Below, piece by piece: positions 1 to 64,000 of a stretch of DNA of 64,000 bases. A program made the position numbers and the translations under genes. Origin of the DNA: Candidatus Sericytochromatia bacterium (GTDB lineage Bacteria > Cyanobacteriota > Sericytochromatia > S15B-MN24 > UBA4093). The stretch is from assembly GCA_036676985.1 (NCBI GenBank), contig JAKFBU010000027.1, positions 1-64,000 on the forward strand, given 5' to 3'. The number at the start of each line of letters is the position of its first letter. The first letter of the stretch is position 1. The notes below the pieces were generated by a model. It was not told the origin of the DNA. It did no database searches and saw only the letters and a list, made by a program, of their open reading frames with translations.

Positions 1-918
1 CGCCATCTCCTCCATGGAGCTCGAGGTCTCCTCGGAAGCCGCCGCCTGGGCCTGGGCCGACTGGGAGAGCTGCTCGGTGCCCGCGCTGATCTGGTCGGCG
101 CCCGCGGCGACGCTGGAGGCCGCGTCGCGTACCTGGCCGATGATCCGGCGCAGGTTCTCGATCATCGAGGTGAAGCTCTTGGCCATGTCACCCAGTTCAT
201 CGTTGGTCGTGACGGCAACCCGCTGGTCCAGGTCGCCCTGCGCGATGCCTTCCGCCGCCTTGGCGATCGCCGCGACGTTGCGCGTGATCTGGCGAGCGAT
301 GAATATGCCGATTCCGAGGGCGACCAGGACGACCAACACGATGACGGCGATGGTGATGCCCAGGGCCACGCCGAAGTCGCTGGCGGCACGCTTGACGGCC
401 GCGGAACCGCCGGTCAGGTTCATCTCTAGCAGGGCTTCGACCTTTTCGTTCAGACGATTGAAGGCCGGGTAGGTCTCCGCCACCATTTCACGATAGGCGC
501 CCGCCTTGTTGCCGGCACGGCTGAGCTTGAGGTCTTTCGCCACGCTGGCCTTGAACGCTTCGTAGGTCGACTGGATCTCGTTGAAGAGCACCCGTTCGTC
601 ATCGTGCACGATGGTCGGTTCGTACAGGGCGAGGTTCGCCTCGAACTTCTCCTGGAACTTCTGAAGCCGCGACTCGACCCCGGCGATCTCCTGCGGGTCG
701 GTTTCGATCAGGTGGCGCAGCATCGAGCGTTGCATGTCGGGGGCGGCCGCGCGCAGATGCCCCACGTACGACGTGGCCACCAGCCAGTTTTCACCGATTT
801 CCTTGGTGGCGCCGTTGACCTTTTGGAGTTGCAGAATCGAGAAGAGGCCCATGAACAGAGCGAGCATGGCCACGGCCATGAATCCACCGATGAGCTTTTG
901 TCCTACCGTGATGCGCAT
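1..918 (-). CDS. Methyl-accepting chemotaxis protein, N-terminal part (runs off the window start)
   Basis: Not in the ORF track. Read manually from ATG 918 after GGAGG: MRITVGQKLIGGF-TM-four-helix sensor-TM-HAMP (IAQGDLDQRV..DELGDMAKSF), then the start of the signalling domain (QAAASEETSSSMEEM). Confidence 0.92.
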   Translation of the reverse strand, partial: MRITVGQKLIGGFMAVAMLALFMGLFSILQLQKVNGATKEIGENWLVATSYVGHLRAAAPDMQRSMLRHLIETDPQEIAGVESRLQKFQEKFEANLALYEPTIVHDDERVLFNEIQSTYEAFKASVAKDLKLSRAGNKAGAYREMVAETYPAFNRLNEKVEALLEMNLTGGSAAVKRAASDFGVALGITIAVIVLVVLVALGIGIFIARQITRNVAAIAKAAEGIAQGDLDQRVAVTTNDELGDMAKSFTSMIENLRRIIGQVRDAASSVAAGADQISAGTEQLSQSAQAQAAASEETSSSMEEMA

Positions 919-1235
919 TCGTCCTCCCAGACAAAAATTGGACCAGTTGACGCTGACTATGGATGGGTCGTGGTTTTCCGTCATGACGACGCGGAGTTTT
1001 TAGACACAAGTAGTAAGTACCTAAAAATTAGCGACAGCTAATGGGACGATTGTCCTGAATCCCGCGGAATTTGGTGATGATTTTGTGAGGATTGACCATG
1101 TTTCAAGACATTTTGATCTATTACGCATCTGTTTACGTTTCTACCAAATAATTGTCGCGATTAAGTCATGATAGTTTGTTGTGGTTCCTGGCGGTCGATC
1201 GCCTGACAAGGGCACTCGAGATAGTAATGGGACGG

Positions 1236-1253
1236 TTAAGTAAGATGTAAGAA
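1236..1253 (+). promoter_or_regulatory. TTAA-N8-TAAGAA motif, copy 1 (upstream of the coiled-coil orphan)
   Basis: ttaa gtaagatg taagaa; same spacing at 3121 (+) and 12554 (-). Confidence 0.5.
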
Positions 1254-1335
1254 TGAGTTAATCCTGACAAGCAACCGGGTCCTCCGTTGGATAAGCCCCA
1301 TGTCGTAACGGTCTTTGAACAGAAGTGAGGGTGCC

Positions 1336-3069
1336 ATGGCAATCAACGGGATCAACCGTCCGGTCGCAACGACTCGCCCTGCCCAGTCAGCCCCCATGGC
1401 GCAGGCCGCCGCGACGCCGCCGCGCCCGGAGTCCGGACGCGTCGCCGCCAAGACCACCACCGCACCGAAGGACCCCTTTGCCTCCGTCGAGACCTACGTT
1501 CAGGCCGTCGAGGCGACGGAGCAGAGCATCAAGCAGGCCAAGTCCAACAAGGCTGCCGCCGAGAGCCAGCGAGCCCAGGTCGATCAGCAGACGCAGCAGA
1601 AGTTGACGGAAGCCCTCTCTTCGCGCGACGGCAAGCATGCAGAGGCCCTCAAGCCCCTGAACGCCGCCAAGGGAGCTCTCGAGGCAAAGCGCAAGGAGCT
1701 CCAGGCCCCCATCGACGATACGCAGGGCCGCCTCACGCAGGCCCGCTGGGATCTCGAGATCGCGACCCATCCCAACAAGGTCGAGCATGACAAGGCGCGC
1801 TCGGATGCCCATACGGAAGTCGGCCATCGCGAGCAGGCTCTGAATGAGGCCCAGCGCTACCTGAACGAGGTCGACGCGGCCCTCGATCATGCCCGGCGCA
1901 GCCTGGCCACCAACCGCAGTGGGTTGGACCAGACCCGCGCGGATCTGAGCAACACCAACTCCCGCCTCGGCTCCACCCAGTCCAGCCTCAGTTCGGCCCG
2001 CTGGAGTGCCCCGAGCCAGTACGACCTGGATCAGGCCTCCCGCCGGGTCAACGCCGCCGATCAGGAATACCGATATGCCGACAGCGAGGTCGACAGCGCC
2101 ACCCGGGAGGTGCGCAGCCGCCGCTCCGAGCTCGAGCGTCTGCTGTCGGAGAACGACCGCCCGACTCCGCCCTCGGTGACGGATCGTCCGACGCCGCCCT
2201 CGACCGGCGATCGCCCCACCCCACCGTCTGCCGGCGGCCGCCCGACCCCCCCGGGCACCTCCGATCGTCCCACCCCTCCCTCGACCGGTCGCCCCACGCC
2301 GCCCTCCATCGATCCGCCGCACTCGTCCTCCGAGATCAGCCAGGCGCGGACGGCCCTCGGGGAGGCGGAACGCCGGCTCGATCGGGCCGAGGATCGCCTG
2401 TCGGCCGCCCGTAGCGAGCTCGAATCCGCGCGCCGCAGTTACAACGACAAGCGGGCCCGCTTCGATCATGTCGTCGAGCTCGAGGCCGCCGTGCGTTCGC
2501 TCGAGTCGGAGGTCCGGACCTTGAGCCAGAACATCCGGACCTTCGAGCAGAACATCCAGACCATCAGCCGAGACATCGGTGACCTGGAGGGCGATCGCCC
2601 AGGTGCCGTCCAGGGCCGCGACCAGGCCACTGCGAACCTTCAGGCCGCCAAGGCCGAGGCTGCCCGTCTCGATGCGACCCCCTATCAGAACGGCGAACCG
2701 GCAAAGATCAAGACGGCCCAGGGCAAGGTCGACAAGCTCGAGCAGACCCTCAAGGGCCATCAGACGGCCTACACCGAGGGCCTCAAGGCCCCGACTCAGC
2801 GCGTGGCCACCGAGCAGACCACCTACGATCAGACCATGGCGCCCTTCCGCCAGGCCGTCACCGACGCGGACAAGGCCCGTGACGAGGCCCTGAAGTCGGC
2901 GGATCTATCGGTGTCGGGAGCCACTCGACAGCTCCAGTCCGCCAACCAGGAGCTCGAGAAGCTGAAGGACGTGCCCGGCACCAAGAAGCTGAAGTGGAAG
3001 ATGCCCAAGTGGATGGGCGGATCCAGCTTCAATGTCGACGACTTCTGGGCCAAGCGCCCGGCGGTCTGA
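1336..3069 (+). CDS. Hypothetical long coiled-coil protein with a central Pro-rich repeat
   Basis: ATG 1336 after GAGGG; strong codon bias; heptad-rich arms flanking (D/G)RPTPP repeats; followed by a terminator. Confidence 0.85.
   Translation: MAINGINRPVATTRPAQSAPMAQAAATPPRPESGRVAAKTTTAPKDPFASVETYVQAVEATEQSIKQAKSNKAAAESQRAQVDQQTQQKLTEALSSRDGKHAEALKPLNAAKGALEAKRKELQAPIDDTQGRLTQARWDLEIATHPNKVEHDKARSDAHTEVGHREQALNEAQRYLNEVDAALDHARRSLATNRSGLDQTRADLSNTNSRLGSTQSSLSSARWSAPSQYDLDQASRRVNAADQEYRYADSEVDSATREVRSRRSELERLLSENDRPTPPSVTDRPTPPSTGDRPTPPSAGGRPTPPGTSDRPTPPSTGRPTPPSIDPPHSSSEISQARTALGEAERRLDRAEDRLSAARSELESARRSYNDKRARFDHVVELEAAVRSLESEVRTLSQNIRTFEQNIQTISRDIGDLEGDRPGAVQGRDQATANLQAAKAEAARLDATPYQNGEPAKIKTAQGKVDKLEQTLKGHQTAYTEGLKAPTQRVATEQTTYDQTMAPFRQAVTDADKARDEALKSADLSVSGATRQLQSANQELEKLKDVPGTKKLKWKMPKWMGGSSFNVDDFWAKRPAV
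2155..2306 (+). repeat. Six tandem (D/G)RPTPP(S/G) peptide repeats, unit 27-30 nt
   Basis: DRPTPPSVT DRPTPPSTG DRPTPPSAG GRPTPPGTS DRPTPPST GRPTPPS; codons differ between units. Confidence 0.9.
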
Positions 3070-3079
3070 TCCGAGGGAA

Positions 3080-3112
3080 GAGGGACGGCAAACGCCGTCC
3101 CTCGATTCTTTT
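3080..3112 (+). terminator. Intrinsic terminator
   Basis: gagggacggc-aaac-gccgtccctc followed by gattctttt. Confidence 0.75.
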
Positions 3113-3120
3113 AGGCGAGC

Positions 3121-3138
3121 TTAAACCCGGCATAAGAA
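3121..3138 (+). promoter_or_regulatory. TTAA-N8-TAAGAA motif, copy 2
   Basis: ttaa acccggca taagaa, about 60 nt upstream of ATG 3199. Confidence 0.55.
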
Positions 3139-3198
3139 AGTCTGCCCCCCGTCACCTGATAACACCCTAGGTTGTTAAGTGGGTGTTAGGAGTGGGTC

Positions 3199-3774
3199 AT
3201 GTCCCTGACGAGTGCAGTCACCAACGCGACGAAGACGGCGGTGCGGGGCCGCGTGGAGGCCCAGGCGAGCCGGGTGGCGACGCTCGGGGACGAGATCGTC
3301 AAGGCGGGACGGGCGACGCTCGGCCAGGATTCCCTGGTCGTCAGCAAGGCAGCCCAGAAAGCGACCCGTAAGACGGTGAAGGCCGCGAACGGTTCCTTTC
3401 ACCTCTCCACCATCGACCTCAACCGGGAGCTCGGCGCAGCGCGCGAGGCGCTGGCCTTCAAGCGCCTGCGGAGGGAATTCCCCAAGGCCGAAGGTTTCGT
3501 CATCGTCCCGCAGCCCTACTTGCGAGACGCCAAGGGCAACATCCTCAAGGACGCGGTGACCGATGAGGCGCGCCGGATCGATTTCGTGGTCCTGCGCAAG
3601 AAGAGCGTGGTGCAGTCGTTCGAGGTCACGTCCATGACCGCGCCCAAGCTCGAGCAGATCGCCAAGGAGACCCGCATCCGTCTGGATGGCGGGAACTACA
3701 TCCTCAACCCCGCGACCCAGGAACTGGCTTACTTCCCGAAGAAGGTCGAGACCGAGGTCTGGCGTTTCGAGTAA
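3199..3774 (+). CDS. Hypothetical protein with a C-terminal PD-(D/E)XK (restriction-endonuclease-fold) toxin-like domain
   Basis: AGGAG RBS; low-complexity Ala/Thr/Lys N-terminus; GAAREA..YLRDAKG..RRIDFVV..SFEVTS..EQIAKE pattern. Confidence 0.6.
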   Translation: MSLTSAVTNATKTAVRGRVEAQASRVATLGDEIVKAGRATLGQDSLVVSKAAQKATRKTVKAANGSFHLSTIDLNRELGAAREALAFKRLRREFPKAEGFVIVPQPYLRDAKGNILKDAVTDEARRIDFVVLRKKSVVQSFEVTSMTAPKLEQIAKETRIRLDGGNYILNPATQELAYFPKKVETEVWRFE

Positions 3775-3820
3775 GCGCTGGGCGCTTTCGAGCGCCACTC
3801 GATCCGCTCGCCATACCAAT

Positions 3821-3860
3821 AAGGAACCGTTCACCTTTCGACCTAGCTCAAGACGAACGG
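3821..3860 (-). repeat. Short palindromic REP-like element, copy 1
   Basis: Minus strand reads ccgttcgtcttgagctaggtcgaaaggtgaacggttcctt; related to 9397-9459; lies between convergent genes. Confidence 0.6.
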
Positions 3861-3870
3861 ACTCCTCTAC

Positions 3871-4752
3871 CTAGGATGGCTGGGGCGCCCCGTTAAGCCG
3901 CGTGACCACGTACTTCCCGAACACCTTCCGGTCCTTCATCAGCCCCAGATAGTCGTTCCACCCGGTCTTCTCGGCCTTCGTGAACTCGTAGGGCTTGAAC
4001 AGCGGTGCCTGGTTGTACCATGTCAGGCGCAGCCCGTTTTTCAGGAACATGAACGGTGTCCGCCCGTCGAACCGCAGGTTGGACTTCAAGTGGGTCGGCA
4101 AGTTCCCCGACACCGCCGCGAAGCTCTCGGTGATGAGGGCAAGCCCCCCCGGCGCCAGCATGCCGCTCCACTCGCGGATCGCCTTCTCGGGATCCGTGAG
4201 GTGCTCAAGGACCTCGAAGGACAGGAGTACGTCGTACTGCCGCTTGAGACACTCCTCGTAGTCCGTCACCAGGTGAATGCTCTTTCCGAGCTGACCGTAG
4301 TGCTCGAAGCGCTTGGACGCAAACTCGTAGGTCCTGCTCCCCGGGATGTCGAAGTAATCGATGTTCAGCCCGTTGGAGGCCAGGTACAGCGAGTCGTTGC
4401 CCGAGCCGTCGCCGAAGATCAGGAGGCGCAAATCGCCGATGGCGCGCCCCGTCCGCTCGGCATGGAGCTGGATCCGGCCGAGCGCCTGAAAAATCCAGCT
4501 CATGCGCAGCGGCGACGACCAGAAGGCCATGGTCTCGAAGATGAAGCCGTCGCCTTCCTTGTACAGACGCTCCATCGCCTCGTCGAACTGGTGCGGCGTG
4601 ATGCCCGCCTGCTTGCCCTGCTGCACGACGTTGTAGCCGCTCATGAGGGCCTCGAGCCAGAGGCGCTTCTCCACGTCTTCGCGCGGCAGGTCTGTGAACC
4701 GCTGGATCTCGTCGGCAATCTCGGCAAATCCCAGGGGCAGGTTGATGGTCAT
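3871..4752 (-). CDS. Class I SAM-dependent methyltransferase
   Basis: LIFGDGSG motif I variant; YDVLLSFEVLEHL; LAPGG. Confidence 0.8.
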   Translation of the reverse strand: MTINLPLGFAEIADEIQRFTDLPREDVEKRLWLEALMSGYNVVQQGKQAGITPHQFDEAMERLYKEGDGFIFETMAFWSSPLRMSWIFQALGRIQLHAERTGRAIGDLRLLIFGDGSGNDSLYLASNGLNIDYFDIPGSRTYEFASKRFEHYGQLGKSIHLVTDYEECLKRQYDVLLSFEVLEHLTDPEKAIREWSGMLAPGGLALITESFAAVSGNLPTHLKSNLRFDGRTPFMFLKNGLRLTWYNQAPLFKPYEFTKAEKTGWNDYLGLMKDRKVFGKYVVTRLNGAPQPS

Positions 4753-4807
4753 GGGGTCATCCTCTCAAGCGCAAGGGGCTTGTACCCGGCCGGTCGTCGG
4801 GCGGCAC

Positions 4808-7800
4808 CTAACGCCGCGTGCCCATCCTCTCGTCACACCGCTCCAGGTAAACTCCCGCCACCTTGTCCTCCGGGTTCTGCGCGAGGCACGCCTCGAACCG
4901 TCTGCGCGCTTCGGCGTGTTCGCCCGTGGTGAAGAGCTCGAGGCCCTCGCCGAAGACCTGGCGCGTCGCCATCTTGCCCTCGTAGACCTCGGGCGGATCG
5001 CCGTCGAAGACCTCGTACACCGACACGGGCTGGCTCTTGCCCTTGACCGAGACCCGCTCGACGAAGCGGATGGCGAAGTCATCGGGGGCCTTCAGGCTGC
5101 CGAGGGTGTACTCGGAGATGAGCATGGGCGCGCCGTAGGACTTCGTCAGGCCCTCGAGGCGCGCGGCAAGGTTCACGGCGTCACTGATGACCGTGCCTTC
5201 CATCCGGTTCTCCTCGCCGACGGTGCCGAGCATCAGGTCGCCGGTGTTGATGCCGATGCCCACGTCGATGGGGCGGTAGCCGGCCCTCTGGCGCCCCTGG
5301 TTGTATGAGACGAGCTCCCGCTGCATGGTGATGCCCGCCCGCAACGCGTCATCTGCCGAGGTGCTGAACAGGGCCATGATGGAGTCGCCGATGAACTTGT
5401 CGATGAAGCCGTGGTGCTCCCGGATGAGCGGCCCCATGTGCTGCAGGTAGGAGTTGATGAAGTTGAAGTTCTCCTGCGGCGTCATGGACTCCGAGAGCGT
5501 GGTGAACGAGCGGATGTCCGAGAAGAGCACCGACATGTGCTTTTGCACCTGGTCACCGAGGGACACCTCGATGATGCTCTCCTTGTTCAAGAGCTGGATC
5601 AACTCGAAGGGCACGAACCGGGAGGCGGCGTGGTGGAACCTCGAGAGGTTGAGATGGGTCTTGATGCGGCTCAAGAGCTCGTGCTTGGCGATGGGCTTGG
5701 TCAGATAGTCATTGGCACCCGCATCCAAGCCCGCCACCAAGTCCGAGACCCGGTCCTTGGCCGTCAGGAGCAGGATGGGCAGCTCGCTTGCCGGATGGCG
5801 CGCCCGGATGGTCTGGCAGACCTCGTAGCCCGACATCTTGGGCATCATGACGTCCAGGAGCACGATGTCGAAGCGCTGGCCCGACTCCAGGATCTCCAGG
5901 GCCTCGAGTCCGTTCATGGCCTTGGTGACCGAGTAGCGGTTCAACGAGAGGTGGTTCACGAGCACCTGGAGGTTGACCAGCTCGTCATCGACCACCAGGA
6001 TGCGGATCGGATCGTCCGAGGCCGCGGGGACCACCGACGTCAGCACGAGCTCGCCGGTATCGTCGTTGACCCTGCTCACCGGCTGCTGCCGGTCGACCGG
6101 GACGATCGCCAGATCCGAGCTGACGGGTAGCGTGAAGTGGAAGCATGAGCCCCGGCCGACTTCCGACTCGACCCAGATCCTGCCCCCATGCAGCTCCACC
6201 AGTTGCTTGGTGATGCTGAGGCCGAGGCCGGTGCCGCCGTACTGCCGCTCGATGGAGGCGTCCACCTGCTCGAAGGACTGGAAGATGGCGTCGAACTTGT
6301 CATGGGGGATGCCGATGCCCGTGTCGTGCACCGTCACCTGTAAGCGATCGCCCGCCCGTATGGCGGAGACCCGCACCTCGCCCGACTCCGTGAACTTGAC
6401 GGCGTTGCCCACCAGGTTGTGGAGGACCTGGCTGATCCGGTCCTCGTCGCCCTCGGCGGCGGGCAGGTCTTCCGGCACGTCGGCCACCAGGACGATGGGC
6501 TTTCCGGCTGCGAGCGGGCGGGACAGCGTGAGGACCAGATCCACCAGCTGCTTGAGGTCGACGGGCTTGCGCTGCAGCTCGATGTCGCGATTCTTGAGCT
6601 TCGAGAAGTCGAGCAGGTTGTTGACGAGGCTGTTGAGGCGCTTGCCGCTCGAGACGATCATGCCGAGGTTCTGCACCGTGGGCTCCGGCAGCCGTCCGGT
6701 GGCTCCGTCCATCAGCGACTCGGCGATGCCGATGATGCCGTTGAGGGGCGTACGCAGCTCGTGGGAGGTGTTGGCGAGGAACTCGTTCTTGAGTTTGTCC
6801 AGGGACATGAGGCGCTGGGAGAGGGCCTCGATGGTGGCGAACGCCCGCGAGTAGCGCAGGGACAGCAGGAACGACTGGGAGAAGATGAAGGCGACCAGCC
6901 CGTAGGGGACGATGTACGCGCCGGGGATGACCCGGTTGACGATGAGGATGTCGTGGACCACCGTGAGGAAGAGGAGGACGAAGCCCGTCAGCGCGGCCAG
7001 GGAGCCTTCGCGCCGACGGACGACCGCGAGGGCGATCGCGGTGATGATGGCGATTCCCACGACGAGCGTGAACAGCTCGAAGGGCAGCATGGTCCGCTGG
7101 TAGATCTGAAACGGACAGGCCACGACGATGAGGGCGCAGGTGGCCGTGACGACCTGCGACGCGCGGATCAAGAGGCGGGAGGTCTCCTGGGGGAAGATCT
7201 CCCTGAGGTACATCAGGAACGTCGGGACCGCCAGGTAGAAGGTCAGGTACTCGACGCGGTTCACGATGTCCCACGGCAGGCCGGGCACCAGGTTCAGGAT
7301 GTAGTAGTCGTTGGTGAAGAGGCAGCGCACGGCCACGATGAGGCACAGGATGCCGAAGTAGAGCGGCGACTTGTCCGAGCGCCGGAGCGCGAACAGCCCC
7401 AGGTGGTAGAGGCCCATCAGGAGGATGCTGCCGAACAGGAAGAGATCCAGGGCCACGCGACCGATCTGCTCGCCATGGATCTGGCTCTCGGTGCCGAGCC
7501 GCAGGCGCCCGTGAAGGCCGCCCGGCCCCTCGTAAAAGTGCGAGGTCTGGAGGGTGATCGTGAACTCCGGCCCCGTGACCGCGAAGTAGACGGGGCGGGC
7601 GAAGTAGTGCGATCCCTCGGCGGCCGGCTTGGTTTCGAGCCGTCCGGCCGAGTAGACGAGCCGGTCGTCCACCCAGATCCGGCAGCTGGAGGGCAGGTCG
7701 ACCTTGTCGAGGGCGAGGACGCCCGTTTGCCCCTGGGTCTTTACCTTGAGGCGATAGGTCCCGTAGCCATGGGGTTCGGCCGGCATCCCGGGATGCGGCC

Positions 7801-8059
7801 AAGTCCCGGGCACTTGAACCAGTCGGGCTGGCGGCTGGGGGCGCTGGAAGTCCTCGGGGGCCAAGAAGCGCTTCCAATAGAAGCCCCACTCGCCGCCAAG
7901 GTCGATCGGTCCGTGTCGTGCGAGGTCGACGGTGCGTAGATCGAGGGTTCCACCGGTTGGTCGAACGGCTGCATGGCTCGCGCTAGCGCGCTCTCCTGCA
8001 AGTCCGAGGCTCAAGAGGGCCATGAACAGTAGGAAGAGCAGCGTCTTGGCTCGGATCAT
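4808..8059 (-). CDS. Hybrid sensor: 7TM-DISM + histidine kinase + receiver + class III adenylate/guanylate cyclase
   Basis: LGGEWGFYW sugar-binding-like domain, 7 TM, SHELRTPLNGI, NLVGNAVKFT, DTGIGI, GTGLGL, LLDVMMP, FSDIRSFT, DKFIGD, DAVNLAARLE; start chosen at ATG 8059 (GGAG upstream). Confidence 0.92.
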   Translation of the reverse strand: MIRAKTLLFLLFMALLSLGLAGERASASHAAVRPTGGTLDLRTVDLARHGPIDLGGEWGFYWKRFLAPEDFQRPQPPARLVQVPGTWPHPGMPAEPHGYGTYRLKVKTQGQTGVLALDKVDLPSSCRIWVDDRLVYSAGRLETKPAAEGSHYFARPVYFAVTGPEFTITLQTSHFYEGPGGLHGRLRLGTESQIHGEQIGRVALDLFLFGSILLMGLYHLGLFALRRSDKSPLYFGILCLIVAVRCLFTNDYYILNLVPGLPWDIVNRVEYLTFYLAVPTFLMYLREIFPQETSRLLIRASQVVTATCALIVVACPFQIYQRTMLPFELFTLVVGIAIITAIALAVVRRREGSLAALTGFVLLFLTVVHDILIVNRVIPGAYIVPYGLVAFIFSQSFLLSLRYSRAFATIEALSQRLMSLDKLKNEFLANTSHELRTPLNGIIGIAESLMDGATGRLPEPTVQNLGMIVSSGKRLNSLVNNLLDFSKLKNRDIELQRKPVDLKQLVDLVLTLSRPLAAGKPIVLVADVPEDLPAAEGDEDRISQVLHNLVGNAVKFTESGEVRVSAIRAGDRLQVTVHDTGIGIPHDKFDAIFQSFEQVDASIERQYGGTGLGLSITKQLVELHGGRIWVESEVGRGSCFHFTLPVSSDLAIVPVDRQQPVSRVNDDTGELVLTSVVPAASDDPIRILVVDDELVNLQVLVNHLSLNRYSVTKAMNGLEALEILESGQRFDIVLLDVMMPKMSGYEVCQTIRARHPASELPILLLTAKDRVSDLVAGLDAGANDYLTKPIAKHELLSRIKTHLNLSRFHHAASRFVPFELIQLLNKESIIEVSLGDQVQKHMSVLFSDIRSFTTLSESMTPQENFNFINSYLQHMGPLIREHHGFIDKFIGDSIMALFSTSADDALRAGITMQRELVSYNQGRQRAGYRPIDVGIGINTGDLMLGTVGEENRMEGTVISDAVNLAARLEGLTKSYGAPMLISEYTLGSLKAPDDFAIRFVERVSVKGKSQPVSVYEVFDGDPPEVYEGKMATRQVFGEGLELFTTGEHAEARRRFEACLAQNPEDKVAGVYLERCDERMGTRR

Positions 8060-8186
8060 GCAGCGGGGCTCCAGCGTTTGGTCGTTGATGTGGCAGGTAA
8101 ACAACGTATGTTTGCTAATTTTCTAATACCATAAAAGCCTCAGGTCTACCGGGTATAAGAGCCCAGACAAGGGAGGGTGCGCTGAC

Positions 8187-9347
8187 TTGAACATCCGGAA
8201 GGCATTGGTGGGAGGGGCCCTGTGGATCGGCCTCGCGACGGCGGCAGTGGCCCAGCCCGAGCGATCGCCCGCTGTGGTCGCCGACTCCTACGGCCTCATG
8301 ACCCCTCGTTACGTCCGTTGCCTCAGCTTCAAGGGCGCCTTCGGGGAGCTGGACCTCGAGCGCACGCGCGATCGCTTCATGCGCCTCAAGAACATCCAGG
8401 AGGTCGCATTCCGGGAGCTCGGCGGTGAGACGCTCGTCGAGGTCATCGAGAAGACCTCCGTCACGATCACCCCCAAGGTCATTCCCGTCATCTTTCCGGT
8501 CGGCCTGGAGGCCTGGGTCGAGGACTGGCGCATCGGGGACCAGTACTACGATCTCAAGGCCTTTGCCGGCTACAACTGGTCCACGCTCACGCTTTACGAC
8601 CCCGGGCAGATCACGCCCATCCAGCTCGGCGACCTGGTGCACAACTATCCCGAGGCGTCCGTGCGCTGGGGGATGCTGGTCGCGCCCTTCACGCGCTTCT
8701 ACCTGGAGGGCCGGGCCATCGATGCCACCATGCTCGGCGATGCCCAGGTCGCCGCGGCCTTCGGCCCCATGCGCGGTGTGGCCCTGACGGGCGGCACGTT
8801 CCTGCGCTACGACGACGCGGACCACCCGGACATCCCGACCGACGGCAGCCGTGCCAAGCTCTCGTGGCTCGTCGGACCACAGGCGCTCGGCAATCCGGGC
8901 GATTTTCAGCGCGTCGAGGCCTACTACCAGCACTACTGGCCGGTGGGCGATCGCGATTGCCTGGCGTTCGGGGCCCACGGCGGCCTCGGCCTGGGTGACC
9001 TGCCGCTCGCTCAGACCTTCCGGGTCGGCAGCGCGGACTACACGCGCGGCTATGCCGCCAACCGGTTCGTGGGCAACCAGTTCGTCGCCACGAGCCTCGA
9101 GTACCGGCATGTGCTCTTCTCGAACCTATGGAACAGCGGCATCAGCCTGCACGGGGCGGGCTTCATCGACGTGGGTCGCTGCTGGAATGCGGGGGGCGGC
9201 ATCCCATTCCCGCGAGACGTCCGCCCGGCGGCGGGTGTCTATGGCGGCCTGAGCCTCGGCAGCTGGTACATCGGCCGCCTGGAGGCCGCCATGGGCACCG
9301 AGGGACTGGTCGTCCATCTCGGGACAGGCCTGCCTTTTCCCTGGTGA
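8187..9347 (+). CDS. Omp85/BamA-TamA family outer membrane protein (short)
   Basis: TTG start after GGGAGGG; signal peptide; TRGY loop motif, SLEYR, FIDVG; C-terminal aromatic residue. Confidence 0.75.
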   Translation: MNIRKALVGGALWIGLATAAVAQPERSPAVVADSYGLMTPRYVRCLSFKGAFGELDLERTRDRFMRLKNIQEVAFRELGGETLVEVIEKTSVTITPKVIPVIFPVGLEAWVEDWRIGDQYYDLKAFAGYNWSTLTLYDPGQITPIQLGDLVHNYPEASVRWGMLVAPFTRFYLEGRAIDATMLGDAQVAAAFGPMRGVALTGGTFLRYDDADHPDIPTDGSRAKLSWLVGPQALGNPGDFQRVEAYYQHYWPVGDRDCLAFGAHGGLGLGDLPLAQTFRVGSADYTRGYAANRFVGNQFVATSLEYRHVLFSNLWNSGISLHGAGFIDVGRCWNAGGGIPFPRDVRPAAGVYGGLSLGSWYIGRLEAAMGTEGLVVHLGTGLPFPW

Positions 9348-9396
9348 GTCCAAGTCGAACCGCCGATTGTGGATCTCTCTTGAGCCCCACGACGAC

Positions 9397-9459
9397 CCGT
9401 TCACCTTGAGCCCGGTCGAACGCCTGTCCTGAGCCTGTCGAAGGGGCGAACGGTTCCTT
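9397..9459 (+). repeat. Short palindromic REP-like element, copy 2 (duplicated core)
   Basis: ccgttc..ttgagcccggtcgaa..ctgagcctgtcgaa..gaacggttcctt; lies between convergent genes. Confidence 0.6.
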
Positions 9460-9485
9460 TAGTGCATGAACGCCCCTAGCGCCAC

Positions 9486-11645
9486 CTAACCGAGCGCCCG
9501 CTTCCGGCTCAATGACACCCGCCCCCGCTTGTGGTCGATATCCAGGACCTCCACCTCGATCACGTCCCCCACGGACACGACCTCCAGCGGATTCCGGACG
9601 AACCGCTCGGCCAGCTCCGAGACGTGCACCAGCCCATCCTGCTTGACCCCGATGTCCACGAAGGCCCCGAAGTCCACCACGTTTCGCACCGTCCCCGTCA
9701 GGCGCATTCCCGGCTTGAGATCGGCCAGGGACAACACGTCCTGCCGTAGATGCGGCGCCGGCGCCTCGTCCCGAGGGTCCCGCCCCGGCTTCTCGAGCTG
9801 ATCCAGGATGTCTTCGAGAGTCGGCATCCCGATCCCGAGCTCCATGGCCAAGCTCTCGAGGTTCAGGCTCGCGCGCTTACCGGCGATCGCCGGCCCCATC
9901 CCCTTGTCCCGCGGATCCAGCCCGAGACGAGCCAGGAGCTTCCGCGTGGCCTCGTAGGATTCCGGATGGATAGCCGTATTGTCGAGCGGGTCCGTGCCGC
10001 CGGCAATGCGCAGGAAGCCCGCGGCCTGCACGAAGGTGCGATCTCCCAACCCCTTGACCTTCTTGAGCTCCGTGCGGGACCGGAACGGCCCCTCGGACCG
10101 ACGTCGGTCCATGATGGCGCGGGCGACCTTCTTGTTCAGCCCCGACACGTGCGCGAGCAGCTCGGCCGAGGCCGTGTTGAGGTCCACGCCCACGTGGTTG
10201 ACGGCATCCTCCACCACGCCCTCGAGCGCCTTGCCGAGGGCCTTCTGGTCCATGTCGTGCTGGTAGAGTCCTACGCCGATGGCCTGCGGATCGATCTTGA
10301 TGAGCTCGGCCAAGGGGTCCTGCAGCCTCCGGGCGATGGAGATGGTTCCACGCTGGGTGGCATCCAGGTTCGGGAACTCCTCGCGCGCCACCTCGGAGGC
10401 CGAGTAAACGCTGGCACCTGCCTCCGAGACCATGGTGTAGCGCGCCCGCGAGCCCCGGATGGCCTCGGCGACCAGTTGCTCCGTCTCTCGGCTCGCCGTG
10501 CCGTTACCGATGGCGACCACGGTCACGCCATGGCGCTGGATGAGCGATCGCAAGGTCTCGATCGCCTCGGCCCACCGCTTCTGGGGCTCGTGCGGATAGA
10601 TGGCGATCCCCTCGTTCAGGGGCGTACCCGTGGGATCGACCACCACGACCTTGCACCCGGTTCGGAAGCCGGGGTCGATCCCGAGCACCACCTCCCCGCG
10701 CAGGGGAGGCTGCAGCAAGAGAGACTTGAGGTTCGCCGCGAACACCGAAATGGCGTGGCCCTGGGCCTTCTCGGTCAACGCCGCGCGCACGTCGCGCTCG
10801 ATGGCCGGCCCCAGGAGGCGCTTGAGGCCATCCTCCAGGGCCGCCTCGGATTCCTCGCGCCAGCCGGGCGCCCGGCTGCCCCAGCGCTCGCACATCACGC
10901 CGAGGATCCGGTCGGTCGGCAGGTCCACCGACACCTTCAAGACGCCCTCGGCCTCGCCCCGGTCGCAGGCGAGCACCCGGTGCGGCTGCACCTTGGTGAC
11001 GGGCTCCGTGTAGGCGTAGTACTGGGCGAACTTGCCCTGCGGGTCCTCGGCCTTCGGGGCCTTGGAAGCCGTGAGCTGCCCCATCTGCAGCGTCAGGTGG
11101 CGCGCCCGCCCGCGCACCTCCGCGTCCTCGCTCGCAAGCTCGGCCAGGATGTCGCGGGCTCCCGCCAGGGCGTCTTCGGCCGTCGGGACGCCGAGCGGCT
11201 CCGAGATGAAGCGCCGGGCGGCCGCGAGCGGTGCCTCATGGGGCGGCCGGCGGAACATGTCGGCGAGCGGACCCAGCCCCCGCTCGCGGGCCATGGTGGC
11301 GCGGGTGCGGCGCTTGGGCCGATAGGGCAGGTAGAGGTCCTCGAGCACGGACAGCTTGTCCGCGGCGGCGAGCTTCTGTTCCAGCTCGGGCGTCAGGTGG
11401 CCTTGCTCGACGAGTGAGGCCCGGATCTCGGCGCGGCGCTCCTCGAGCTTGCGGCGCTTGGCGAGCAGGTCCTGCAGCTGGCGGAGCTGCACCTCGTCCA
11501 TGCCGCCGGTCACTTCCTTGCGGTAGCGCGCGATGAAGGGAATCGTGTTGCCGTCGTCCAACAGGGCGACGGTGCGGGCCACGGGGCCGGCCGGGACCCG
11601 CAGGTCCTGGGCGAGGGCGGAAAGGAGGTCGGATGTGGTGCTCAT
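9486..11645 (-). CDS. tex: Tex family RNA-binding transcriptional accessory protein
   Basis: TIPFIARYRKE, GIDPGFRTGCK, SEAGASVYSAS, HhH region, C-terminal S1 domain (FGAFVDIG). Confidence 0.97.
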   Translation of the reverse strand: MSTTSDLLSALAQDLRVPAGPVARTVALLDDGNTIPFIARYRKEVTGGMDEVQLRQLQDLLAKRRKLEERRAEIRASLVEQGHLTPELEQKLAAADKLSVLEDLYLPYRPKRRTRATMARERGLGPLADMFRRPPHEAPLAAARRFISEPLGVPTAEDALAGARDILAELASEDAEVRGRARHLTLQMGQLTASKAPKAEDPQGKFAQYYAYTEPVTKVQPHRVLACDRGEAEGVLKVSVDLPTDRILGVMCERWGSRAPGWREESEAALEDGLKRLLGPAIERDVRAALTEKAQGHAISVFAANLKSLLLQPPLRGEVVLGIDPGFRTGCKVVVVDPTGTPLNEGIAIYPHEPQKRWAEAIETLRSLIQRHGVTVVAIGNGTASRETEQLVAEAIRGSRARYTMVSEAGASVYSASEVAREEFPNLDATQRGTISIARRLQDPLAELIKIDPQAIGVGLYQHDMDQKALGKALEGVVEDAVNHVGVDLNTASAELLAHVSGLNKKVARAIMDRRRSEGPFRSRTELKKVKGLGDRTFVQAAGFLRIAGGTDPLDNTAIHPESYEATRKLLARLGLDPRDKGMGPAIAGKRASLNLESLAMELGIGMPTLEDILDQLEKPGRDPRDEAPAPHLRQDVLSLADLKPGMRLTGTVRNVVDFGAFVDIGVKQDGLVHVSELAERFVRNPLEVVSVGDVIEVEVLDIDHKRGRVSLSRKRALG

Positions 11646-11682
11646 GCCCCCATGTTACCGCATGGAGGCGGGCACTGCCCTC

Positions 11683-12486
11683 CTAGGCGAAACCTAGCGC
11701 CTGTCGGGCCTTTGGCGAGATAGCGAACTGGTCGCCGCCCTTGTCGGGGACGAACCGGCGTTTGTTTGCGACCTGCAATGGGGCCGCCGAGGCTGCGGGG
11801 GCGCCCTCCGGCAGGTCGTAGATGCCTGCCAGTCCAATGGTATTGTTGGTGGCGTCCCCGAGGGACTTCACCAGGCCGGCGGCCTTGTGGGCATCGAAGA
11901 ATTTGGCCTGGACGGCATCGCCCACGACCCACGAGGCCACGTTGAGGGCGGCGTCCTCGACCCAGCCCGCCATCTCTTCGCCCTGCTTCCTCGCCTCCTC
12001 CTCCGAGTCGGCCATGGCCCCGCGCACCTCGTGCATCACGATGGCCGCTCCGTCGACGGCGAGACACGCGACGGCGATCGGGGTGGTCAGGGACGCGGCG
12101 GTCATCGCCAGGGCCAGGCTCGCGCCGCCCGTGACCGGGGCGGCGATCACGCCCACGCCGATGGCGAGCACCGCTCCGAGGAACGCGACGCCCGAGGCGA
12201 CCGCCGCCAGGTTGAGGGAGCCGGCGAGGGGATCGTCCTTGATGTCGGCGGCGAGGGACTTGGCGGTCTGGATCGGGTGCACGAGCGGGAAGGCCATCCC
12301 CTTGGCCATCGCGCCGAGCGATTTCAGGGGGTGCTGGGCAAACTCCATGACGTCGGCCGCGATCTGACCGACCAAGGCCTCGTTGGTGGTCTTGAGGTTC
12401 TCGAGCACGCTCGGCTTGGCGTCGGAGGCCGTCGTCTGGCCCGTCGCGCGCGGCTTGGCGATGATGCTGTTGTCGACCTGGATCAT
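11683..12486 (-). CDS. Hypothetical protein with a long hydrophobic hairpin (translocator/pore-former-like)
   Basis: ATG 12486 after GGAGAGGGAG; about 65-aa hydrophobic segment containing APVTGGASLALA; no Sec signal. Confidence 0.7.
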   Translation of the reverse strand: MIQVDNSIIAKPRATGQTTASDAKPSVLENLKTTNEALVGQIAADVMEFAQHPLKSLGAMAKGMAFPLVHPIQTAKSLAADIKDDPLAGSLNLAAVASGVAFLGAVLAIGVGVIAAPVTGGASLALAMTAASLTTPIAVACLAVDGAAIVMHEVRGAMADSEEEARKQGEEMAGWVEDAALNVASWVVGDAVQAKFFDAHKAAGLVKSLGDATNNTIGLAGIYDLPEGAPAASAAPLQVANKRRFVPDKGGDQFAISPKARQALGFA

Positions 12487-12536
12487 GGCACGAACACTCC
12501 CTCTCCTGGTTCTTTTCCCCGAACGGCAAGCAAGTT

Positions 12537-12554
12537 TTCTTATGGGCGCATTAA
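12537..12554 (-). promoter_or_regulatory. TTAA-N8-TAAGAA motif, copy 3
   Basis: Minus strand ttaa tgcgccca taagaa, about 50 nt upstream of ATG 12486. Confidence 0.55.
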
Positions 12555-12626
12555 ATTTTTGGCCCGCTCGCTGGCCTTGCGCCGGGACCTCTGGGATCAT
12601 GCGGGGCGACGGCGCGAGGAGGACCC

Positions 12627-13616
12627 ATGCGGATCTGTCTGGGGGGGGATGTCATGCTGGGGCGCGGGGTGGACGAGTGGGTCGTGGCCGCCGGGCGCTC
12701 CCCCTTTGCGGAGCTGTCCGCCTACTGGCATGGCATGGACCTGGTCGCCGTCAACCTCGAGTGCGCCCTCACGGACCGCGACACCTGGTACCAGGGTCCC
12801 CGGAAGGCCTTCTACTTCCGGGGCCGCCCGGAGGCCGCTCGATTGCTGGCGGAGGCCGGCGTCGACGTCGTGACGCTGGCGAACAACCATGCCCTGGACG
12901 CGGGCGAGCCAGGGCTTGCCGACACGCTGGACCTGCTGGACCACCGCGGCATCGCCCATGCGGGGGCGGGGCCCGACCTCGCGCATGCCTCACGGCCGGC
13001 GGTGGTCGGGGCCGGTGGCCTGCGCGTGGCCTTCCTGTCCTATTGCGACCACCAGGAGGACTTTGCCGCCGGCCCCAACCGTCCCGGCATCCGCTACCTC
13101 GATCTCACCACTCCCGAACGGGCGCTGCCGGTGCTGGCGGCGGACGTCCGCGCCGCCCGCGCCGAGGCGGACCTCGTCATCGTGGCCTTTCACTGGCAGG
13201 CCAACTGGGCGCCGGTGGTCGAGCCCCCCTTTCGCCGGGTGGGCCGTCACTGCCTCCGCGCCGGTGCCAGCGTCGTCTGGGGGCACAGCCCGCACCACTT
13301 CCAGGGCGTCGAGTGGGCCCCCGGCGGCGTGATCCTGTATTCGACCGGTGATCTCGTCGACGACTACGCCGTAGATCCGGTCTACCGGAACGACCGCCAG
13401 CTCCTGTTCACTTTGGAGCTCGATAAGACGGGCGTGACCCGGGTCGTCGCCCGTCCGATCGAGCTCCGCTGGGATCAGACGCGCTTTGCGGGGCCGGAGG
13501 CCGCCGAGTGGATCCGGGTGACCTTCGGCCGCTATTGCGCCGCGCTCGGGACGCGCGTCATGCCTCAGGGCGACCACCTGCTCGTACCGGCGCCCGCGGC
13601 GGGGGCGGCCCGCTGA
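12627..13616 (+). CDS. CapA family metallophosphatase (PGA_cap)
   Basis: GDVMLGR, VNLEC, LANNHALD, FHW, GHSPH, YSTGD. Confidence 0.92.
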   Translation: MRICLGGDVMLGRGVDEWVVAAGRSPFAELSAYWHGMDLVAVNLECALTDRDTWYQGPRKAFYFRGRPEAARLLAEAGVDVVTLANNHALDAGEPGLADTLDLLDHRGIAHAGAGPDLAHASRPAVVGAGGLRVAFLSYCDHQEDFAAGPNRPGIRYLDLTTPERALPVLAADVRAARAEADLVIVAFHWQANWAPVVEPPFRRVGRHCLRAGASVVWGHSPHHFQGVEWAPGGVILYSTGDLVDDYAVDPVYRNDRQLLFTLELDKTGVTRVVARPIELRWDQTRFAGPEAAEWIRVTFGRYCAALGTRVMPQGDHLLVPAPAAGAAR

Positions 13617-13755
13617 GGGCCCTCGTCCTATGACCGAAACGAAAACGATGGCGCGGCTCACGATTGCATCACCTCGGTAAGCCCGCCGTATCCCTTGTTT
13701 GGAGCCGTGGTCCGACGGGGTAGATAGCAAGCAGCAATCGATCTAAGGGTTCGCC

Positions 13756-15144
13756 ATGCCGCCGCTATCGTATGAATGTCACGCCACGCTGCCCGGCTTT
13801 GCCGTCGAATACCCTCCGGAGTGGAGGGTGGATGCCTCCATGGTGGCACCGAACGAGGGTCGTCTCGTGCTGTCGCTCGAGGACCAAAGCGCCTCGGTGG
13901 TCATCGAGTGGGGGCCCGGGCTGACGCCGCAGGCCATCCTGGATGAGGCGGCGAGCCGGTTCACCCGCCACGAAATCCTCTCCAAGCAGCGCGTGGCGAG
14001 CGAGGGCATCCTCTGGTCCGAGCTGATCTACCAGGGCTGGAAGGACGCGCGGGATCCGCTGCCGGATCGCGTCTGCGCGCGCCTGACGCAGCGCAGCGCC
14101 ACCATTTGGCGCATCGGCTACCGGCTCGGCGGAGCCATGGGCTCGCGCCGCCGACCGGCCGTCGAGGCCATCCTCAAGCGTTTCAAGTTCCTGCCGTCTC
14201 GTCCGCCCAATGAAGGGGCATGGCGCCATCACCGCTACATGGCCGACACGCTGGAGTTCGCCTTCAACCATCCGGCGGCATGGGACGTGGTGCCCGCCGT
14301 TCAGGGCGGCGCCGGCACCTGTACGGTCGAATTGCCGGGGGGTGGGGTCTTCATCGCCCAGTGGGGCCCACAGCTTCCGGCCGATCGGTTCCTCGATCAG
14401 CAACGGATGAAGTACCGGGAGTTCAGCGTCCTCATGGAGCGCCCCGGTCTGATGCTCAAGAGCGGGACCTGGGACGAGGTGATCGTCGAGGGCAAGATTG
14501 CTCCTTCCTCCGACTGGAGCGGTGAGGTGGCCCGCTTCGAGCGCGGTCGCTACCGCTTCGGTGTCCTCAGCGGCATGGCCTGGATCCTGGGCTACACCGT
14601 CTCGCACGACCAGCTCGTCGCCCTTCAGCCCTCCTTGGACCGCATGCTCGCGAGCATGCGCATCCTGGGCATGGCCGCCCAGGTGCCGGTTGAGCCGCTG
14701 CCGCCCGCCAAGGGCCTGGTCCTCGAGGTGGGCCAGGAGCTGGCCGCCTCGCTCCCGGCCAGGACCCCGTTCGAGGCCACGGGCTACGTCGAGCGATTGA
14801 CCGAAGAGCTGCACCTCCTGCGCACCCTGCTCGCCTACGAGGGGCTCTTGCTGCCACCCCTGTCCGTGCGGGCGCATCCGGAGCTCGCGGCCTTCGCCTA
14901 CCGGGTGGTGAGCGCCAACCAGACCTTCCTCGAGCGCGACCTCGGCAAGGACGACATCGATCCCCTGACCCGGCTGGTCGAGGAGCTGCGGACCGAGGCC
15001 GGGCGGCTGGACGCGCTCTTCACGCCGCGCCTGGCTCGGCCGGATCTCGTCGCGCAGCTCTTTCCGCGCACGCCCAACGCCTACGAGAAACTGCGCAGCC
15101 TCCGCCCGGAGCTCCAGTTGCCGCCCCTGACGCCTCAGGCCTAG
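13756..15144 (+). CDS. Hypothetical protein: two PsbP/DcrB-like domains plus an FlhA(FHIPEP)-like C-terminal segment
   Basis: Repeated F-x-x-x-Y/H-P-x-x-W ... (E/D)xxLxx(F/M)(K/R) units; C-terminal LVLEVG..LLRTLLAYEGLLLPPLSVR..L...AYRV. Confidence 0.55.
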   Translation: MPPLSYECHATLPGFAVEYPPEWRVDASMVAPNEGRLVLSLEDQSASVVIEWGPGLTPQAILDEAASRFTRHEILSKQRVASEGILWSELIYQGWKDARDPLPDRVCARLTQRSATIWRIGYRLGGAMGSRRRPAVEAILKRFKFLPSRPPNEGAWRHHRYMADTLEFAFNHPAAWDVVPAVQGGAGTCTVELPGGGVFIAQWGPQLPADRFLDQQRMKYREFSVLMERPGLMLKSGTWDEVIVEGKIAPSSDWSGEVARFERGRYRFGVLSGMAWILGYTVSHDQLVALQPSLDRMLASMRILGMAAQVPVEPLPPAKGLVLEVGQELAASLPARTPFEATGYVERLTEELHLLRTLLAYEGLLLPPLSVRAHPELAAFAYRVVSANQTFLERDLGKDDIDPLTRLVEELRTEAGRLDALFTPRLARPDLVAQLFPRTPNAYEKLRSLRPELQLPPLTPQA

Positions 15145-15145
15145 T

Positions 15146-15775
15146 CTAGGGGTTGGGCGCGTAGCCCGCGGCCGCCATCGCGCGCTGGAAGACGTCGTAG
15201 GGGTGGGCGCCCGAGAAGGCGAGACCCGGTCCGAACAGGAAGGTCGGTACCCCTGTGATGCCGAACTCCTGGACCATGGCGAGCTCGCGATCCACCGCCT
15301 CGCGGTACGTGCCGTCGGCAAGGGCCCGGCTCAGCGCCTCGGCATCGAGCCCGACGCTTTTGCCGATGGCGACGAGCACCTCGGGCCGGCCGATGTCCTG
15401 AGCTGCGCCGAAGTAGGCCCGCAGCGTCGCTCGGTGGAAGGCGTCGCCCTTTCCGTGCTCCTCGGCGAAGGCACCCGCCTCGTGGGCCAGGTGAGTGTTG
15501 GGCACCAGGGGGTCGTTGGGCCCCGACAGCGGCCGATTGAGAGGCAGGTTCGCCGCCCGGGTCGCCGCTTGCAGGGAAGCGTCGGCCCGCTCGAGGTACT
15601 GCCGCGGCAGCATGGCCGAGAGGGGCATCCCACCGGGGGGCGTTTCCGGCCGGAGCTGGAACGGCTGCCAGTGGAGGGTCACGGGGTAATCTTGTACGAG
15701 TCGGTCAAGCCGATCCAGGCTGACGTAACACCACGGTCAGACGAAGTCGGAGTATACTCGGAGTGCCAGGGTCAT
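15146..15775 (-). CDS. DsbA/FrnE family oxidoreductase, selenoprotein (UxxC)
   Basis: AAGGAGG RBS; ATG 15775 reads MTLALRVYSDFV-TGA-PWCY in frame with ORF 15146-15682 (PFQLRP, GITGVPTF, SGA). Confidence 0.88.
15704..15724 (-). promoter_or_regulatory. Candidate bacterial SECIS hairpin (DsbA-like gene)
   Basis: gtcagcc-tggatc-ggc(t)tgac begins 12 nt after the UGA at 15739-15737. Confidence 0.6.
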
Positions 15776-15852
15776 GGTCGATTCCTCCTTCCAGGACGGC
15801 CTCCCATGGTAGGGCAAATCCCAGGGATCGCAACCGCCGCGCGAGGGCTCGC

Positions 15853-16119
15853 ATGATCGCCTACTACGTCACCAAAGGTCAGCAGGACACCGTCGTGATC
15901 CCCGAGGCGCAAGTCGCCATGCGGGTCGATCGCGCCGTGCTGCGCCACTTCCTAGCCGACGAGCCCGACTTTGCCGCCTGGCAGGGCGAGCCGCTCTCGG
16001 GTCGCGCGCCGGACGCCTTCGGCACGGTCCTCGCCACGCGCGAGGACGAGGCCCCGCCCACCATCCTGGATCAGGCCCGCTGGAACGACCGGGTCATGGC
16101 CCAGTTGAGAGCCAGGTAA
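15853..16119 (+). CDS. Hypothetical protein (88 aa)
   Basis: GAGGG RBS, coding-like codon use, 10 nt before the next gene. Confidence 0.65.
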   Translation: MIAYYVTKGQQDTVVIPEAQVAMRVDRAVLRHFLADEPDFAAWQGEPLSGRAPDAFGTVLATREDEAPPTILDQARWNDRVMAQLRAR

Positions 16120-16129
16120 AGGAGGGTCC

Positions 16130-16570
16130 GTGCTGAAGCGTGCCGTCTTGACGATCACCGTCTCCCTGCTGGCCTGGCACGCCGCGAGCGCGCCGGCGCT
16201 CGCGCAGACCGACGTGACCTACGTGGGCCGCTTCCGCTTCCTGCCCAAGTCCTCGGTGATCATGCTGCCCATCAGTGGACCGTTGGCGAGCCTGGCCTGG
16301 GACAAGCGGCCCCGCATGCCCGTGCAAAAGGTCGACTACCTGGAAATCCCGGGCCTCGGGACGACGCCGGCGCGCCTGCAAGGGCGGCTCGTGCAGTCCC
16401 GCAACGCCCGCAAGGGCCTGGTGCGGCGCATCCTGGTGGCCCAGAACCGCCCCGGCGTGGTCCGGGTCGCCGTGCGCGGCTCGCGCGCCGTGCACATGGT
16501 GCCGGACTACACCCAGCGCAACGGGCGCTGGTACCTGCGCATCAAGATCGTCCCCTACAAGGGCAACTAG
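16130..16570 (+). CDS. Secreted basic protein, AMIN-like domain
   Basis: AAGGAGG RBS; AxA signal peptide; LVRRILVAQNRPGVVRVAV resembles AMIN domains. Confidence 0.6.
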   Translation: MLKRAVLTITVSLLAWHAASAPALAQTDVTYVGRFRFLPKSSVIMLPISGPLASLAWDKRPRMPVQKVDYLEIPGLGTTPARLQGRLVQSRNARKGLVRRILVAQNRPGVVRVAVRGSRAVHMVPDYTQRNGRWYLRIKIVPYKGN

Positions 16571-16592
16571 CGGATCGGCTCAGGGGCGTTCC

Positions 16593-16871
16593 CTAGGGGC
16601 GTTCGGTGGCCTCGGGCGCCAGCGGCTCCTGGGCGAGCAGGGCGTGCCCCCGGCCGGGAATGGGGTCGTTCAGCATCAGCCAGCGGTTTCCGTACGGGGT
16701 CTTGGCCCGGTACTCCCAGTGGTCCTCCCGCCATTCGGCCTCCAGGTGGCCCCAGTCCACGCCGCTGGGGCGCATGACGCCGGGCCCGAAGGCGGCCCTG
16801 ACCCGGTCCTCGAATTGCGCGGTCTGTTTGTTCGAAAGGCCCGAGTGCTCGGGGATCCGAATTGAGTGCAC
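16593..16871 (-). CDS. Hypothetical protein (92 aa)
   Basis: AAGGAG RBS with GTG start; follows the 16903-17151 gene. Confidence 0.5.
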   Translation of the reverse strand: MHSIRIPEHSGLSNKQTAQFEDRVRAAFGPGVMRPSGVDWGHLEAEWREDHWEYRAKTPYGNRWLMLNDPIPGRGHALLAQEPLAPEATERP

Positions 16872-16902
16872 GGGTCAGGAAGGCTCCTTGTGGGGCGGCG
16901 GA

Positions 16903-17151
16903 TCACTCCGCCGGCGGGTGGGCCGTCTCGCCGACGTTGACGGGGGTTTCGACCCCGCGTTCGTCGACGGTCGCGTAGTTGGGCGCGTTTTCCGGTCGCG
17001 CGTTGGTCATGGGCTTGCTGTGCTGGACCGGCCGGTCGCGCATGGGCAGCTCTGACCTGAACTCCTGGTCCCGGCCCGGCCAGCGGCCGGTACGCCGGAT
17101 GAAATCGTAGGCCGCTTCGTCCGACCGGTTGACGCGATCGCTGTCGCCCAT
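16903..17151 (-). CDS. Hypothetical protein (82 aa)
   Basis: GGGGAGG RBS; coding-like composition. Confidence 0.6.
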   Translation of the reverse strand: MGDSDRVNRSDEAAYDFIRRTGRWPGRDQEFRSELPMRDRPVQHSKPMTNARPENAPNYATVDERGVETPVNVGETAHPPAE

Positions 17152-17233
17152 GGGACACCTCCCCGTCGAAACCGAAACCGCCCTTGATCTTACCGAAGCG
17201 GCGGGCTCTTGAACACAACCAAGCGCGACGGCG

Positions 17234-17656
17234 TCAGGGGGCGCGTTTCACCGGCACGACCCGTCGGATCGCGCCTGCGCGTGCGAAGACGAAGGTCATG
17301 GGCACCTGGGCGCCGGCCTTGAGGGGGCGTGGCAGGTCCATGAGCATCATGTGGGTGCTCCGCGGCTTGAGCACCACCGTCCCGCGGGCGGGCACCGGAA
17401 GCGCCGCCAGGGGGCGCATGGACATGACGCCGTCCACGACGGCCATCTCGTGGATCTCGACCCGGCCGGCGGCCGGGGTCGTGACGCGCACGAGCCGGTC
17501 GGGGCGATCGCCCCGGTTGAGCACCGTCATGTAGGCGCCGAGCACCGAGGCCCCCGGGGGAGCCTCGCGGATCCAGGCGTCCTGGATGACGGGGGCGGCA
17601 TGGGCGGGGGTTGCGACCAGGAGCCCGGCGGTCAGGATGAGCGCGTGTCGCCGCAT
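17234..17656 (-). CDS. Copper chaperone PCu(A)C
   Basis: Signal peptide; DAWIR, VEIHEM..DGVMSM, THMML (H-E-M..M..H-x-M motif). Confidence 0.93.
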   Translation of the reverse strand: MRRHALILTAGLLVATPAHAAPVIQDAWIREAPPGASVLGAYMTVLNRGDRPDRLVRVTTPAAGRVEIHEMAVVDGVMSMRPLAALPVPARGTVVLKPRSTHMMLMDLPRPLKAGAQVPMTFVFARAGAIRRVVPVKRAP

Positions 17657-17664
17657 GGGCCCTC

Positions 17665-18228
17665 CTAGGACGCGAGCCCGAAGGCCTTCTTGATCTCGGC
17701 GGGCGGGGCCGGGAGCAGGAAGGACGACTTCAACTGGCCGTCGGGATCGATCACGTAGTAGCGCAGCGAATGGTCGATGAGGTAGCTGCCCGAGGCCTCC
17801 GCGCTCGCGGTGGCCTTCTGGTAGACGACGCCGAACTGCTGGATGAGCGTCGCGAGCTCCGGCTGCTCGGGCCGCAGCCCCACGAACGTCGGGTTGAAGT
17901 ACGGGACGTAGGTCTTGAGCCGGGCGGCGGTGTCGCGCTCCGGATCGAGCGTCACGAAGAGGGCCTGGACCTTGGCGGCGTCGGGCCCGAGCGCCTGCAG
18001 CTCCTTGTCCAGGTCCGTGAGCCCGGTGGGGCATGCGTCGGGACAGTTGGTGTACCCGAAGAAGACCACCAGCCACTTGCCACGGTAATTCGACCAACTC
18101 ACGGCCTTGCCGTGGTGATCGACCATGGCGACGTCCGGGAGCGGCTTGGGAGCCGTCAGCGTCCGGTACACGCCGTATCCGAGCACGTTCGCCGCCACGA
18201 AGAGCAGCGCGATCCACAGCCACTTCAT
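17665..18228 (-). CDS. SCO1/SenC family copper chaperone
   Basis: FFGYTNCPDACP, TLDPERD, IDHS. Confidence 0.95.
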   Translation of the reverse strand: MKWLWIALLFVAANVLGYGVYRTLTAPKPLPDVAMVDHHGKAVSWSNYRGKWLVVFFGYTNCPDACPTGLTDLDKELQALGPDAAKVQALFVTLDPERDTAARLKTYVPYFNPTFVGLRPEQPELATLIQQFGVVYQKATASAEASGSYLIDHSLRYYVIDPDGQLKSSFLLPAPPAEIKKAFGLAS

Positions 18229-18559
18229 TCCTTGCATTCCCTTGTCGAGGCCAAAGGCCTGGAGGCACCTCGGCCCGGCGGCGAAGGCAGGTTTCGCCCG
18301 GGCCCTCATGTGGTTGTACACCGGTTGGCCGAATAGATCGAGGGGGGAAGGCGCTTCGAGGACCCGCCTTGCGCCGGAGTTGCCGACCCGCTCCGCCCCG
18401 AGAGCCCCGCCACGACCGGCCGCGAAACCTTTCGGGCGGTCGAATCAGGGATGAAGGCTGGCCCTTGGGCGGACTAGCTGGTACCATTCGGGGAGCCACT
18501 CGGCTGGTCCGACGCGCACCGGAAATCCTGCCTCCCGGCTGCGCTTAGAAAGGTTCGTC

Positions 18560-19009
18560 ATGTACGCATTCGTCCTCGGTACGCACAACGTCCTGCGCTG
18601 GGTCGTGCTCCTCGCTGCCCTGCTCGCCCTCGGGAGCGCCCTGCGCGGCTGGCTCGGCAAGCAGACCTGGAAGGAGTCGGATCGCCGCTTCGGCGTCGCC
18701 TTCGTGGGCGCCCTCGACCTCCAGATCCTGCTCGGTCTCCTGCTCCAGTTCGTCCTGAGCCCCGTCACCAAGTCGGCCTACGCCAACATGAAGGTCGCCA
18801 TGAAGGAGTCGTCGCTGCGCTTCTTCGCGGTGGAGCACATCCTCGTGATGGTCGTGGCCGCCGCCCTCGCCCACGTGGGCAGCGTCATGGTCAAGCGGGC
18901 CGCGCCCGAGGCCAAGTACCGGACGGCCGCCATCTGGTTCGGGCTCGCCCTGCTCGCGATCCTGTTCGGAATTCCCTGGTTCCGTCCCCTGGTGCCCGGT
19001 CTGGGCTAA
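18560..19009 (+). CDS. Four-TM membrane protein (conserved hypothetical)
   Basis: HNVLRW..DLQILLGLLL..RFFAVEH..IPW; four hydrophobic helices. Confidence 0.75.
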   Translation: MYAFVLGTHNVLRWVVLLAALLALGSALRGWLGKQTWKESDRRFGVAFVGALDLQILLGLLLQFVLSPVTKSAYANMKVAMKESSLRFFAVEHILVMVVAAALAHVGSVMVKRAAPEAKYRTAAIWFGLALLAILFGIPWFRPLVPGLG

Positions 19010-19039
19010 CCGGGTCGCGCCCCCTCTTCCTGCCTGGGC

Positions 19040-19486
19040 ATGAAGTCGCTTCCCTGGTCCGCGCTCCTGGACCGATGCGTGTCGCTGGCGGCCATCGTCG
19101 TCGTGGTGATGGTTGGTGTGCGGTATCTGGCCCCGCGCCCGAGCGATCCCCTCGAGGCCCTCTCGGGTGCGAGCGTGGCTCCGCCGGGGCAGGTCGCCCT
19201 GATCGAACTCGGGGCCACCTACTGCCCGGCATGCGTGGCCATGACCCCCACCATCGAGCTCTTGAAGCGCCGTTATGCGGGACGGGCCCGGGTCTCGGTC
19301 CTCCAGATCGACAAGCCGGAGCATCGTTCGGCCGTCGAATCGCTCGCGCGGCTCGCGCGGCTGCGCGTGACGCCGACCTTCCTGGTGGTGGGTCGGGATG
19401 GTCAGGCGAGGGCCAAGTTCATCGGTCCCACCTCGTACCTGGCCCTCTCCGGAGCCCTCGACGCGGAGCTTGCCAGGACGCCATGA
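19040..19486 (+). CDS. Membrane-anchored thioredoxin family protein
   Basis: N-terminal TM; ATYCPAC; VTPT cis-Pro loop. Confidence 0.8.
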   Translation: MKSLPWSALLDRCVSLAAIVVVVMVGVRYLAPRPSDPLEALSGASVAPPGQVALIELGATYCPACVAMTPTIELLKRRYAGRARVSVLQIDKPEHRSAVESLARLARLRVTPTFLVVGRDGQARAKFIGPTSYLALSGALDAELARTP

Positions 19487-19693
19487 ACGGGGGCCGTCGC
19501 CCGTCTGGGGCAGGCGGGAGGCGATCTCTGCCGATCGAATTGCCAAGAAATACACATTAGTAGCTCGTTTCTGCACGATAACTTTATGCAGGTTGGGGCA
19601 CAAATTTCGTAGAGCGTTGGGCGAGGGATCTCGACGCCCTGAGCACCTATGCCGGTTTCGGCCCGCCGGTCCCGTTCGAACGGGTCAAGCGGT

Positions 19694-19712
19694 TGTACCG
19701 GGTGGGGGTATA
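19694..19712. promoter_or_regulatory. CsoR-family operator 1
   Basis: tgtacc-gggtggg-ggtata, directly upstream of the regulator RBS. Confidence 0.75.
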
Positions 19713-19736
19713 TACTCTCCGTAGGAGGAGAACAGC

Positions 19737-19988
19737 GTGAAGTCAGATGAGAAGATCCTGCAGAATCTGCGCCGCATCGAAGGCCAGATCAAGGGACTGC
19801 AGCGGATGATCTCGGAGCAGCGTGAATGCGACGAGATTCTCATGCAGATTATGGCGGCCAAGGCGGCCTTGGACCGCGTCACCAACGATCTGGTCGAGAA
19901 CCACATGGATGCATGCTTCGATCAGATGTCGCCGGGTGAGCTGAAGTTGCGGATGACCAAGACGATCGGCCTGCTCTGCAAGATGTAG
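19737..19988 (+). CDS. csoR: CsoR/RcnR family metal- or persulfide-sensing repressor
   Basis: LRRIEGQIKGLQRMI..C31..QI.A...AL..H56..C60. Confidence 0.9.
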   Translation: MKSDEKILQNLRRIEGQIKGLQRMISEQRECDEILMQIMAAKAALDRVTNDLVENHMDACFDQMSPGELKLRMTKTIGLLCKM

Positions 19989-19997
19989 GTTATTTGG

Positions 19998-20024
19998 AGG
20001 CCCTCGTACGAGGGCCTTTTTTTT
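19998..20024 (+). terminator. Intrinsic terminator after csoR
   Basis: Perfect palindrome aggccctcgtacgagggcct followed by a T run. Confidence 0.8.
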
Positions 20025-20041
20025 ATGGGAAGGTAGCCCAC

Positions 20042-20461
20042 ATGACCCTTCGAGCCCTCGCCATCGCCCTCGGACTTTCGTTGCTCGGCTCCCTCTCCGC
20101 GCATGCGGACCCGGGCTTCGCCTCGCTGCCCATGTCGGAAGCCGTCTCCGTCATGCAGCAGGAGCATGCCCCGCTCGTCGTGGACGTCCGGGAGCCCGAT
20201 GAATACGCAGCGGGCCACGTTCCGGGCGCGATCAACGTGCCGCTCGGACAGGTGGGGGAATGGGCCCAGGATCGCCACAAGGACGAAGCCATGCTCGTCA
20301 TCTGCCAGAGCGGCCGCCGGAGTCTCAAGGCCAGCCAGGAGCTAGCTGCCCGGGGCTTCACCCGCGTGACCAACGTCGAGGGCGGTTTCCGGGCCTGGAA
20401 GGAGCGGGGAATGCCGGTGGCGCGGCCGACGACGCTTGACGCCGCCCCTGCCGAGCGCTAA
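20042..20461 (+). CDS. Rhodanese-like protein with signal peptide
   Basis: VDVREPDEYAAGHVPGA, CQSGRRS, GGFRAW. Confidence 0.92.
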   Translation: MTLRALAIALGLSLLGSLSAHADPGFASLPMSEAVSVMQQEHAPLVVDVREPDEYAAGHVPGAINVPLGQVGEWAQDRHKDEAMLVICQSGRRSLKASQELAARGFTRVTNVEGGFRAWKERGMPVARPTTLDAAPAER

Positions 20462-20480
20462 TATACCCCGGTAGGGTATA
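20462..20480. promoter_or_regulatory. CsoR-family operator 2
   Basis: tataccc-cggta-gggtata inverted repeat; same geometry as operator 1. Confidence 0.8.
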
Positions 20481-20496
20481 GGGGCCAGGAGGTTGC

Positions 20497-20820
20497 ATGT
20501 TTGGTTTGTTCGCCCCCCAGGGTCCCCAGATGAAGCCCCAAGAGCTCGCCACCCGGCTTGCCGGGGAGACGGCGCCGCTCGTGCTCGACGTCCGTGAGCC
20601 CGCGGAGTATGCGTCCGGCCACATTCCGGGGAGCCGTTCCATGCCGCTCCTGACCCTGCCTGCTCGGCTGCAGGAGTTGCCCCGGGACCGTGCGATCGTG
20701 GTGGTGTGCCTCAGCGGCGGCCGTAGCGCCCAGGCCAGCCGGATCCTCTTGCAGGCCGGCTACGACGCCCTCGACATGCCGGGCGGCATGATGGCCTGGC
20801 GCGGTCCGGTGGAGCGCTGA
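20497..20820 (+). CDS. Rhodanese-like protein (cytoplasmic)
   Basis: LDVREPAEYASGHIPGS, CLSGGRS, GGMMAW. Confidence 0.93.
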   Translation: MFGLFAPQGPQMKPQELATRLAGETAPLVLDVREPAEYASGHIPGSRSMPLLTLPARLQELPRDRAIVVVCLSGGRSAQASRILLQAGYDALDMPGGMMAWRGPVER

Positions 20821-20990
20821 CGGCCGCCTGGCGACCCGGTTTGGTGCCCTGGGCTCGTCGGCTGTTTTGGGCGGTTGCCGGCAGGCCGTCGAGCCCGCCT
20901 GTTCCGGTACCTGGAGGATCGGCTCGTTTCGAGGGATAATGCCGGATAGTCGTCGGTCACACGACCGGTCCCCTGCTTTCGAAAGACCCT

Positions 20991-22004
20991 ATGGCTGCCG
21001 AATCCGTCTCGCTCCCCAAACCTGGCCCCTTGCCCGGCACGGCGCTCGCCCTCGGGCTTGCGGTCGTGAGCTACTGGCTCGCCACCCTGCCCGGCCTCAA
21101 GGTCATGGGCGCGCTCACGGTGGCCCTCGTCGTGGGCATCCTGTGGCGCGCCACGGTCGGCCTGCCGGCGGTCGCCGTGCCGGGTACCAAGATCACGGCG
21201 CGGACCATTCTGCGGCTCGGGATCGTCCTGATGGGCGCGCGCCTCGACTTCGGGCTGGTGGCCCAGGCGGGTCCCAAGGTGCTCTTGCTGGACGTGGTCA
21301 TGATCGCGATCGGCATCGCCGGGATCGCCTGGATCGCCCGCCGCTTCGGAGTCGGTGCCAAGCTGGCCCTGCTCCTGGCGGTCGGGACGTCGATCTGCGG
21401 GGCGAGTGCCGTGGCCGCCGCGGCACCGGTCGCCAAGGCCGAGGAGGACGACGTTACCCTCGCCGTGGCCCTCTGCGGCATCCTGGGGACCCTGGGGGTC
21501 TTCTGCTACCTCTTGCTGGCCCCCTTCTTGGGGCTCTCGACGCTCCAGCTAGCCATCCTGTCGGGCTCGACCCTGCACGAGGTGGCGCAGGTCATGGCGG
21601 CGGCCTTCACGTGGGGCACGGCCGCCGGGGACATGGGGACCCTCGTCAAGCTCACGCGGGTGGTGCTGCTCGCCCCGGCGCTCGTCGTGTTGGGAGTCGT
21701 CACCGGGGGCGGGCTCAAGGGCATGCGTTTCACCTGGCGGCAGCCGCCGGTGCCCTGGTTCGTCATCGGGTTCCTGGCGGTGGGCGTCGCGGGTTCGATC
21801 GGCCTCATGCCTGCCGTGGCCAGGACCTGGCTGTCCACTGCGAGCATCTTTCTGATGGTCATGGCCATGGCCGCCATGGGCCTCAACACGCCGCTCGACA
21901 TGATCCGCAAGGCCGGGATGCGGGTCCTCTACGCCGGTTTCAGCGGATTCGCACTCTTGGGCGTCATCAGCTGGCTTTTGATCCGGGGCTTGGACATAAG
22001 TTAG
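20991..22004 (+). CDS. YeiH / putative sulfate exporter family membrane protein
   Basis: LRLGIVLMG, GTSICGASA, HEVAQV, KLTRV, PWF. Confidence 0.92.
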   Translation: MAAESVSLPKPGPLPGTALALGLAVVSYWLATLPGLKVMGALTVALVVGILWRATVGLPAVAVPGTKITARTILRLGIVLMGARLDFGLVAQAGPKVLLLDVVMIAIGIAGIAWIARRFGVGAKLALLLAVGTSICGASAVAAAAPVAKAEEDDVTLAVALCGILGTLGVFCYLLLAPFLGLSTLQLAILSGSTLHEVAQVMAAAFTWGTAAGDMGTLVKLTRVVLLAPALVVLGVVTGGGLKGMRFTWRQPPVPWFVIGFLAVGVAGSIGLMPAVARTWLSTASIFLMVMAMAAMGLNTPLDMIRKAGMRVLYAGFSGFALLGVISWLLIRGLDIS

Positions 22005-22042
22005 GGGCGGCGCGAGCTCGCCCCCACGACAAGGAGGAACGC

Positions 22043-22447
22043 ATGCAGTTCACCAAGGAGCGCTATGGTCTGGGCGGCAAGGTCGCGTTGCCGTATGCCG
22101 AGGCGGTCGAGAAGACCAAGGAGGCCCTCAAGGCCGAAGGCTTCGGCGTGCTGTGCGAGATCGACGTGCAGGCGACCCTCAAGGCCAAGATCGGCGTCGA
22201 TCGCACCCCGTACGTCATCCTCGGGGCATGCAACCCGCACCTCGCTCACCAGGCCCTCTCGGCCGAGCCGGACCTGGGGTTGCTCTTGCCTTGCAACGTG
22301 GTGGTGTTCGAGGAAGCAGGACAGGTCTACGTCAAGGCCATCGACCCCGGCAAGATGCTGTCGATCGTGGAGAACCCGGCGCTCGACCCGGTCGCGCAGG
22401 ACGTCCGCGGCAAGCTCGAGCGGGTCCTCGCGAGCATCCAGGGCTAA
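22043..22447 (+). CDS. DUF302 domain protein
   Basis: AAGGAGG RBS; GFGVL.EID, ILGACNP, GLLLPCNVVV. Confidence 0.92.
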   Translation: MQFTKERYGLGGKVALPYAEAVEKTKEALKAEGFGVLCEIDVQATLKAKIGVDRTPYVILGACNPHLAHQALSAEPDLGLLLPCNVVVFEEAGQVYVKAIDPGKMLSIVENPALDPVAQDVRGKLERVLASIQG

Positions 22448-22452
22448 CGACG

Positions 22453-22482
22453 GCGGCCCCGGCTCCTCGGAGCCGGGGCCGC
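22453..22482. terminator. Hairpin between convergent genes (bidirectional terminator)
   Basis: gcggccccggctcc-tc-ggagccggggccgc. Confidence 0.7.
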
Positions 22483-22495
22483 TTGCATGGTGGCG

Positions 22496-23929
22496 TCAGG
22501 GCGCCTTGAAGTAGGCGTCGAAAAAGCGGCGCAGCGAGTAGAGGTCCGACTTGGAGCTCAGCTCGTAGGTGCCGTGCATGGCCAGGAGCGGCGCACCGAC
22601 ATCCACCACGTCCATGTTCAGCTCCTGCAGTTCGGTGCCGATGGTGCCGCCGCCTCCGCCGTCCACCTTGTAGGCATAGGTTTGCCAGGGGATCTTGTGC
22701 TCCGAGAGGATCTGGCGCAGCCGCGAGCGGAAGGCCGGCGAGGCGTCATAGCCGGGCTTCATGGTCTTGAGCGAGAAGCCCTGACCCAGCCGAGCGGTGG
22801 TCAAGGGGTCCTCCGTGCCCGGGAAGTTCGGGTTGATGGACTGCGAGACGTCCGCCGACAAGGCATCCGAGGTCTCGAGCATGGCCGAGAGGGCTTCGCC
22901 GGAAGTCTCGCGCCCCGCCTCACGGGCCAGGAATCGGTCGAGGGTCGCCGTGAAGAAGCGGCTCCGCGCGCCCGTGGTGTTGATGTTGCCCACCTCCTCG
23001 TTGTCCACCAGGTAGACCACGGCCGTCCGCTCGGGCGCGGAGCCCATTGCCATCAAGACGCGGGTCGCCACGTAGGAGCAGAGGCCGTCGTCCTGGCCGT
23101 AGCCGCCGATCATGCTGCGATCGAGGCCCACCTCGCGCGGCGCGGTGGCGGGTACCAGCGACAGGTCGGCCGAGACGAAGTCCTCCTCGGTCAGGCCGTA
23201 ACGCTTGTTCAACTCCTCGAGGACCGCCCGGGTGACACTGCCCTTGAGGTCCGGCACGGTGCCCGCGAGCACGTTCAACTCATCGCCCTTGAAGACCTGA
23301 TCGGCCGTGCGCGTGCGGTAGTCCTTGTCCACGTGCGGTGCGAGGTCCGGCATGAGCAGGACCGGGTCGCCCGGCGCCTCGCCGATGGAGACGTCCACCA
23401 GCTTGCCGTCGCTGCGTGCCACCTGGCCCACCAGGGCGAGCGGGAGGTTGCTCCACTGGTAGCGCTTGATGCCACCATAGGGCTGGGTCTTGAGGAGCGC
23501 GAAGCCCTCGGCCGTCTTGAGGGGGCGGATGCGCAGGTCGAGGCGCGGTGAGTCCAGGTGGGCGCCAATGAGGCGGATGCCGTCCTTCAGGGGACGCTTT
23601 CCGACCACGAAGGCGAGCAGGGCGCGATCGCGGTTGATGACGTAGTACTTGGCGCCGGGTTGCCACTTCTCGTTGGCCGTGAAGGGCCGGAATCCGGCCT
23701 TGTCCAGCTGGGCCTTGAGGTAGCGCGTCCGGTGCAGCGGGATCTTGGCCTCGCCCAGAAAGCGCATGTAGTCCTGCGCGAGCGAGTTGGCCTCCTGGCG
23801 CTGCGCATCCGTGAGGCGCTGCCAGGGGACCTGGTTCACCGGAGCGGGATCGGCGGCGAGGGCGGCGGGTCCCTGGAGGATCATGAGGCCCGCGAGAACC
23901 ATGGCGGGCAGCATCGGGGTGCGGGACAT
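22496..23929 (-). CDS. M18 family aminopeptidase with a predicted signal peptide
   Basis: GAHLDSPRL, YGGIK.YQW, GYGQDD, DNEEVG, SADV, GGGGTI, LAMH. Confidence 0.9.
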   Translation of the reverse strand: MSRTPMLPAMVLAGLMILQGPAALAADPAPVNQVPWQRLTDAQRQEANSLAQDYMRFLGEAKIPLHRTRYLKAQLDKAGFRPFTANEKWQPGAKYYVINRDRALLAFVVGKRPLKDGIRLIGAHLDSPRLDLRIRPLKTAEGFALLKTQPYGGIKRYQWSNLPLALVGQVARSDGKLVDVSIGEAPGDPVLLMPDLAPHVDKDYRTRTADQVFKGDELNVLAGTVPDLKGSVTRAVLEELNKRYGLTEEDFVSADLSLVPATAPREVGLDRSMIGGYGQDDGLCSYVATRVLMAMGSAPERTAVVYLVDNEEVGNINTTGARSRFFTATLDRFLAREAGRETSGEALSAMLETSDALSADVSQSINPNFPGTEDPLTTARLGQGFSLKTMKPGYDASPAFRSRLRQILSEHKIPWQTYAYKVDGGGGGTIGTELQELNMDVVDVGAPLLAMHGTYELSSKSDLYSLRRFFDAYFKAP

Positions 23930-24086
23930 AGGGCTCCTTTACAGGGTGGCGGGGCCACCGACGGGCTCATGGGTCGCTTGGCTACATTATAGGCCGCCCG
24001 CGAGCCCCCGAAACGTCCCGCCCCCCGTGAGGGCTGGCGCCCATGGGCCATCCTCGGTCCCGAACCGGCCGGCGGCAGCGACGCGG

Positions 24087-24114
24087 GGGGCCGGATCCTT
24101 TCGGATCCGGCCCC
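24087..24114 (-). terminator. Hairpin downstream of the YHS gene
   Basis: ggggccggatcc-tttc-ggatccggcccc. Confidence 0.65.
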
Positions 24115-24128
24115 TCGTTTGGCCGAAA

Positions 24129-24347
24129 TTACCGGTTGCGTGGCCCGCTCAATTGAGGTTCGATGACTCCGCTCACTTGTTGCTGCGTCGCCTTGTCCCG
24201 CTGGATGTAGCGGTCCGGATCGGCCAGGAACTTCTCCTGATCGTCGAGCGAACAGAAGAAATAGGTGTGCCCCATGAAGTCCACGCTCCGAAAGACGGTC
24301 TCTTCGGGCTGACGTTGCTCGCAGACCTCACAAAAGACGTTTGCCAT
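24129..24347 (-). CDS. YHS domain protein
   Basis: AAGGAG RBS; CEVC..GHTYFFCS....KFLADPDRY. Confidence 0.85.
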   Translation of the reverse strand: MANVFCEVCEQRQPEETVFRSVDFMGHTYFFCSLDDQEKFLADPDRYIQRDKATQQQVSGVIEPQLSGPRNR

Positions 24348-24443
24348 GGGTCGTTCTCCTTTCGCGAGGATCGGATTGCATCTTATCTCCCCGGCACCGG
24401 TTGGCAAGGACGAAGCAGGTGTGATTCGACGGCCCATGGGAGG

Positions 24444-26741
24444 TCACGTCAGGCCCCGGATGATCCAGGTTCCCGGTTTCAGCTCCACCTCGCAGCGCAG
24501 GGCGGTGCCGCGGACCTCGAACGGCACCGCCGTTCCCCCGAACGACATGTGGGAGGCCTCGGTGGCGCCGTGCAGGACGAGGCTCAGGCACCGCTGCCTG
24601 GCGGGGAGGCCTGAATGGAGCTGCTCCAGCTCCAGCGTCAGGCCATCTCCCGCCACGCTCCCCGTCGCTCGCCAGTGCTCGTAGGCGCCTTGCAGATGGT
24701 CCAGGCTCTGTCCGTCGTCGTCGTACCACTCACCCGACAGCAGGTCGCCGGGATAGACGTGCAGTTCGAGGTGATCGCCTCGCAACCCCTCGGTCGAGCC
24801 CGCCCAGGGCCCCCGCGGGATGACGGAGCCCGCCCGCACGAAGGCCGGAATGGTCTCGAGTGAGGCCGCCGCGACCGTCCACGCACCGCCCGAGGTCCGC
24901 TCGTCCGTCCAGACGTCGTACCAGACGCCCTCAGGCAGGTAGACGGGTCGCTGGGTGACGCCCGGCCGCAGGATCGGGGCGATCAGGAGCTGTCGGCCGA
25001 TCATGGCCTGTTCGCACATGGAGGCGACCACCGGATCGGCGGGAAAATCGTAGACCAGGGGGCGCATGATGGGCTCACCTGTGAGCGAGCACCGCCAGAA
25101 CGCCGTGTACATGTAAGGCAGCCACTCGTATCGCCTTCGGATGGCTTGCCTACAGAGCTCCTCGATTTCGGGCCCGAACTGCCAGGGCTCCTGATACCGC
25201 GTGCCCTTGGCGCTATGGTTGCGAAAGAAGGGCGTGAACGCCCCGAGCTGGGTCCAGCGGACCAGCAGCTCCCCCGTGCCGTCGCCCGAGAACCCGCCCA
25301 CATCCGGGCCGACGAAGGCCACGCCCGAAAGCCCCAGGTTCATGACCATGGGCAGGGACAGCTCGAGGTGGTGCCAGATGCTGAAGTTGTCTCCCGTCCA
25401 GAGCGCCGCGTGGCGCTGGATGCCCGCGAAGCCCGCGCGGCTCAGGATGAAGGGGCGCTGGTTGGGGCGCAGGCGGAGCAGCCCTTCGCGTGTCGCCTGG
25501 CCCATGTACGAGCCGTAGAGGTTGTGCACCTCGGCGTGCGGCACCTCGCCGTCCGCCCCGTGCCGGGCGTTCTCGGGCAGGGTCTTGGAGACGGTGTTGA
25601 ACGTGGCGGGCTCGTTCATGTCGTTCCAGATGCCTTCGATGCCGAGGTCCACGTAGGCGCGGTGCATGTCGCCCCACCACCGCCGCACCTCGGGCCGGAC
25701 GAAGTCGGGAAAGGCCACGTCCTCCGGCCAGACCTCCCCGATGAAGGGGACGCCGTCCGGATCCAGGCAGAAGTAGTCGCGCGTCAGGCCGTCCGCGAAG
25801 ACCGGAAAGGCCGCGTCCTTCTTCACGCCGGGATCGACGATGGGCACGAGCCGGATGCCCTCGGCCCGCAGGTCCGAGACCAGGCGCTCGGGGTCCTTGA
25901 AGCGCTCGGGGTCCCAGGTGAAGACCCGGTAGCCGTTCATGTAGTCGATGTCGGCATAGAGGACGTCCAGCGGGATGTCGCGATCGCGGTACTCCCTGGC
26001 GACCTCGCGCAGGGCCTCCGCGCTCGGGTAGCTCCAGCGGGACTGCTGGTAGCCGAGCGACCAGCGGGGCGGCAGCGACATCCGCCCGGTCAGTTCCGTG
26101 TAGCGCTCGACCAGGTCGGCGAGCGTCGGCCCCGCGACGAGGTACAGGTCCAGGTGCGCCCGCGGCGTCTCGACCACCGCCATGCCGGGTTCCCGGTCGC
26201 CGAGGCTCCAGGTCGTGCGCGTGGGGTCGTCCAGGAAGAGCCCCCAGGCGTCCTGCTCCGTCTGGACGATGAGCCACGGGATGGAGACGTACATGGGATC
26301 GAGCGTGTCGACGTGGGGGCTCGGATCGTCGGTGTTCCACATGACGTAGGTGCGTCCTCGCTTGTCGAGGAAGCCCGTCTTCTCCCCCAGGCCGAAGCAG
26401 CGATCGCCCGGCGCCAGCGCGAGCTTCAACCGCCAGCCCGCTTCGTTGGGGTGGATCTCGAGGCCCGAGCAGCCGTCGAGGGCGACCGAGAGCGGGGAGA
26501 GCGCGACGCCGAGCCGGCCATGGTCGGTCTCGAAGGCACGCTCCCCCTCCGCGAGCCTCAGGGGCAGGCCGTCGGCATGGGGATCGGCGATGGCCGGAGA
26601 CGGCACCGTCGGGTGCCCCGCGGGCGCGAGCGTCACCCGGAAGATCCCCCGGCCGGGCGATCGAACGCGCAGCTCGTGGGTGCTCGAGGACGCGCGGTAG
26701 CCGTCGGAAGCGGGCTGCCAGCGGTGGAAACGTGACGCCAT
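24444..26741 (-). CDS. Glycoside hydrolase family 31 (alpha-glucosidase)
   Basis: GLGEK, GYQQSRWSY, WNDMNEP nucleophile, WTGDN, GPDVGGF, PFFRNH. Confidence 0.96.
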   Translation of the reverse strand: MASRFHRWQPASDGYRASSSTHELRVRSPGRGIFRVTLAPAGHPTVPSPAIADPHADGLPLRLAEGERAFETDHGRLGVALSPLSVALDGCSGLEIHPNEAGWRLKLALAPGDRCFGLGEKTGFLDKRGRTYVMWNTDDPSPHVDTLDPMYVSIPWLIVQTEQDAWGLFLDDPTRTTWSLGDREPGMAVVETPRAHLDLYLVAGPTLADLVERYTELTGRMSLPPRWSLGYQQSRWSYPSAEALREVAREYRDRDIPLDVLYADIDYMNGYRVFTWDPERFKDPERLVSDLRAEGIRLVPIVDPGVKKDAAFPVFADGLTRDYFCLDPDGVPFIGEVWPEDVAFPDFVRPEVRRWWGDMHRAYVDLGIEGIWNDMNEPATFNTVSKTLPENARHGADGEVPHAEVHNLYGSYMGQATREGLLRLRPNQRPFILSRAGFAGIQRHAALWTGDNFSIWHHLELSLPMVMNLGLSGVAFVGPDVGGFSGDGTGELLVRWTQLGAFTPFFRNHSAKGTRYQEPWQFGPEIEELCRQAIRRRYEWLPYMYTAFWRCSLTGEPIMRPLVYDFPADPVVASMCEQAMIGRQLLIAPILRPGVTQRPVYLPEGVWYDVWTDERTSGGAWTVAAASLETIPAFVRAGSVIPRGPWAGSTEGLRGDHLELHVYPGDLLSGEWYDDDGQSLDHLQGAYEHWRATGSVAGDGLTLELEQLHSGLPARQRCLSLVLHGATEASHMSFGGTAVPFEVRGTALRCEVELKPGTWIIRGLT

Positions 26742-26890
26742 GGGACCTCTCTTCGCAGGGTTCCGGGAGTCGAGCCACCTCACTGTAGCCTGATTCCGGG
26801 AGCATGGCAGGGGGCTGCCTCGGGTCCCGGTGGCCGCGGATACCTGCTAAACTGGCTAAGCGACCCGTCGTCACAGGAGCCTACGCCACT

Positions 26891-28207
26891 ATGAACCCTG
26901 AAGTCTCGTCACCTGGCCGTCTTGGCCTCTTGAGCGCTGCCGGCATCGTCGTCGCCTCGATGATCGGCAGCGGCGTCTTCGTGACCAGCGGCTTCCTCGC
27001 CAAGGACCTCTCGCCGGCGGCCATCCTCGTGGGCTGGCTCATGGGCGGCGTGCTCGCGGCCTGCGGGGCCCTGTGCTACGCGGCGGTGGCCGCGGCCATC
27101 CCGAAGAGCGGCGGGGAGTACCGCTACCTGCATGACCTCTACCACCCCTATGCGGGCTTTTTGGCCGGCTGGATCTCGATCGTCTTCGGCTTCGCGGCGC
27201 CGGTGGCCATGGCCGCCATGGCCGCGGGCGCCTACGCCGAGGTGCTCGTGCGACCGGGGCTGGCGTTGCCGGTGGCGGTCTTCCTGGTGGTGGCCCTCGG
27301 GCTCGTGCAGGCCACCGGCCTGCGCTGGGGCACCCTGATCCAGAACGCGGGCGTGGTGCTCAAGGTTCTCACCATCCTGCTCTTCCTGGGCGGGGCCCTG
27401 TTCTCGGGCCTGGTGGAGCCGTCGCGGGTGCTGCCGCCCGAGACGTTCGGGCGATCGCTCCTGAGCGTTCCCTTCGCCATCGGCCAGATCTACATCGGCT
27501 TCGCCTACACGGGCTGGAGCGCGGCGGCTTACCTCGCCTCCGAGGTCAGGGATCCCGTCCGCACCGTGCCCCGCGCCATGTTCCTGGGGTGCAGCATCGT
27601 GACGATCATCTACCTGCTGTTGAACTTCGTCTTCGTCTCCACGCTGTCGCCCGCCGAGCTGCTGGATGCCGCGCGGTCCCAGACGGGATCCATCACGCTC
27701 GGGCATCTGGTGGCCGTGCGCGTGCTCGGCGCGACGGGCGGCTGGTTCGCCTCGCTGATGGTCTTCCTGGTGCTGGTGTCGACGGTCTGCGCGCTGAGCA
27801 TGACCGGTCCGCGCATCTGCGACGCCATGGCCCGTGACGGGTTCCTGCCCGCCTGGGCGCGCTGGCAGGACGGCAAGCTGGGGGGACTCGGCTCGGTGGC
27901 CCTCGTGACGGGCATCGCAGTGGTCATGCTCTGGACGAACACGTACGAGGCGATGCTGAGCTCCGTGGGCGTGACGATGGCCATCTTCGGGGCCCTGAGC
28001 GCCAGCTGCGTCCTCAAGCTCAAGGCCATGACGCCCACGCTCTGGGTGGCGCTCACGGTCTTCCTGCTCGGATTGGGCTGGAGCGTGGCGGGCAGCCTCT
28101 ACTCCAACCCCATGACCATCGTCTGGGGGCTGTTGACGGTGGGAGTCGCGACCGGCTTCTACCGGGTCGTGCGGCGTCGGCAGACGATCCTGGCGCCCGA
28201 GGCCTGA
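26891..28207 (+). CDS. APC family amino acid permease
   Basis: MIGSGVF, PKSGGEY.YL, FAYTGW, EVRDP. Confidence 0.93.
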   Translation: MNPEVSSPGRLGLLSAAGIVVASMIGSGVFVTSGFLAKDLSPAAILVGWLMGGVLAACGALCYAAVAAAIPKSGGEYRYLHDLYHPYAGFLAGWISIVFGFAAPVAMAAMAAGAYAEVLVRPGLALPVAVFLVVALGLVQATGLRWGTLIQNAGVVLKVLTILLFLGGALFSGLVEPSRVLPPETFGRSLLSVPFAIGQIYIGFAYTGWSAAAYLASEVRDPVRTVPRAMFLGCSIVTIIYLLLNFVFVSTLSPAELLDAARSQTGSITLGHLVAVRVLGATGGWFASLMVFLVLVSTVCALSMTGPRICDAMARDGFLPAWARWQDGKLGGLGSVALVTGIAVVMLWTNTYEAMLSSVGVTMAIFGALSASCVLKLKAMTPTLWVALTVFLLGLGWSVAGSLYSNPMTIVWGLLTVGVATGFYRVVRRRQTILAPEA

Positions 28208-28219
28208 CCTGGGAGCGCC

Positions 28220-29512
28220 CTAGCGCGTGGCTCTCCAGAACGCCACCATGTCCTCGACGGTCTCCTTGGCTCGCAAGAGCTTGAACTCCGGGCCCGCCGC
28301 CTCGTCGTAGCCGAGCACCGTCGGCATGCCGCGGCTGCAGTGGCGGGACCACATGCCCATGGTGTAGGCGCCCACGTCCCGGATGATCACGAGGTCGCCG
28401 GGCGCCATGTCAGGTAGGACGACGTCCTTGCCGAGGATGTCCCCCGAGAAGCACAGGGGGCCCGCCAGCGTCCAGCGCGCGGTCTCCGTCTCCGGCTTGA
28501 GGCGTCCTGCGGCGTCGCAGACCAGGAAGTCATGGTGCCAGTCCTGCGGGTGGTAGGCCCGCCGTAGCATGAAGTCCGCGCCCAGGTGCAGGACGGCGAT
28601 CCGGGTGCCGTCCAGGGGCTTCACGTACTCGACCCGGCTCGCGGCCCAGCCGCAGTTGGCCTGCATGTGCCGGCCGAACTCCGTGACGAGCCGGTAGGGC
28701 GGCGCGAAGACCGCGGGAACGGCCGCCTGCAAGGCCCGGACGTAGGTCGGCACGGACGGTGGGGTGTCCGTATCCCGGTAGGCCACGGGCAGGCCGCCCC
28801 CGATGTCGAGGGTCGTGACCCGCTTGCGGCCAAGCCGGGCGTTGACGCGCTCCACGAAGGCGTACGCCCGGCGCACGGCCTCGACGAGCATCTCGAGGCT
28901 GCAGCCCTGCGACCCCACGTGGACGTGCACGCCCGTCAGCCACTCGTAGCGCTCGAAGGCCGCGAGCAAGGCGGGATCCTCCAGGTCGAGCGGCGTGCCG
29001 AACTTGGAGGTGGCGCCCGTGACGCTCGTCGTCAGGATCCGCCCCACGCCTACCATGGGGTTGAGGCGCAGGCCGACGGTGCACCGGGTGTCCATGGTCC
29101 GGATCAGCCCGTCGATCCGCTCCAGCTCGTCCAGGTTGTCGGCGTTCAGGTGCAGGCCGTGCCGCAGGGCCATGCGCAGGTCGGACACGGACTTGGCCGG
29201 CGAGTCGAAGACGATGCGCTCGGGCGGACAGCCCGCCGCGATCGCCAGCCCCACCTCCTCGGCCGAGGCCGCCTCGAGCCCGGCGCCCCGCTCCACCAGG
29301 AAGCGCAGGATCTCGAGCAGCGGATTGGCCTTGATGGCCACCGCGTGCAGGGTGCCGTCCGGAAAGGTCTCCTGCAGCGTCTTCAGACGATCGCCCAGGC
29401 ACCCCAGGTCGTGGAACAGGAGGGCGGGTTCTTCGTCCGTCAGGCGGCCGTCGGCGACCGCGCGCTGCAGCACGCGGGCCATGGTCTCGGGAGGTAGGCG
29501 ATCGGCGCTCAT
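28220..29512 (-). CDS. Group IV (fold III) PLP-dependent decarboxylase, DAPDC/ODC-like
   Basis: AIKANP, FDSPAK, SKFG, HVHVGSQG, DIGGG, EFGR, GPLCFSGD, GAY; starts 5 nt after the ade stop. Confidence 0.88.
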   Translation of the reverse strand: MSADRLPPETMARVLQRAVADGRLTDEEPALLFHDLGCLGDRLKTLQETFPDGTLHAVAIKANPLLEILRFLVERGAGLEAASAEEVGLAIAAGCPPERIVFDSPAKSVSDLRMALRHGLHLNADNLDELERIDGLIRTMDTRCTVGLRLNPMVGVGRILTTSVTGATSKFGTPLDLEDPALLAAFERYEWLTGVHVHVGSQGCSLEMLVEAVRRAYAFVERVNARLGRKRVTTLDIGGGLPVAYRDTDTPPSVPTYVRALQAAVPAVFAPPYRLVTEFGRHMQANCGWAASRVEYVKPLDGTRIAVLHLGADFMLRRAYHPQDWHHDFLVCDAAGRLKPETETARWTLAGPLCFSGDILGKDVVLPDMAPGDLVIIRDVGAYTMGMWSRHCSRGMPTVLGYDEAAGPEFKLLRAKETVEDMVAFWRATR

Positions 29513-29517
29513 GGGGC

Positions 29518-31239
29518 TCAGGCCAGGACCGGCACGACCTCGAAGCGGTGCACGTCCACGTAGCCCCGGTCCGTCAACTTCAGCTCGGGGATGACGGACA
29601 GCGCCAGAAAGGCGAGCGTCATGTAGGGGTGCTCGACCCGGATGCCGAGGGCTGCCCGCGTCCGCGCCTGGAGGGCCTCGACCAGCTCGGCCACCCGGGC
29701 CATGGGCTGGTCGGACATGATGCCGCCGATGGGGAGTGGCAATAGCTCGACCACCTGACCGTCCTTGACGGCGCACAGCCCGCCCTGGCTCGCGACCAGG
29801 GCCTCGACGGCCGCGCGCATGTCGCGATCGTTGGTGCCCATGACCACCAGGTTGTGGGCATCGTGGGCCACGGTGCTCGCGATGGCGCCCGACTGGATTC
29901 CGAAGCCCTCGACGAAGCCCACCCCCACGTTGCCCGTGGCGTGGTGCCGCTCCACGACGGCAATCTTGGCGATGTCCTGGGCGGGGTCCGGCTGGAGGTC
30001 GCCGTCCTGGACCGGCAGGTCCCGCTCGAGGGAGTGGGACCAGCACTGGTCGGGTACCACGCCGATGACGCGGGCGCGCACGGCGGAGAGGCCGGCGGGG
30101 CCGGGCACCCGGAAGGCGTCGTCCGTCAGGGGCGCGATCCGCACCGTGTCCCGCACGGTGGCCGGTGCCTCGCCGGAGGCCTCGAAGAGCGGGCGACCCT
30201 CGCGGGCCACCACCCGACCGCGCTTGAGGACGGTCTCGATGCGCAGGCGCTCGAAGCCGTCCGCGATGACCACGTCCGCCTGCCACCCCGGAGCGATGGC
30301 GCCCACGCGCTCGAGCTGGAAGTAGCGGGCGCAGTTGATGGTCGCGAGCTTGACGGCGAGCACGGGGTCCATGCCGTGGGCGATCGCCTTGCGCACCGCA
30401 TGGTCGATGTGCCCGTGCGTGACGAGGTCGTCCGCGTGCCGGTCGTCCGTCACGAACATGCACCGCTCCTGGCTGATGGGCGAGACGGCGCCCAGGAGGT
30501 CCACCAGATTGCGGGCGACCGAGCCCTCGCGGATCATGACGTGCACGCCGAGCCGGAGCTTCTCGCGGGCCTCCTCGACGGTACGGCACTCGTGGTCGCT
30601 GGAGATGCCCGCCGCCACGTAGGCGTTCAGGTCCTTGCCCGTCAGGTCCGGCGCATGGCCGTCCACCAGGAGGTTCGCGAAGCCCAGCTTGGCCATGACC
30701 TCGGGATCCTGCTGGAGAACGCCCGGGAAGTTCATCATCTCGCCCATGCCGAGCACCTGGGGCTCCGCGAGCAGGGGACCGAGGTCCTTGCTGTCCAGGA
30801 TGGTCTTGGCCGACTCGAAGGGCGAGGCGGGCACGCACGACGGCAGCATCAGATAGACGTCGAGGGGCAGGCCCTTGGCGTCGTCCAGCATGAAGGCGAG
30901 GCCCGGCACGCCGCAGACGTTCGCGATCTCGTGGGCGTCGATGATGACGCTGGTGGTGCCGTGCGGCACCACCGCCTGGGCGAACTGGCTGGGGGTACAC
31001 ATGCTCGATTCGACGTGGACATGCCCGTCCAGGAAGCCCGGCATGACCAGGCGTCCGGTGGCGTCGATGACCGCGAGGCCCTTGTAGCCCGCGCCCACCG
31101 CCGCGATGCGGTCGTCCACGATGGCCACGTCCGCGGGGTACACCTCCCCGGTCAGGACGTTGACCACGTGGCCGCCCCGGATGACCAGATCCGCGGGGCG
31201 TTCTCCGCGCGCGACGGCGATGAGCGATTGCAAGTCCAT
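29518..31239 (-). CDS. ade: Adenine deaminase
   Basis: PGFLDGHVHVESS, HEIANV, GEMMNFPG, DGHAP, SDHEC, IREGS, TDD, STVAHDAHN. Confidence 0.96.
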   Translation of the reverse strand: MDLQSLIAVARGERPADLVIRGGHVVNVLTGEVYPADVAIVDDRIAAVGAGYKGLAVIDATGRLVMPGFLDGHVHVESSMCTPSQFAQAVVPHGTTSVIIDAHEIANVCGVPGLAFMLDDAKGLPLDVYLMLPSCVPASPFESAKTILDSKDLGPLLAEPQVLGMGEMMNFPGVLQQDPEVMAKLGFANLLVDGHAPDLTGKDLNAYVAAGISSDHECRTVEEAREKLRLGVHVMIREGSVARNLVDLLGAVSPISQERCMFVTDDRHADDLVTHGHIDHAVRKAIAHGMDPVLAVKLATINCARYFQLERVGAIAPGWQADVVIADGFERLRIETVLKRGRVVAREGRPLFEASGEAPATVRDTVRIAPLTDDAFRVPGPAGLSAVRARVIGVVPDQCWSHSLERDLPVQDGDLQPDPAQDIAKIAVVERHHATGNVGVGFVEGFGIQSGAIASTVAHDAHNLVVMGTNDRDMRAAVEALVASQGGLCAVKDGQVVELLPLPIGGIMSDQPMARVAELVEALQARTRAALGIRVEHPYMTLAFLALSVIPELKLTDRGYVDVHRFEVVPVLA

Positions 31240-31405
31240 GGGGCCCTCCTGACGGTGAGCGAAGCTGTGCTCGGCTTCCTCCATGGTGCCCCATCCGTCG
31301 GCATTTGGCACCCCCCTGAGGAAGAAACGTTCGGGCGGCGCTTGGAGAGCGAGTTGCAGGATGATAGTTTAGGAGCTAAACTTTTCGACCGGAGGATGAA
31401 GCGCC

Positions 31406-31828
31406 GTGGTGTTACCCCTCGACGAACAGATCTTGGCCTTGTTCCGGCTCACCAGGAGCCGGATTCAGGCCGTTGCGGAGAGCCACGAGCTGACGTACCA
31501 GCAGTTGGTGGCGCTGCGGCATCTGCTCAAGGCGGGATCCATCACCATGTCCGACCTGACGGATCGCGTGGGCGTGACGCGGGGGGCCATGACGGGCCTC
31601 GTCGACCGGCTCCAGGAGGCCGGACTCGTCACGCGGCGGCACTGCGAGACGGATCGCCGCGTCACCTTCCTGGATCTCACGCCACGCGGCCACGAGGTGC
31701 TCGACGCCGTCCAGGATGCCTGGCGCCGGGAGACCAAGCGTTGGCTCGCAAAGCTGGAGCCCGAGGAGCGTGAGGGCTTGTCGCAGGCGCTGGGGCGCCT
31801 GCTGGAAGTAGGGATGCAAGGTGAATAA
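31406..31828 (+). CDS. MarR family transcriptional regulator
   Basis: MTGLVDRL..AGLV.R....DRR...L.LT..G. Confidence 0.92.
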   Translation: MVLPLDEQILALFRLTRSRIQAVAESHELTYQQLVALRHLLKAGSITMSDLTDRVGVTRGAMTGLVDRLQEAGLVTRRHCETDRRVTFLDLTPRGHEVLDAVQDAWRRETKRWLAKLEPEEREGLSQALGRLLEVGMQGE

Positions 31829-33410
31829 GAATGCCGTGATGGGCAGCGTCCTGCTGGCCCTGATCCTGGCGGCCCTGAACCAGACCATGGTCAGTACGGC
31901 CATGCCGCGGATCGTCGCCTCCTTGGGCGGGATGACCCTCTACAGCTGGGTCTTTACGGCCTACATGCTCGCTGCGACGGTCTTCGTGCCGATCTTCGGG
32001 AAGCTCTCGGATCTGTTCGGCCGGCGGCCCCTGATCCTCGGCGGCATCTTCCTCTTCACGCTCGGCGCCTTGCTGTCGGGCATGGCCCAGGACATGACCC
32101 AGCTCATCCTCTTCCGGGCCCTGCAGGGACTCGGGGCGAGCGCCATGATGCCCGTGGCGTTCGCCGTGGTGGCCGACCTCTACCCGCCTGCCGAGCGGGG
32201 CAAGTCCCAGGGGCTCATCGGGGCCGCCTTCGGCGTGGCGAGCCTCATCGGCCCGTTGGCGGGCGGCTGGATCACGGATAATTCCTCCTGGCGCTGGGCC
32301 TTCTGGGTCAACGTGCCGGTGGGCCTCCTGACGTTCGTGTACTCGTACTACGTCCTGCCGCACAAGCAGCGCGAGCATGGCGCCGTCAGCATCGACTACC
32401 TGGGAGCCCTCTTCCTGGTGCTTGCCGCCACTCCCTTGCTGTTGCTGGCGAGCTTCGGCGGGCGGGAGTTCGCCTGGCTCTCACCCGCGAGCCTCGGGCT
32501 CATGGCACTGGTCTTGGCGAGCAGTATCGCCTTTGTGTGGACCGAGCGTCGCGCCAAGGATCCCATCCTGCCCCTGGCCCTCTTCCGGAACCCCATCTTC
32601 ACGGTCTCGGTGACGGCCTCTCTGCTCATCGGCGTCATCATGTTCGGCAACACCATGTTCATCCCGCTCTTCGTCCAGGGCGTCATCGGGACGTCGGCCA
32701 CCGCGGCGGGCATGGTCCTGACGCCCATGATGCTCAGCAACGTCGCGGGCAGCATGATCAGCGGCAACCTCGCCTCGCGCACGGGGCACTACCGTTGGCT
32801 CGCCATTTCCGGCCTCGCCGTGATGGTCATCGGCGCGTTCTTGCTGACGCGGATGTCCGAGGCGACGTCCAGCGTTCAGGCGCTCGTCAACATGGTCGTG
32901 GTGGGCTTCGGGCTGGGCGCGACCATGCCCATCTTCGTGCTGGCGGTGCAGAATGCGGCCCCGCCGCAGCTCATCGGGGCGGTCACGTCGCTGATCCAGT
33001 TCTTCCGCACCATGGGCGGCACGCTCGGCGTGGCGATCCTGGGCGGCATCCTGACGCACCACACGACGAGCGAGCTCCACGAACGCTTCCCGGCGCTGCC
33101 GGCGGACCGGATCCCGAATCCTCAGGTCCTGCTGTCCCCCGAAGCGATCGGCCGGCTGCCGGCAGAGCTCGTGGAGGCGCTGCGCTCCGTGCTGATGCAC
33201 GGGCTGCACCACGTCTTCCTGTACGGTCTGGGCATCACGGTGGCGGGCTTCGCCATCACGCTCTTCCTCCAGGAGATCCCGCTGCGCAAGGTGGCGCGCC
33301 CTTCGATCGAGGAGGCCACCGAGGAGCTGGCGGCCGAGGGCATGCCGGGCATGGTCCTGCGTCCCGAGGACGAGCCGGACCTGACGGGACGGACGGAGAA
33401 CGGGCGCTAA
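31821..33410 (+). CDS. MFS DHA2 (14-TM) drug efflux transporter
   Basis: QTMVSTAMP, GKLSDLFGRR, RALQGLG, GPLAGG, WRWAFWVNVP; overlaps marR. Confidence 0.95.
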   Translation: MNKNAVMGSVLLALILAALNQTMVSTAMPRIVASLGGMTLYSWVFTAYMLAATVFVPIFGKLSDLFGRRPLILGGIFLFTLGALLSGMAQDMTQLILFRALQGLGASAMMPVAFAVVADLYPPAERGKSQGLIGAAFGVASLIGPLAGGWITDNSSWRWAFWVNVPVGLLTFVYSYYVLPHKQREHGAVSIDYLGALFLVLAATPLLLLASFGGREFAWLSPASLGLMALVLASSIAFVWTERRAKDPILPLALFRNPIFTVSVTASLLIGVIMFGNTMFIPLFVQGVIGTSATAAGMVLTPMMLSNVAGSMISGNLASRTGHYRWLAISGLAVMVIGAFLLTRMSEATSSVQALVNMVVVGFGLGATMPIFVLAVQNAAPPQLIGAVTSLIQFFRTMGGTLGVAILGGILTHHTTSELHERFPALPADRIPNPQVLLSPEAIGRLPAELVEALRSVLMHGLHHVFLYGLGITVAGFAITLFLQEIPLRKVARPSIEEATEELAAEGMPGMVLRPEDEPDLTGRTENGR

Positions 33411-33455
33411 AGCTATGGCGCCTGGGAGCGCCGGCGCTCCCAGGTGAAGGTCGCT

Positions 33456-33815
33456 CTACTTGAGCGCCGCGGCCGCCAGCAGCAGGTCCGTGAGCCCCGG
33501 CCGCTCCAGATCCGATGCCCCTGTGATCTTCACGTGCCGCATGTGCTTGCCCGTGCCCCGCAACAGCCCTGCGGGGTCCGGCAAGCTCGTCCCCTTGTAG
33601 AAGCCCAGGTTCACGTCCCGCTTGTGCGCCGAGACGAAGCAAACCGCCCCGATCACCTTGCCTGCGGTCGTCCCGTAGATCAGGGCTCCCCAGCCCAGGT
33701 GTACGTACTCCACCAGCCCGGGCAGGGTTTGCTGGACCAGCGCCCGGGTCTGCAGCGCGAGCTCCCGGATCTCGGGGGTGAAGGCGGCCAGGTAGGTCTC
33801 GAGGTCTTGGCTCAT
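33456..33815 (-). CDS. DUF1801 domain protein
   Basis: VNLGFYKG..LPDPAGLLRGTGKHMRHVK. Confidence 0.85.
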   Translation of the reverse strand: MSQDLETYLAAFTPEIRELALQTRALVQQTLPGLVEYVHLGWGALIYGTTAGKVIGAVCFVSAHKRDVNLGFYKGTSLPDPAGLLRGTGKHMRHVKITGASDLERPGLTDLLLAAAALK

Positions 33816-33904
33816 GGGGCCTTCATACCCGCCGAGCGATCGTCGAAAAAGCGTTCCCCCGACCGTAGTCGGGGGAACGCCGGGAAGGATGGGTCAGGAG
33901 CGAG

Positions 33905-34174
33905 TTAGTAGCCGTCGATGCACGCGCTGAGGTGGTCGTAATACTGCTGGTTCGACATGGGAGGGTCGTTCTTCAGGGCGGCCACCCTCAGCGTCTGCTG
34001 ATTGCTGGTGTGGATGGCGGCCGCGACCGCCTTGGCGATCTCGTAGCCGAACTCCGTGAGGACTTCCGGAAGGTGGTCGGCCTTGTCCACGGCATGGATT
34101 CGCTCGACCGATCGGTTGATCTGACCACCGATCAGGTCCACCAGTTCCGCTTCCGACATCAACGTCGCCGTCAT
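33905..34174 (-). CDS. Hypothetical protein (89 aa)
   Basis: CAGGAGAG RBS; coding-like codons. Confidence 0.6.
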   Translation of the reverse strand: MTATLMSEAELVDLIGGQINRSVERIHAVDKADHLPEVLTEFGYEIAKAVAAAIHTSNQQTLRVAALKNDPPMSNQQYYDHLSACIDGY

Positions 34175-34281
34175 GGCCACTCTCCTGCTGGATCTCACGG
34201 GCGTTCCCTGCCGCCACGAGATCCAGGATACCCGTGCGGTCCGGGTGGTGTCACCGGAGTTTCCACGGATATTTCGCCACG

Positions 34282-34313
34282 AAAAAGCGGACGGGTCCGA
34301 TGGACCCGTCCGC
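34282..34313 (-). terminator. Intrinsic terminator after pntB
   Basis: gcggacgggtcc/ggacccgtccgc stem with a T run on the minus strand. Confidence 0.8.
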
Positions 34314-34327
34314 CGCGCGAAACGCCG

Positions 34328-35764
34328 TTACTCGACGGCCTTGACCAGATCCTCGATGACCTTCTTGGCGTCGCCGAAGACCATCATGGTCTTGTCCATG
34401 TAGAAGAGCTCGTTGTCGAGCCCCGCGTAGCCCGAGGCCATCGAACGCTTGTTGACGATGACGGTCTTGGCCTTGTACGCGTCCAGGATGGGCATGCCCG
34501 CGATGGGCGACTTGGGGTCGGTCTTCGCGGCGGGGTTGACGACGTCGTTCGCGCCCACCACCAGGACCACGTCCGCCTGGCCGAACTCGCTGTTGATGTC
34601 CTCCATCTCGAAGACCTGGTCGTAGGGGACCTCGGCCTCCGCCAGGAGCACGTTCATGTGGCCCGGCATGCGGCCGGCGACCGGGTGAATGGCGTACTTG
34701 ACGTTGACGCCCTTGTGGATGAGCTTTTCGGTCAGCTCCTTGAGGGCGTGCTGGGCGCGCGCCACCGCCAGGCCGTAGCCCGGGACGATGATGACGGTCT
34801 CGGCGTTGCTCATGATGAAGGCCGCGTCGTCCGGCGAGCCAGACTTGACGCTGCGCTGGGCACCGCCCGCCGCCGCACCGGCGTCCGAGGCCTCGCCGCC
34901 GAAGCCGCCGAGGATGACGCTGATGAACGAGCGGTTCATCGCCTTACACATGATGTAGGACAGGATGGCGCCCGACGAGCCGACGAGCGAGCCTGCGATG
35001 ATGAGCATCGAGTTGTTGAGCGAGAAGCCGATGCCGGCCGCCGCCCAGCCCGAGTACGAGTTGAGCATCGAGACGACGACGGGCATGTCGGCGCCGCCGA
35101 TGGGGATGATCATGGTCACGCCCAGGATGAACGCGATCGCGAGCATCGCCAGGAACGGCATCCACTGCTGCGTCACCGCGAACGCGACGCCGAAGCCGAT
35201 CATGGCCAGGCCGAGCAGGAGGTTCAGCTGGTGCTGACCCTTGAAGACGACCGGAGCACCCTGGAACAGGCGGAACTTGTACTTACCGGACAGCTTGCCG
35301 AACGCGATCACCGAACCCGAGAAGGTGATGGCGCCGACGAAGGTGCCGATGAACAGCTCCACGCGGTTGCCGACGGGGATGACGCTGTCGGGGCTGATCC
35401 CGAAGGCCTGGGGCTCCGAGACGACGGCGATCGCGATGGCGACGGCCGCCAGACCGATCAGCGAGTGCATGGCCGCGACCAGCTCGGGCATCTTCGTCAT
35501 CTCGACCTTCTTGGCCAGGATGGCGCCGATGCTGCCGCCGACCAGGAGGCCGGCGCCGATGAGGCCGAGGCCGATGCCCATGGTCGAGGGATCCGGGTGG
35601 TGGCTCACGATCAGCCCGATGGTCGTCAGGATGGCGATCGCCATGCCCACCATGCCGAAGGTGTTACCGCGACGGGCGGTGGCGGGGTGCGAGAGGCCCT
35701 TGAGCGCCTGGATGAAGCAAACCGACGCGATCAGGTAGAGCAGTGCTACGAGGTTCATGCTCAT
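34328..35764 (-). CDS. pntB: NAD(P) transhydrogenase beta subunit
   Basis: [49 protein letters not shown]. Confidence 0.98.
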
Positions 35765-36084
35765 TTTTCGGCTCCTTGGCCGCTGGTGCGCGGCTTGCTT
35801 TCTTTCTTCTTGAACATCTCGAGCATGCGCTGCGTGACCAGGAAGCCGCCAAACACGTTGACGGCCGCCAGGGCAACGGCCAAGACGCCCATGGATTGTC
35901 CGACGAGGCCCATCGTCTGGCCGGCGGCCAGCATGGCGCCGACGATGATGATGGCCGAGATCGCGTTGGTGACCGCCATCAGGGGCGTATGCAGAGCGGG
36001 CGTGACGCTCCAGACCACGTGGTAGCCCACGTAGATCGCCAACACGAAGATGATGAGGTTGGTAATGGTATGGCTGATTTCCAT
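35761..36084 (-). CDS. pntA: NAD(P) transhydrogenase alpha subunit, part 2
   Basis: [30 protein letters not shown]. Confidence 0.97.
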
Positions 36085-36098
36085 TCGTTCGCCCTTCC

Positions 36099-37214
36099 CT
36101 ACTTCTTCAGCACTTCGCCGTCGGCGCAGAGCAGCGTCGCGGCGACGATCTCGTCCTCGCGGTTGATGGCGAGGGCGCCTTCCTTGTCCACGATGAGCTT
36201 CATGAAGTCGAGCACGTTGCGGGCGTACAGGCTCGAGGCGTCAGCCGCCACGAGCGCGGGCAGGTTGGTCTCGCCCACGATGTGCACGCCGTACTTCGTC
36301 ACGGTCTTGCCCGCCTCCGAGAGGGGGCAGTTGCCGCCCTGCTCGACTGCGAGGTCCACGATGACCGAGCCCGGCTTCATGGCCTTCACCGTCTCCTCGC
36401 TGATGAGCGTCGGCGCCTTGCGGCCCGGGATCAGCGCGGTGGTGATGATGATGTCCGCCTGCTTGGCGCGCTCGTGGACGAGCTCCGCCTGGCGGCGCAT
36501 CCAGTCGGGAGGCATGGGGCGGGCGTAACCGCCGACGCCCTGCGCGATCTCGCGCTCCTCGTCCGTCAGGAAGGGCACGTCGATGAACTTGGCGCCGAGC
36601 GATTCCACCTGCTCCTTGACGGCAGGACGAACGTCGGAGGCCTCGATGACCGCGCCCAGGCGCTTGGCCGTGGCGATCGCCTGCAGGCCCGCGACGCCCG
36701 CGCCCATGATGAGCACGCGGGCCGCCTTGACGGTGCCGGCGGCGGTCATGAGCATCGGCATGAACCGCTGGTAGATGTTGGCGGCGAGCATGACGGCCTT
36801 GTAGCCCGCGATGTTGGCCTGCGAGGACAGGACGTCCATCGACTGGGCCCGGGTGATGCGCGGGGCGGCCTCGAGGGCGAACGCCGTGAGCTGGCTCGCG
36901 GCCATGGCGGCGATGTTGTCCGTGTCGAAGGGGTTGAGCATGCCGATGACGACGGCCTTGGGCTTCATCATGCCGCGCTCGTCGTCCGACGGCCGGCGGA
37001 CCTTCAGGACCATCTCGGCCCCGAGCGCGTCGGCCGCCGAGCCGATCTCGGCGCCGGCCTGCCGGTAGGCCTCGTCCGGGATGCTGGCGCCGGCGCCGGC
37101 GCCGGACTGGACGATGATCCGGTGCTTGCCGGCGATGAGCTTCTTGACGGTCTCGGGGGTGGCGGCCACGCGGGCTTCACCAGGCCACGTCTCGGCGGGA
37201 ATGCCGATTATCAT
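36099..37214 (-). CDS. pntA: NAD(P) transhydrogenase alpha subunit, part 1 (dI)
   Basis: [39 protein letters not shown]. Confidence 0.97.
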
Positions 37215-37416
37215 GTGTTCCTCCCTAACTAGTTGTGCGTTGGAGACCATTCCTTAGAGCGACAGCGATGCGTCGAACATCGACTGTTCAGGCGTTCATT
37301 ATGCCACGTTCTAGGTTGAGAGCCATTATGTCGCAGGTAGGACGGTTTCTGGTCCGTAATTATCCCTCGAAATGGCGTGAAACCTTTCTGTGACCGGGAC
37401 GTTTGCCATTAAACGG

Positions 37417-37451
37417 GCCAGAACCCCCGATGCGCGATCGGGGGTTCTGGC
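37417..37451. terminator. Hairpin downstream of PFOR
   Basis: gccagaacccccgat-gcgcg-atcgggggttctggc. Confidence 0.7.
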
Positions 37452-37552
37452 ATATACGGCCTGATTTCGGGAACTTTCCGACATGTTGCCGCTGGATGCG
37501 GCGCGATCATCGGGAATTAGAGCGTTCCAATCAGTCGAAGGCTCAATTCGCC

Positions 37553-41158
<3,606 letters not shown>

Positions 41159-41179
41159 CGTTCTGTCCTTTCACGTCGA

Positions 41180-42061
41180 CTAGTACGTCTCAACGTGCCA
41201 GCGCTTGGTCTTCTTGAGGTCGTCCCGCATGGCGGTCCAGTCGGCGCCGTGGCGGGCGGCCACCTCGGTCAGGGCCGCCTCGATGCCCTCTTCCATGCCC
41301 TTGAGGCCGCACATGTAGAAGTAGGTGTTCGCGGCCGAGAGCATGGGCCAGAGCTCGTCACCACGCTCGAGGATGCGGTGCTGAACGTACATGCGCTTGC
41401 CTTCGGCGGTCTGCTGCTCGCGGCTGATGGCCCAGATGGCCTCGAAGCTCGGGTGCGCGGCCTGGGCGGCCTCGAACTCTTCTCGGTAGAGCATCTGCGA
41501 GGTGTACTGCATGCCGAAGAACAGCCGGGCCTGGCCTGCGAATTGGCTGCCCGGCCGGAGGAGCTGCCCGACGAAGCCGCGGAAGGGGGCGATGCCCGTC
41601 CCGGTCGCGAGCATCACGACGTTCGCCGCCGGGTCCTCGGGCAGGAGGAACGTCCGACCCACGGGGCCCGTCAGCTGGACGACGTCGCCGGGTTGCAGGT
41701 CGCACAGGTAGTTGGAGCAGGGGCCCTTGACCTCGACGCCCTCGTCGTTGGTGTAGACGACGCGCTTGACGCAGAGCGTGACGCTCTTGCCGTCACGCGC
41801 CTCGCCGTCGTGGGTCGAGGCGATCGAGTAGAGGCGCAGCTTGAGAGGCTTGCCGTCCTGGTCGACGCCGGGCGGGAGGATGCCGACGCTCTGGCCCTCC
41901 AGATAGCGGAAATCCGCCCCCGAGGTGTCGAACACCAGGTGGCGGACGTCGGGCTGGTCCTCGGGCGAGAGGCGGGTGTTGCTGATCAGCTTGCAGGGAA
42001 GCGGCGCGTTGGGCCTGAAAAGGTTGATGGGCACCTCGCGGGTGACGACTGGCGTGCTCAT
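41180..42061 (-). CDS. petH: Ferredoxin-NADP+ reductase, cyanobacterial/plastidic type
   Basis: YLEGQSVGI, KLRLYSIAST, LCVKR, CSNYLCDL, TGPVG, MLATGTGIAPFR, YMCGLKGM, C-terminal WHVETY. Confidence 0.93.
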   Translation of the reverse strand: MSTPVVTREVPINLFRPNAPLPCKLISNTRLSPEDQPDVRHLVFDTSGADFRYLEGQSVGILPPGVDQDGKPLKLRLYSIASTHDGEARDGKSVTLCVKRVVYTNDEGVEVKGPCSNYLCDLQPGDVVQLTGPVGRTFLLPEDPAANVVMLATGTGIAPFRGFVGQLLRPGSQFAGQARLFFGMQYTSQMLYREEFEAAQAAHPSFEAIWAISREQQTAEGKRMYVQHRILERGDELWPMLSAANTYFYMCGLKGMEEGIEAALTEVAARHGADWTAMRDDLKKTKRWHVETY

Positions 42062-42414
42062 TGGATGGCTATCTCCCTTCCGACGGTACGAGCGGTGCGG
42101 CCTTCGGTCCCTTGCGCCCTGGAACGGCGCGAGCGGACACATGGGCCCGTTGGTCAGCATTGTCACGCAAGTCGGGGGGCATGAAGTCCGTAATAGCCCG
42201 ATCAGATCGAAACATCCCCCTTGAAGGCGTCGATGAGGGGCCCGTTTATTAGAAAAGCCTCATTTCTTGGCTGGTAAGCAAGCCATCGCCATTCGGAGGG
42301 CGTTCCGGCACGACGTTGTCGCAGTTCGCGCAACTTTTACGGATTCCCGGGCCCGGGTTCATGGCTACAATCCCTGGACGCTAGGATCCCCTTACATGCC
42401 AACTGGAGCGAACG

Positions 42415-42648
42415 ATGGCTGATACGAGCGAGAGATTTGACGACAACGTGGCCGGCCGCTACTACGTCGATGCCACGTGCATCGTCTGTGGTGCCTGCGA
42501 GGGTACGGCCCCCGACAACATCCGCCTGTCGGATGACGGATCCCACGACGTCGTGTACAAGCAGCCGGAGAACGACGGTGAGGAGCAGGCCATGCAGGAG
42601 GCCATCGAAGGCTGCCCCGTGGGAGCCATCGGCGACGACGGCGAGTAG
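42415..42648 (+). CDS. Ferredoxin, single [4Fe-4S]
   Basis: YYVD..CIVCGAC...AP..CPVGAI; acidic. Confidence 0.93.
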   Translation: MADTSERFDDNVAGRYYVDATCIVCGACEGTAPDNIRLSDDGSHDVVYKQPENDGEEQAMQEAIEGCPVGAIGDDGE

Positions 42649-42672
42649 CCTGCCCTCGAAATGAGCGGATCT

Positions 42673-42701
42673 GCGACCCCCGGCGACTCGTCGGGGGTCG
42701 C
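42673..42701 (+). terminator. Hairpin after ferredoxin
   Basis: gcgacccccggcg-act-cgtcgggggtcgc. Confidence 0.6.
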
Positions 42702-42823
42702 GCGCCAGCACGGTCCGCTCGTCGGCTTGCAGGATGTCTGAGATAATGATGGCTTGAGGGCTATGCCCTGATGCGACAGCGGAATGCAACGTGGCAGGCC
42801 GCACGACCGATGGAGATCGACCC

Positions 42824-44098
42824 ATGACCTTTGAGCGCCCGCGCTACTCGCCCGAAACCCTCATGATGAGCCACGGCTATGACCCCTTCCTCTCCGAGGG
42901 GGCCATCAAGCCGCCCATCTTCATGACATCCACCTTCGCCTTTCGCACCGCCGAGGAAGGCGAGCAGTACTTCAAGTGGGCCTACGGCCTCGAGCAGCGC
43001 GAGCGCGACCAGACCATGGGGCTCATCTACTCGCGCCTCAACAACCCGGGCATTCAGATCCTGGAGGAGCGCCTGGCGCTCTGGGACGAGGCCGAGATGT
43101 CCCTGGGCTTCGCGAGCGGTATGGCGGCCATCAGCACGTCGATCCTCGCCCATGCCAAGCCCGGTGACGTCATCCTCTACAGCATGCCGGTCTACGGCGG
43201 CACCGAGTACCTGTTCGAGCAGATCCTGCCCAAGTTCGGCATCGAGACCCGCTCTTTCCCGGCGGACATGCCCCTGGCCCAGGTCGAGCTGCTCATGGCC
43301 GAGCTGGGCGATCGCCTCGCCATCGTCTACCTGGAGAGCCCGGCGAACCCCACCAACTGCCTCCTCGACATCGCGGGCATCGCCCGGGTGGCCAAGCAGG
43401 TGCGCCCGGAGACGCTGACGTTCGTGGACAACACCTTCCTGGGGCCGGTCTTCCAGAAGCCGCTCCTCCTGGGCGCGGACCTGGTGCTCTACTCGGCGAC
43501 CAAGTACCTGAGCGGCCACAGCGACGTCATCGCCGGGGCCGTGTCGGGTGCGCAGGCGGTGGTGGAGCCCATCGGCCTCTACCGGACCATCACGGGCTCC
43601 ATGCCCGATCCGTTCACCTGCTGGCTCCTGTTGCGATCGCTCGAGACGCTCAAGATCCGCATGGAGACCCAGGCGACCAACGCCCGTCAGATCGCCCGGT
43701 TCCTCGCAGCTCACCCGAACGTCGGCCAGGTCTTCTACCCGGCGCTGCTCGAGCCCGACAGCCCCCAGTACGCCATCTTCCAGTCCCAGTGCACCGGGGC
43801 GGGCGCCATCGTCTCCTTCGAGATCAAGGGCGGCAAGGCCGAGGCCTTCCGCTTCCTGAACGCGGTGAAACTGTGCAAGCTCGCCGTGAGCCTCGGCGGC
43901 ACCGAGAGCCTGGTCGAGCACCCGGCGACCATGACCCACAGCGACATCCCCGCAGACGTCCAAGAGCGCTACGGCATCACCGAGCGCCTGATCCGGCTGT
44001 CGGTGGGCGTCGAGAATCCCGCGGACCTCATGGACGACCTGTCGCAGGCCCTCGAGCGGAGCCAGGCGGTGCCGCAGGCCTACACCTACGAGGTGTAG
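42824..44098 (+). CDS. Cys/Met metabolism PLP enzyme (methionine gamma-lyase / cystathionine gamma-synthase family)
   Basis: YSRLNNP, SGMAAI, ESPANP, VDNTF, SATKYLSGHSD, SLGGTESL, IRLSVG. Confidence 0.93.
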   Translation: MTFERPRYSPETLMMSHGYDPFLSEGAIKPPIFMTSTFAFRTAEEGEQYFKWAYGLEQRERDQTMGLIYSRLNNPGIQILEERLALWDEAEMSLGFASGMAAISTSILAHAKPGDVILYSMPVYGGTEYLFEQILPKFGIETRSFPADMPLAQVELLMAELGDRLAIVYLESPANPTNCLLDIAGIARVAKQVRPETLTFVDNTFLGPVFQKPLLLGADLVLYSATKYLSGHSDVIAGAVSGAQAVVEPIGLYRTITGSMPDPFTCWLLLRSLETLKIRMETQATNARQIARFLAAHPNVGQVFYPALLEPDSPQYAIFQSQCTGAGAIVSFEIKGGKAEAFRFLNAVKLCKLAVSLGGTESLVEHPATMTHSDIPADVQERYGITERLIRLSVGVENPADLMDDLSQALERSQAVPQAYTYEV

Positions 44099-44101
44099 CG
44101 T

Positions 44102-44484
44102 TCAGTCCTCGCCGAGCCCGGCGCCGCCCTCGCGCACGCAGCTCGTGCCGGCCGACCCTCCGATGTAGCAGGCGCGGGCCCCGCTCAGGGCCGCCCCCAT
44201 GAACTGGGCCCGCCGCATGCCGAACTCCAGGACCGGCTCGCTTTCCGCCGCATGGCAGATCCGCGCCGCCTTGGTCGTGAACAGGGTCCCGGCGTTGAGG
44301 AAGTTGAGCACCGCCGACTCGAGGTACTTGGCCTGCCAAACGGGACCCGTCACGCGCACCAGGGGCTCGTGGGCAAAGACGAGCGTGCCCTCGGGCATGG
44401 CGTCCACCGAGCACTCGATGCGGCTGTCCAATGGGCATAGGCCATCGTCAGCTGGTAGAAATCGGTGAACAGGGCCTGGGCCAT
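44102..44484 (-). pseudogene. pncB: Nicotinate phosphoribosyltransferase remnant
   Basis: GAGGAGG RBS; [14 protein letters not shown], then a frame change to [33 protein letters not shown]; stops after about 127 codons. Confidence 0.85.
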
Positions 44485-44777
44485 GCCGACCTCCTCGCTT
44501 CGCCTCGCCTTCCCATGGTGGGGCCAACGCGGGCCGAACGAAAGGCCCGATTGGCCGCTAAAGCCGCGTGGCGACTGGAAGCCCCCGCATGGCGATCCGT
44601 AGAGAATACGGATGGCTTCGATTAGCTCCATGACTATATTTGAGGCATAAAGCGATACTGATGAGTTTGCCATAATAACGATTTTTATTATCAGAGCCGA
44701 GGTCGTTGCGGTGGGCGGACATCGGCTCGCGCATGCCCCGGGCCGGCTGGTCACGGGGCCAGGGAAGGAGAAAGATC

Positions 44778-45530
44778 GTGGGAACATATAACTTCGAAGG
44801 CAAGGTCGCCATCGTCACGGGCGGCGCGTCCGGCATCGGCGAAGCCTGCGTCAAGCAGTTCGCGGCGGGCGGCGCCCAGGTCGTGGTGGCGGACATCAAC
44901 GCCGAGGCGGCCGAGAAGACCGCTCAGGCCCTGCGCGACGGCGGCGCCAAGGCGGCGGCGGTGCGCGTGAACGTCGGCGAGGCGGCCTCGGTCGAGGCCA
45001 TGGTCCGCTTCGCGGTGGACACCTTCGGCGGCGTCGACATCATCGTCAACAACGCGGGCATCGGCGGCGCGAGCGCGCCCACCGGCGAGTACCCGGTCGC
45101 AGACTGGCAGAAGGTCCTCGACATCAACCTGAGCGGCGTGTTCTACGGCATGCACTTCGCCATTCCCGAGATGCTCAAGCGGGGCGGCGGGGCGATCGTC
45201 AACATCGCCTCCATCCTGGGCTCGGTGGGCTTCGCCGGTTCGCCCGCCTACGTCGCGGCCAAGCACGGCGTGGTCGGCCTGACCAAGTCCACCGCCCTCG
45301 AGTACGCCACCCAGGGCGTGCGCGTCAACAGCGTCGGCCCCGGCTTCATCGCCACCCCGCTGCTCGGGCCCCACGCGGAGATGCTGAAGGGCATCGCCGA
45401 CCTGCATGCCATGAAGCGCCTGGGTCAGGCCGAAGAGGTCGCGAACCTGGTCGTCTTCCTGGCGTCGCCGGAGGCCTCGTTCGTCACGGGCAGCTACCAC
45501 CTGGTGGACGGCGGCTACACGGCGCCCTAG
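44778..45530 (+). CDS. Short-chain dehydrogenase/reductase
   Basis: TGGASGIG, NNAGI, YVAAK, PG; GTG start after GAAGGAG. Confidence 0.95.
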   Translation: MGTYNFEGKVAIVTGGASGIGEACVKQFAAGGAQVVVADINAEAAEKTAQALRDGGAKAAAVRVNVGEAASVEAMVRFAVDTFGGVDIIVNNAGIGGASAPTGEYPVADWQKVLDINLSGVFYGMHFAIPEMLKRGGGAIVNIASILGSVGFAGSPAYVAAKHGVVGLTKSTALEYATQGVRVNSVGPGFIATPLLGPHAEMLKGIADLHAMKRLGQAEEVANLVVFLASPEASFVTGSYHLVDGGYTAP

Positions 45531-45550
45531 CACGCCGAAAGCGTCTCACG

Positions 45551-45581
45551 GCGGGTCCCCCCGGTCTTCGGGGGGACCCGC
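45551..45581 (+). terminator. Intrinsic terminator
   Basis: gcgggtccccccg-gtctt-cggggggacccgc. Confidence 0.75.
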
Positions 45582-45712
45582 GCTCTTTCGGTCAAGGGAC
45601 GAAGCGGCGGCGAGAATTCGTCGGCTTCCCCATGCCCCTCTTGCCCTCGGTAATGCTACGGTGCCAACGCGCCTGGAAAGGCACCGTCGTTCGTCCGATT
45701 CGGGAGGGAAGC

Positions 45713-46204
45713 ATGGATATCGTCAATACCCTGAGATCCGAGCACGATCGGGTCATGAAGCTCATCCAGGAGTTCAGCCGCGACGAGCGCCCGGAGGCGC
45801 GGCGGCAGCTCATCATGCAGCTGGTCCAGGAGCTCAGCGTCCACGAGGCCGCCGAGGAGGCCGCCGTCTGGACCGAGGTGCGCCAGGTGATCGACGCCAA
45901 GCTGTTCGACAAGGTCATGCGCGAGCAAGGCGAGCTGAAGGACGTGCTGCGACAAGCCGCCGAGAAGCGGGAGATGGACGTGAGCGGCCTGCTCACGCGC
46001 CTCCAGGACATGCTCAAGCGCCACATCGCGACCGAGCAGGACGAGGTCTTCCCGCTGATCACCCAGAAGTGCGATCAGCAGACCCGGGATCGCCTCGGCA
46101 CGGCCTTCATGGATTCCAAGAACGCCCTGATCGACCGGGCCGCGAAGCTCAACGTGACCATGCTGCCCGATGAGGTCGTCGAGCAGCTCAAGCAGCGCCG
46201 CTAG
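45713..46204 (+). CDS. Hemerythrin (HHE) domain protein
   Basis: L.SEH, HEAAEE, HIATEQDEVFP. Confidence 0.8.
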   Translation: MDIVNTLRSEHDRVMKLIQEFSRDERPEARRQLIMQLVQELSVHEAAEEAAVWTEVRQVIDAKLFDKVMREQGELKDVLRQAAEKREMDVSGLLTRLQDMLKRHIATEQDEVFPLITQKCDQQTRDRLGTAFMDSKNALIDRAAKLNVTMLPDEVVEQLKQRR

Positions 46205-46217
46205 CGCGCCACCGGCC

Positions 46218-46814
46218 TCAATCCCGCGACTCGAACGCCCGGAGCGCCTCCTGGTAGGTCTCCGGGTGATTGAGGTTCCGGAGGGTCAGGCCCTCCGGAT
46301 CCAGGTCCGCGAGGGCGGACGCCGGGAGCTCCGTGACGGCGAGGGAGGCGAGGAAAGCCCGGAGGCGGCGCTCCCCGCTCTCCAGCATGCGCCTCAGCTC
46401 CGGAAGCACGGCGCGCGCGTAGACGCCGAGGAGCGGTTCGAGGCCGTGCTCGCTGCGGATCACCACGGCCGGCGCTGCCGGGTCGAAGGCCATCAGGCGT
46501 TCGAGAACCTTCGACGTGAGAAAGGGCATGTCGCAGGCCACCACGAGTGCCCGTTCGGCCTCGAGTGCCTCCAGGCCGGAGGCCAAACCCTCCATGGGCC
46601 CGCGATCCGGATAGCGGTCGGCCACGAGCCGCGCATGCGGCACGGGAAAGCCCCGCTCGGGCGATCGCACGACCACCACCTCGGCGCAGCTCGCCTCCAG
46701 GAGGCGATGCAGCCGGGCGGCGAGGGCCTCGGGGCCGAACGGCAAGAGGGCCTTGTCCTGTCCCATGCGCCGGCTCTGGCCTCCGGCGAGCAAGATGGCT
46801 CCGCAGGGCGTCAT
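46218..46814 (-). CDS. mobA: Molybdenum cofactor guanylyltransferase
   Basis: LLAGGQSRRMGQDKA, GPMEG, ACDMPF, EPL, NLNHP. Confidence 0.95.
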   Translation of the reverse strand: MTPCGAILLAGGQSRRMGQDKALLPFGPEALAARLHRLLEASCAEVVVVRSPERGFPVPHARLVADRYPDRGPMEGLASGLEALEAERALVVACDMPFLTSKVLERLMAFDPAAPAVVIRSEHGLEPLLGVYARAVLPELRRMLESGERRLRAFLASLAVTELPASALADLDPEGLTLRNLNHPETYQEALRAFESRD

Positions 46815-46977
46815 ATCGGCATCCTTTCGCGCCTCATTATACGCAGCTTTTTCGGGTCCCGGCGCGCGCGCCACCTGCTATACTCGAGCGGTATGCACGG
46901 CTGCAAGGTGCAAGGTCCCTGGACGTCCGCCTCGTGAGACTGCCCTCGCGAACGGTCCGACCGGGCCGGGGTGTCCC

Positions 46978-49659
46978 ATGAGCGACGATCGGACCCTCTC
47001 GATCAATGGCCGACGGGCCGCCGCGACGCCCGGACGGACCGTCCTCGACGCGGCGCGCGCGGTGGGCGTCGACATCCCCACCCTCTGCCACGATCCGGCC
47101 CTGGAGGCCACGGCCCAGTGCCGCCTGTGCCTGGTCGAGATCGAAGGCGTCCCCCGTCTCGAGCCGGCCTGCGCCACGCCCGCCCGTCCGGGCATGGTCG
47201 TGACCACCCACGGTCCGGAGGCCGCGGCCTCCCGCCGGCAGGTCCTCGAGATGCTGCTGAGCCGGCACCCGCGCGAGTGTCCTTCGCGGGCCCGGGGCCT
47301 GACATGTCGGCTGTGCGACTACGCGGAAGAATACCACGTCTCGGCGCCCCGGCTGGGTTACGGCGCCCCGTGCGAGCCCGTGCCCCAGAACGGCCTGATG
47401 GAGCTGGACCCCTCGGTCTGCATTCGCTGCGAGAAGTGCGTGCGGGTCTGCTCCGAGGTCCAGGGCATCGGGGCCTTGACCATGATCGGTCGCGGCAGCC
47501 GGAAGGAGCTTGCCGCCGGCAGCGGGACGACGCTCGCCGACACCGACTGCGAGCTGTGCGGCAACTGCGTGGAGGTGTGCCCCACCGGAGCCATCCGGGG
47601 CCGTCATGCGACCCAGCTCGCCCATGCCCGCAAGGTCGCCACCACGTGCGGCTTCTGCGGGGTGGGCTGCCAGCTCGAGCTCAACGTCCACGAGGGCCGG
47701 GTGGTCGGCGTCACGGCCGGCGGGGACAACCCCGTCAACGGCAAGTGGCTCTGCGTCAAGGGCCGGTTCGGGCACGAGTTCATCCACCATCCCGAGCGCC
47801 TGACGACGCCGCTGATCCGTAAGGACGGGCGCCTGGTGCCGGCGACCTGGGACGAGGCCCTCACCCTGGTGGCGTCCCGCATGACGGCCGCCAAGCTCGC
47901 CCACGGCCCCGACGCCCTGGCCTTCATGAGCTCCAGCCGCTGCACCAACGAGGAGAACTACCTCATGCAGAAGCTGGCCCGCGCGGTGATCGGGACGCAC
48001 AACGTCGACCAGTGCGCCAGGACCTGACACGCCCCCACCGTGGCCGGTCTGGCCACTTCGTTCGGGAGCGGGGCGATGACCAACTCCATCGCCGAGATCC
48101 CCCATGCCGACGTGCTCTTCGTGATCGGGGCCAACCCCACCGAGGCGCACCCGATCATCGGCCTCAAGATGAAGGAGGCCATGCGTCGCGGCGCCCGGAT
48201 CGTCGTGGCGGACCCCCGGCGGATCTGGCTGGCTCGGCATGCGTGGCTGCACCTGCCCTTGCGCCCGGGCACGGATCTCGCCCTGCTCAACGCCATGGCG
48301 CACGTCATCCTCACGGAGGGCCTGGTGGACGAGGCCTTCGTGGCCGAAAGGACCGAGGGCTTCGAGGAGTTCCGCCGGGTGGCCATGGAGTGGCCCGTCG
48401 AGCGGGCCGCCGAGGTCTGCGAGGTGGACGCGGAGGCCATCCGCCAGGCGGCCCGAGCCTATGCGCGGGCCGAGCGGGGGGCCATCTTCTACACCCTGGG
48501 CATCACCGAACACACCTGCGGCACCCGTAACGTCCTGGCGCTCGCGAACCTCGCCCTGATGACGGGGCATGTGGGCAAGGAGAGCAGCGGCGTCAACCCC
48601 CTGAGGGGTCAGAACAACGTCCAGGGCGCCTGCGACATGGGCGCCCAACCGGACGTTTTCCCGGGCTACCAGAAGGTGGCAGTGCCCGAGCACCGGGCGA
48701 AGTTCGCGGAGGCCTGGCGCGTGCCCATGCCGGACGGCCCGGGCAAGACGCTCACGGACATGATCGAGGCCGCCGCCGAGGGTCAGCTCAGGGCCCTCTA
48801 CGTCATGGGCGAGGACCCGGTCGTCTCCGAGGCCCATGCCCGTTACACCCGCGAGGCCCTCGGCCGACTCGACCTCCTGGTGGTGCAGGACATCTTCCTC
48901 AGCGAGACCGCAAAGCTCGCGGACGTGGTGCTGCCCGCCTCGTGCTTCGCCGAGAAGGACGGCACCTTCACCAACACCGAGCGCCGGGTCCAGCGGGTCC
49001 GCAAGGCCGTCGAGGCGCCCGGCGAGGCCCGGGAGGACTGGCGCATCCTCTGCGAGCTCGCAGGGCGGCTCGGATACCCCATGCCCTACGCCTCGCCCCG
49101 GGAGGTCTGGGACGAGATCGCCGGGCTTGCGCCCATGCTGGGCGGCATCCGCTACGACCGGATCGACCGGATCGGGCTGCAGTGGCCCTGTCCCGAGGAC
49201 GACCATCCGGGCACGCGCTACCTGCATGCGGGCGGCTTCACGCGGGGGGCGGGCAAGTTCCACGCGGTCGAGCACACGCCTCCGAGCGAGTCGCCGGACA
49301 CGGAGTACCCCTGGCAGCTCTCCACCGGCCGGATCCTGTATCACTACAATGCGGGCACCATGACCCGGCGGGTGCGGGGCATCGCCGACAAGGTCCCGGA
49401 CGCCTTCGTCGAGATCCATCCGCGGGACCTCGAGCGCCTGGGGGCGGCGCATGGCGACATGTTGCGCGTCTCCACCCGCCGGGGGAGCGTCGAGGTGCGC
49501 GCCGAGGCCACCCGCAAGGTCCTACCGGGCCGGATCTGGATGCCCTTCCATTTCGCCGAGGCGGCGGCCAACGAGCTCACGGTGGACGCCTACGATGACG
49601 TGACGCGGACCGCGGAGTTCAAGGTGGCGGCCGCTCGCGTCGAGGTCGTGCGGCCATGA
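46978..49659 (+). CDS. fdhF: Formate dehydrogenase alpha subunit, selenocysteine-containing, with NuoG-like N-terminal Fe-S domains
   Basis: IPTLC..CRLC..C, CIRCEKC, CELCGNC, CGFCGVGC..C.KG; in-frame TGA 48025-48027 in DQCART-U-HAPT joins the two ORFs; LRGQNNVQG, GTFTNTERRVQ. Confidence 0.95.
48040..48056 (+). promoter_or_regulatory. Bacterial SECIS hairpin (fdh)
   Basis: gtggcc-ggtct-ggccac starts 12 nt after the UGA; resembles the E. coli fdhF element. Confidence 0.8.
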
Positions 49660-50282
49660 GGCGCATCCTGGTCGGGGGCGCCTGGTCGGGGTCCGGCAAG
49701 ACCTCGGTGGTCGAGATGCTGCTCGGGGCGCTGCCCGGCTGGGCGGCCATCAAGGTGACGCCCTCCCGGCAGGACGAGGTGTGCCCCATCGGCGCGTGCT
49801 GCGGGGCCTGTGCGCCACCCGCGGGTCCCTACGAGATCATCACGGACCCCGCCGTCCTGCTCCAGCTGGGCAAGGACACGCAGCGCTACCGGGCGGCCGG
49901 GGCGTCCGCGGTCGCGTGGGTCCGGGGCCGCCCGGAGGTCCTGCCAGCAGCTCTCGAGGAGGCCTTGGCGGGCATGGCGGGCCTGGAGGGCGTCATCATC
50001 GAGAGCGGGAGCCTGATTCCCTTCGTGCCAGGCCTGCGCGTGATGGTCGTGCGGGGGGCCTCGCGGCTGGTCAAGGACTCGGCGCGCGCGTGCGTCGGCC
50101 ACGTGGACGTCTTGGCCGTCAACGTGGACGACGCGGGCTCCGAGCTCGTGCCGCACCCCCTGGAGGACGTGCTTGCGCCCGGTCAGGTGTTCCGGATCTC
50201 GGCCGTTCTGCCGGCTGACGCCACCGTGAACGAGGCCTTCATAGCCTGCTGCCGTTTAGAGACGAGCCTTCGGCCAGGCTGA
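49656..50282 (+). CDS. P-loop protein, MobB-like
   Basis: ATGA overlap with fdh; GAWSGSGKT Walker A, AIKVT, GKDT.RY..AGA, IIES; CPIGACCGAC insert. Confidence 0.6.
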   Translation: MRRILVGGAWSGSGKTSVVEMLLGALPGWAAIKVTPSRQDEVCPIGACCGACAPPAGPYEIITDPAVLLQLGKDTQRYRAAGASAVAWVRGRPEVLPAALEEALAGMAGLEGVIIESGSLIPFVPGLRVMVVRGASRLVKDSARACVGHVDVLAVNVDDAGSELVPHPLEDVLAPGQVFRISAVLPADATVNEAFIACCRLETSLRPG

Positions 50283-50345
50283 GGCGCGCCGGGAGGCACA
50301 AACCGTACGAGCAATGGATGGCGCCGAGCGAGGGAACGATCTCTC

Positions 50346-51569
50346 CTAGGCGAGGGGGAGCGCCAGCATGAAGCTCGTGCCCTTGTCCGGGTGGCTCGCG
50401 AGGGAGAGCTCCCCGCGGTGCGCCCTTGCGATCGACTGGGCGATGGCGAGCCCCAGGCCACTGCCGTCGGGATTGGCCTCTCGTCCGTACTCCAGTCGAA
50501 CAAAGCGTTCGAAGACGCGCGCCTGGTCCTCCGGCCCGATGCCGGGTCCGGGGTTGGTCACCGTCACCCGCGCCTGGGTCGCCGTCACCGAGAGTCGGAC
50601 CACGACGCGCGAGCCCCGAGGGGTGTAGCGAACGGCATTCTCGAGGAGATTGTGGAGCGCCTGCGCCACGCCATGGGGGCTCCCGACGACGTCCGCCTCG
50701 TGCGAAGCGCCGTCCACGTCGAGGGTGACGGATCGCTCGGCGGCGAGGGGGGCGAGGGTCGCCACCTCTTCCTCGAGCACCTCACCGATGGCAAAGCGCA
50801 GGGGCGCCTCGCCGTGACCCCCGTCGCCGCGCCCCAGGGTCAGCAGATCGCGAAGCACGGCCTTGATGCGGCGGGCCCGGCCCTCGATGTGCGCCAGCTT
50901 CTCACGGGCGTCGGGTGCGAGGTCCGTTCGCTGGAGGAGCAACTGGGTATTGGCCAGGATCAAGGACAGGGGCGTTCGTAGCTCGTGAGAGGCGTCGCGC
51001 GAGAATTGCCGCTCGCGATTCAAGGCGGCCTCCATGGGGCGGGAGGCGAGCTCGGCGAGCCAGAGGGCGAGCGCGACGGCCAGCAGGAGGGTGAGCGGAA
51101 CGAGGGCCACCAAACCGAACAGGATGTGCTCGAGCGTATGCCAGAAATCCTCGAGCTGGCGAACCTGGACGATTTGGCCGCGCACCTGCCCGTCGCCGAT
51201 CACCGGCGTGACGATGAGTCGGAGCCGCGGGTCGTCCGGGAGCTCGCGCGCTCCGGGCTCCAGGATGCCGTCCGGCAGGGGCGCAGGCCCGCGGGTCCCG
51301 AGCACGCGCCCAGCGGCATCGCGGACCGACACGTGCTCTCCGGGCCAGAGCGGGTATTCGGCAAGGGCGTTGTCGAGCTCCCGGGACCCCGACCCGGGAG
51401 CTTGAAGGGCGCGCTTCAAGGGCCTGGCGATCTTCTCGCTGGTCTCGTCGACCTCGTGCAGCAGCACCCCGTGCACCATGGTGTAGGAAAAGCCCGCATA
51501 CCCAATGGCCAGTACCACCAGGCTGAGGATGGCGCGGCGGGTGACCCGGCGACTAAGGCTCAAGATCAT
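50346..51569 (-). CDS. Sensor histidine kinase
   Basis: Two TM; ASHELRTPL, NLLENAVRY, GSGLGL. Confidence 0.93.
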   Translation of the reverse strand: MILSLSRRVTRRAILSLVVLAIGYAGFSYTMVHGVLLHEVDETSEKIARPLKRALQAPGSGSRELDNALAEYPLWPGEHVSVRDAAGRVLGTRGPAPLPDGILEPGARELPDDPRLRLIVTPVIGDGQVRGQIVQVRQLEDFWHTLEHILFGLVALVPLTLLLAVALALWLAELASRPMEAALNRERQFSRDASHELRTPLSLILANTQLLLQRTDLAPDAREKLAHIEGRARRIKAVLRDLLTLGRGDGGHGEAPLRFAIGEVLEEEVATLAPLAAERSVTLDVDGASHEADVVGSPHGVAQALHNLLENAVRYTPRGSRVVVRLSVTATQARVTVTNPGPGIGPEDQARVFERFVRLEYGREANPDGSGLGLAIAQSIARAHRGELSLASHPDKGTSFMLALPLA

Positions 51570-52236
51570 GGAGGGCCATCCGGTAGCCGCGCCCGTGCAC
51601 GGTCTCGATGAGCGGGGGTGAGCCCGTGTCTCCGATGGCCTTGCGCAGTCCCTTGATGTGGGCGCGCAAGGCGGCGGCGCTCTGCTCGGACTCTCCGGAC
51701 CAGAGTCCGAGCCCGATCTGGGAATGAGAGACGATCCGACCGGCGTGGCGCATGAGGAGCTCGAGCAAGGCGAATTCCTTGGGCATCAGCTTGACGTCCC
51801 TCCCCGCACGCTGCACCCTGCCGGTCGAGGGGGCCAGGGTCAGATCGCCCACCTGGAGGACGCCTTCGGGTCGATGGTTGCTTCGCCGAAGGAGCGCCCG
51901 GACCCGGACCTTGAGCTCGTCGAGCTCGAAGGGCTTGGCCAGGTAGTCGTCGGCGCCCGCGTCGAACCCCTGCACCTTGTCGGCAAGACTGTCGAGCGCG
52001 GTCAGCATCAGGATGGGGACCTCATGTCCGGAGGCTCGGCACCGGCGGCAGATCTCGAGGCCCGATGGGCCGGGCAGCAAGACGTCGAGCACCAACAGGT
52101 CGTACGAATAGAGGCCCAGCATGGCTTCGGCGGCCACCCCGTCGTGCGCGACATCGATGACGCGCTCCCTACCGGACAGGGCCTCGCGAATGGCGTTCGC
52201 CAGGGCGACGTCGTCCTCGATCACCAGGAGCCGCAT
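51553..52236 (-). CDS. OmpR family response regulator
   Basis: LLVIEDD, LDVLLP, GADDYLAKPF, IETVHGRGY. Confidence 0.95.
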   Translation of the reverse strand: MRLLVIEDDVALANAIREALSGRERVIDVAHDGVAAEAMLGLYSYDLLVLDVLLPGPSGLEICRRCRASGHEVPILMLTALDSLADKVQGFDAGADDYLAKPFELDELKVRVRALLRRSNHRPEGVLQVGDLTLAPSTGRVQRAGRDVKLMPKEFALLELLMRHAGRIVSHSQIGLGLWSGESEQSAAALRAHIKGLRKAIGDTGSPPLIETVHGRGYRMALHDLEP

Positions 52237-52431
52237 GGGGCCGGCCTCCACTAGCTATACAGCCGCGTTCCCGCCCGCGCCGGTCTGATCCCGCCAGCGC
52301 GCGTCGTCCGGGCCCTTGCCACCGGACGCTCCGCCTAGAATAGCACGTTTGGCGAACTTTACGACCACCTCCGCGAGCAGCGTCGCCGGCTGCGGCCGAT
52401 CCGTAGTGCGTACGGTTCTTTCGGCCCAATC

Positions 52432-52449
52432 GTGAAAAATTTGTGAAAA
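52432..52449. promoter_or_regulatory. Direct repeat, candidate OmpR-family binding site
   Basis: gtgaaaa at 52432 and 52443 (11-bp period), between the divergent RR and cytochrome genes. Confidence 0.45.
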
Positions 52450-52596
52450 TCGGTAGTATCCCCGGTCATGCTCGGCTCGCAATTCGGGCTAACCTGCTAT
52501 CAACCTATTCCACCCCGATCGACAGGCTGAAACGCCCTGCTGGTGCCCTCTACTGGGCTGGCGGACGATTTTGGCATGCCCACTTCAGGAGGCCTT

Positions 52597-53925
52597 ATGA
52601 AGTCAGTCAGAGTCATTGCCCTTACAGCGGCCAGCGTCGGACTCTTCTACGCCATCGGCTGTCAGCCGACCACGCCGACGGCCAGCAATCCCACGGCTAC
52701 CCCCACGCCTTCGAGCAGCAACAACACCACCACGGACAACGGTTACCTCAAGGTCCCCGCGTCCCACAAGTATTACGCCCAGGCCGACACCACCTGCGTG
52801 AGCTGCCACACCAACCTCGATCCCACCACCGGAAACGCGGTGCGCTTCATGCCGTTTCCGGACGGCCACGAGAAGAAGTCGCCCACGAACTGCGTGAGCT
52901 GCCACCAGACGGCCGCAGAAACGGCGCCGCCCGTCGTCAACATGACCGTCGCCAAGGTGGCGACCGGGCCTGACAACGACCCGGCGACCAACGACACGCT
53001 CTGGGCGGGCGCCACGGAGGCCGCCATCCCGGTGCAAGGCGGCGTCAACAAGAGCGAGACGACCATCAAGATGAAGGCCGTCCATGACGGGACCTACGTC
53101 TACTTCCGGGCCACCCTCGACGACCCGACCAAGAGCCTCGAGCGTCAGCCGTACGTGAAAAATGCCGACGGCACGTGGACCAAGACGAAGGCCTGGCCCG
53201 ACAAGTATGAGGACAAGCTCGCCTTCATCTGGGACAACCCGGAGAAGCCGATGACGGGCTTCAGCACCCAGGGCTGCGCCGTCACGTGCCACTCGGCTGG
53301 ACCGAGCGACAAGTACGGCCGTCCCGTCAAGTATGCCCCGGCAGCCGGCCAGTTCGGCGACATGTGGCACGCCAAGACCGCCCGCCATGCCGCTGTTCCC
53401 GAGCTCAAGCAGATCGACGACCAGAGCGTCTGGTATCCGGATGATCTCTCGAACCCGCTCTCCACGACCGATACCCTCAAGGACGGCGGCCGCAAGGGCG
53501 ATGCACAGCTCTCGACCAGTACCAAGGGCGACTACACGACCAACGACAAGGACTCGGGCGGTCTGCCCAAGTGGATGCCGGCGGGTGACGACACCAAGCT
53601 CAAGGCGGGCGTCGGCAGCAACCCCTTCTGGATGCTCGCGACCCAGAGCTTCAACCCGGACAAGTTCGCGGTCGGAGACAAGCTGGCCTCGCACCTGGCC
53701 AAGCGCCTCGAGGGCAGCCGCGGGGACATCGACGGTTATGCCGTCTGGTCGGGCGGCGTGTGGACCTACGAGTTCAAGCGCAAGCTCGACACCGGCGACA
53801 CCTCGGGTCGCGACACCAAGTTCTTGCCCGGACAAACCTACACCATGGGGGCTGCCTATTTCGACAACAACCAGATCGGACACGCCGTCCAGTTCGGCGT
53901 GACCAAGGTGACCTTCGCTCAGTAG
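52597..53925 (+). CDS. Multiheme c-type cytochrome lipoprotein with an ethylbenzene-dehydrogenase-gamma-like (EB_dh/DOMON) domain
   Basis: AGGAGG RBS; lipobox AIGC; CVSCH twice, CAVTCH; KAVHDG.YVYF..YEDKLA..W..DMWH..WTYEFKRKL.TG. Confidence 0.8.
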   Translation: MKSVRVIALTAASVGLFYAIGCQPTTPTASNPTATPTPSSSNNTTTDNGYLKVPASHKYYAQADTTCVSCHTNLDPTTGNAVRFMPFPDGHEKKSPTNCVSCHQTAAETAPPVVNMTVAKVATGPDNDPATNDTLWAGATEAAIPVQGGVNKSETTIKMKAVHDGTYVYFRATLDDPTKSLERQPYVKNADGTWTKTKAWPDKYEDKLAFIWDNPEKPMTGFSTQGCAVTCHSAGPSDKYGRPVKYAPAAGQFGDMWHAKTARHAAVPELKQIDDQSVWYPDDLSNPLSTTDTLKDGGRKGDAQLSTSTKGDYTTNDKDSGGLPKWMPAGDDTKLKAGVGSNPFWMLATQSFNPDKFAVGDKLASHLAKRLEGSRGDIDGYAVWSGGVWTYEFKRKLDTGDTSGRDTKFLPGQTYTMGAAYFDNNQIGHAVQFGVTKVTFAQ

Positions 53926-54014
53926 CGACAGGTACGGGACGCCGCCTTCTGGTCGGCGTTCCGGGGCCTGGTGACTCCCTACCGAGCTCCTCATTCGACC
54001 AACCTACCGCAGCA

Positions 54015-54042
54015 ACGGGCCGGCTCTCAGGAGCCGGCCCGT
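54015..54042 (+). terminator. Hairpin after the cytochrome gene
   Basis: acgggccggctc-tcag-gagccggcccgt. Confidence 0.6.
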
Positions 54043-54158
54043 CGCGTGGCCGGGTATCCTGCTTGCTGCTCCGGACCGTGCCCGGTCTCGTGTTATAGAT
54101 CGACCGGCGATGGGGAACGCCGAGCGTATCGATCGCTCGCCAGCAAGTGAGGGGGCGC

Positions 54159-56918
54159 ATGATGCGGACCGGGGTCACGACGGACCAGCTCGAGGGATGC
54201 TTCGAGCGGGACTTCCGATTCCTGCTGGACACGTTTCGCGGGTTGCTCGAGGGCCTCGGGGAGCCCCTCGTCCGCTACCTCCCGTGGCAGGGGCGCCCGC
54301 CCGACGTGGCGGACGTGACCTGGCTCCAGGACGCCGAGCGACTCATGCAGCTGCATTCCATCTCTTTCTCGCTGCTCAACCAGGCCGAGGACAGCGCGTC
54401 CGTCGAGGCGCGGCGCCAGCGCGAGGCGGTGGAGGGCATCGGCCAGGAGCCGGGCCTGTGGGGGCATGCCCTGAAACGCATGCTAGCGGCCGGGCTCGAA
54501 CCGGCCCGGATCGCCGATGAGCTCGCCCTGCTCTGGGTCGAGCCCGTGCTCACGGCGCACCCGACCGAGGCCAAGCGGGCCACCATCCTCGAGCACTACC
54601 GGGATCTCCATGGCCTCTTGATGGAGCGCATCCATCCCATGACGCCGCTCGAGGATCGCGACAACCGGGACCGGACCGGGCGCGTGCTCGAACGCATCTG
54701 GCGCACGGGCGATATCTTCCTGGAGAAGCCCGACGTGGCCTCGGAACTGAGGAACGTCCTCTACTACCTGCGGGAGGTCTTCCCGTCGGCCGCGGCCGTC
54801 ACGCGCCGACGGCTGCGGGTCGCCTGGGAGGAGGCGGGGCTCGATCCGGCGACCCTGCACGTCATGCCGCTCCTGTCCTTCGGGGACTGGGTCGGGGGCG
54901 ATCGTGACGGCCACCCGCTCGTGACCGCCGAGGTCACGCAGGGGACCCTGCACGAGCTGCGCCTCAACGCCCTTGTCGGGATCAACCGGCAGCTCAACGA
55001 TCTCGCCGAGCACCTGAGCCTCTCGGCTCGCCTGCAGGAGCCCCCTCCCCCCCTGGTCGCACGGATCGAGACCCTCAAAGAGCAGCTTGGAGCCAGAGGC
55101 CTCCAGGCCATCGAGCGCAACCCGGAGGAGCCGTGGCGCCAGCTCCTGAACCTCATGATCGCGCGGCTGCCCGTGGACGTGGCGCGCCGCCATGCGCTCA
55201 AGCTCAACGAGTTCGAGGGATCCTACCGTTTTGCCGACGAGCTGATGCTGGATCTGCGTCTCTTGCAACAGTCGCTGTGCGTGGTGGGGGCGTCACACCT
55301 CGGCGAGGCCGAGGTCCAGGACACCCTCGACTGGCTGCGGGCGACGGGGTTCCATCTGGCCGCCCTGGACATCCGCCAGAACAGTCGGTTTCACGACAAG
55401 GCCGTCGCCCAGCTCCTCTTGGCGGCCGGGCTCGACGGCACGGGTTACGCCGAGTGGCCGGAGGAGCGCCGTCTTGAGTTCCTGAACGCGGAGCTCCGCT
55501 TCATGCGCCCGTTTGCCCTGTCTTCCCGCTCCATCGGTCCCGAGGCCGACGCGGTGCTCGGCACCTATCGCGTGCTGGCCGCCCATGCCGACCGCTACGG
55601 CCGCGAGGGTCTGGGGGCGCTCATCGTGAGCATGACGCGCGGCCTCTCGGATCTGCTGGCGGTCTACCTGCTCGCCCGAGAGACGGACCTCGTGACCTCC
55701 GGCCCGGATGGCCTGGCCTGCAAGCTGCCCATCGTACCGCTCTTCGAGACCGTCGACGACCTGGAGCGAAGCGCCGGCATCATGGCCGCCTTCCTCGCCC
55801 ATCCCATGACGCGCCGCAGCATGGCCTACCAGGTCGGGACGGTCGGGCAGGATCGCCCCATGCAGCAGGTGATGGTCGGCTACAGCGACAGCACCAAGGA
55901 CGGCGGCATCCTGGCGGGACAGTGGCATCTGTATCACGCCCAGGAGGCCCTGACGGAGGTGGGACGCCAGGCGTCGGTGGTCATTCGCTTCTTCCACGGG
56001 CGAGGGGGGACCATCAGCCGTGGGGCCGGCCCCACCTATCGCTTCTTCGACGCCCTTCCGCCGGGATCCGTGCAGGGAGCCATCCGCATGACCGAGCAGG
56101 GCGAGACCATCGCCCAGAAGTACGGCAACCTTTCCCAGGCCGCTTACAACCTGGAGCTCCTCATGGCCAGCGCCGCCGAGGTCTCCTTCCTCAAGGAGCG
56201 ACCCGCAGCCCTCGAGCCAGACGTCGCATCGGTCATGGAGCGGCTGGCCGTCCTGAGCCGGGAGGCCTACGAGGCCTTGATCCGCGACCCCGGCTTCATG
56301 ACGTTCTACTCGCAGGCCACGCCCATCGACGCCATCGAGGAGAACCGGATCGGCTCGCGGCCGTCCCGGCGCACCGGGCTCCGGACGCTAGCGGACCTGC
56401 GGGCCATTCCCTGGGTGTTCAGCTGGTCCCAGTCGCGCTTCCACCTGCCGGGCTGGTTCGGGGTCGGCACCGCCCTCGAAACCTTGAAGCGAACGGACCC
56501 GGGGGTGTTCGAGACCCTGCGCACCCGGGGCATGCAGTGGCCGTTCCTCGCCTATGTCCTCACCAACGTCGAGACGAGCGTCAACACGGCGGACCTGCAG
56601 GTCATGCGGCAGTACGCGGCCCTGGTGGCGGACGCGGCGGTCCGCGAGCGCCTCATGGGCGTCATGGAGGCCGAGTACGAGCGGTGCCGCCGTCTCCTCC
56701 AGGAGCTGTTCGAGACGCCGTTCGCCGAGCGCCGCCCCCTGCTCCACCGCTCGTTCGAGCTGCGCGCGGAGCCCCTGCGCTTCCTGCACCGCCTTCAGAT
56801 CGAGCTGTTGCGCGAGTGGCGCGCCTTCGACCGGAAGGGCCCGGCGGAGGATGCCGCGCTGCGGCGGGTCATGATGTCCCTCAACGCGATCGCGAGCGGC
56901 CTGCGCTCAACGGGCTAG
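54159..56918 (+). CDS. ppc: Phosphoenolpyruvate carboxylase
   Basis: VLTAHPTE, WVGGDRDG, QQVMVGYSDSTKDGG, FHGRGGTISRG, TEQGE, LRAIPWVFSW, C-terminal RSTG. Confidence 0.97.
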   Translation: MMRTGVTTDQLEGCFERDFRFLLDTFRGLLEGLGEPLVRYLPWQGRPPDVADVTWLQDAERLMQLHSISFSLLNQAEDSASVEARRQREAVEGIGQEPGLWGHALKRMLAAGLEPARIADELALLWVEPVLTAHPTEAKRATILEHYRDLHGLLMERIHPMTPLEDRDNRDRTGRVLERIWRTGDIFLEKPDVASELRNVLYYLREVFPSAAAVTRRRLRVAWEEAGLDPATLHVMPLLSFGDWVGGDRDGHPLVTAEVTQGTLHELRLNALVGINRQLNDLAEHLSLSARLQEPPPPLVARIETLKEQLGARGLQAIERNPEEPWRQLLNLMIARLPVDVARRHALKLNEFEGSYRFADELMLDLRLLQQSLCVVGASHLGEAEVQDTLDWLRATGFHLAALDIRQNSRFHDKAVAQLLLAAGLDGTGYAEWPEERRLEFLNAELRFMRPFALSSRSIGPEADAVLGTYRVLAAHADRYGREGLGALIVSMTRGLSDLLAVYLLARETDLVTSGPDGLACKLPIVPLFETVDDLERSAGIMAAFLAHPMTRRSMAYQVGTVGQDRPMQQVMVGYSDSTKDGGILAGQWHLYHAQEALTEVGRQASVVIRFFHGRGGTISRGAGPTYRFFDALPPGSVQGAIRMTEQGETIAQKYGNLSQAAYNLELLMASAAEVSFLKERPAALEPDVASVMERLAVLSREAYEALIRDPGFMTFYSQATPIDAIEENRIGSRPSRRTGLRTLADLRAIPWVFSWSQSRFHLPGWFGVGTALETLKRTDPGVFETLRTRGMQWPFLAYVLTNVETSVNTADLQVMRQYAALVADAAVRERLMGVMEAEYERCRRLLQELFETPFAERRPLLHRSFELRAEPLRFLHRLQIELLREWRAFDRKGPAEDAALRRVMMSLNAIASGLRSTG

Positions 56919-56997
56919 CTGGCTCGCTTGACCGCCGTTCGGAAACGTGGGCTAATGTGCCTGCTTTCCACGGCTGCGCTTGTTCAAGGAGGTGTCC

Positions 56998-57393
56998 ATG
57001 AGCTTTCACACCAACATTCTGCAGGCCGCCCGCGACAACGGGTACTTCCGCAAGGAGCTCCACACGACGGAGCGATCGCAGGTGGTCGTCATGAGCATCG
57101 AGCCGGGCGACGACATCGGCGCCGAGGTCCACGACCTCGACCAGGTGCTGGTCTTCGTCGCGGGCACCGGCGAGTTCCAGGTGGGCGACCAGAAGGGCAA
57201 GGTCTCTCCCGGTGACGTGGTCGTCGTCCCCGCCCATGCGGAGCACAACTTCGTCAACACGGGCCGGGAGCCCATGAAGCTCTTCACCGTCTACGCGCCT
57301 CCCGAGCACGCCCCGGGGACGATCCACCGGACCAAGGCCGAGGCGGAAGCGGCCGAGGCAGAAGAGCACGGCCGAGAGCACGCTCGTCACTAG
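56998..57393 (+). CDS. Cupin domain protein
   Basis: SQVVVMSI.PG..IG.EVH..DQ, EHNF.NTG, YAPPEH. Confidence 0.9.
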   Translation: MSFHTNILQAARDNGYFRKELHTTERSQVVVMSIEPGDDIGAEVHDLDQVLVFVAGTGEFQVGDQKGKVSPGDVVVVPAHAEHNFVNTGREPMKLFTVYAPPEHAPGTIHRTKAEAEAAEAEEHGREHARH

Positions 57394-58448
57394 CGCGCGC
57401 GTTCGCCCGACGTCACTCCTGTAGCGCCCTGTCGTCCGGCAGGGCGTTCGGGGTTTCGCAGCCAGGCGATGGTGTCGCGGAGCGTCTCGTCGGCCGGGCG
57501 AGCCCGGAAGCCCAGGTCCGGCTCGGCATACAGGGATCGCAGCCCCCAGTGGCGCGCGCCCATCTCGAGGACGACCGGGTCCGGTAGCAGGTGCAGGGCC
57601 CGCTTGCCGAGTGTCTGGTTGAGCATCGCGAGCGCCCACACGAGCCCGCTCGGCGCGTACCAGCGCGGCAGGGGCACCTCCCCGAGCCTGGCGACCATGC
57701 CGAAGAAGTCCGCGAGCGTGCTCTGGCAGCCCGGCGTGTGGTACACGGGCCGCGGCTGCGGGATCTCGAGGGCCCTGACGAGAGCCGGAGCGAGGTCCCG
57801 GATGTCCACGAAGTGCATGCCACCCCTCAGCAGGAAGGGGACGCGGCGCCGGAGGACCCGCGTGACGTTGCTCGTCGAGCGGGCGCGGTGGTCCCGGGGG
57901 CCCAGCACGACCGGCGGCCGGATGATCACGAGCTCCACGCCGAGTTCCCCGGCCAGTTTTCGTGCGGCCGCTTCGGCCTGAATCTTGGAGTGGTAGTAGG
58001 GCCAGTCTTTAACTAGCTCCGTGCAGTAAGGCGCTTCCTCGTCCGCCCGGCTCTCCTGCTCCTTGAAACAGCCGACGGTGCCCGAGGTCGAGACGAACAC
58101 CAGCCGGCACCGGTAGCGGGCCGCGAGCCGCACCATGGCGAGCGTGCCCTCGACGTTGGTGCGGATCATGGCCTCCGGCGACCGGCGGCTGTGCTGGACG
58201 ACGGCCGCCAGGTGCAGGATGCCGCCGAGCCCGTCGAGCAGGGGATCCGTGCCCCACCCGGACGTCTCGAGCAGGCCCCCTTCGATCGCGGGCACGGGAC
58301 CCAGGTCCTGCTGCCAGGACGTCGCTTCCCAGGTCGCGCGATCGCGCACCAGGGCGACGGGCTTCCACGAGGGCTCGCCCTGGAGCGCCTCCAGCACGTG
58401 GCGGCCGAGAAAGCCGCTCGCCCCCGTGATCAGCAGCGGCCGGCTCAC
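57390..58448 (-). CDS. NAD-dependent epimerase/dehydratase (extended SDR)
   Basis: GTG overlapping the upstream TGA; ITGASGFLG, HLAA, NVEGT, VSTS, YYHSK. Confidence 0.9.
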   Translation of the reverse strand: MSRPLLITGASGFLGRHVLEALQGEPSWKPVALVRDRATWEATSWQQDLGPVPAIEGGLLETSGWGTDPLLDGLGGILHLAAVVQHSRRSPEAMIRTNVEGTLAMVRLAARYRCRLVFVSTSGTVGCFKEQESRADEEAPYCTELVKDWPYYHSKIQAEAAARKLAGELGVELVIIRPPVVLGPRDHRARSTSNVTRVLRRRVPFLLRGGMHFVDIRDLAPALVRALEIPQPRPVYHTPGCQSTLADFFGMVARLGEVPLPRWYAPSGLVWALAMLNQTLGKRALHLLPDPVVLEMGARHWGLRSLYAEPDLGFRARPADETLRDTIAWLRNPERPAGRQGATGVTSGERAR

Positions 58449-61117
58449 CGGACCACCTCGGCCACGGCCGGCGTCGCGACCCACTGGATCTCCTCGCCCG
58501 GCCAGCGACAAGCGTCGGCATGGGCCGGGAGCGCCCGGGCCTCGGGGCCCCAGGTGTAGGCGCCGCCCTCGAGGACGAGGATCCCGCGCTGGACCATGTC
58601 GTCGAGGGCCGCCTCCACCTCGGGCCGGAAGGCCGTCGGAAGGGCTGCGAGCACGTCCCGCACCCCGCAGCGCAGGTCCCGGTCCAGGAAGGCCCCCAGG
58701 TAGCGGGCCACCTCCGCGTGGTCCCGGCACACCGGCTCGAACAGGGCGCGCAGGAGCGCCCCCGGCACGGGCTCCGCGCCGGGTACCCGCGCCGCGTAGC
58801 CGTTTCGAGCCACGTGGCTGCGGATCACGGGATGCTCGGATAGCTGGCGAACGGCATCCGCGTAGAAGGCATGCTCCCACTGCTGGCGCAGGCTGCGCTC
58901 CTGCAACGGATCGGCCGCCTCCTTGAGGGGCAGGACGCTGTCGAGCACCGGGACCCCGCGTGCTCGGAGCAGGCGGGCCAGGTCGCGGACCTGCAGCCCC
59001 GTCTCCGGGTGTGCGGAGAGGAACGCCCGCAGATGATACTCCGTCGCCACCGACGCCGCCTGCAGCTCGCCCATGACCGCCCGGCTCAGGTCCGGTACGT
59101 CCGTCTCGGGCCCGAGCGTGAGGGGCCGGCCGCAGGCTACGTGGACCCGGCCAAGCCGCACGTGGCCGCGCCACAGGTGACCGAGCCACTGGAGCACGGG
59201 GCCCAGGCGGTGGGTCGTGTCGGAGCCCCCGCGCAGCTCGCGCAGGAACGCCGCCTCCTCGGGGATGCGGTCATAGCTGATCATGACGGGCAGGATGCGA
59301 CAGGGCTGCTGGGTGCCTTGCAGGGCCCGCAGGAGGCCGCGCCGGGGTGCCAGGAACCGGCGCGAGCGGCTGCGCGTTCCCTCGATGAAGAAGGTCAGGG
59401 CCTGACGCCGCGTCACCAGCTCACCCACGCGGCGCGTGAGCTCCGGGTCCTCGCGGCCCAGGCCGCGCTTGATGTAGAAGGCCTGAGCCCAGCGCAGCAG
59501 CTCCCCGAGGAGGGGGATGCGGGCGAAGTCCTCGGTGGCCGCGATGTGCGGCAGCGGGAGCTTGAGGTCGGGCCAGGTGAAGAAGAGGTAGGGGCTGATG
59601 AGGAAATCCGCGTAGCTCCGGTGGCTGGGCACGACGACGAGCAGCTCGTCGGGACTTGCCCCCTCCATGGCGGCCTGGAAGGAGGCCTTGTCGACGGTGA
59701 CCAGGTCGGTGCCGCGCCGGAAGGCCTTGCGCAGGAGGAAGCCGAGCACCCGGTGCGTCGCGTTCCCGTTCGGCTGCCTCAGCGCCCAGAGGAGGTCGCC
59801 GCCCGAGGCCTGGTGCTGCTTGCCGCCCATCGACACCTGGTCTTCGCCGCGGCGCAAGAGGTGCCGGTGGATGCCGCGGGCGATCGTCTCGAAGTAGGCC
59901 ACGGTGTCGAAGGTCGGATCGTGCCGGGTATCCGACGATCGGAAGTCGAAGGTGCGGTGCGTGAAGTACCGGAAGCCCCGATTCAGGTAGAGCAGCCCGC
60001 CGAGCAGACGCTTCAGGGCCCGGGCCTGCTTCTTCTGGCCGAAGAGGGTGGCCGCGGCGAGGGCCGTGCCCCATTTCAAGCGGTGGTGAACGAACTCCAG
60101 CACGTGCAGCCGTGCGTTCGCGGGGCCCACGTGCACGAAGCCCGCCCGCGGCCCCACCGGAAAGCGATCGAAGTAGGGGACGTGGACGTCGCAGATCTGG
60201 CGGATGGTGAGCGCGCGCGCGAGGCCCGCCACCGCGTAGCGGATCCGCACCTCGTCGGTGCTCGGCGCGTCGAAGGCCGCGTCGAGCACGCGCTCGGCGA
60301 CCTCGTCGCACGGCACGATGTCGAGCCGGACGTCAGGATCGACGCCCAGCACCCGGAGGTAGCCCATGCCATACAGGGCCACGAAGCCCGCAAAAGCCGC
60401 CTTGCTGTCGATCCAGCCTGCGAACGGGAAGCGTCGGCACGCCGAGATGATGCTCGGCCGCACGATGGTCAGGGGCACGTGGCCGTGCCGGGCGACCAGG
60501 AGGTGCTCGGCGATGCACTTGGTGAGCGTGTAGGTATTCGCATGGCCCGAGGCTGCGAGCATGGCGGTCTGGCTCGCCGTCCCGTCGAGGATGCTCCGGT
60601 AGGCGTCCTCGGCCGACAGGGGCAGGGGGGCGAGTTCTTCACCGAAGGCGCGCGTGCCTCCCGGATGGGGAGAGACATAGGCGGTCGAGACATCGACCAT
60701 GGCCCGCAGCTGAACGCAGCCCTTGGCGAACTCCAGGACGTTCAGGGCGCCCGTGATGTTGGATTCCGCCGCCTCGGGCAGCGGCAGGTCGAAGTCCACC
60801 GAGGCCGCGCAGTGGATGACCCGGTGCACGTTCTTCTGGAGAAGCTCGCGATCGCCCCCCGAGAGGGCGAGATCCGCGGCCGTCAGGTCGCCCGCCACGG
60901 GCCGGCACCATGTGGACCAGTCCTCGGGCAAGAGCCGAAAGCACTCGGAGGACACGATCTCCTGCTCGAAGCGCTCTTCCGGCGTGCGGCCGCGCTTGGG
61001 GCGGATGAGGACGTAGACGGTCCCGAGGCCCAGCTCCTCGCGCCGGCGCATCAGCTCGGCGAGGACGACCTTGCCGACGAAGCCCGTGCAACCCGTGACG
61101 AACAGGGTTTCCCCCAT
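58445..61117 (-). CDS. Fatty acyl-CoA reductase fused to a GNPAT/GPAT-type acyltransferase
   Basis: N-terminal VTGCTGFVGK, HCAASVDFD, VSTAYV, NTYTLTK, RPSII; C-terminal PSHRSYADF (HxxxxD), AFYIKR, FFIEGTRSR. Confidence 0.9.
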   Translation of the reverse strand: MGETLFVTGCTGFVGKVVLAELMRRREELGLGTVYVLIRPKRGRTPEERFEQEIVSSECFRLLPEDWSTWCRPVAGDLTAADLALSGGDRELLQKNVHRVIHCAASVDFDLPLPEAAESNITGALNVLEFAKGCVQLRAMVDVSTAYVSPHPGGTRAFGEELAPLPLSAEDAYRSILDGTASQTAMLAASGHANTYTLTKCIAEHLLVARHGHVPLTIVRPSIISACRRFPFAGWIDSKAAFAGFVALYGMGYLRVLGVDPDVRLDIVPCDEVAERVLDAAFDAPSTDEVRIRYAVAGLARALTIRQICDVHVPYFDRFPVGPRAGFVHVGPANARLHVLEFVHHRLKWGTALAAATLFGQKKQARALKRLLGGLLYLNRGFRYFTHRTFDFRSSDTRHDPTFDTVAYFETIARGIHRHLLRRGEDQVSMGGKQHQASGGDLLWALRQPNGNATHRVLGFLLRKAFRRGTDLVTVDKASFQAAMEGASPDELLVVVPSHRSYADFLISPYLFFTWPDLKLPLPHIAATEDFARIPLLGELLRWAQAFYIKRGLGREDPELTRRVGELVTRRQALTFFIEGTRSRSRRFLAPRRGLLRALQGTQQPCRILPVMISYDRIPEEAAFLRELRGGSDTTHRLGPVLQWLGHLWRGHVRLGRVHVACGRPLTLGPETDVPDLSRAVMGELQAASVATEYHLRAFLSAHPETGLQVRDLARLLRARGVPVLDSVLPLKEAADPLQERSLRQQWEHAFYADAVRQLSEHPVIRSHVARNGYAARVPGAEPVPGALLRALFEPVCRDHAEVARYLGAFLDRDLRCGVRDVLAALPTAFRPEVEAALDDMVQRGILVLEGGAYTWGPEARALPAHADACRWPGEEIQWVATPAVAEVVR

Positions 61118-61121
61118 GGTC

Positions 61122-62936
61122 CTACACCGTTTCCTTCCCGGCGGCATGGAGGTTTCCGGCGCCGAACACGTTCTGCGGATCGAGGGCTTCCTTGGCGGCC
61201 TGGACGCCGCGCAGGGCCGCGGGCGACATGATGCGCGGCAGGAACTCCTGCCGGAGCTTGCCGACTCCGTGGTGATGGGACAGCGAGCCGCCGTTCGCGA
61301 GGACCTCCTCGCGGGCCGCCACCTCGATCGCGTGGTAGGTGCCGCTCGGGTCCTCGACGCCCTGGTAGCCGTAGGCGAAGTAGAAGTAGACGGCCGCCCC
61401 CGTGTCGTAGACCTGGGTGACCCGGCACGAGATGAAGGGCTTGCCGGGCAGGTGGCGGGCCGCATGCTCCTTGGCGATGCGCTGCTTGACGTTGGCGCAG
61501 AGGCCGGCGACCCGGCTCCAGGGCACGGACGTCTCGAAGGACTCGGCGAGGAACCAGTGGTTCATGACGAAGTCCCGGATGTAGGCGATGCCGTAGGTCA
61601 GCTGGTAGCCTCGCTTGCCGTTGTCGGGGCCGGCCTTCATGCCGCCATGGCGCTTGGCGAGCTCGTAGACGAGCGCCTCCTGCTGGGCGACCTCGGTCCG
61701 GGAGCCTTCGAACACGAGCGTGCAGGCGACCATGCGGTCCGGCTCGAAGCCGAGGACCTTGGTGACGAGCACCTTCTCGAGCTTGCTCTTGAGGGCCTTG
61801 AAACCCTTCGAGACGGGCTTGAGGGCGATACCGAACTGGAACTGCAGGTTGTCGACCAGGCGGACGCTGGCAGGGGCCCGGCCCGTCTGGGCGAGGTCGT
61901 ACATGAAGCGGGTGCCAGCCTCGAAGTCCTTGAAGAGCACCGAGCCGAACTTCTGGACCTCGGGCAGCGGAAACAGCTTCACGACCGCCGAGGTGATGAT
62001 CCCGAGGTTGCCTTCCGAGCCGAACCACCAGCGTCGGGGATCCAGCCCCGTCGACTCGCGGGGCAGGGCCGCATGCCGCTCGATCTTGCCGAGGGACGTG
62101 ACGGCCGTGAGGTCGAGGACCAGGTCCTCGATGTTCCCGTAGCGGTTCTTCTTCATCCCGCTCGCATGGGTCGAGATCCAGCCCCCCAGGGTCGAGAACT
62201 CGACGGAGTCGGGCTCGTGGCCCATGGTGAACCCGTACTCGGCCAGCTGCTGCATGATCGTCCGGCCCACCGCGCCTGCCTGGATGCAGGCCATGCGGTT
62301 GATGGGATCGATCCACAGGATGCGGTTCATGCGGCGCGTGTCGAGCGAGACGATGACGCGTTGCTCGTCCGCCGGGCAGCGGAGCGCCTCGGTGACGTTG
62401 GTGCCGCCCCCGAAGGGGATGATCGAGGCGCCGTGACGCTTGGCAGCCTCCACGACGGCCACCACCTGGTCCTCGTCGGTCGGGTACACGACGACGTCCG
62501 GCACGCGCGGCAGCCTGCCGTGCTTGATGGCGAACATGTCCGCCTGCGTGTGACCGTGACCGTGACGCAGGCGCACCTTGGGCTCCTGGCTGATCTGGTC
62601 CTCCGACAGCGCGCTCCGCAACTCGGCGAGCAGCCCGGGCGCGGCCTTGGGCTCGGGAATGGCCGGGGGGTAATGGGGCTCATGCCGATCGTCCGGCTCG
62701 ACCGGGAGCCCCACGACGCCCCGGAACCAGGGCAGGAGGTTGGGAAGCTCGTGGCCGCTGAGATCGGGGTAGCGCTCGCCCGTCACCTCCACGTGCCCGC
62801 GGGCGTTGACGCGAAAGGCCGTGTCCCGGAAGCCCCAGACGTCCAGGCTCTCCTCGTCCCGAGGCTCGGCGGGCGGCGGCGGCGGGTAAAGACGCCCTTG
62901 GTGCGAGGCGTCGGCGAGGTTGGTGGTCGAGTTCAT
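61122..62936 (-). CDS. agps: Alkyl-dihydroxyacetonephosphate synthase (AGPS/ADPS, FAD-dependent)
   Basis: HGHT, PFGGGTNV, GHEPDS.EFSTLGGWIST.ASGMKKN.YGNIED, GY.LTY.IAYIRD, ESFETS, CRVTQ.YD.GA..YFYF, SHHHGVGK. Confidence 0.92.
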   Translation of the reverse strand: MNSTTNLADASHQGRLYPPPPPAEPRDEESLDVWGFRDTAFRVNARGHVEVTGERYPDLSGHELPNLLPWFRGVVGLPVEPDDRHEPHYPPAIPEPKAAPGLLAELRSALSEDQISQEPKVRLRHGHGHTQADMFAIKHGRLPRVPDVVVYPTDEDQVVAVVEAAKRHGASIIPFGGGTNVTEALRCPADEQRVIVSLDTRRMNRILWIDPINRMACIQAGAVGRTIMQQLAEYGFTMGHEPDSVEFSTLGGWISTHASGMKKNRYGNIEDLVLDLTAVTSLGKIERHAALPRESTGLDPRRWWFGSEGNLGIITSAVVKLFPLPEVQKFGSVLFKDFEAGTRFMYDLAQTGRAPASVRLVDNLQFQFGIALKPVSKGFKALKSKLEKVLVTKVLGFEPDRMVACTLVFEGSRTEVAQQEALVYELAKRHGGMKAGPDNGKRGYQLTYGIAYIRDFVMNHWFLAESFETSVPWSRVAGLCANVKQRIAKEHAARHLPGKPFISCRVTQVYDTGAAVYFYFAYGYQGVEDPSGTYHAIEVAAREEVLANGGSLSHHHGVGKLRQEFLPRIMSPAALRGVQAAKEALDPQNVFGAGNLHAAGKETV

Positions 62937-63100
62937 GGAGGTCCTGTCATGGCGGCCGCGCCGTGCGACGAGGTGGGCCGTCGTCGGCGGCTACCGAGCA
63001 AATTCTTAACTATGCGATAGCGAATAGATTAGACATTGTTAATATATACTGGAGTCTAAAAGGTTGCACGTCAACTGTTGGGAAGGCCGGAGCACAAGAC

Positions 63101-64000
63101 ATGACTCTCCTGGGGATGCGCAGCGAACTGACGTCGAACGTGCTCTGGACCTTCCTGGGCATCCTCGTGCTGCACGTCGCCGTCACGCTGTCACCGACCG
63201 TGATTCGCCTGTTCCGCCCGGGGGGGGACTTCCGGGACTTCCACCGGAGGGCGCTCGGATGGTGGGTCGTCTCGGGATCGCTCGTGCTGGCCCTTGCGCT
63301 CGGCCCCTACGCCGCGCTCTTCTTCTTCGCCGCCGTCGGCTTGACGGCTTACCGCGAGCTGCTGGCGATCCAGCCCTTCGCCTTCAAGCGGGCCACCGTC
63401 CTCGTCGTCGCCGGTCTTATCGCGGTGCCCTACCTGATGATTCTCGCCCGACTGCCCGAGGCGGCGTCTTCCGGCGCCGCGGTCTGGTGCCTGCTCGCCA
63501 TTCCCCTCGTCGTGATGCTGCTCGAGCCGGGGGAGGGCTTCGCCCGCAAGGCCGGCGCCCTGTTGATGGCCTGGCTCGTGGCCGGCTACTGTCTGAGCCA
63601 GGTGCCCGCGCTCATGTGGCGAGCCGAGCCCCTGAATCCGGCGGGCGGCGGGGTGGGGCTCGTCATCTACATGGTCTTCCTCGCCCAGTTCAACGACTTT
63701 GCCCAGTACGTCTGGGGCAAGGTGGCGGGTCGCACGCCGATCGTGCCGGCGCTCAGCCCCAAGAAGACCTGGGCCGGGTTCCTGGGGGGGCTCCTGTCCA
63801 CCGCGGGCCTGGCCTGGCTTCTGGCCCCGGTGCTGACGCCCGTGCCGCGCGAGGTGGCCCCGCTCATGGGCATCGTCGTGGCAGCTGCGGGCTTCCTCGG
63901 GGACATCACGGTCTCGGCGATCAAGCGGGACGCAGGGGTCAAGGACGCCGGCAAGCTCCTGCCCGGCTTCGGCGGGGTCATGGACCGCGTTGACAGCCTC
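63101..64000 (+). CDS. cdsA: Phosphatidate cytidylyltransferase (runs off the window end)
   Basis: Not in the ORF track. ATG 63101 after GGAG; multi-TM; QFNDFAQYVWG, SPKKTWAG, GD..SAIKRD.GVKD.G.LLPG.GG.MDR.DS. Confidence 0.92.
   Translation, partial: MTLLGMRSELTSNVLWTFLGILVLHVAVTLSPTVIRLFRPGGDFRDFHRRALGWWVVSGSLVLALALGPYAALFFFAAVGLTAYRELLAIQPFAFKRATVLVVAGLIAVPYLMILARLPEAASSGAAVWCLLAIPLVVMLLEPGEGFARKAGALLMAWLVAGYCLSQVPALMWRAEPLNPAGGGVGLVIYMVFLAQFNDFAQYVWGKVAGRTPIVPALSPKKTWAGFLGGLLSTAGLAWLLAPVLTPVPREVAPLMGIVVAAAGFLGDITVSAIKRDAGVKDAGKLLPGFGGVMDRVDSL

Follow-up and report, generated by a model that had tools for sequence, protein, structure and literature searches.

A motif of the form TTAA-N8-TAAGAA, first noticed upstream of three orphan genes, is predicted, with a probability of about 60%, to form the upstream half of promoters belonging to a lineage-specific class, which drives a degradative regulon and is served by a group-3 sigma factor together with an OmpR/PhoB-type activator. 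The class seems to precede well over a hundred genes, many of them encoding proteins without a recognised export signal, and to be conserved in a group of non-photosynthetic cyanobacterial relatives. The regulon is likely to constitute a switchable programme of surface and extracellular degradation, either for lysing other cells or for scavenging polymers.

Structure and genome-wide distribution of the element

The genome is 4.68 Mb in size, with a G+C content of 67% and a coding fraction of 84%. The genome-wide scan proposed in the initial annotation found 24 instances of TTAA-N8-TAAGAA against one of the reversed pattern, indicating that the motif is real. Its spacing is sharp, as spacers of six, seven, nine and ten bases between the same two blocks occur 3, 1, 1 and 0 times across the whole genome. 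The pair TTAA-N7-TTAA is present 101 times, other spacers between N0 and N17 giving 1-18 instances and N18 giving 41.

The full element consists of three head-to-tail direct repeats with an 11-bp period and the unit aanCTTAACCn, their cores falling at positions 5, 16 and 27 of the matrix. In the first two boxes the TTAA core is preceded by C and followed by CC, an asymmetry of the flanks that identifies the unit as a direct repeat rather than a simple run of A and T. The third, promoter-proximal repeat is mostly (T/A)TAAG(A/C)AA, often TAAGAAA, and is followed by 18-19 unconserved bases and then by a strongly conserved CGATAAC block (C in 154, G in 178, A in 205, T in 179, A in 184, A in 171 and C in 116 of 242 sites). 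Placing this block as a -10 at -12 to -7 would put the starts of the three TTAA cores near -60, -49 and -38. Patterns spanning both halves are likewise in excess, with 27 instances of TAAG-N20/21-CGATA in the genome against 6 in the control, and 15 of TAAGAA-N18/19-CGATAA against none. The block differs from a housekeeping-type -10 seen in this genome, since the rplU ribosomal-protein operon carries an ordinary TTGACG-N17-TAAGAT promoter.

A two-block matrix, trained on this genome itself and controlled on the reversed genome, detected 188 sites scoring at least 18 bits (12 in the control) and 94 scoring at least 25 bits (one in the control). After merging, 158 sites were retained, and 146 of these are intergenic; on gene calls that, here as elsewhere, were our own and crude, 127 of the intergenic sites aim at the start of a gene and the other 19 at the end of one (87% against a background of 55%; binomial p = 8e-21), with a median of 44 nt from the centre of the -10 to the start codon. 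The dispersed, co-regulated set envisaged in the initial annotation is thus supported by the matrix sites, by their orientation towards gene starts and by a -10 unlike the housekeeping-type promoter. The boxes also act, or at least occur, without the -10 of the class, as the 101 TTAA-N7-TTAA pairs include 48, all in intergenic DNA, that belong to no full site.

Copies of the element in the window

The window, the whole 64-kb stretch of DNA that was analysed, contains the motif at the three places originally described (1236-1253 and 3121-3138 on the plus strand, 12537-12554 on the minus strand), against none across 100 dinucleotide shuffles of the same sequence, and the distances to the start codons (83, 61 and 51 nt for copies 1, 2 and 3) also agree with those claimed. 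The copies are nevertheless unequal by matrix score (Table 1).

Table 1. Features of the promoter class and associated genes in the window
Feature	Position	Strand	Description
Copy 1	1236..1253	+	TTAA-N7-GTAAGAA boxes; 12.7 bits, within noise; no -10 at class spacing on the plus strand
Copy 2	3110..3163	+	Full promoter of the class; 49.1 bits, in the top ten of 158 merged sites
Copy 2, box 1	3110-3113	+	TTTA
Copy 2, box 2	3121-3124	+	TTAA
Copy 2, box 3	3132-3139	+	ATAAGAAA
Copy 2, -10-like block	3157-3163	+	TGATAAC
Copy 3	12512..12554	-	Weak member without box 1; 20.8 bits
Copy 3, box 2	12554-12551	-	TTAA
Copy 3, box 3	12543-12536	-	ATAAGAAA
Copy 3, -10	12518-12512	-	GGAAAAG, poor
Further class site	63001..63059	+	19.5 bits, near the noise floor; upstream of a gene for a 316-aa membrane protein
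Gene 1	1336..3069	+	577-aa long coiled coil lacking a signal peptide; six (D)RPTPPS repeats mid-protein
Gene 2	3199..3774	+	191 aa, no signal peptide; no Pfam match
Gene 3	11683..12486	-	267 aa, no signal peptide; central hydrophobic stretch; no Pfam match

The end of the element lies 35 nt from the ATG at 3199 in copy 2 and 25 nt from the ATG at 12486 in copy 3, and judged from these sites gene 2 would be a strong member of the regulon and gene 3 a weak one. The longer pattern said to be common to copies 2 and 3 is indeed present in both, although its TGC-N3-CCGT portion is probably a coincidence: it falls within the unconserved spacer of the class, and the CCGT part is lost in the orthologue of gene 3 from the same genus. 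At the further site in the window, the -10 is 41 nt from the start codon.

On the plus strand, copy 1 falls outside the canonical class, and gene 1 is at most a putative member of the regulon. The boxes of copy 1 overlap a minus-strand site, running from 1255 down to 1196 and scoring 24.1 bits with a -10-like CGATCG, that faces a divergent receptor-like gene (918..1). The orthologous intergenic region of one relative (G002) has a 36-bit site on the minus strand, and its plus strand is without any site of at least 10 bits. By hand count, a TTAA-N7-(T/G)TAA pair stands 43 nt before GGATA(A/G) (1289-1295 in the window) both here and in G002.

The N-termini of all three proteins are as they were initially quoted, with a hydrophobic signal in none of the three. 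Gene 1 gives coiled-coil Pfam matches, all below threshold, and has one full-length orthologue, at 49% identity, in the five genomes of its family that were searched. In gene 2, the C-terminal ~120 residues are a probable restriction-endonuclease-like (PD-(D/E)xK) domain, and the block-mean AlphaFold pLDDT is at least 90 from about residue 81 and 84 for residues 71-80. Its Foldseek matches are all weak (E values of 0.01-0.7, the best 0.0099) and are mostly to nucleases of this fold, among them R2 endonuclease, BstEII, Bax1, NucC, Hjc, Cas4 and TnsA; language-model look-alikes, all below 0.9, include Tox-REase families. The pattern RRxDF...EVT...K...Q..KE, with conserved D, E and K residues, is invariant across six homologues, and the N-terminal ~70 residues, predicted at low confidence, carry the motif GQDSLVVS. 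The hydrophobic centre of gene 3 probably forms two membrane helices; its Atlas matches are all below 0.9. Homologues of gene 3 were detected in 11 of 27 relatives, and the weaker matches fall in open frames that reach 576 aa, roughly double the size of this protein.

Content of the predicted regulon

The regulon may comprise roughly 130-190 transcription units. Lipoprotein-like N-termini are enriched among its proteins (39/129 against 384/4041; odds ratio 4.1), hydrophobic Sec or transmembrane N-termini are depleted (3/129 against 894/4041; odds ratio 0.08), and 87 of the 129 are without any signal. No Pfam family was assigned to 46 of the 100 downstream genes scanned; recognisable enzymes include six of the phospholipase D family, LysM peptidoglycan hydrolases, amidases, M23 peptidases, subtilases, clostripains, four EEP nucleases/phosphatases and one glycerophosphodiester phosphodiesterase (GDPD). 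The set is indeed rich in signal-less orphans, and degradative enzymes, including the probable restriction-endonuclease-fold product of gene 2, are also prominent. The stated absence of the motif before housekeeping genes is nearly right among these 100 genes, the two doubtful cases being SpoU and EF-Tu; both tuf copies have TTAA-N7-TTAA/TTAT-type boxes just 5' of their ribosome-binding sites, with no -10 of the class.

The search for a domain common to the N-termini of the regulon found none, only short motifs. Two of these are enriched about ten-fold: [AS]GGG (11/129 against 36/4041) and D-x-(L/V/F)-x-(L/I)-(S/G) (14/129 against 41/4041), the latter mostly 31-51 residues from the start and retained in most homologues of gene 2.

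Conservation in related genomes

TTAA-N8-TAAGAA outnumbers its control in the 27 relatives assigned to families f1-f5, with counts of, for instance, 26 against 1 (G010) and 20 against 0 (G021), though weakly in one genus (g7; 3-4 against 0-1) and in G026 (5 against 5); the strict patterns as a whole are enriched in most of these genomes. Thirteen relatives belonging to families f6 and f7 are uninformative, because their controls are mostly as high as the counts or higher. Conservation upstream of orthologues, which the initial annotation had named as a check, is complete for gene 2, where a site of 28.7-31.7 bits precedes all five homologues. For gene 3 it is partial: 4 of the 11 homologue loci have a site of at least 14 bits, but only 2 reach 18 bits. 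The orthologue of gene 3 in the same genus keeps TTAA-N7-ATAAGAAA with an equally poor -10 (14.3 bits). At the phospholipase D homologue loci, a site of at least 18 bits was found in 5 of 26 cases, and likewise in 5 of 26 on the opposite strand. With such fractions (5/26 and, for gene 3, 2/11), membership of the regulon is evolutionarily fluid.

Candidate regulators

The reader of the CGATAAC block would most likely be RNA polymerase with a group-3 alternative sigma factor, the best candidate for which is a highly conserved SigB/F/G-like sigma (C19:60273). A site of at least 18 bits precedes the gene for this sigma in 10 of 21 genomes, against 1 of 21 on the opposite strand, and is missing in the other 11; the assignment is drawn solely from this putative autoregulation, seen in three clades. 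Its paralogue has an upstream site in 0 of 20 cases, and in the present genome the element precedes two of 13 sigma genes, that of the C19 type and one encoding an ECF sigma. The tandem repeats would be occupied by an OmpR/PhoB-family response regulator of the winged-helix type, in the manner of PhoB/SphR at Pho boxes, or, less likely, by the polymerase itself. None of the 10 OmpR-family regulator genes that could be called and scanned, from 13 such matches, has the element upstream.

Alternative explanations

The repeats themselves resemble a known activator site. In Synechocystis PCC 6803, the PhoB orthologue SphR binds 8-bp direct repeats, CTTAACCT, which stand in tandem, three or more in number, separated by 3-bp linkers and placed upstream of the -10 in lieu of a -35 (PMC1906773); the present boxes match these in unit sequence, direct orientation, number (at least three) and 8+3-bp layout with an 11-bp period. 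The element could accordingly belong to a Pho regulon, in which a PhoB/SphR-type regulator on three Pho boxes recruits the housekeeping polymerase and phospholipids, nucleic acids and cell walls serve the enzymes as sources of phosphate; this would accommodate the phospholipases D, the EEP enzymes and the GDPD, and a PhoB-like regulator is encoded at C41:129131-129820 (275.2 bits, below the TIGR02154 cut-off of 296.2). That gene, however, is without upstream boxes and has no recognisable Pst or PhoR-type neighbourhood, and neither the PstS family PF12849, nor PhoU, nor alkaline phosphatase PF00245 was found in a genome rated 100% complete (PhoD is marginal at 19 bits), so that the boxes cannot be shown at the hallmark Pho operons. 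The conserved CGATAAC is unlike a housekeeping TAnnnT -10, the interval from the last repeat to the -10 is 18-19 nt as opposed to the 10 bp of E. coli Pho boxes, and there are about 150 sites here against the three operons known from cyanobacteria (both comparisons with PMC1906773). Most members, being lipoproteins, proteases, LysM hydrolases and orphans, are moreover unconnected with phosphate, and a Pho regulon is in our view unlikely. Still less is to be said for the absence of any dedicated factor, in which case TTAA would represent phased A/T tracts, UP-element-like or curved, or simply the A/T-rich composition of intergenic DNA, and the grouping of genes would be incidental. The exclusively intergenic location of the TTAA-N7-TTAA pairs outside full sites, the boxes without a -10 at both tuf copies and the markedly lower A/T content of coding DNA are compatible with this, yet the reversed control retains local composition and still falls from 24 to 1 and from 188 to 12, the spacing is exact to the base, the sites are oriented towards gene starts, and the element is retained upstream of orthologues despite diverged surroundings. 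These controls already largely refute such an explanation, which we regard as extremely improbable.

The initial annotation favoured a further possibility, namely that a sigma-28 (FliA)-type promoter drives flagellar or type III substrates whose unstructured N-termini serve as export signals. The sigma-28 (FliA/SigD) consensus is TAAA-N15-GCCGATAA, and the class shares with it the CGATAA core of the -10 and a scattered regulon of late or surface functions. A weak gAAAgTT, inside and after box 3, stands in the place of the -35 and, if taken as such, gives on our own alignment the geometry TAAAGTTT-N11-GCCGATAA. The GC preceding the CGATAAC block is not conserved. At the -35 position the class has (G/C)(A/C)AAnTT with an unconserved T, and its conserved TTAA is found 4 nt upstream of where TAAA would be. 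The three upstream repeats, its most strongly conserved part, are not known from sigma-28 promoters. Flagellin, encoded on C13, is preceded by a separate and canonical TAAAGTT-N11-GCCGAAAC promoter that has no TTAA boxes, and this gene and a neighbour conform to TAAAGT-N11/12-GCCGA(A/T)A, of which the genome contains two to four instances depending on the pattern used. No flagellar or chemotaxis gene was found among the 100 downstream genes scanned (families above threshold), the internal sites of the second flagellar cluster all score below 18 bits, and the element precedes neither FliA-type sigma gene. As regards export, the flagellar apparatus, whose absence would have weighed against the idea, is present, with two full FHIPEP export-gate genes, one of them beside a FliA-like second sigma, a partial third, three flagellin-family matches and nine rod/hook matches; the distribution of FHIPEP cannot discriminate, because it occurs in 27 of 28 genomes and the exception still has rod/hook genes. 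The signal-less majority includes peptidoglycan hydrolases that need to act beyond the cytoplasm, and the enriched N-terminal motifs could be read as export signals, but these are short motifs and not a common domain, and the regulon is not defined by type III export, because about 30% of it consists of ordinary lipoproteins with Sec-type lipoboxes. The combination of sigma-28 and type III export is thus very unlikely to be correct. We think it unlikely, too, that the order runs a large bacteriolytic or predatory programme, dedicated and with more than 100 genes under this one promoter class, in which the signal-less hydrolases, phospholipases, proteases and nuclease toxins, leaving by neither Sec nor Tat, would carry a new short N-terminal export signal, made up of ~35 disordered residues and then D-x-L-x-L-S, and/or of P-x-V-x-A-G-G-G; its reader would be a non-classical exporter, possibly a flagellum-derived machine or the paralogues of the FlhA cytoplasmic domain that are expanded in these genomes.

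Comparison with other known systems

The promoter class proposed here also invites comparison with the CtrA boxes of alphaproteobacteria, TTAA-N7-TTAAC, bound by an OmpR-family response regulator with a large dispersed regulon. The half-site and the 7-bp spacer are identical; the present class belongs to another phylum, has three repeats against two, and differs in its flanks and in its -10. Stringent non-housekeeping promoters are also a feature of the group-3 sigmas SigF of Synechocystis (PMC2532724), SigF1 of Synechococcus elongatus (PMC11345509) and SigJ of Nostoc punctiforme (PMC6495340). SigF recognises TAGGC at -32 and GGTAA at -12, with the core [C/T]AGGC ... GGGT[A/G][A/G][A/G], and autoregulates (PMC2532724); a SigF-type promoter was rejected, as TAAG(A/C)A ... 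CGATAAC fits this core in outline only. About 100 promoters are under the direct control of SigJ via a conserved extended -10, the J-Box GGGaAtacT (PMC6495340). Phased TTAA repeats are described for none of these promoters, and the SigF, SigF1 and SigJ regulons concern pili, motility and biofilm, in contrast to the degradative enzymes and lipoproteins of the present class, for which the sigma is a candidate. Set against the Pho regulon, likewise, the genes downstream are mostly lipoproteins, lytic enzymes and orphans.

Significance

To our knowledge, almost nothing is known of how the non-photosynthetic sister lineages of cyanobacteria live or regulate their genes, there is no genetic model among them, and a literature search on their promoters or regulons found no paper. 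The promoter class, being sharply defined, would supply a ready list of about 130 or more regulon genes, predicting which unknown proteins cooperate, and a testable pair, a group-3 sigma that is conserved and an activator site of the Pho-box type. Annotators can use the element to fix start codons and transcription units in genomes that leave nearly half of the genes concerned without a family. The cell-wall hydrolases and phospholipases that lack signals but share N-terminal motifs are material of the sort that has yielded new export routes before, and the regulon as a whole strongly hints at a heavy investment by these heterotrophs in lysing or digesting other cells.

A composite, promoter-like element

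The initial annotation had reported three copies of TTAA-N8-TAAGAA in the window, and both their places and their strands are correct; 100 dinucleotide shuffles of the window, which forms the first part of contig C27, contained none. Genome-wide (G000, the studied genome: 4.68 Mb in 79 contigs, 67% G+C), the motif is found 24 times, compared to once for the pattern read backwards, and N8 is the sole enriched spacing, with N6, N7, N9 and N10 giving 3, 1, 1 and 0 copies. In view of the reversed-genome controls, here and for the sites below, chance or base composition was rejected as the cause of the motif.

Alignment of the 24 copies, and then of 92 instances of the shorter TTAA-N8-TAAG (control 14), revealed TTAA cores, or boxes, spaced 11 bp apart and a CGATAA sequence 18-19 nt past TAAGAA. 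TTAA-N7-TTAA occurs 101 times in the genome, other spacings from N0 to N17 giving 1-18 copies and N18 giving 41. Likewise, TAAGAA-N18-CGATAA is present nine times and the N19 form six times, with zero for N16, N17 and N20-22 and zero in the controls, while TAAG-N20/21-CGATA is found 27 times, compared to 6 in the control. A two-block matrix, built from these sites with one round of re-estimation, identified 188 sites scoring at least 18 bits, compared to 12 once the genome was reversed; at thresholds of 20, 25 and 30 bits, the counts were 143 against 7, 94 against 1 and 71 against 0. In the consensus, the unit aanCTTAACCn occurs three times in direct orientation, its core falling at matrix positions 5, 16 and 27. 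The last of these units mostly takes the form (T/A)TAAG(A/C)AA, after which comes a weak nTT, and a -10-like CGATAAC block has its first base at matrix position 52 or 53.

Once overlapping matches were merged, 158 sites remained, whose positions were compared with those of 4170 genes, making up 84% of the genome, that we predicted with a crude procedure. Almost all are intergenic (146), with 11 having the -10 within a called gene and one lying at a contig end. Of the intergenic sites, 127 face a gene start and 19 a gene end (background 55%, p = 8e-21), and the median distance from the centre of CGATAAC to the start codon is 44 nt. In its placement the element thus behaves as a promoter would. 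An ordinary promoter, TTGACG-N17-TAAGAT, precedes a ribosomal-protein operon, and CGATAAC differs from the housekeeping-type -10 seen there. Boxes are also found outside the promoter class, because both copies of tuf, encoding EF-Tu, are preceded by TTAA-N7-TTAA/TTAT-type boxes 25-35 nt before the start codon without CGATAAC. Of the 101 TTAA-N7-TTAA pairs, 48 are not part of a full site; these are without exception intergenic, which fits a putative box-binding protein that also acts beyond this promoter class.

Copies in the window and the genes they precede

The sites in the window differ greatly in quality (Table). The boxes of copy 1 are also used by a site of 24 bits that runs in the other direction and faces the divergent receptor-like gene.

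Table. Coordinates and scores of sites, genes and other features. Cn:position denotes a contig of the studied genome; other positions are those of the window.
Feature	Position	Score or size	Remark
Copy 1, preceding gene 1		12.7 bits	own strand; within noise
Copy 2, preceding gene 2	3110-3163	49 bits	within the ten best sites
Copy 3, preceding gene 3		20.8 bits	box 1 absent; poor -10, GGAAAAG
Fourth window site	63001	19.5 bits
Tandem (D)RPTPPS repeats in gene 1	2160-2310	six repeats	break up the coiled coil
Boxes before the tuf copies	C29:~12680-12760; C38:~250-330
Promoters of the flagellin gene and of the neighbouring 792-aa gene	C13, minus strand, ~330-420, ~2850-2900		flagellin, TAAAGTTCGGCGCAGGACGGCCGAAA; neighbour, TAAAGTCGCTCAGGAGGGTGCCGATA
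SigF-like sigma gene	C19:60273	20.6 bits
ECF sigma gene	C23:171194 (region C23:170544-171400)	18.1 bits	divergent from a 164-aa orphan
164-aa orphan	region C23:170544-171400	48.4 bits	one of the ten best sites
Atypical OmpR-family regulator gene	C38:207411-208166		no NCBIfam match at E 1e-55
EF-hand gene	C38:206667-207293	37.8 bits	site directly at the end of the OmpR-family gene; same strand
Stand-alone FlhA cytoplasmic part	C19:67952-68848 (minus)	299 aa	FHIPEP positions 322-536, 96 bits

Five of 40 relatives, belonging to two other families, yielded a homologue of gene 2, in each case with a site upstream (28.7-31.7 bits). For gene 3, homologues were present in 11 of 27 relatives; a site of at least 14 bits precedes four of these 11 loci (14.3 bits in G001, 17.5 in G010, 24.6 in G021 and 26.4 in G027), and the other seven have none of at least 12 bits. 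Gene 1 has a single full-length orthologue, in G002, among the five genomes of the family that were searched. No plus-strand site of at least 10 bits was found upstream of it, and the region harbours a minus-strand 36-bit site serving a divergent gene. By our own count from the sequences, both G000 and G002 have a TTAA-N7-(T/G)TAA pair 43 nt ahead of GGATA(A/G) upstream of gene 1. Of the three genes proposed to be co-regulated, genes 2 and 3 bear out the proposal, and gene 1, with no canonical plus-strand site, does not clearly do so.

The C-terminal ~120 residues of the gene 2 product were modelled with block-mean pLDDT of at least 90 from about residue 81 (six-sequence alignment). Foldseek returned no match with an E value of 0.001 or lower; its weak matches (E 0.0099-0.7) are mostly nucleases of the restriction-endonuclease fold, and Tox-REase families are among the language-model look-alikes below 0.9. 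On these two lists the product is a probable nuclease, its activity being predicted; the assignment is reasonable, not established. Neither a Pfam scan nor language-model look-alikes gave an informative match for gene 3. A domain at residues ~25-200 of its product is found at 24-30% identity within longer open frames of 428-576 aa in relatives (for instance, G004:C35, G008:C19, G010:C74 and G027:C116), and may be a module joined there to other domains. Matches to gene 1 in G001, G007 and G008 are confined to the (D)RPTPPS repeat region.

Conservation of the element

Enrichment of the two strict patterns extends to the relatives within the order and to one other family of the class. TAAG-N20/21-CGATAA was found 20 times in G021, 22 in G023 and 11 in G001, compared to 1, 3 and 0 for the controls; the TTAA-N8-TAAGAA motif was found 26 times in G010, 20 in G017 and 11 in G016, compared to 1, 1 and 0. 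The four genomes of genus g7 contain no strict TAAG-N20/21-CGATAA, and sister genera of g7 have CGATAC in place of CGATAA. Families f6 and f7 are uninformative, because controls there mostly equal or exceed the counts.

Membership of the promoter class is not fixed across relatives. Only five of 26 loci encoding phospholipase D homologues have an upstream site of at least 18 bits, the same number as have one on the opposite strand (a 27th locus, with too little upstream DNA, was left out), and constant regulon membership across this family was rejected.

Proteins encoded downstream

The regulon was defined as the 129 called genes with a site of at least 18 bits in the 250 nt upstream. Lipoprotein-like N-termini are overrepresented among its products (39/129, compared to 384/4041 elsewhere; odds ratio 4.1, p = 1e-10), hydrophobic Sec/TM-type N-termini are strongly depleted (3/129 against 894/4041; odds ratio 0.08, p = 2.5e-10), and 87 of the 129 are signal-less by simple rules. 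A Pfam scan covered 100 downstream proteins, comprising 98 of the top-100 list and two lower-scoring ones swapped in. LysM domains were detected in nine, combined with Glucosaminidase (two), Peptidase_C39_2 (two), Amidase_2 (one), M23 (one) or a borderline GH19 (one); there are two Amidase_2 proteins altogether, one PG_binding_1 and six PLDc_2. Proteases are represented by Peptidase_S8 (three), C11 (two), C1 (one), C39_2 (three altogether), C92 (one) and M14 (one), and the remaining families are Exo_endo_phos (four), EF-hand (four), CarboxypepD_reg (three) and single instances of GDPD, BNR_2, Kelch, NHL and fatty-acid hydroxylase. At the limits used, 46 of the 100 had no match, and no flagellar or chemotaxis family was found among the 100. 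Two of the hits, a SpoU methylase and EF-Tu, are unlikely to be true targets; in the EF-Tu gene the '-10' of the matrix site lies within the beginning of the coding sequence.

Candidate readers of the element

Of the 13 sigma-70-family proteins in the genome, three belong to group 1/2, three are ECF sigmas and seven belong to group 3, the last comprising one above the FliA/WhiG cut-off, one FliA-like protein below it and five SigB/F/G-like. The flagellin gene and its neighbour have canonical sigma-28-type promoters, TAAAGT-N11/12-GCCGA(A/T)A, free of boxes; two to four sigma-28-type promoters are present in the genome, depending on the pattern used. Judged from these promoter sequences, the true FliA regulon looks separate from this class.

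Among the 13 sigma genes, only the SigF-like C19:60273 and one ECF gene have a site. The former is 73-98% identical across the order, and its counterparts have a site of at least 18 bits 80-190 nt upstream in ten of 21 genomes, spanning three clades, compared to one of 21 on the opposite strand; a paralogue has no such site upstream in 20 genomes. As its own gene carries a site, and as SigF of Synechocystis is described as autoregulated (PMC2532724), this sigma factor is the best, though weak, pointer to a candidate reader of the element. A search with it gave no third SigF-like match in g7 at E 1e-25 or better; g7 keeps 3-4 copies of the TTAA-N8-TAAGAA motif, compared to 0-1 in controls, and a phylogenetic profile of sigma factor against motif was dropped as not decisive.

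The repeats themselves match the cyanobacterial Pho box bound by SphR, in which an 8-bp unit, CTTAACCT, is repeated in tandem three or more times with 3-bp linkers in between (PMC1906773). This likeness in tandem arrangement points to a putative OmpR/PhoB-type regulator. The best PhoB-like regulator of the genome (C41:129131) falls just under its cut-off, and autoregulation was rejected, as none of the ten OmpR-family genes callable and scanned has an upstream site. One response regulator passes the NCBIfam cut-off for the cyanobacterial RpaB equivalog, a point in favour of placing the organism among the relatives of cyanobacteria. The genome, rated 100% complete, unusually lacks the standard high-affinity phosphate system: the PstS family PF12849, PhoU and alkaline phosphatase PF00245, matched in 13, 13 and 8 of 14 control genomes, were not found, and PhoD is marginal.

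Export of the signal-less proteins

Cell-wall enzymes without a signal peptide include both Amidase_2 proteins, both LysM-glucosaminidases and the LysM-C39-like proteins; in these, promoter position constrains the start codons. Two short motifs, found post hoc and to be read as leads only, are enriched near the N-termini of regulon proteins: [AS]GGG within residues 1-80 (11/129 against 36/4041; odds ratio 10, p = 1e-7) and D-[SKRQVT]-[LVFI]-x-[LIVF]-[SG] within residues 1-100 (14/129 against 41/4041; odds ratio 11.9, p = 5e-10), the latter occurring at residues 100-200 in one regulon protein and 29 others. In signal-less proteins the first, about ten-fold enriched in the regulon, reads P-x-V-x-(A/S)-G-G-G, and the second, enriched to a similar degree, reads D-x-(L/V/F)-x-(L/I)-(S/G) and lies mostly 31-51 residues from the protein start. 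Carriers include C39:183528, C61:10656, C64:25924, C39:110649 and gene 2 (start 3199), which has the second motif as GQDSLVVS; among its five homologues, whose N-termini are otherwise divergent, three keep an lG-x-D-...-l-(S/G) pattern and two keep part of it. A dozen or so genes for which no site was detected encode similar N-termini, such as C1:79078, C39:32889 and C53:21263. When residues 1-110 of the 129 proteins were compared all against all by BLAST, only small clusters tracking lipoprotein signals, LysM or PLD domains emerged, and a single N-terminal domain common to the regulon was rejected. As the N-termini share no domain, any export signal would have to be a short linear motif.

The initial annotation had suggested exported effectors under an alternative sigma factor or activator, likening their N-termini to those of flagellar/type III substrates and citing the sigma-28 promoter. 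Two complete FHIPEP genes are present, each beside a FliA-type sigma gene, along with a third, partial match, and no internal site of at least 18 bits was found in the second flagellar cluster. The FHIPEP profile was dropped as a discriminator, being near-universal (27 of 28 genomes), with the exception, G001 (87% complete), having seven rod/hook matches. A type VI sheath (PF05943) was not found in G000, which has six secretin genes. Type III export of regulon proteins is neither refuted nor supported, and the sigma-28/type III mechanism does not hold as proposed, the flagellin promoter being separate, with no flagellar genes among the 100 downstream genes scanned and no link found to the export machines. 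The stand-alone FlhA cytoplasmic part lies 7 kb from the SigF-like sigma gene; the same pairing, with the two 3-10 kb apart on a single contig, is found in at least seven relatives (G004, G007, G009, G011, G017, G023 and G025). In family f3, FHIPEP matches number as many as 11 per genome, and a large part are such cytoplasmic-domain fragments.

Literature searches for sigma factor, flagella and predation returned, in the excerpts available, no paper on promoters, regulons or predation in Sericytochromatia. The closest described systems found are the SphR Pho boxes (PMC1906773), the SigF promoter with its autoregulation (PMC2532724), an exoproteome under SigF control (PMC11345509) and the J-Box regulon of SigJ, which comprises about 100 promoters (PMC6495340). 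In this organism, TTAA-N8-TAAGAA is a real, non-random motif and part of a promoter class, conserved among relatives, whose sites mark out a large putative regulon; its products are surface proteins, lytic enzymes and proteins without a known family.

Follow-up and report, generated by a model that had tools for sequence, protein, structure and literature searches.

Two divergent operons around an alkyl-DHAP synthase gene

The DNA analysed here, a stretch of 64,000 nucleotides to which we refer as the window, ends in three minus-strand genes that are followed on the plus strand by a divergent cdsA. The first operon gene encodes an AGPS of 604 residues (61122-62936, stop codon TAG at 61122-61124), the second a fusion of FAR and acyltransferase of 890 residues (FARAT; 58445-61117) and the third an extended SDR of 352 residues (57390-58448). 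Because FARAT starts at ATG 61117, the gap to AGPS measures 4 nt (GACC), and the GTG start of the SDR gene at 58448 overlaps the TGA stop of FARAT (GTGA). The tight coupling of the three genes, as described in the first-pass annotation together with the divergent cdsA, is thereby borne out. The cdsA paralogue (316 residues, plus strand) runs from 63101 to contig position 64051, past the window end at 64000; ATG 63101 is its most likely start, since the homologous protein of a same-genus genome aligns from residue 1 and the DNA upstream diverges. A pgsA-like gene had been predicted past 64000, and a CDP-alcohol phosphatidyltransferase gene does follow cdsA there: the contig (C27) continues with a PssA-like transferase (CDP-OH_P_transf, 64042-64698), an MFS-like protein (64692-65918) and a DesA-like desaturase (FA_desaturase, 65951-67015). 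All reading frames of the cluster are intact. The neighbouring PEP carboxylase gene is a second copy with a patchy distribution.

Between AGPS and cdsA lies a locally AT-rich intergenic region of 164 nt (62937-63100), in which the same-genus genome preserves blocks, among them AAATTCTTAA and AGATTAGA, whereas the flanks diverge. Scanning 56800-63300 returned no sigma-70-type consensus site, so that it is by position only that 62937-63100 would qualify as promoter region. The same interval held one terminator-like site, located inside FARAT, which is fewer than in shuffled sequences, and an Rfam scan of the whole 64-kb window gave zero matches.

The AGPS protein comprises FAD_binding_4 and FAD-oxidase_C domains. 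Its residues 31-596 aligned with guinea-pig AGPS (4bby; E 2.7e-175, 587 bits), and a further match was obtained with Dictyostelium AGPS (2uuu; E 1.4e-82), while the next-best PDB family, glycolate oxidase, reached just E 4e-30. The motifs quoted in the first-pass annotation were all found and align with 4bby: GHEPDS (239-244), GGW (251-253), MKKN (261-264), YFYF (517-520) and HHH (554-556). Y517 lies opposite the position at which 4bby has Y and the variant entry 4bca has F, and HHH 554-556 falls on the HHH of 4bby; we take YFYF to be the active-site tyrosine motif and the HHH loop to be likewise functional in the guinea-pig enzyme. Judged by its sequence, the product of 61122-62936 is an alkylglycerone-phosphate (alkyl-DHAP) synthase, EC 2.5.1.26.

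FARAT combines, in a single open frame, an NAD_binding_4 domain (residues 7-275, E 1e-58) and an Acyltransferase domain (490-614, E 8e-17), and its PDB matches include the fatty acyl-CoA reductase 7eoz as well as GPAT chains. The reductase half carries GCTGFVG (9-15; GxxGxxG) and YTLTK (196-200; YxxxK), the acyltransferase half HRSYAD (499-504; HxxxxD) and EGTRSR (579-584; EGxRSR). PlsB was the best NCBIfam match of the C-terminal half (E 1e-28), under the PlsB cut-off. By domains and motifs, FARAT joins a fatty acyl-CoA reductase to an acyltransferase of the GPAT/DHAPAT type. We know of no sequence feature that separates DHAP from glycerol-3-phosphate as acyl acceptor; the one argument for DHAP, which we infer to be the substrate, is the operon shared with AGPS.

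Right-hand genes and their conservation

CdsA matched CTP_transf_1 above the Pfam cut-off (E about 8e-49 to 8e-51) and contains the C-terminal SxxKR and DRxDS stretches; against NCBIfam NF008635 it scored 96 bits, the equivalog cut-off being 385. The gene is one of three cdsA copies in the genome, and the copy on contig C30 sits after pyrH-frr, as a housekeeping gene. In the PssA-like transferase, the CDP-alcohol motif DxxDGxxAR...GxxxDxxxD occupies residues 68-93. Its best NCBIfam scores were 72 bits for archaetidylserine synthase (cut-off 200) and 66 bits for pssA (cut-off 107), and it is 38% identical to a paralogue clustered with the only Psd of the genome. The desaturase displays the histidine boxes HDCGH, HNWHH and HHVHH and scored 163 bits against the delta5 desaturase DesA model NF052548, below the cut-off of 500. 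From these features it is a membrane fatty-acid desaturase.

Orthologues of the desaturase occur in three of the 47 genomes of the class (G000, G001 and G027), and the AGPS and FARAT proteins of these genomes group together in trees. In all three, which represent two families, the desaturase gene adjoins a cdsA of the window type. In G000 and G027, FARAT is on the same contig as this pair, no more than 6 kb away; in G001 the AGPS gene is split between two contigs, and FARAT lies on the one that carries its continuation, apart from the pair. In G027, cdsA (51% identity) and the desaturase gene (53%) stand beside the FARAT gene, the locus is without a CDP-alcohol transferase, and the MFS gene is unrelated to that at the window and lies on the opposite strand. 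Owing to the shared ancestry of their operons, the three genomes count as one evolutionary case, in which the link was kept down to about 50% protein identity. Beyond it, relatives of cdsA, the CDP-alcohol transferase, the MFS gene and the desaturase were nearby in none of 80 other AGPS loci; of these best 80, 56 have at least 3 kb upstream. Searching metagenomes for the right-hand operon elsewhere, with the MFS protein or a CdsA alignment as query, confirmed zero relatives, and MFS relatives were found in none of the five genomes nearest by AGPS.

The count of zero among 80 loci favours a reading in which the left operon makes ether lipids and the cdsA/PssA-like/MFS/desaturase operon is a mere neighbour, devoted to ordinary diacyl phospholipid synthesis or remodelling. 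Contig C23 of the same genome carries a second cluster of cdsA, desaturase-family and PssA-like genes, which adjoins Psd and is far from any FARAT, showing that modules of this kind occur without ether-lipid genes; moreover, the region of the window harbours accessory genes as well, including the second PEP carboxylase copy. However, within the class the cdsA and desaturase orthologues are confined to the three genomes having this operon sub-clade and invariably lie near FARAT, even at the roughly 50% identity of the other family, and the left and right operons diverge from one short intergenic stretch, which is conserved across the genus. We thus rate a mere neighbourhood as possible but on the unlikely side, and consider it plausible that this cdsA serves as activator of ether-linked phosphatidate.

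Reductase step, proposed pathway and products

The SDR matched Epimerase (PF01370, E 4e-28) and NAD_binding_4 (E 1e-18), with the motifs GASGFLG at 9-15 and YYHSK at 151-155. The SDR families that it matches are of the extended type (Epimerase, 3Beta_HSD, GDP_Man_Dehyd), with zero classical short-chain dehydrogenase families among the matches listed, and the solved structures most closely related to it are those of carbonyl reductases (3wj7, dihydroflavonol 4-reductase, ketoreductase and cinnamoyl-CoA reductase). The eukaryotic acyl/alkyl-DHAP reductases PexRAP/DHRS7B and Ayr1 (EC 1.1.1.101) are classical short-chain SDRs, and the protein encoded here lies outside their branch. It may act like an acyl/alkyl-DHAP reductase without belonging to that family, and its position in the operon, together with its carbonyl-reductase relatives, makes the role of alkyl-DHAP reductase plausible. 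Alternatively, the SDR could reduce a fatty aldehyde to the alcohol, or some other carbonyl, the keto step being encoded elsewhere. Such a function would agree with its matches to NAD_binding_4 and to the thioester-reductase subfamily, with the cinnamoyl-CoA reductases among its solved relatives and with the description of PexRAP as a different kind of enzyme in PMC9131029. We consider it rather unlikely, as dihydroflavonol reductase and ketoreductase are nearer to the SDR than the CoA reductases, as the FAR domain alone yields the alcohol in the characterised FARAT proteins according to PMC13012113, and as the pathway requires a keto reductase while the operon conserves no unassigned reductase other than the SDR (present in 33 of the 41 loci long enough to show it).

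With the alkyl-DHAP reductase role as the preferred assignment, the left operon would represent a bacterial version of the DHAP route, an oxygen-compatible way of making ether lipids, its steps being modelled on the established animal pathway and transferred by homology. The N-terminal half of FARAT would convert acyl-CoA to fatty alcohol and the C-terminal half DHAP to 1-acyl-DHAP; AGPS, a flavoenzyme, would then exchange the acyl group for the alcohol, yielding 1-O-alkyl-DHAP, the C2 keto group of which the SDR would most likely reduce to give 1-O-alkyl-glycerol-3-phosphate. Acylation at sn-2 would fall to one among six other acyltransferase-family genes in the genome, none of them located inside the cluster. 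For the genus of the window, we propose that the right operon processes the ether-linked phosphatidate further: the cdsA paralogue would form the CDP-activated lipid, the PssA-like transferase would add serine, and the single Psd, encoded on another contig, could give the ethanolamine lipid, while the MFS protein may move a lipid or lysolipid and the DesA-like desaturase would introduce a double bond into a chain. Of the complete entry pathway that had been claimed from the letters of the window, the AGPS-FARAT-SDR entry module is thus supported, whereas the reductase role of the SDR and the role of cdsA are candidate assignments.

The first-pass annotation had also pointed to carF/TMEM189 as a gene to look for across the genome. 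Searching for the CarF/TMEM189/PEDS1 family (PF10520) gave zero matches in this genome, rated 100% complete, and the same search was positive in two of four Myxococcota genomes used as control. The clustered desaturase matched PF00487 only, not PF10520. As CarF/PEDS1 was not found, we expect the products to be alkyl (plasmanyl) lipids and not plasmalogens. The PcrB/GGGPS family likewise gave zero matches above cut-off in the genome. As for the lipid class, M. xanthus makes a neutral ether lipid of the TG-1 kind (PMC9131029), and most bacterial copies of the operon are without head-group genes nearby, from which one could argue that the products are not membrane phospholipids but ether lipids of a neutral or signalling type, for example free alkylglycerols or, as with TG-1, alkyl-diacylglycerols. 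Yet in the genus of the window the operon faces genes for two phospholipid enzymes, CdsA and the CDP-alcohol phosphatidyltransferase, and we regard neutral products as improbable here. A long shot is that the sub-clade of G000, G001 and G027 has evolved a dedicated ether-phospholipid line, with its own CDP-activating enzyme and, in the genus, a serine transferase and an MFS lipid transporter, and that the desaturase forms a vinyl-ether or other ether-chain double bond in place of CarF/PEDS1. If true, the DesA-like enzyme would add to CarF/PEDS1 a second aerobic plasmalogen desaturase, unrelated to the first.

In sum, we think it likely that the left operon provides ether lipids by the DHAP route, that the right operon routes them onward, that the products are plasmanyl lipids and that the system was acquired horizontally, a reading drawn from gene content and homology. 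The private set of cdsA, PssA-like transferase and desaturase suggests how ether-linked phosphatidate might be routed to phospholipids apart from the diacyl lipids.

Host, distribution and relation to known systems

The host, a relative of the cyanobacteria from soil and groundwater, falls in a class in which the named members bear the title Candidatus Sericytochromatia, in agreement with the apparently non-myxobacterial lineage noted at the outset. The cluster resides on a 297-kb contig. Its layout is no assembly artefact, since the independently binned same-genus genome G001 has the same seven-gene arrangement at 59-87% protein identity and a 3087-nt contig from a second study covers 60501-63587 with 7 differing letters. 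Although the genome was assembled from a metagenome and its contamination is estimated at 5.09%, the length of the contig, a G+C content usual for the window, the intact frames, the matching layout in G001 and the coverage by contigs from two studies make it scarcely credible that the cluster is foreign, as a binning contaminant, or inactive.

The AGPS-FARAT-SDR operon is widespread in bacteria. FARAT directly follows AGPS in 46 of the best 80 AGPS loci (species genomes of many labelled phyla), and the SDR comes third in 33 of the 41 AGPS-FARAT loci with room to show it. Across these 80 loci, AGPS identity ranges from 59% to 69%, with labels including Gemmatimonadota, Myxococcota, Nitrospira, Gammaproteobacteria and Sericytochromatia. 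Within the class, 14 of 47 genomes carry AGPS, and full-length FARAT is present in 15 (those 14 and one genome that is 84% complete); the three genes stand together in 11 of 13 class loci, the remaining two being cut by contig ends. The FARATs of the class split into three clades, and a single clade was rejected (AU p 0.0012), whereas the corresponding test on AGPS by itself did not reject one origin for the class genes (AU p 0.148). A locus labelled Gemmatimonadaceae clusters with the window in the AGPS tree (SH-aLRT 98) and in the FARAT tree (83), in the latter within a larger clade (support 95) of which G027 is also a member. Judging from these trees, the operon probably reached the lineage by horizontal transfer among soil bacteria.

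The first-pass annotation had further seen a bearing on the origin of the eukaryotic pathway, and here its claim is not supported. Among the matches listed, at least 120 AGPS relatives were all bacterial or metagenomic. By bit scores against two solved eukaryotic AGPS structures, our trees being built from bacterial loci, the window AGPS is no nearer to the animal enzyme than is a myxobacterial AGPS of the same clade (587 and 595 bits, respectively). Both agps homologues from a range of phyla and relatives of FARAT from bacteria in GTDB have already been published (PMC11868695 and PMC13012113, respectively), and the MAG tables of the former and the GTDB taxon lists of the latter may already include the class. 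Given these points and how common the operon is, the locus holds nothing special for the eukaryotic origin, the picture of which is unchanged; the weight originally given to the finding has to be lowered, and we see in it one more copy of an ordinary kind, with a local peculiarity. In the literature, we found nothing relevant on ether lipids in Sericytochromatia and nothing joining gemmatimonads, ether lipid and agps. With AGPS in 14 of 47 class genomes, non-photosynthetic relatives of cyanobacteria join the bacteria that are probably able to make 1-O-alkyl glycerolipids with oxygen, which is relevant when assigning sources of alkylglycerol biomarkers in soil and groundwater.

The closest described system is the M. 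xanthus operon of MXAN_1676 (AGPS), MXAN_1675 (a fusion of FAR and a GNPAT-like protein) and MXAN_1674 (NAD-dependent epimerase/dehydratase family), as presented in PMC9131029 and PMC13012113. In line with the similar Myxococcus operon mentioned in the first-pass annotation, the window operon is its counterpart: by description, gene products, order, single strand and the expected DHAP chemistry are the same, and Myxococcales-labelled loci of the window's AGPS clade are 60-64% identical in AGPS. Deleting MXAN_1676 lowered the ether lipids of M. xanthus slightly, the operon being a minor contributor there (PMC9131029). In contrast to M. xanthus, the host here is a member of the Sericytochromatia and not of the Myxococcota, CarF/PEDS1 was not found in its genome, and the divergent cdsA/PssA-like/MFS/desaturase operon is attached. 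An ElbD-like second protein uniting reductase and acyltransferase domains was not found in the genome either.

With the animal peroxisomal pathway (FAR1, GNPAT, AGPS and PexRAP), the window shares an AGPS that is similar over its full length as well as FAR and DHAPAT-type domains. Unlike in animals, FAR and acyltransferase are fused, as in protists, the candidate reductase is an extended SDR instead of the PexRAP type, and the system would operate without peroxisome and without PEDS1. The FARAT proteins of Tetrahymena, Dictyostelium and other protists have, according to PMC13012113, the same order of N-terminal FAR and C-terminal GNPAT-type domain, whereas the FARAT of the window is bacterial and encoded in an operon. 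Compared to the other bacterial AGPS-FARAT-SDR operons, only those of G000, G001 and G027 pair the ether-lipid genes with a cdsA of the window type and a DesA-like desaturase. While the three-gene operon as such was already known, its host is new and the right-hand genes are a local feature.

Gene layout and enzyme identities of the left operon

The window opens a 297-kb contig, covering its first 64 kb, in a 4.68-Mb assembly rated 100% complete with 5.09% contamination. Its left operon lies on the minus strand and encodes, in order, the alkyl-DHAP synthase AGPS (61122-62936, 604 aa, ending in a TAG stop), a FAR-acyltransferase fusion (FARAT; 58445-61117, 890 aa), whose ATG lies 4 bases past this stop, and an extended SDR (57390-58448, 352 aa), whose GTG start overlaps the FARAT TGA stop as GTGA. 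The first-pass annotation had placed these genes, the gap, the overlap and the divergent cdsA correctly, and all the AGPS motifs it quoted were recovered in an alignment to guinea-pig AGPS (4bby). This alignment covers residues 31-596 of the window AGPS (E 2.7e-175, 587 bits), which matches Pfam FAD_binding_4 and FAD-oxidase_C; HHH 554-556 falls on the HHH of 4bby, and Y517 on the residue distinguishing 4bby from the variant entry 4bca. FARAT combines, in a single frame, an NAD_binding_4 domain (residues 7-275) and an Acyltransferase domain (490-614); its reductase half has the motifs GCTGFVG and YTLTK, its acyltransferase half HRSYAD and EGTRSR. Because the best NCBIfam relative of the latter half is PlsB, we assign it to the GPAT/DHAPAT type rather than the PlsC type. 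Sequence evidence thus identifies AGPS and the two FARAT domains and establishes the operon structure. The SDR matches Pfam Epimerase, and its closest solved relatives are carbonyl reductases, not sugar epimerases. We consider it probable that the SDR is the keto-group reductase of the pathway, a role in aldehyde reduction being the less favoured alternative. A PEP carboxylase gene adjoining the cluster (54147-56918, plus strand) is a second copy, 38% identical to the family-typical enzyme encoded on contig C1 of the same genome; a relative (63%) occurs in one other family member only, G008.

Right-hand operon and proposed pathway

The first-pass annotation had suggested looking beyond position 64000 for a pgsA-like gene, and a CDP-alcohol phosphatidyltransferase indeed directly follows cdsA. 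Divergent from AGPS, the right-hand operon comprises the cdsA paralogue (contig 63101-64051, CTP_transf_1 match), this PssA-like transferase (64042-64698, overlapping the cdsA 3' end and carrying the DxxDGxxAR...GxxxDxxxD motif), an MFS-like membrane protein (64692-65918, 408 aa) and a membrane fatty-acid desaturase with three histidine boxes (65951-67015). The best NCBIfam matches of the transferase, archaetidylserine synthase and pssA, both fall under cut-off, and the closest family of the desaturase is DesA (163 bits vs a cut-off of 500). The membrane protein gave no match in a Pfam search; a protein atlas labels it an MFS transporter with very high confidence, which we treat as a lead only. 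The genome holds three cdsA genes. One, after pyrH and frr, is likely the housekeeping copy; the second is clustered with a desaturase-family gene and a PssA-like gene (38% identity to that of the right-hand operon), with the only Psd slightly further along the same strand; the third is the copy divergent from AGPS.

The second cdsA cluster (contig C23 ~21600-32100; locus L101:1600-12076, minus strand) runs in the order PPDK-like, small FA_desaturase_2-like, cdsA, desaturase/hydroxylase-family (closest to GntB and CrtR, under cut-offs), PssA-like, Psd, prenyltransferase-like (NF010118, 162 bits vs a cut-off of 443) and HMG-CoA reductase. It links phospholipid head-group genes to isoprenoid genes; a genome search for PcrB/GGGPS gave no match above cut-off.

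By analogy with the established pathway, the FAR half of FARAT would reduce acyl-CoA to a fatty alcohol, the acyltransferase half would convert DHAP to acyl-DHAP, and AGPS would combine acyl-DHAP with the alcohol to give 1-O-alkyl-DHAP. The SDR, judging from its position and relatives, would then reduce the keto group to yield 1-O-alkyl-glycerol-3-phosphate. An sn-2 acyltransferase would be supplied from outside the cluster; apart from the FARAT gene, the genome contains six acyltransferase-family matches. As the neighbourhood suggests, the cdsA paralogue and the PssA-like enzyme might convert the ether-linked phosphatidate to a serine lipid, the single Psd might convert this to an ethanolamine lipid, and the desaturase might act last, on the resulting ether lipid. 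A genome search for PF10520 (CarF/PEDS1), in which the positive control worked, found no gene, nor was a second reductase-acyltransferase fusion frame (ElbD-like) found elsewhere in the genome. Given these two results, AGPS-FARAT-SDR is apparently the sole aerobic route to ether lipids in this organism, and the expected products are alkyl, not alkenyl.

Distribution and descent of the operon

A species-level scan (one genome each) returned at least 571 stretches encoding AGPS relatives, and we examined the neighbours of AGPS in the best 80 (59-69% identity). FARAT lies directly downstream in 46 of these 80 loci; the third gene is an SDR in 33 of the 46, while five are too short to judge and eight have room but no SDR match. 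Among the remaining loci, AGPS is directly followed by the SDR in three and by neither gene in 27, and four stop at AGPS. By record title, the loci come from Gemmatimonadota, Myxococcales, Acidobacteria/Terriglobia, Nitrospira, Woeseiaceae, Thermoleophilia and others; automatic taxon labels of some loci seem unreliable. In a protein database, more than 5,000 of 8,000 candidates scored were AGPS relatives at E <= 1e-20, many named alkyldihydroxyacetonephosphate synthase at source. The host class, Sericytochromatia, is placed by NCBI in the Cyanobacteriota/Melainabacteria group, in agreement with the non-myxobacterial lineage proposed initially. Within this class, window-type AGPS occurs in 14 of 47 genomes (7 of 27 genera) and full-length FARAT in 15 of 47; all three genes stand in order at 11 of 13 loci examined, the other two being interrupted by contig ends. 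Stand-alone FAR genes (~50% identity to the FAR half) occur in G005 and G008, and stand-alone acyltransferase-half genes (40-44%) in G028, G029, G040, G042-G046 and G048-G050. Since some of these genomes carry only a second AGPS type, the pathway may occur there in split form. Soil metagenomes, the source perhaps among them, contain near-identical DNA, as do groundwater metagenomes from another study; in the latter study, a 3,087-nt contig runs from FARAT through AGPS and the intergenic region into cdsA with seven differences.

The seven-gene divergent layout is present entire in the same-genus genome G001 (59-87% identity). Within the class, only these two genomes have the MFS protein, and the desaturase occurs in three of 47, the third being G027 of a different family. 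G027 carries FARAT twice, at 50% and 49% identity to the window FARAT (contigs C468/L138 and C287/L001): one copy follows AGPS, and the other lies on a 12.3-kb contig without AGPS, within 6 kb of a cdsA of the right-hand type (51% identity) and the desaturase (53%), with an unrelated, opposite-strand MFS gene in between and no CDP-alcohol transferase. Because AGPS and FARAT of the three genomes cluster in trees, the FARAT-cdsA-desaturase linkage counts as a single evolutionary case, retained despite deep divergence. Among the other AGPS loci, the best 80 of at least 571, the right-hand linkage was seen in none.

AGPS sequences of the class separate into at least three groups with good support, and that of the window pairs with a Gemmatimonadaceae-labelled locus (SH-aLRT 98). 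For AGPS alone, a single class clade was not rejected (p-AU 0.148). The same three groups reappear with FARAT, for which a single class clade is rejected (p-AU 0.0012), a result to be read with its long branches and our prior sight of the AGPS tree in mind. Together with the patchy distribution, these groupings suggest that the operon has spread horizontally between bacteria. The G+C content of the cluster (0.69-0.72) is similar to the remainder of the window, and hence there is no sign of a very recent arrival.

The cluster had also been held to bear on the origin of the eukaryotic pathway, a claim that the bit scores do not favour: the window AGPS reaches 587 against guinea-pig and 281 against Dictyostelium AGPS, and an AGPS of its clade labelled Myxococcales, whose genome also bears CarF, 595 and 308. 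The lineage thus appears to have no special bearing on eukaryotic origins. A second AGPS-like protein of the genome (contig C23:177269-178954; locus L100:7267-8955, minus strand) shares 33% identity with the window AGPS and shows the reverse preference (430 bits vs Dictyostelium, 300 vs guinea-pig). Its gene is flanked by glycerol-kinase-like (FGGY) and glycerol-3-phosphate dehydrogenase-like (DAO and DAO_C) genes; a GlpD-like gene adjoins second-type AGPS in five of six relatives examined. This type occurs in 15 of 47 class genomes, and both types together, at the thresholds used, in the window's genus only. The two bacterial AGPS types may have different eukaryotic AGPS as their nearer relatives, a possible reason for the difficulty of resolving AGPS trees.

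Relation to known ether-lipid operons

PMC9131029 and PMC13012113 describe a Myxococcus xanthus operon that includes MXAN_1676, a gene whose deletion affected ether lipids only slightly. PMC13012113 traces eukaryotic FARAT and PEDS1 to Myxococcota, shows an all-bacterial FARAT clade of 361 sequences collapsed, and describes AGPS as lacking phylogenetic signal. Homologues of agps are reported in PMC11868695, PMC13159169 and a 2026 sponge-symbiont preprint in MAGs from many phyla. Our literature search, supplementary taxon tables aside, found no report of the pathway in Sericytochromatia. The biochemistry first proposed for the cluster largely holds, whereas the importance given to it was too high: the AGPS-FARAT-SDR operon is a known, widespread bacterial family, of which the window holds a new copy. 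This copy lies in a host class for which we found no prior report, and beside it stands a head-group and desaturase operon specific to the lineage.
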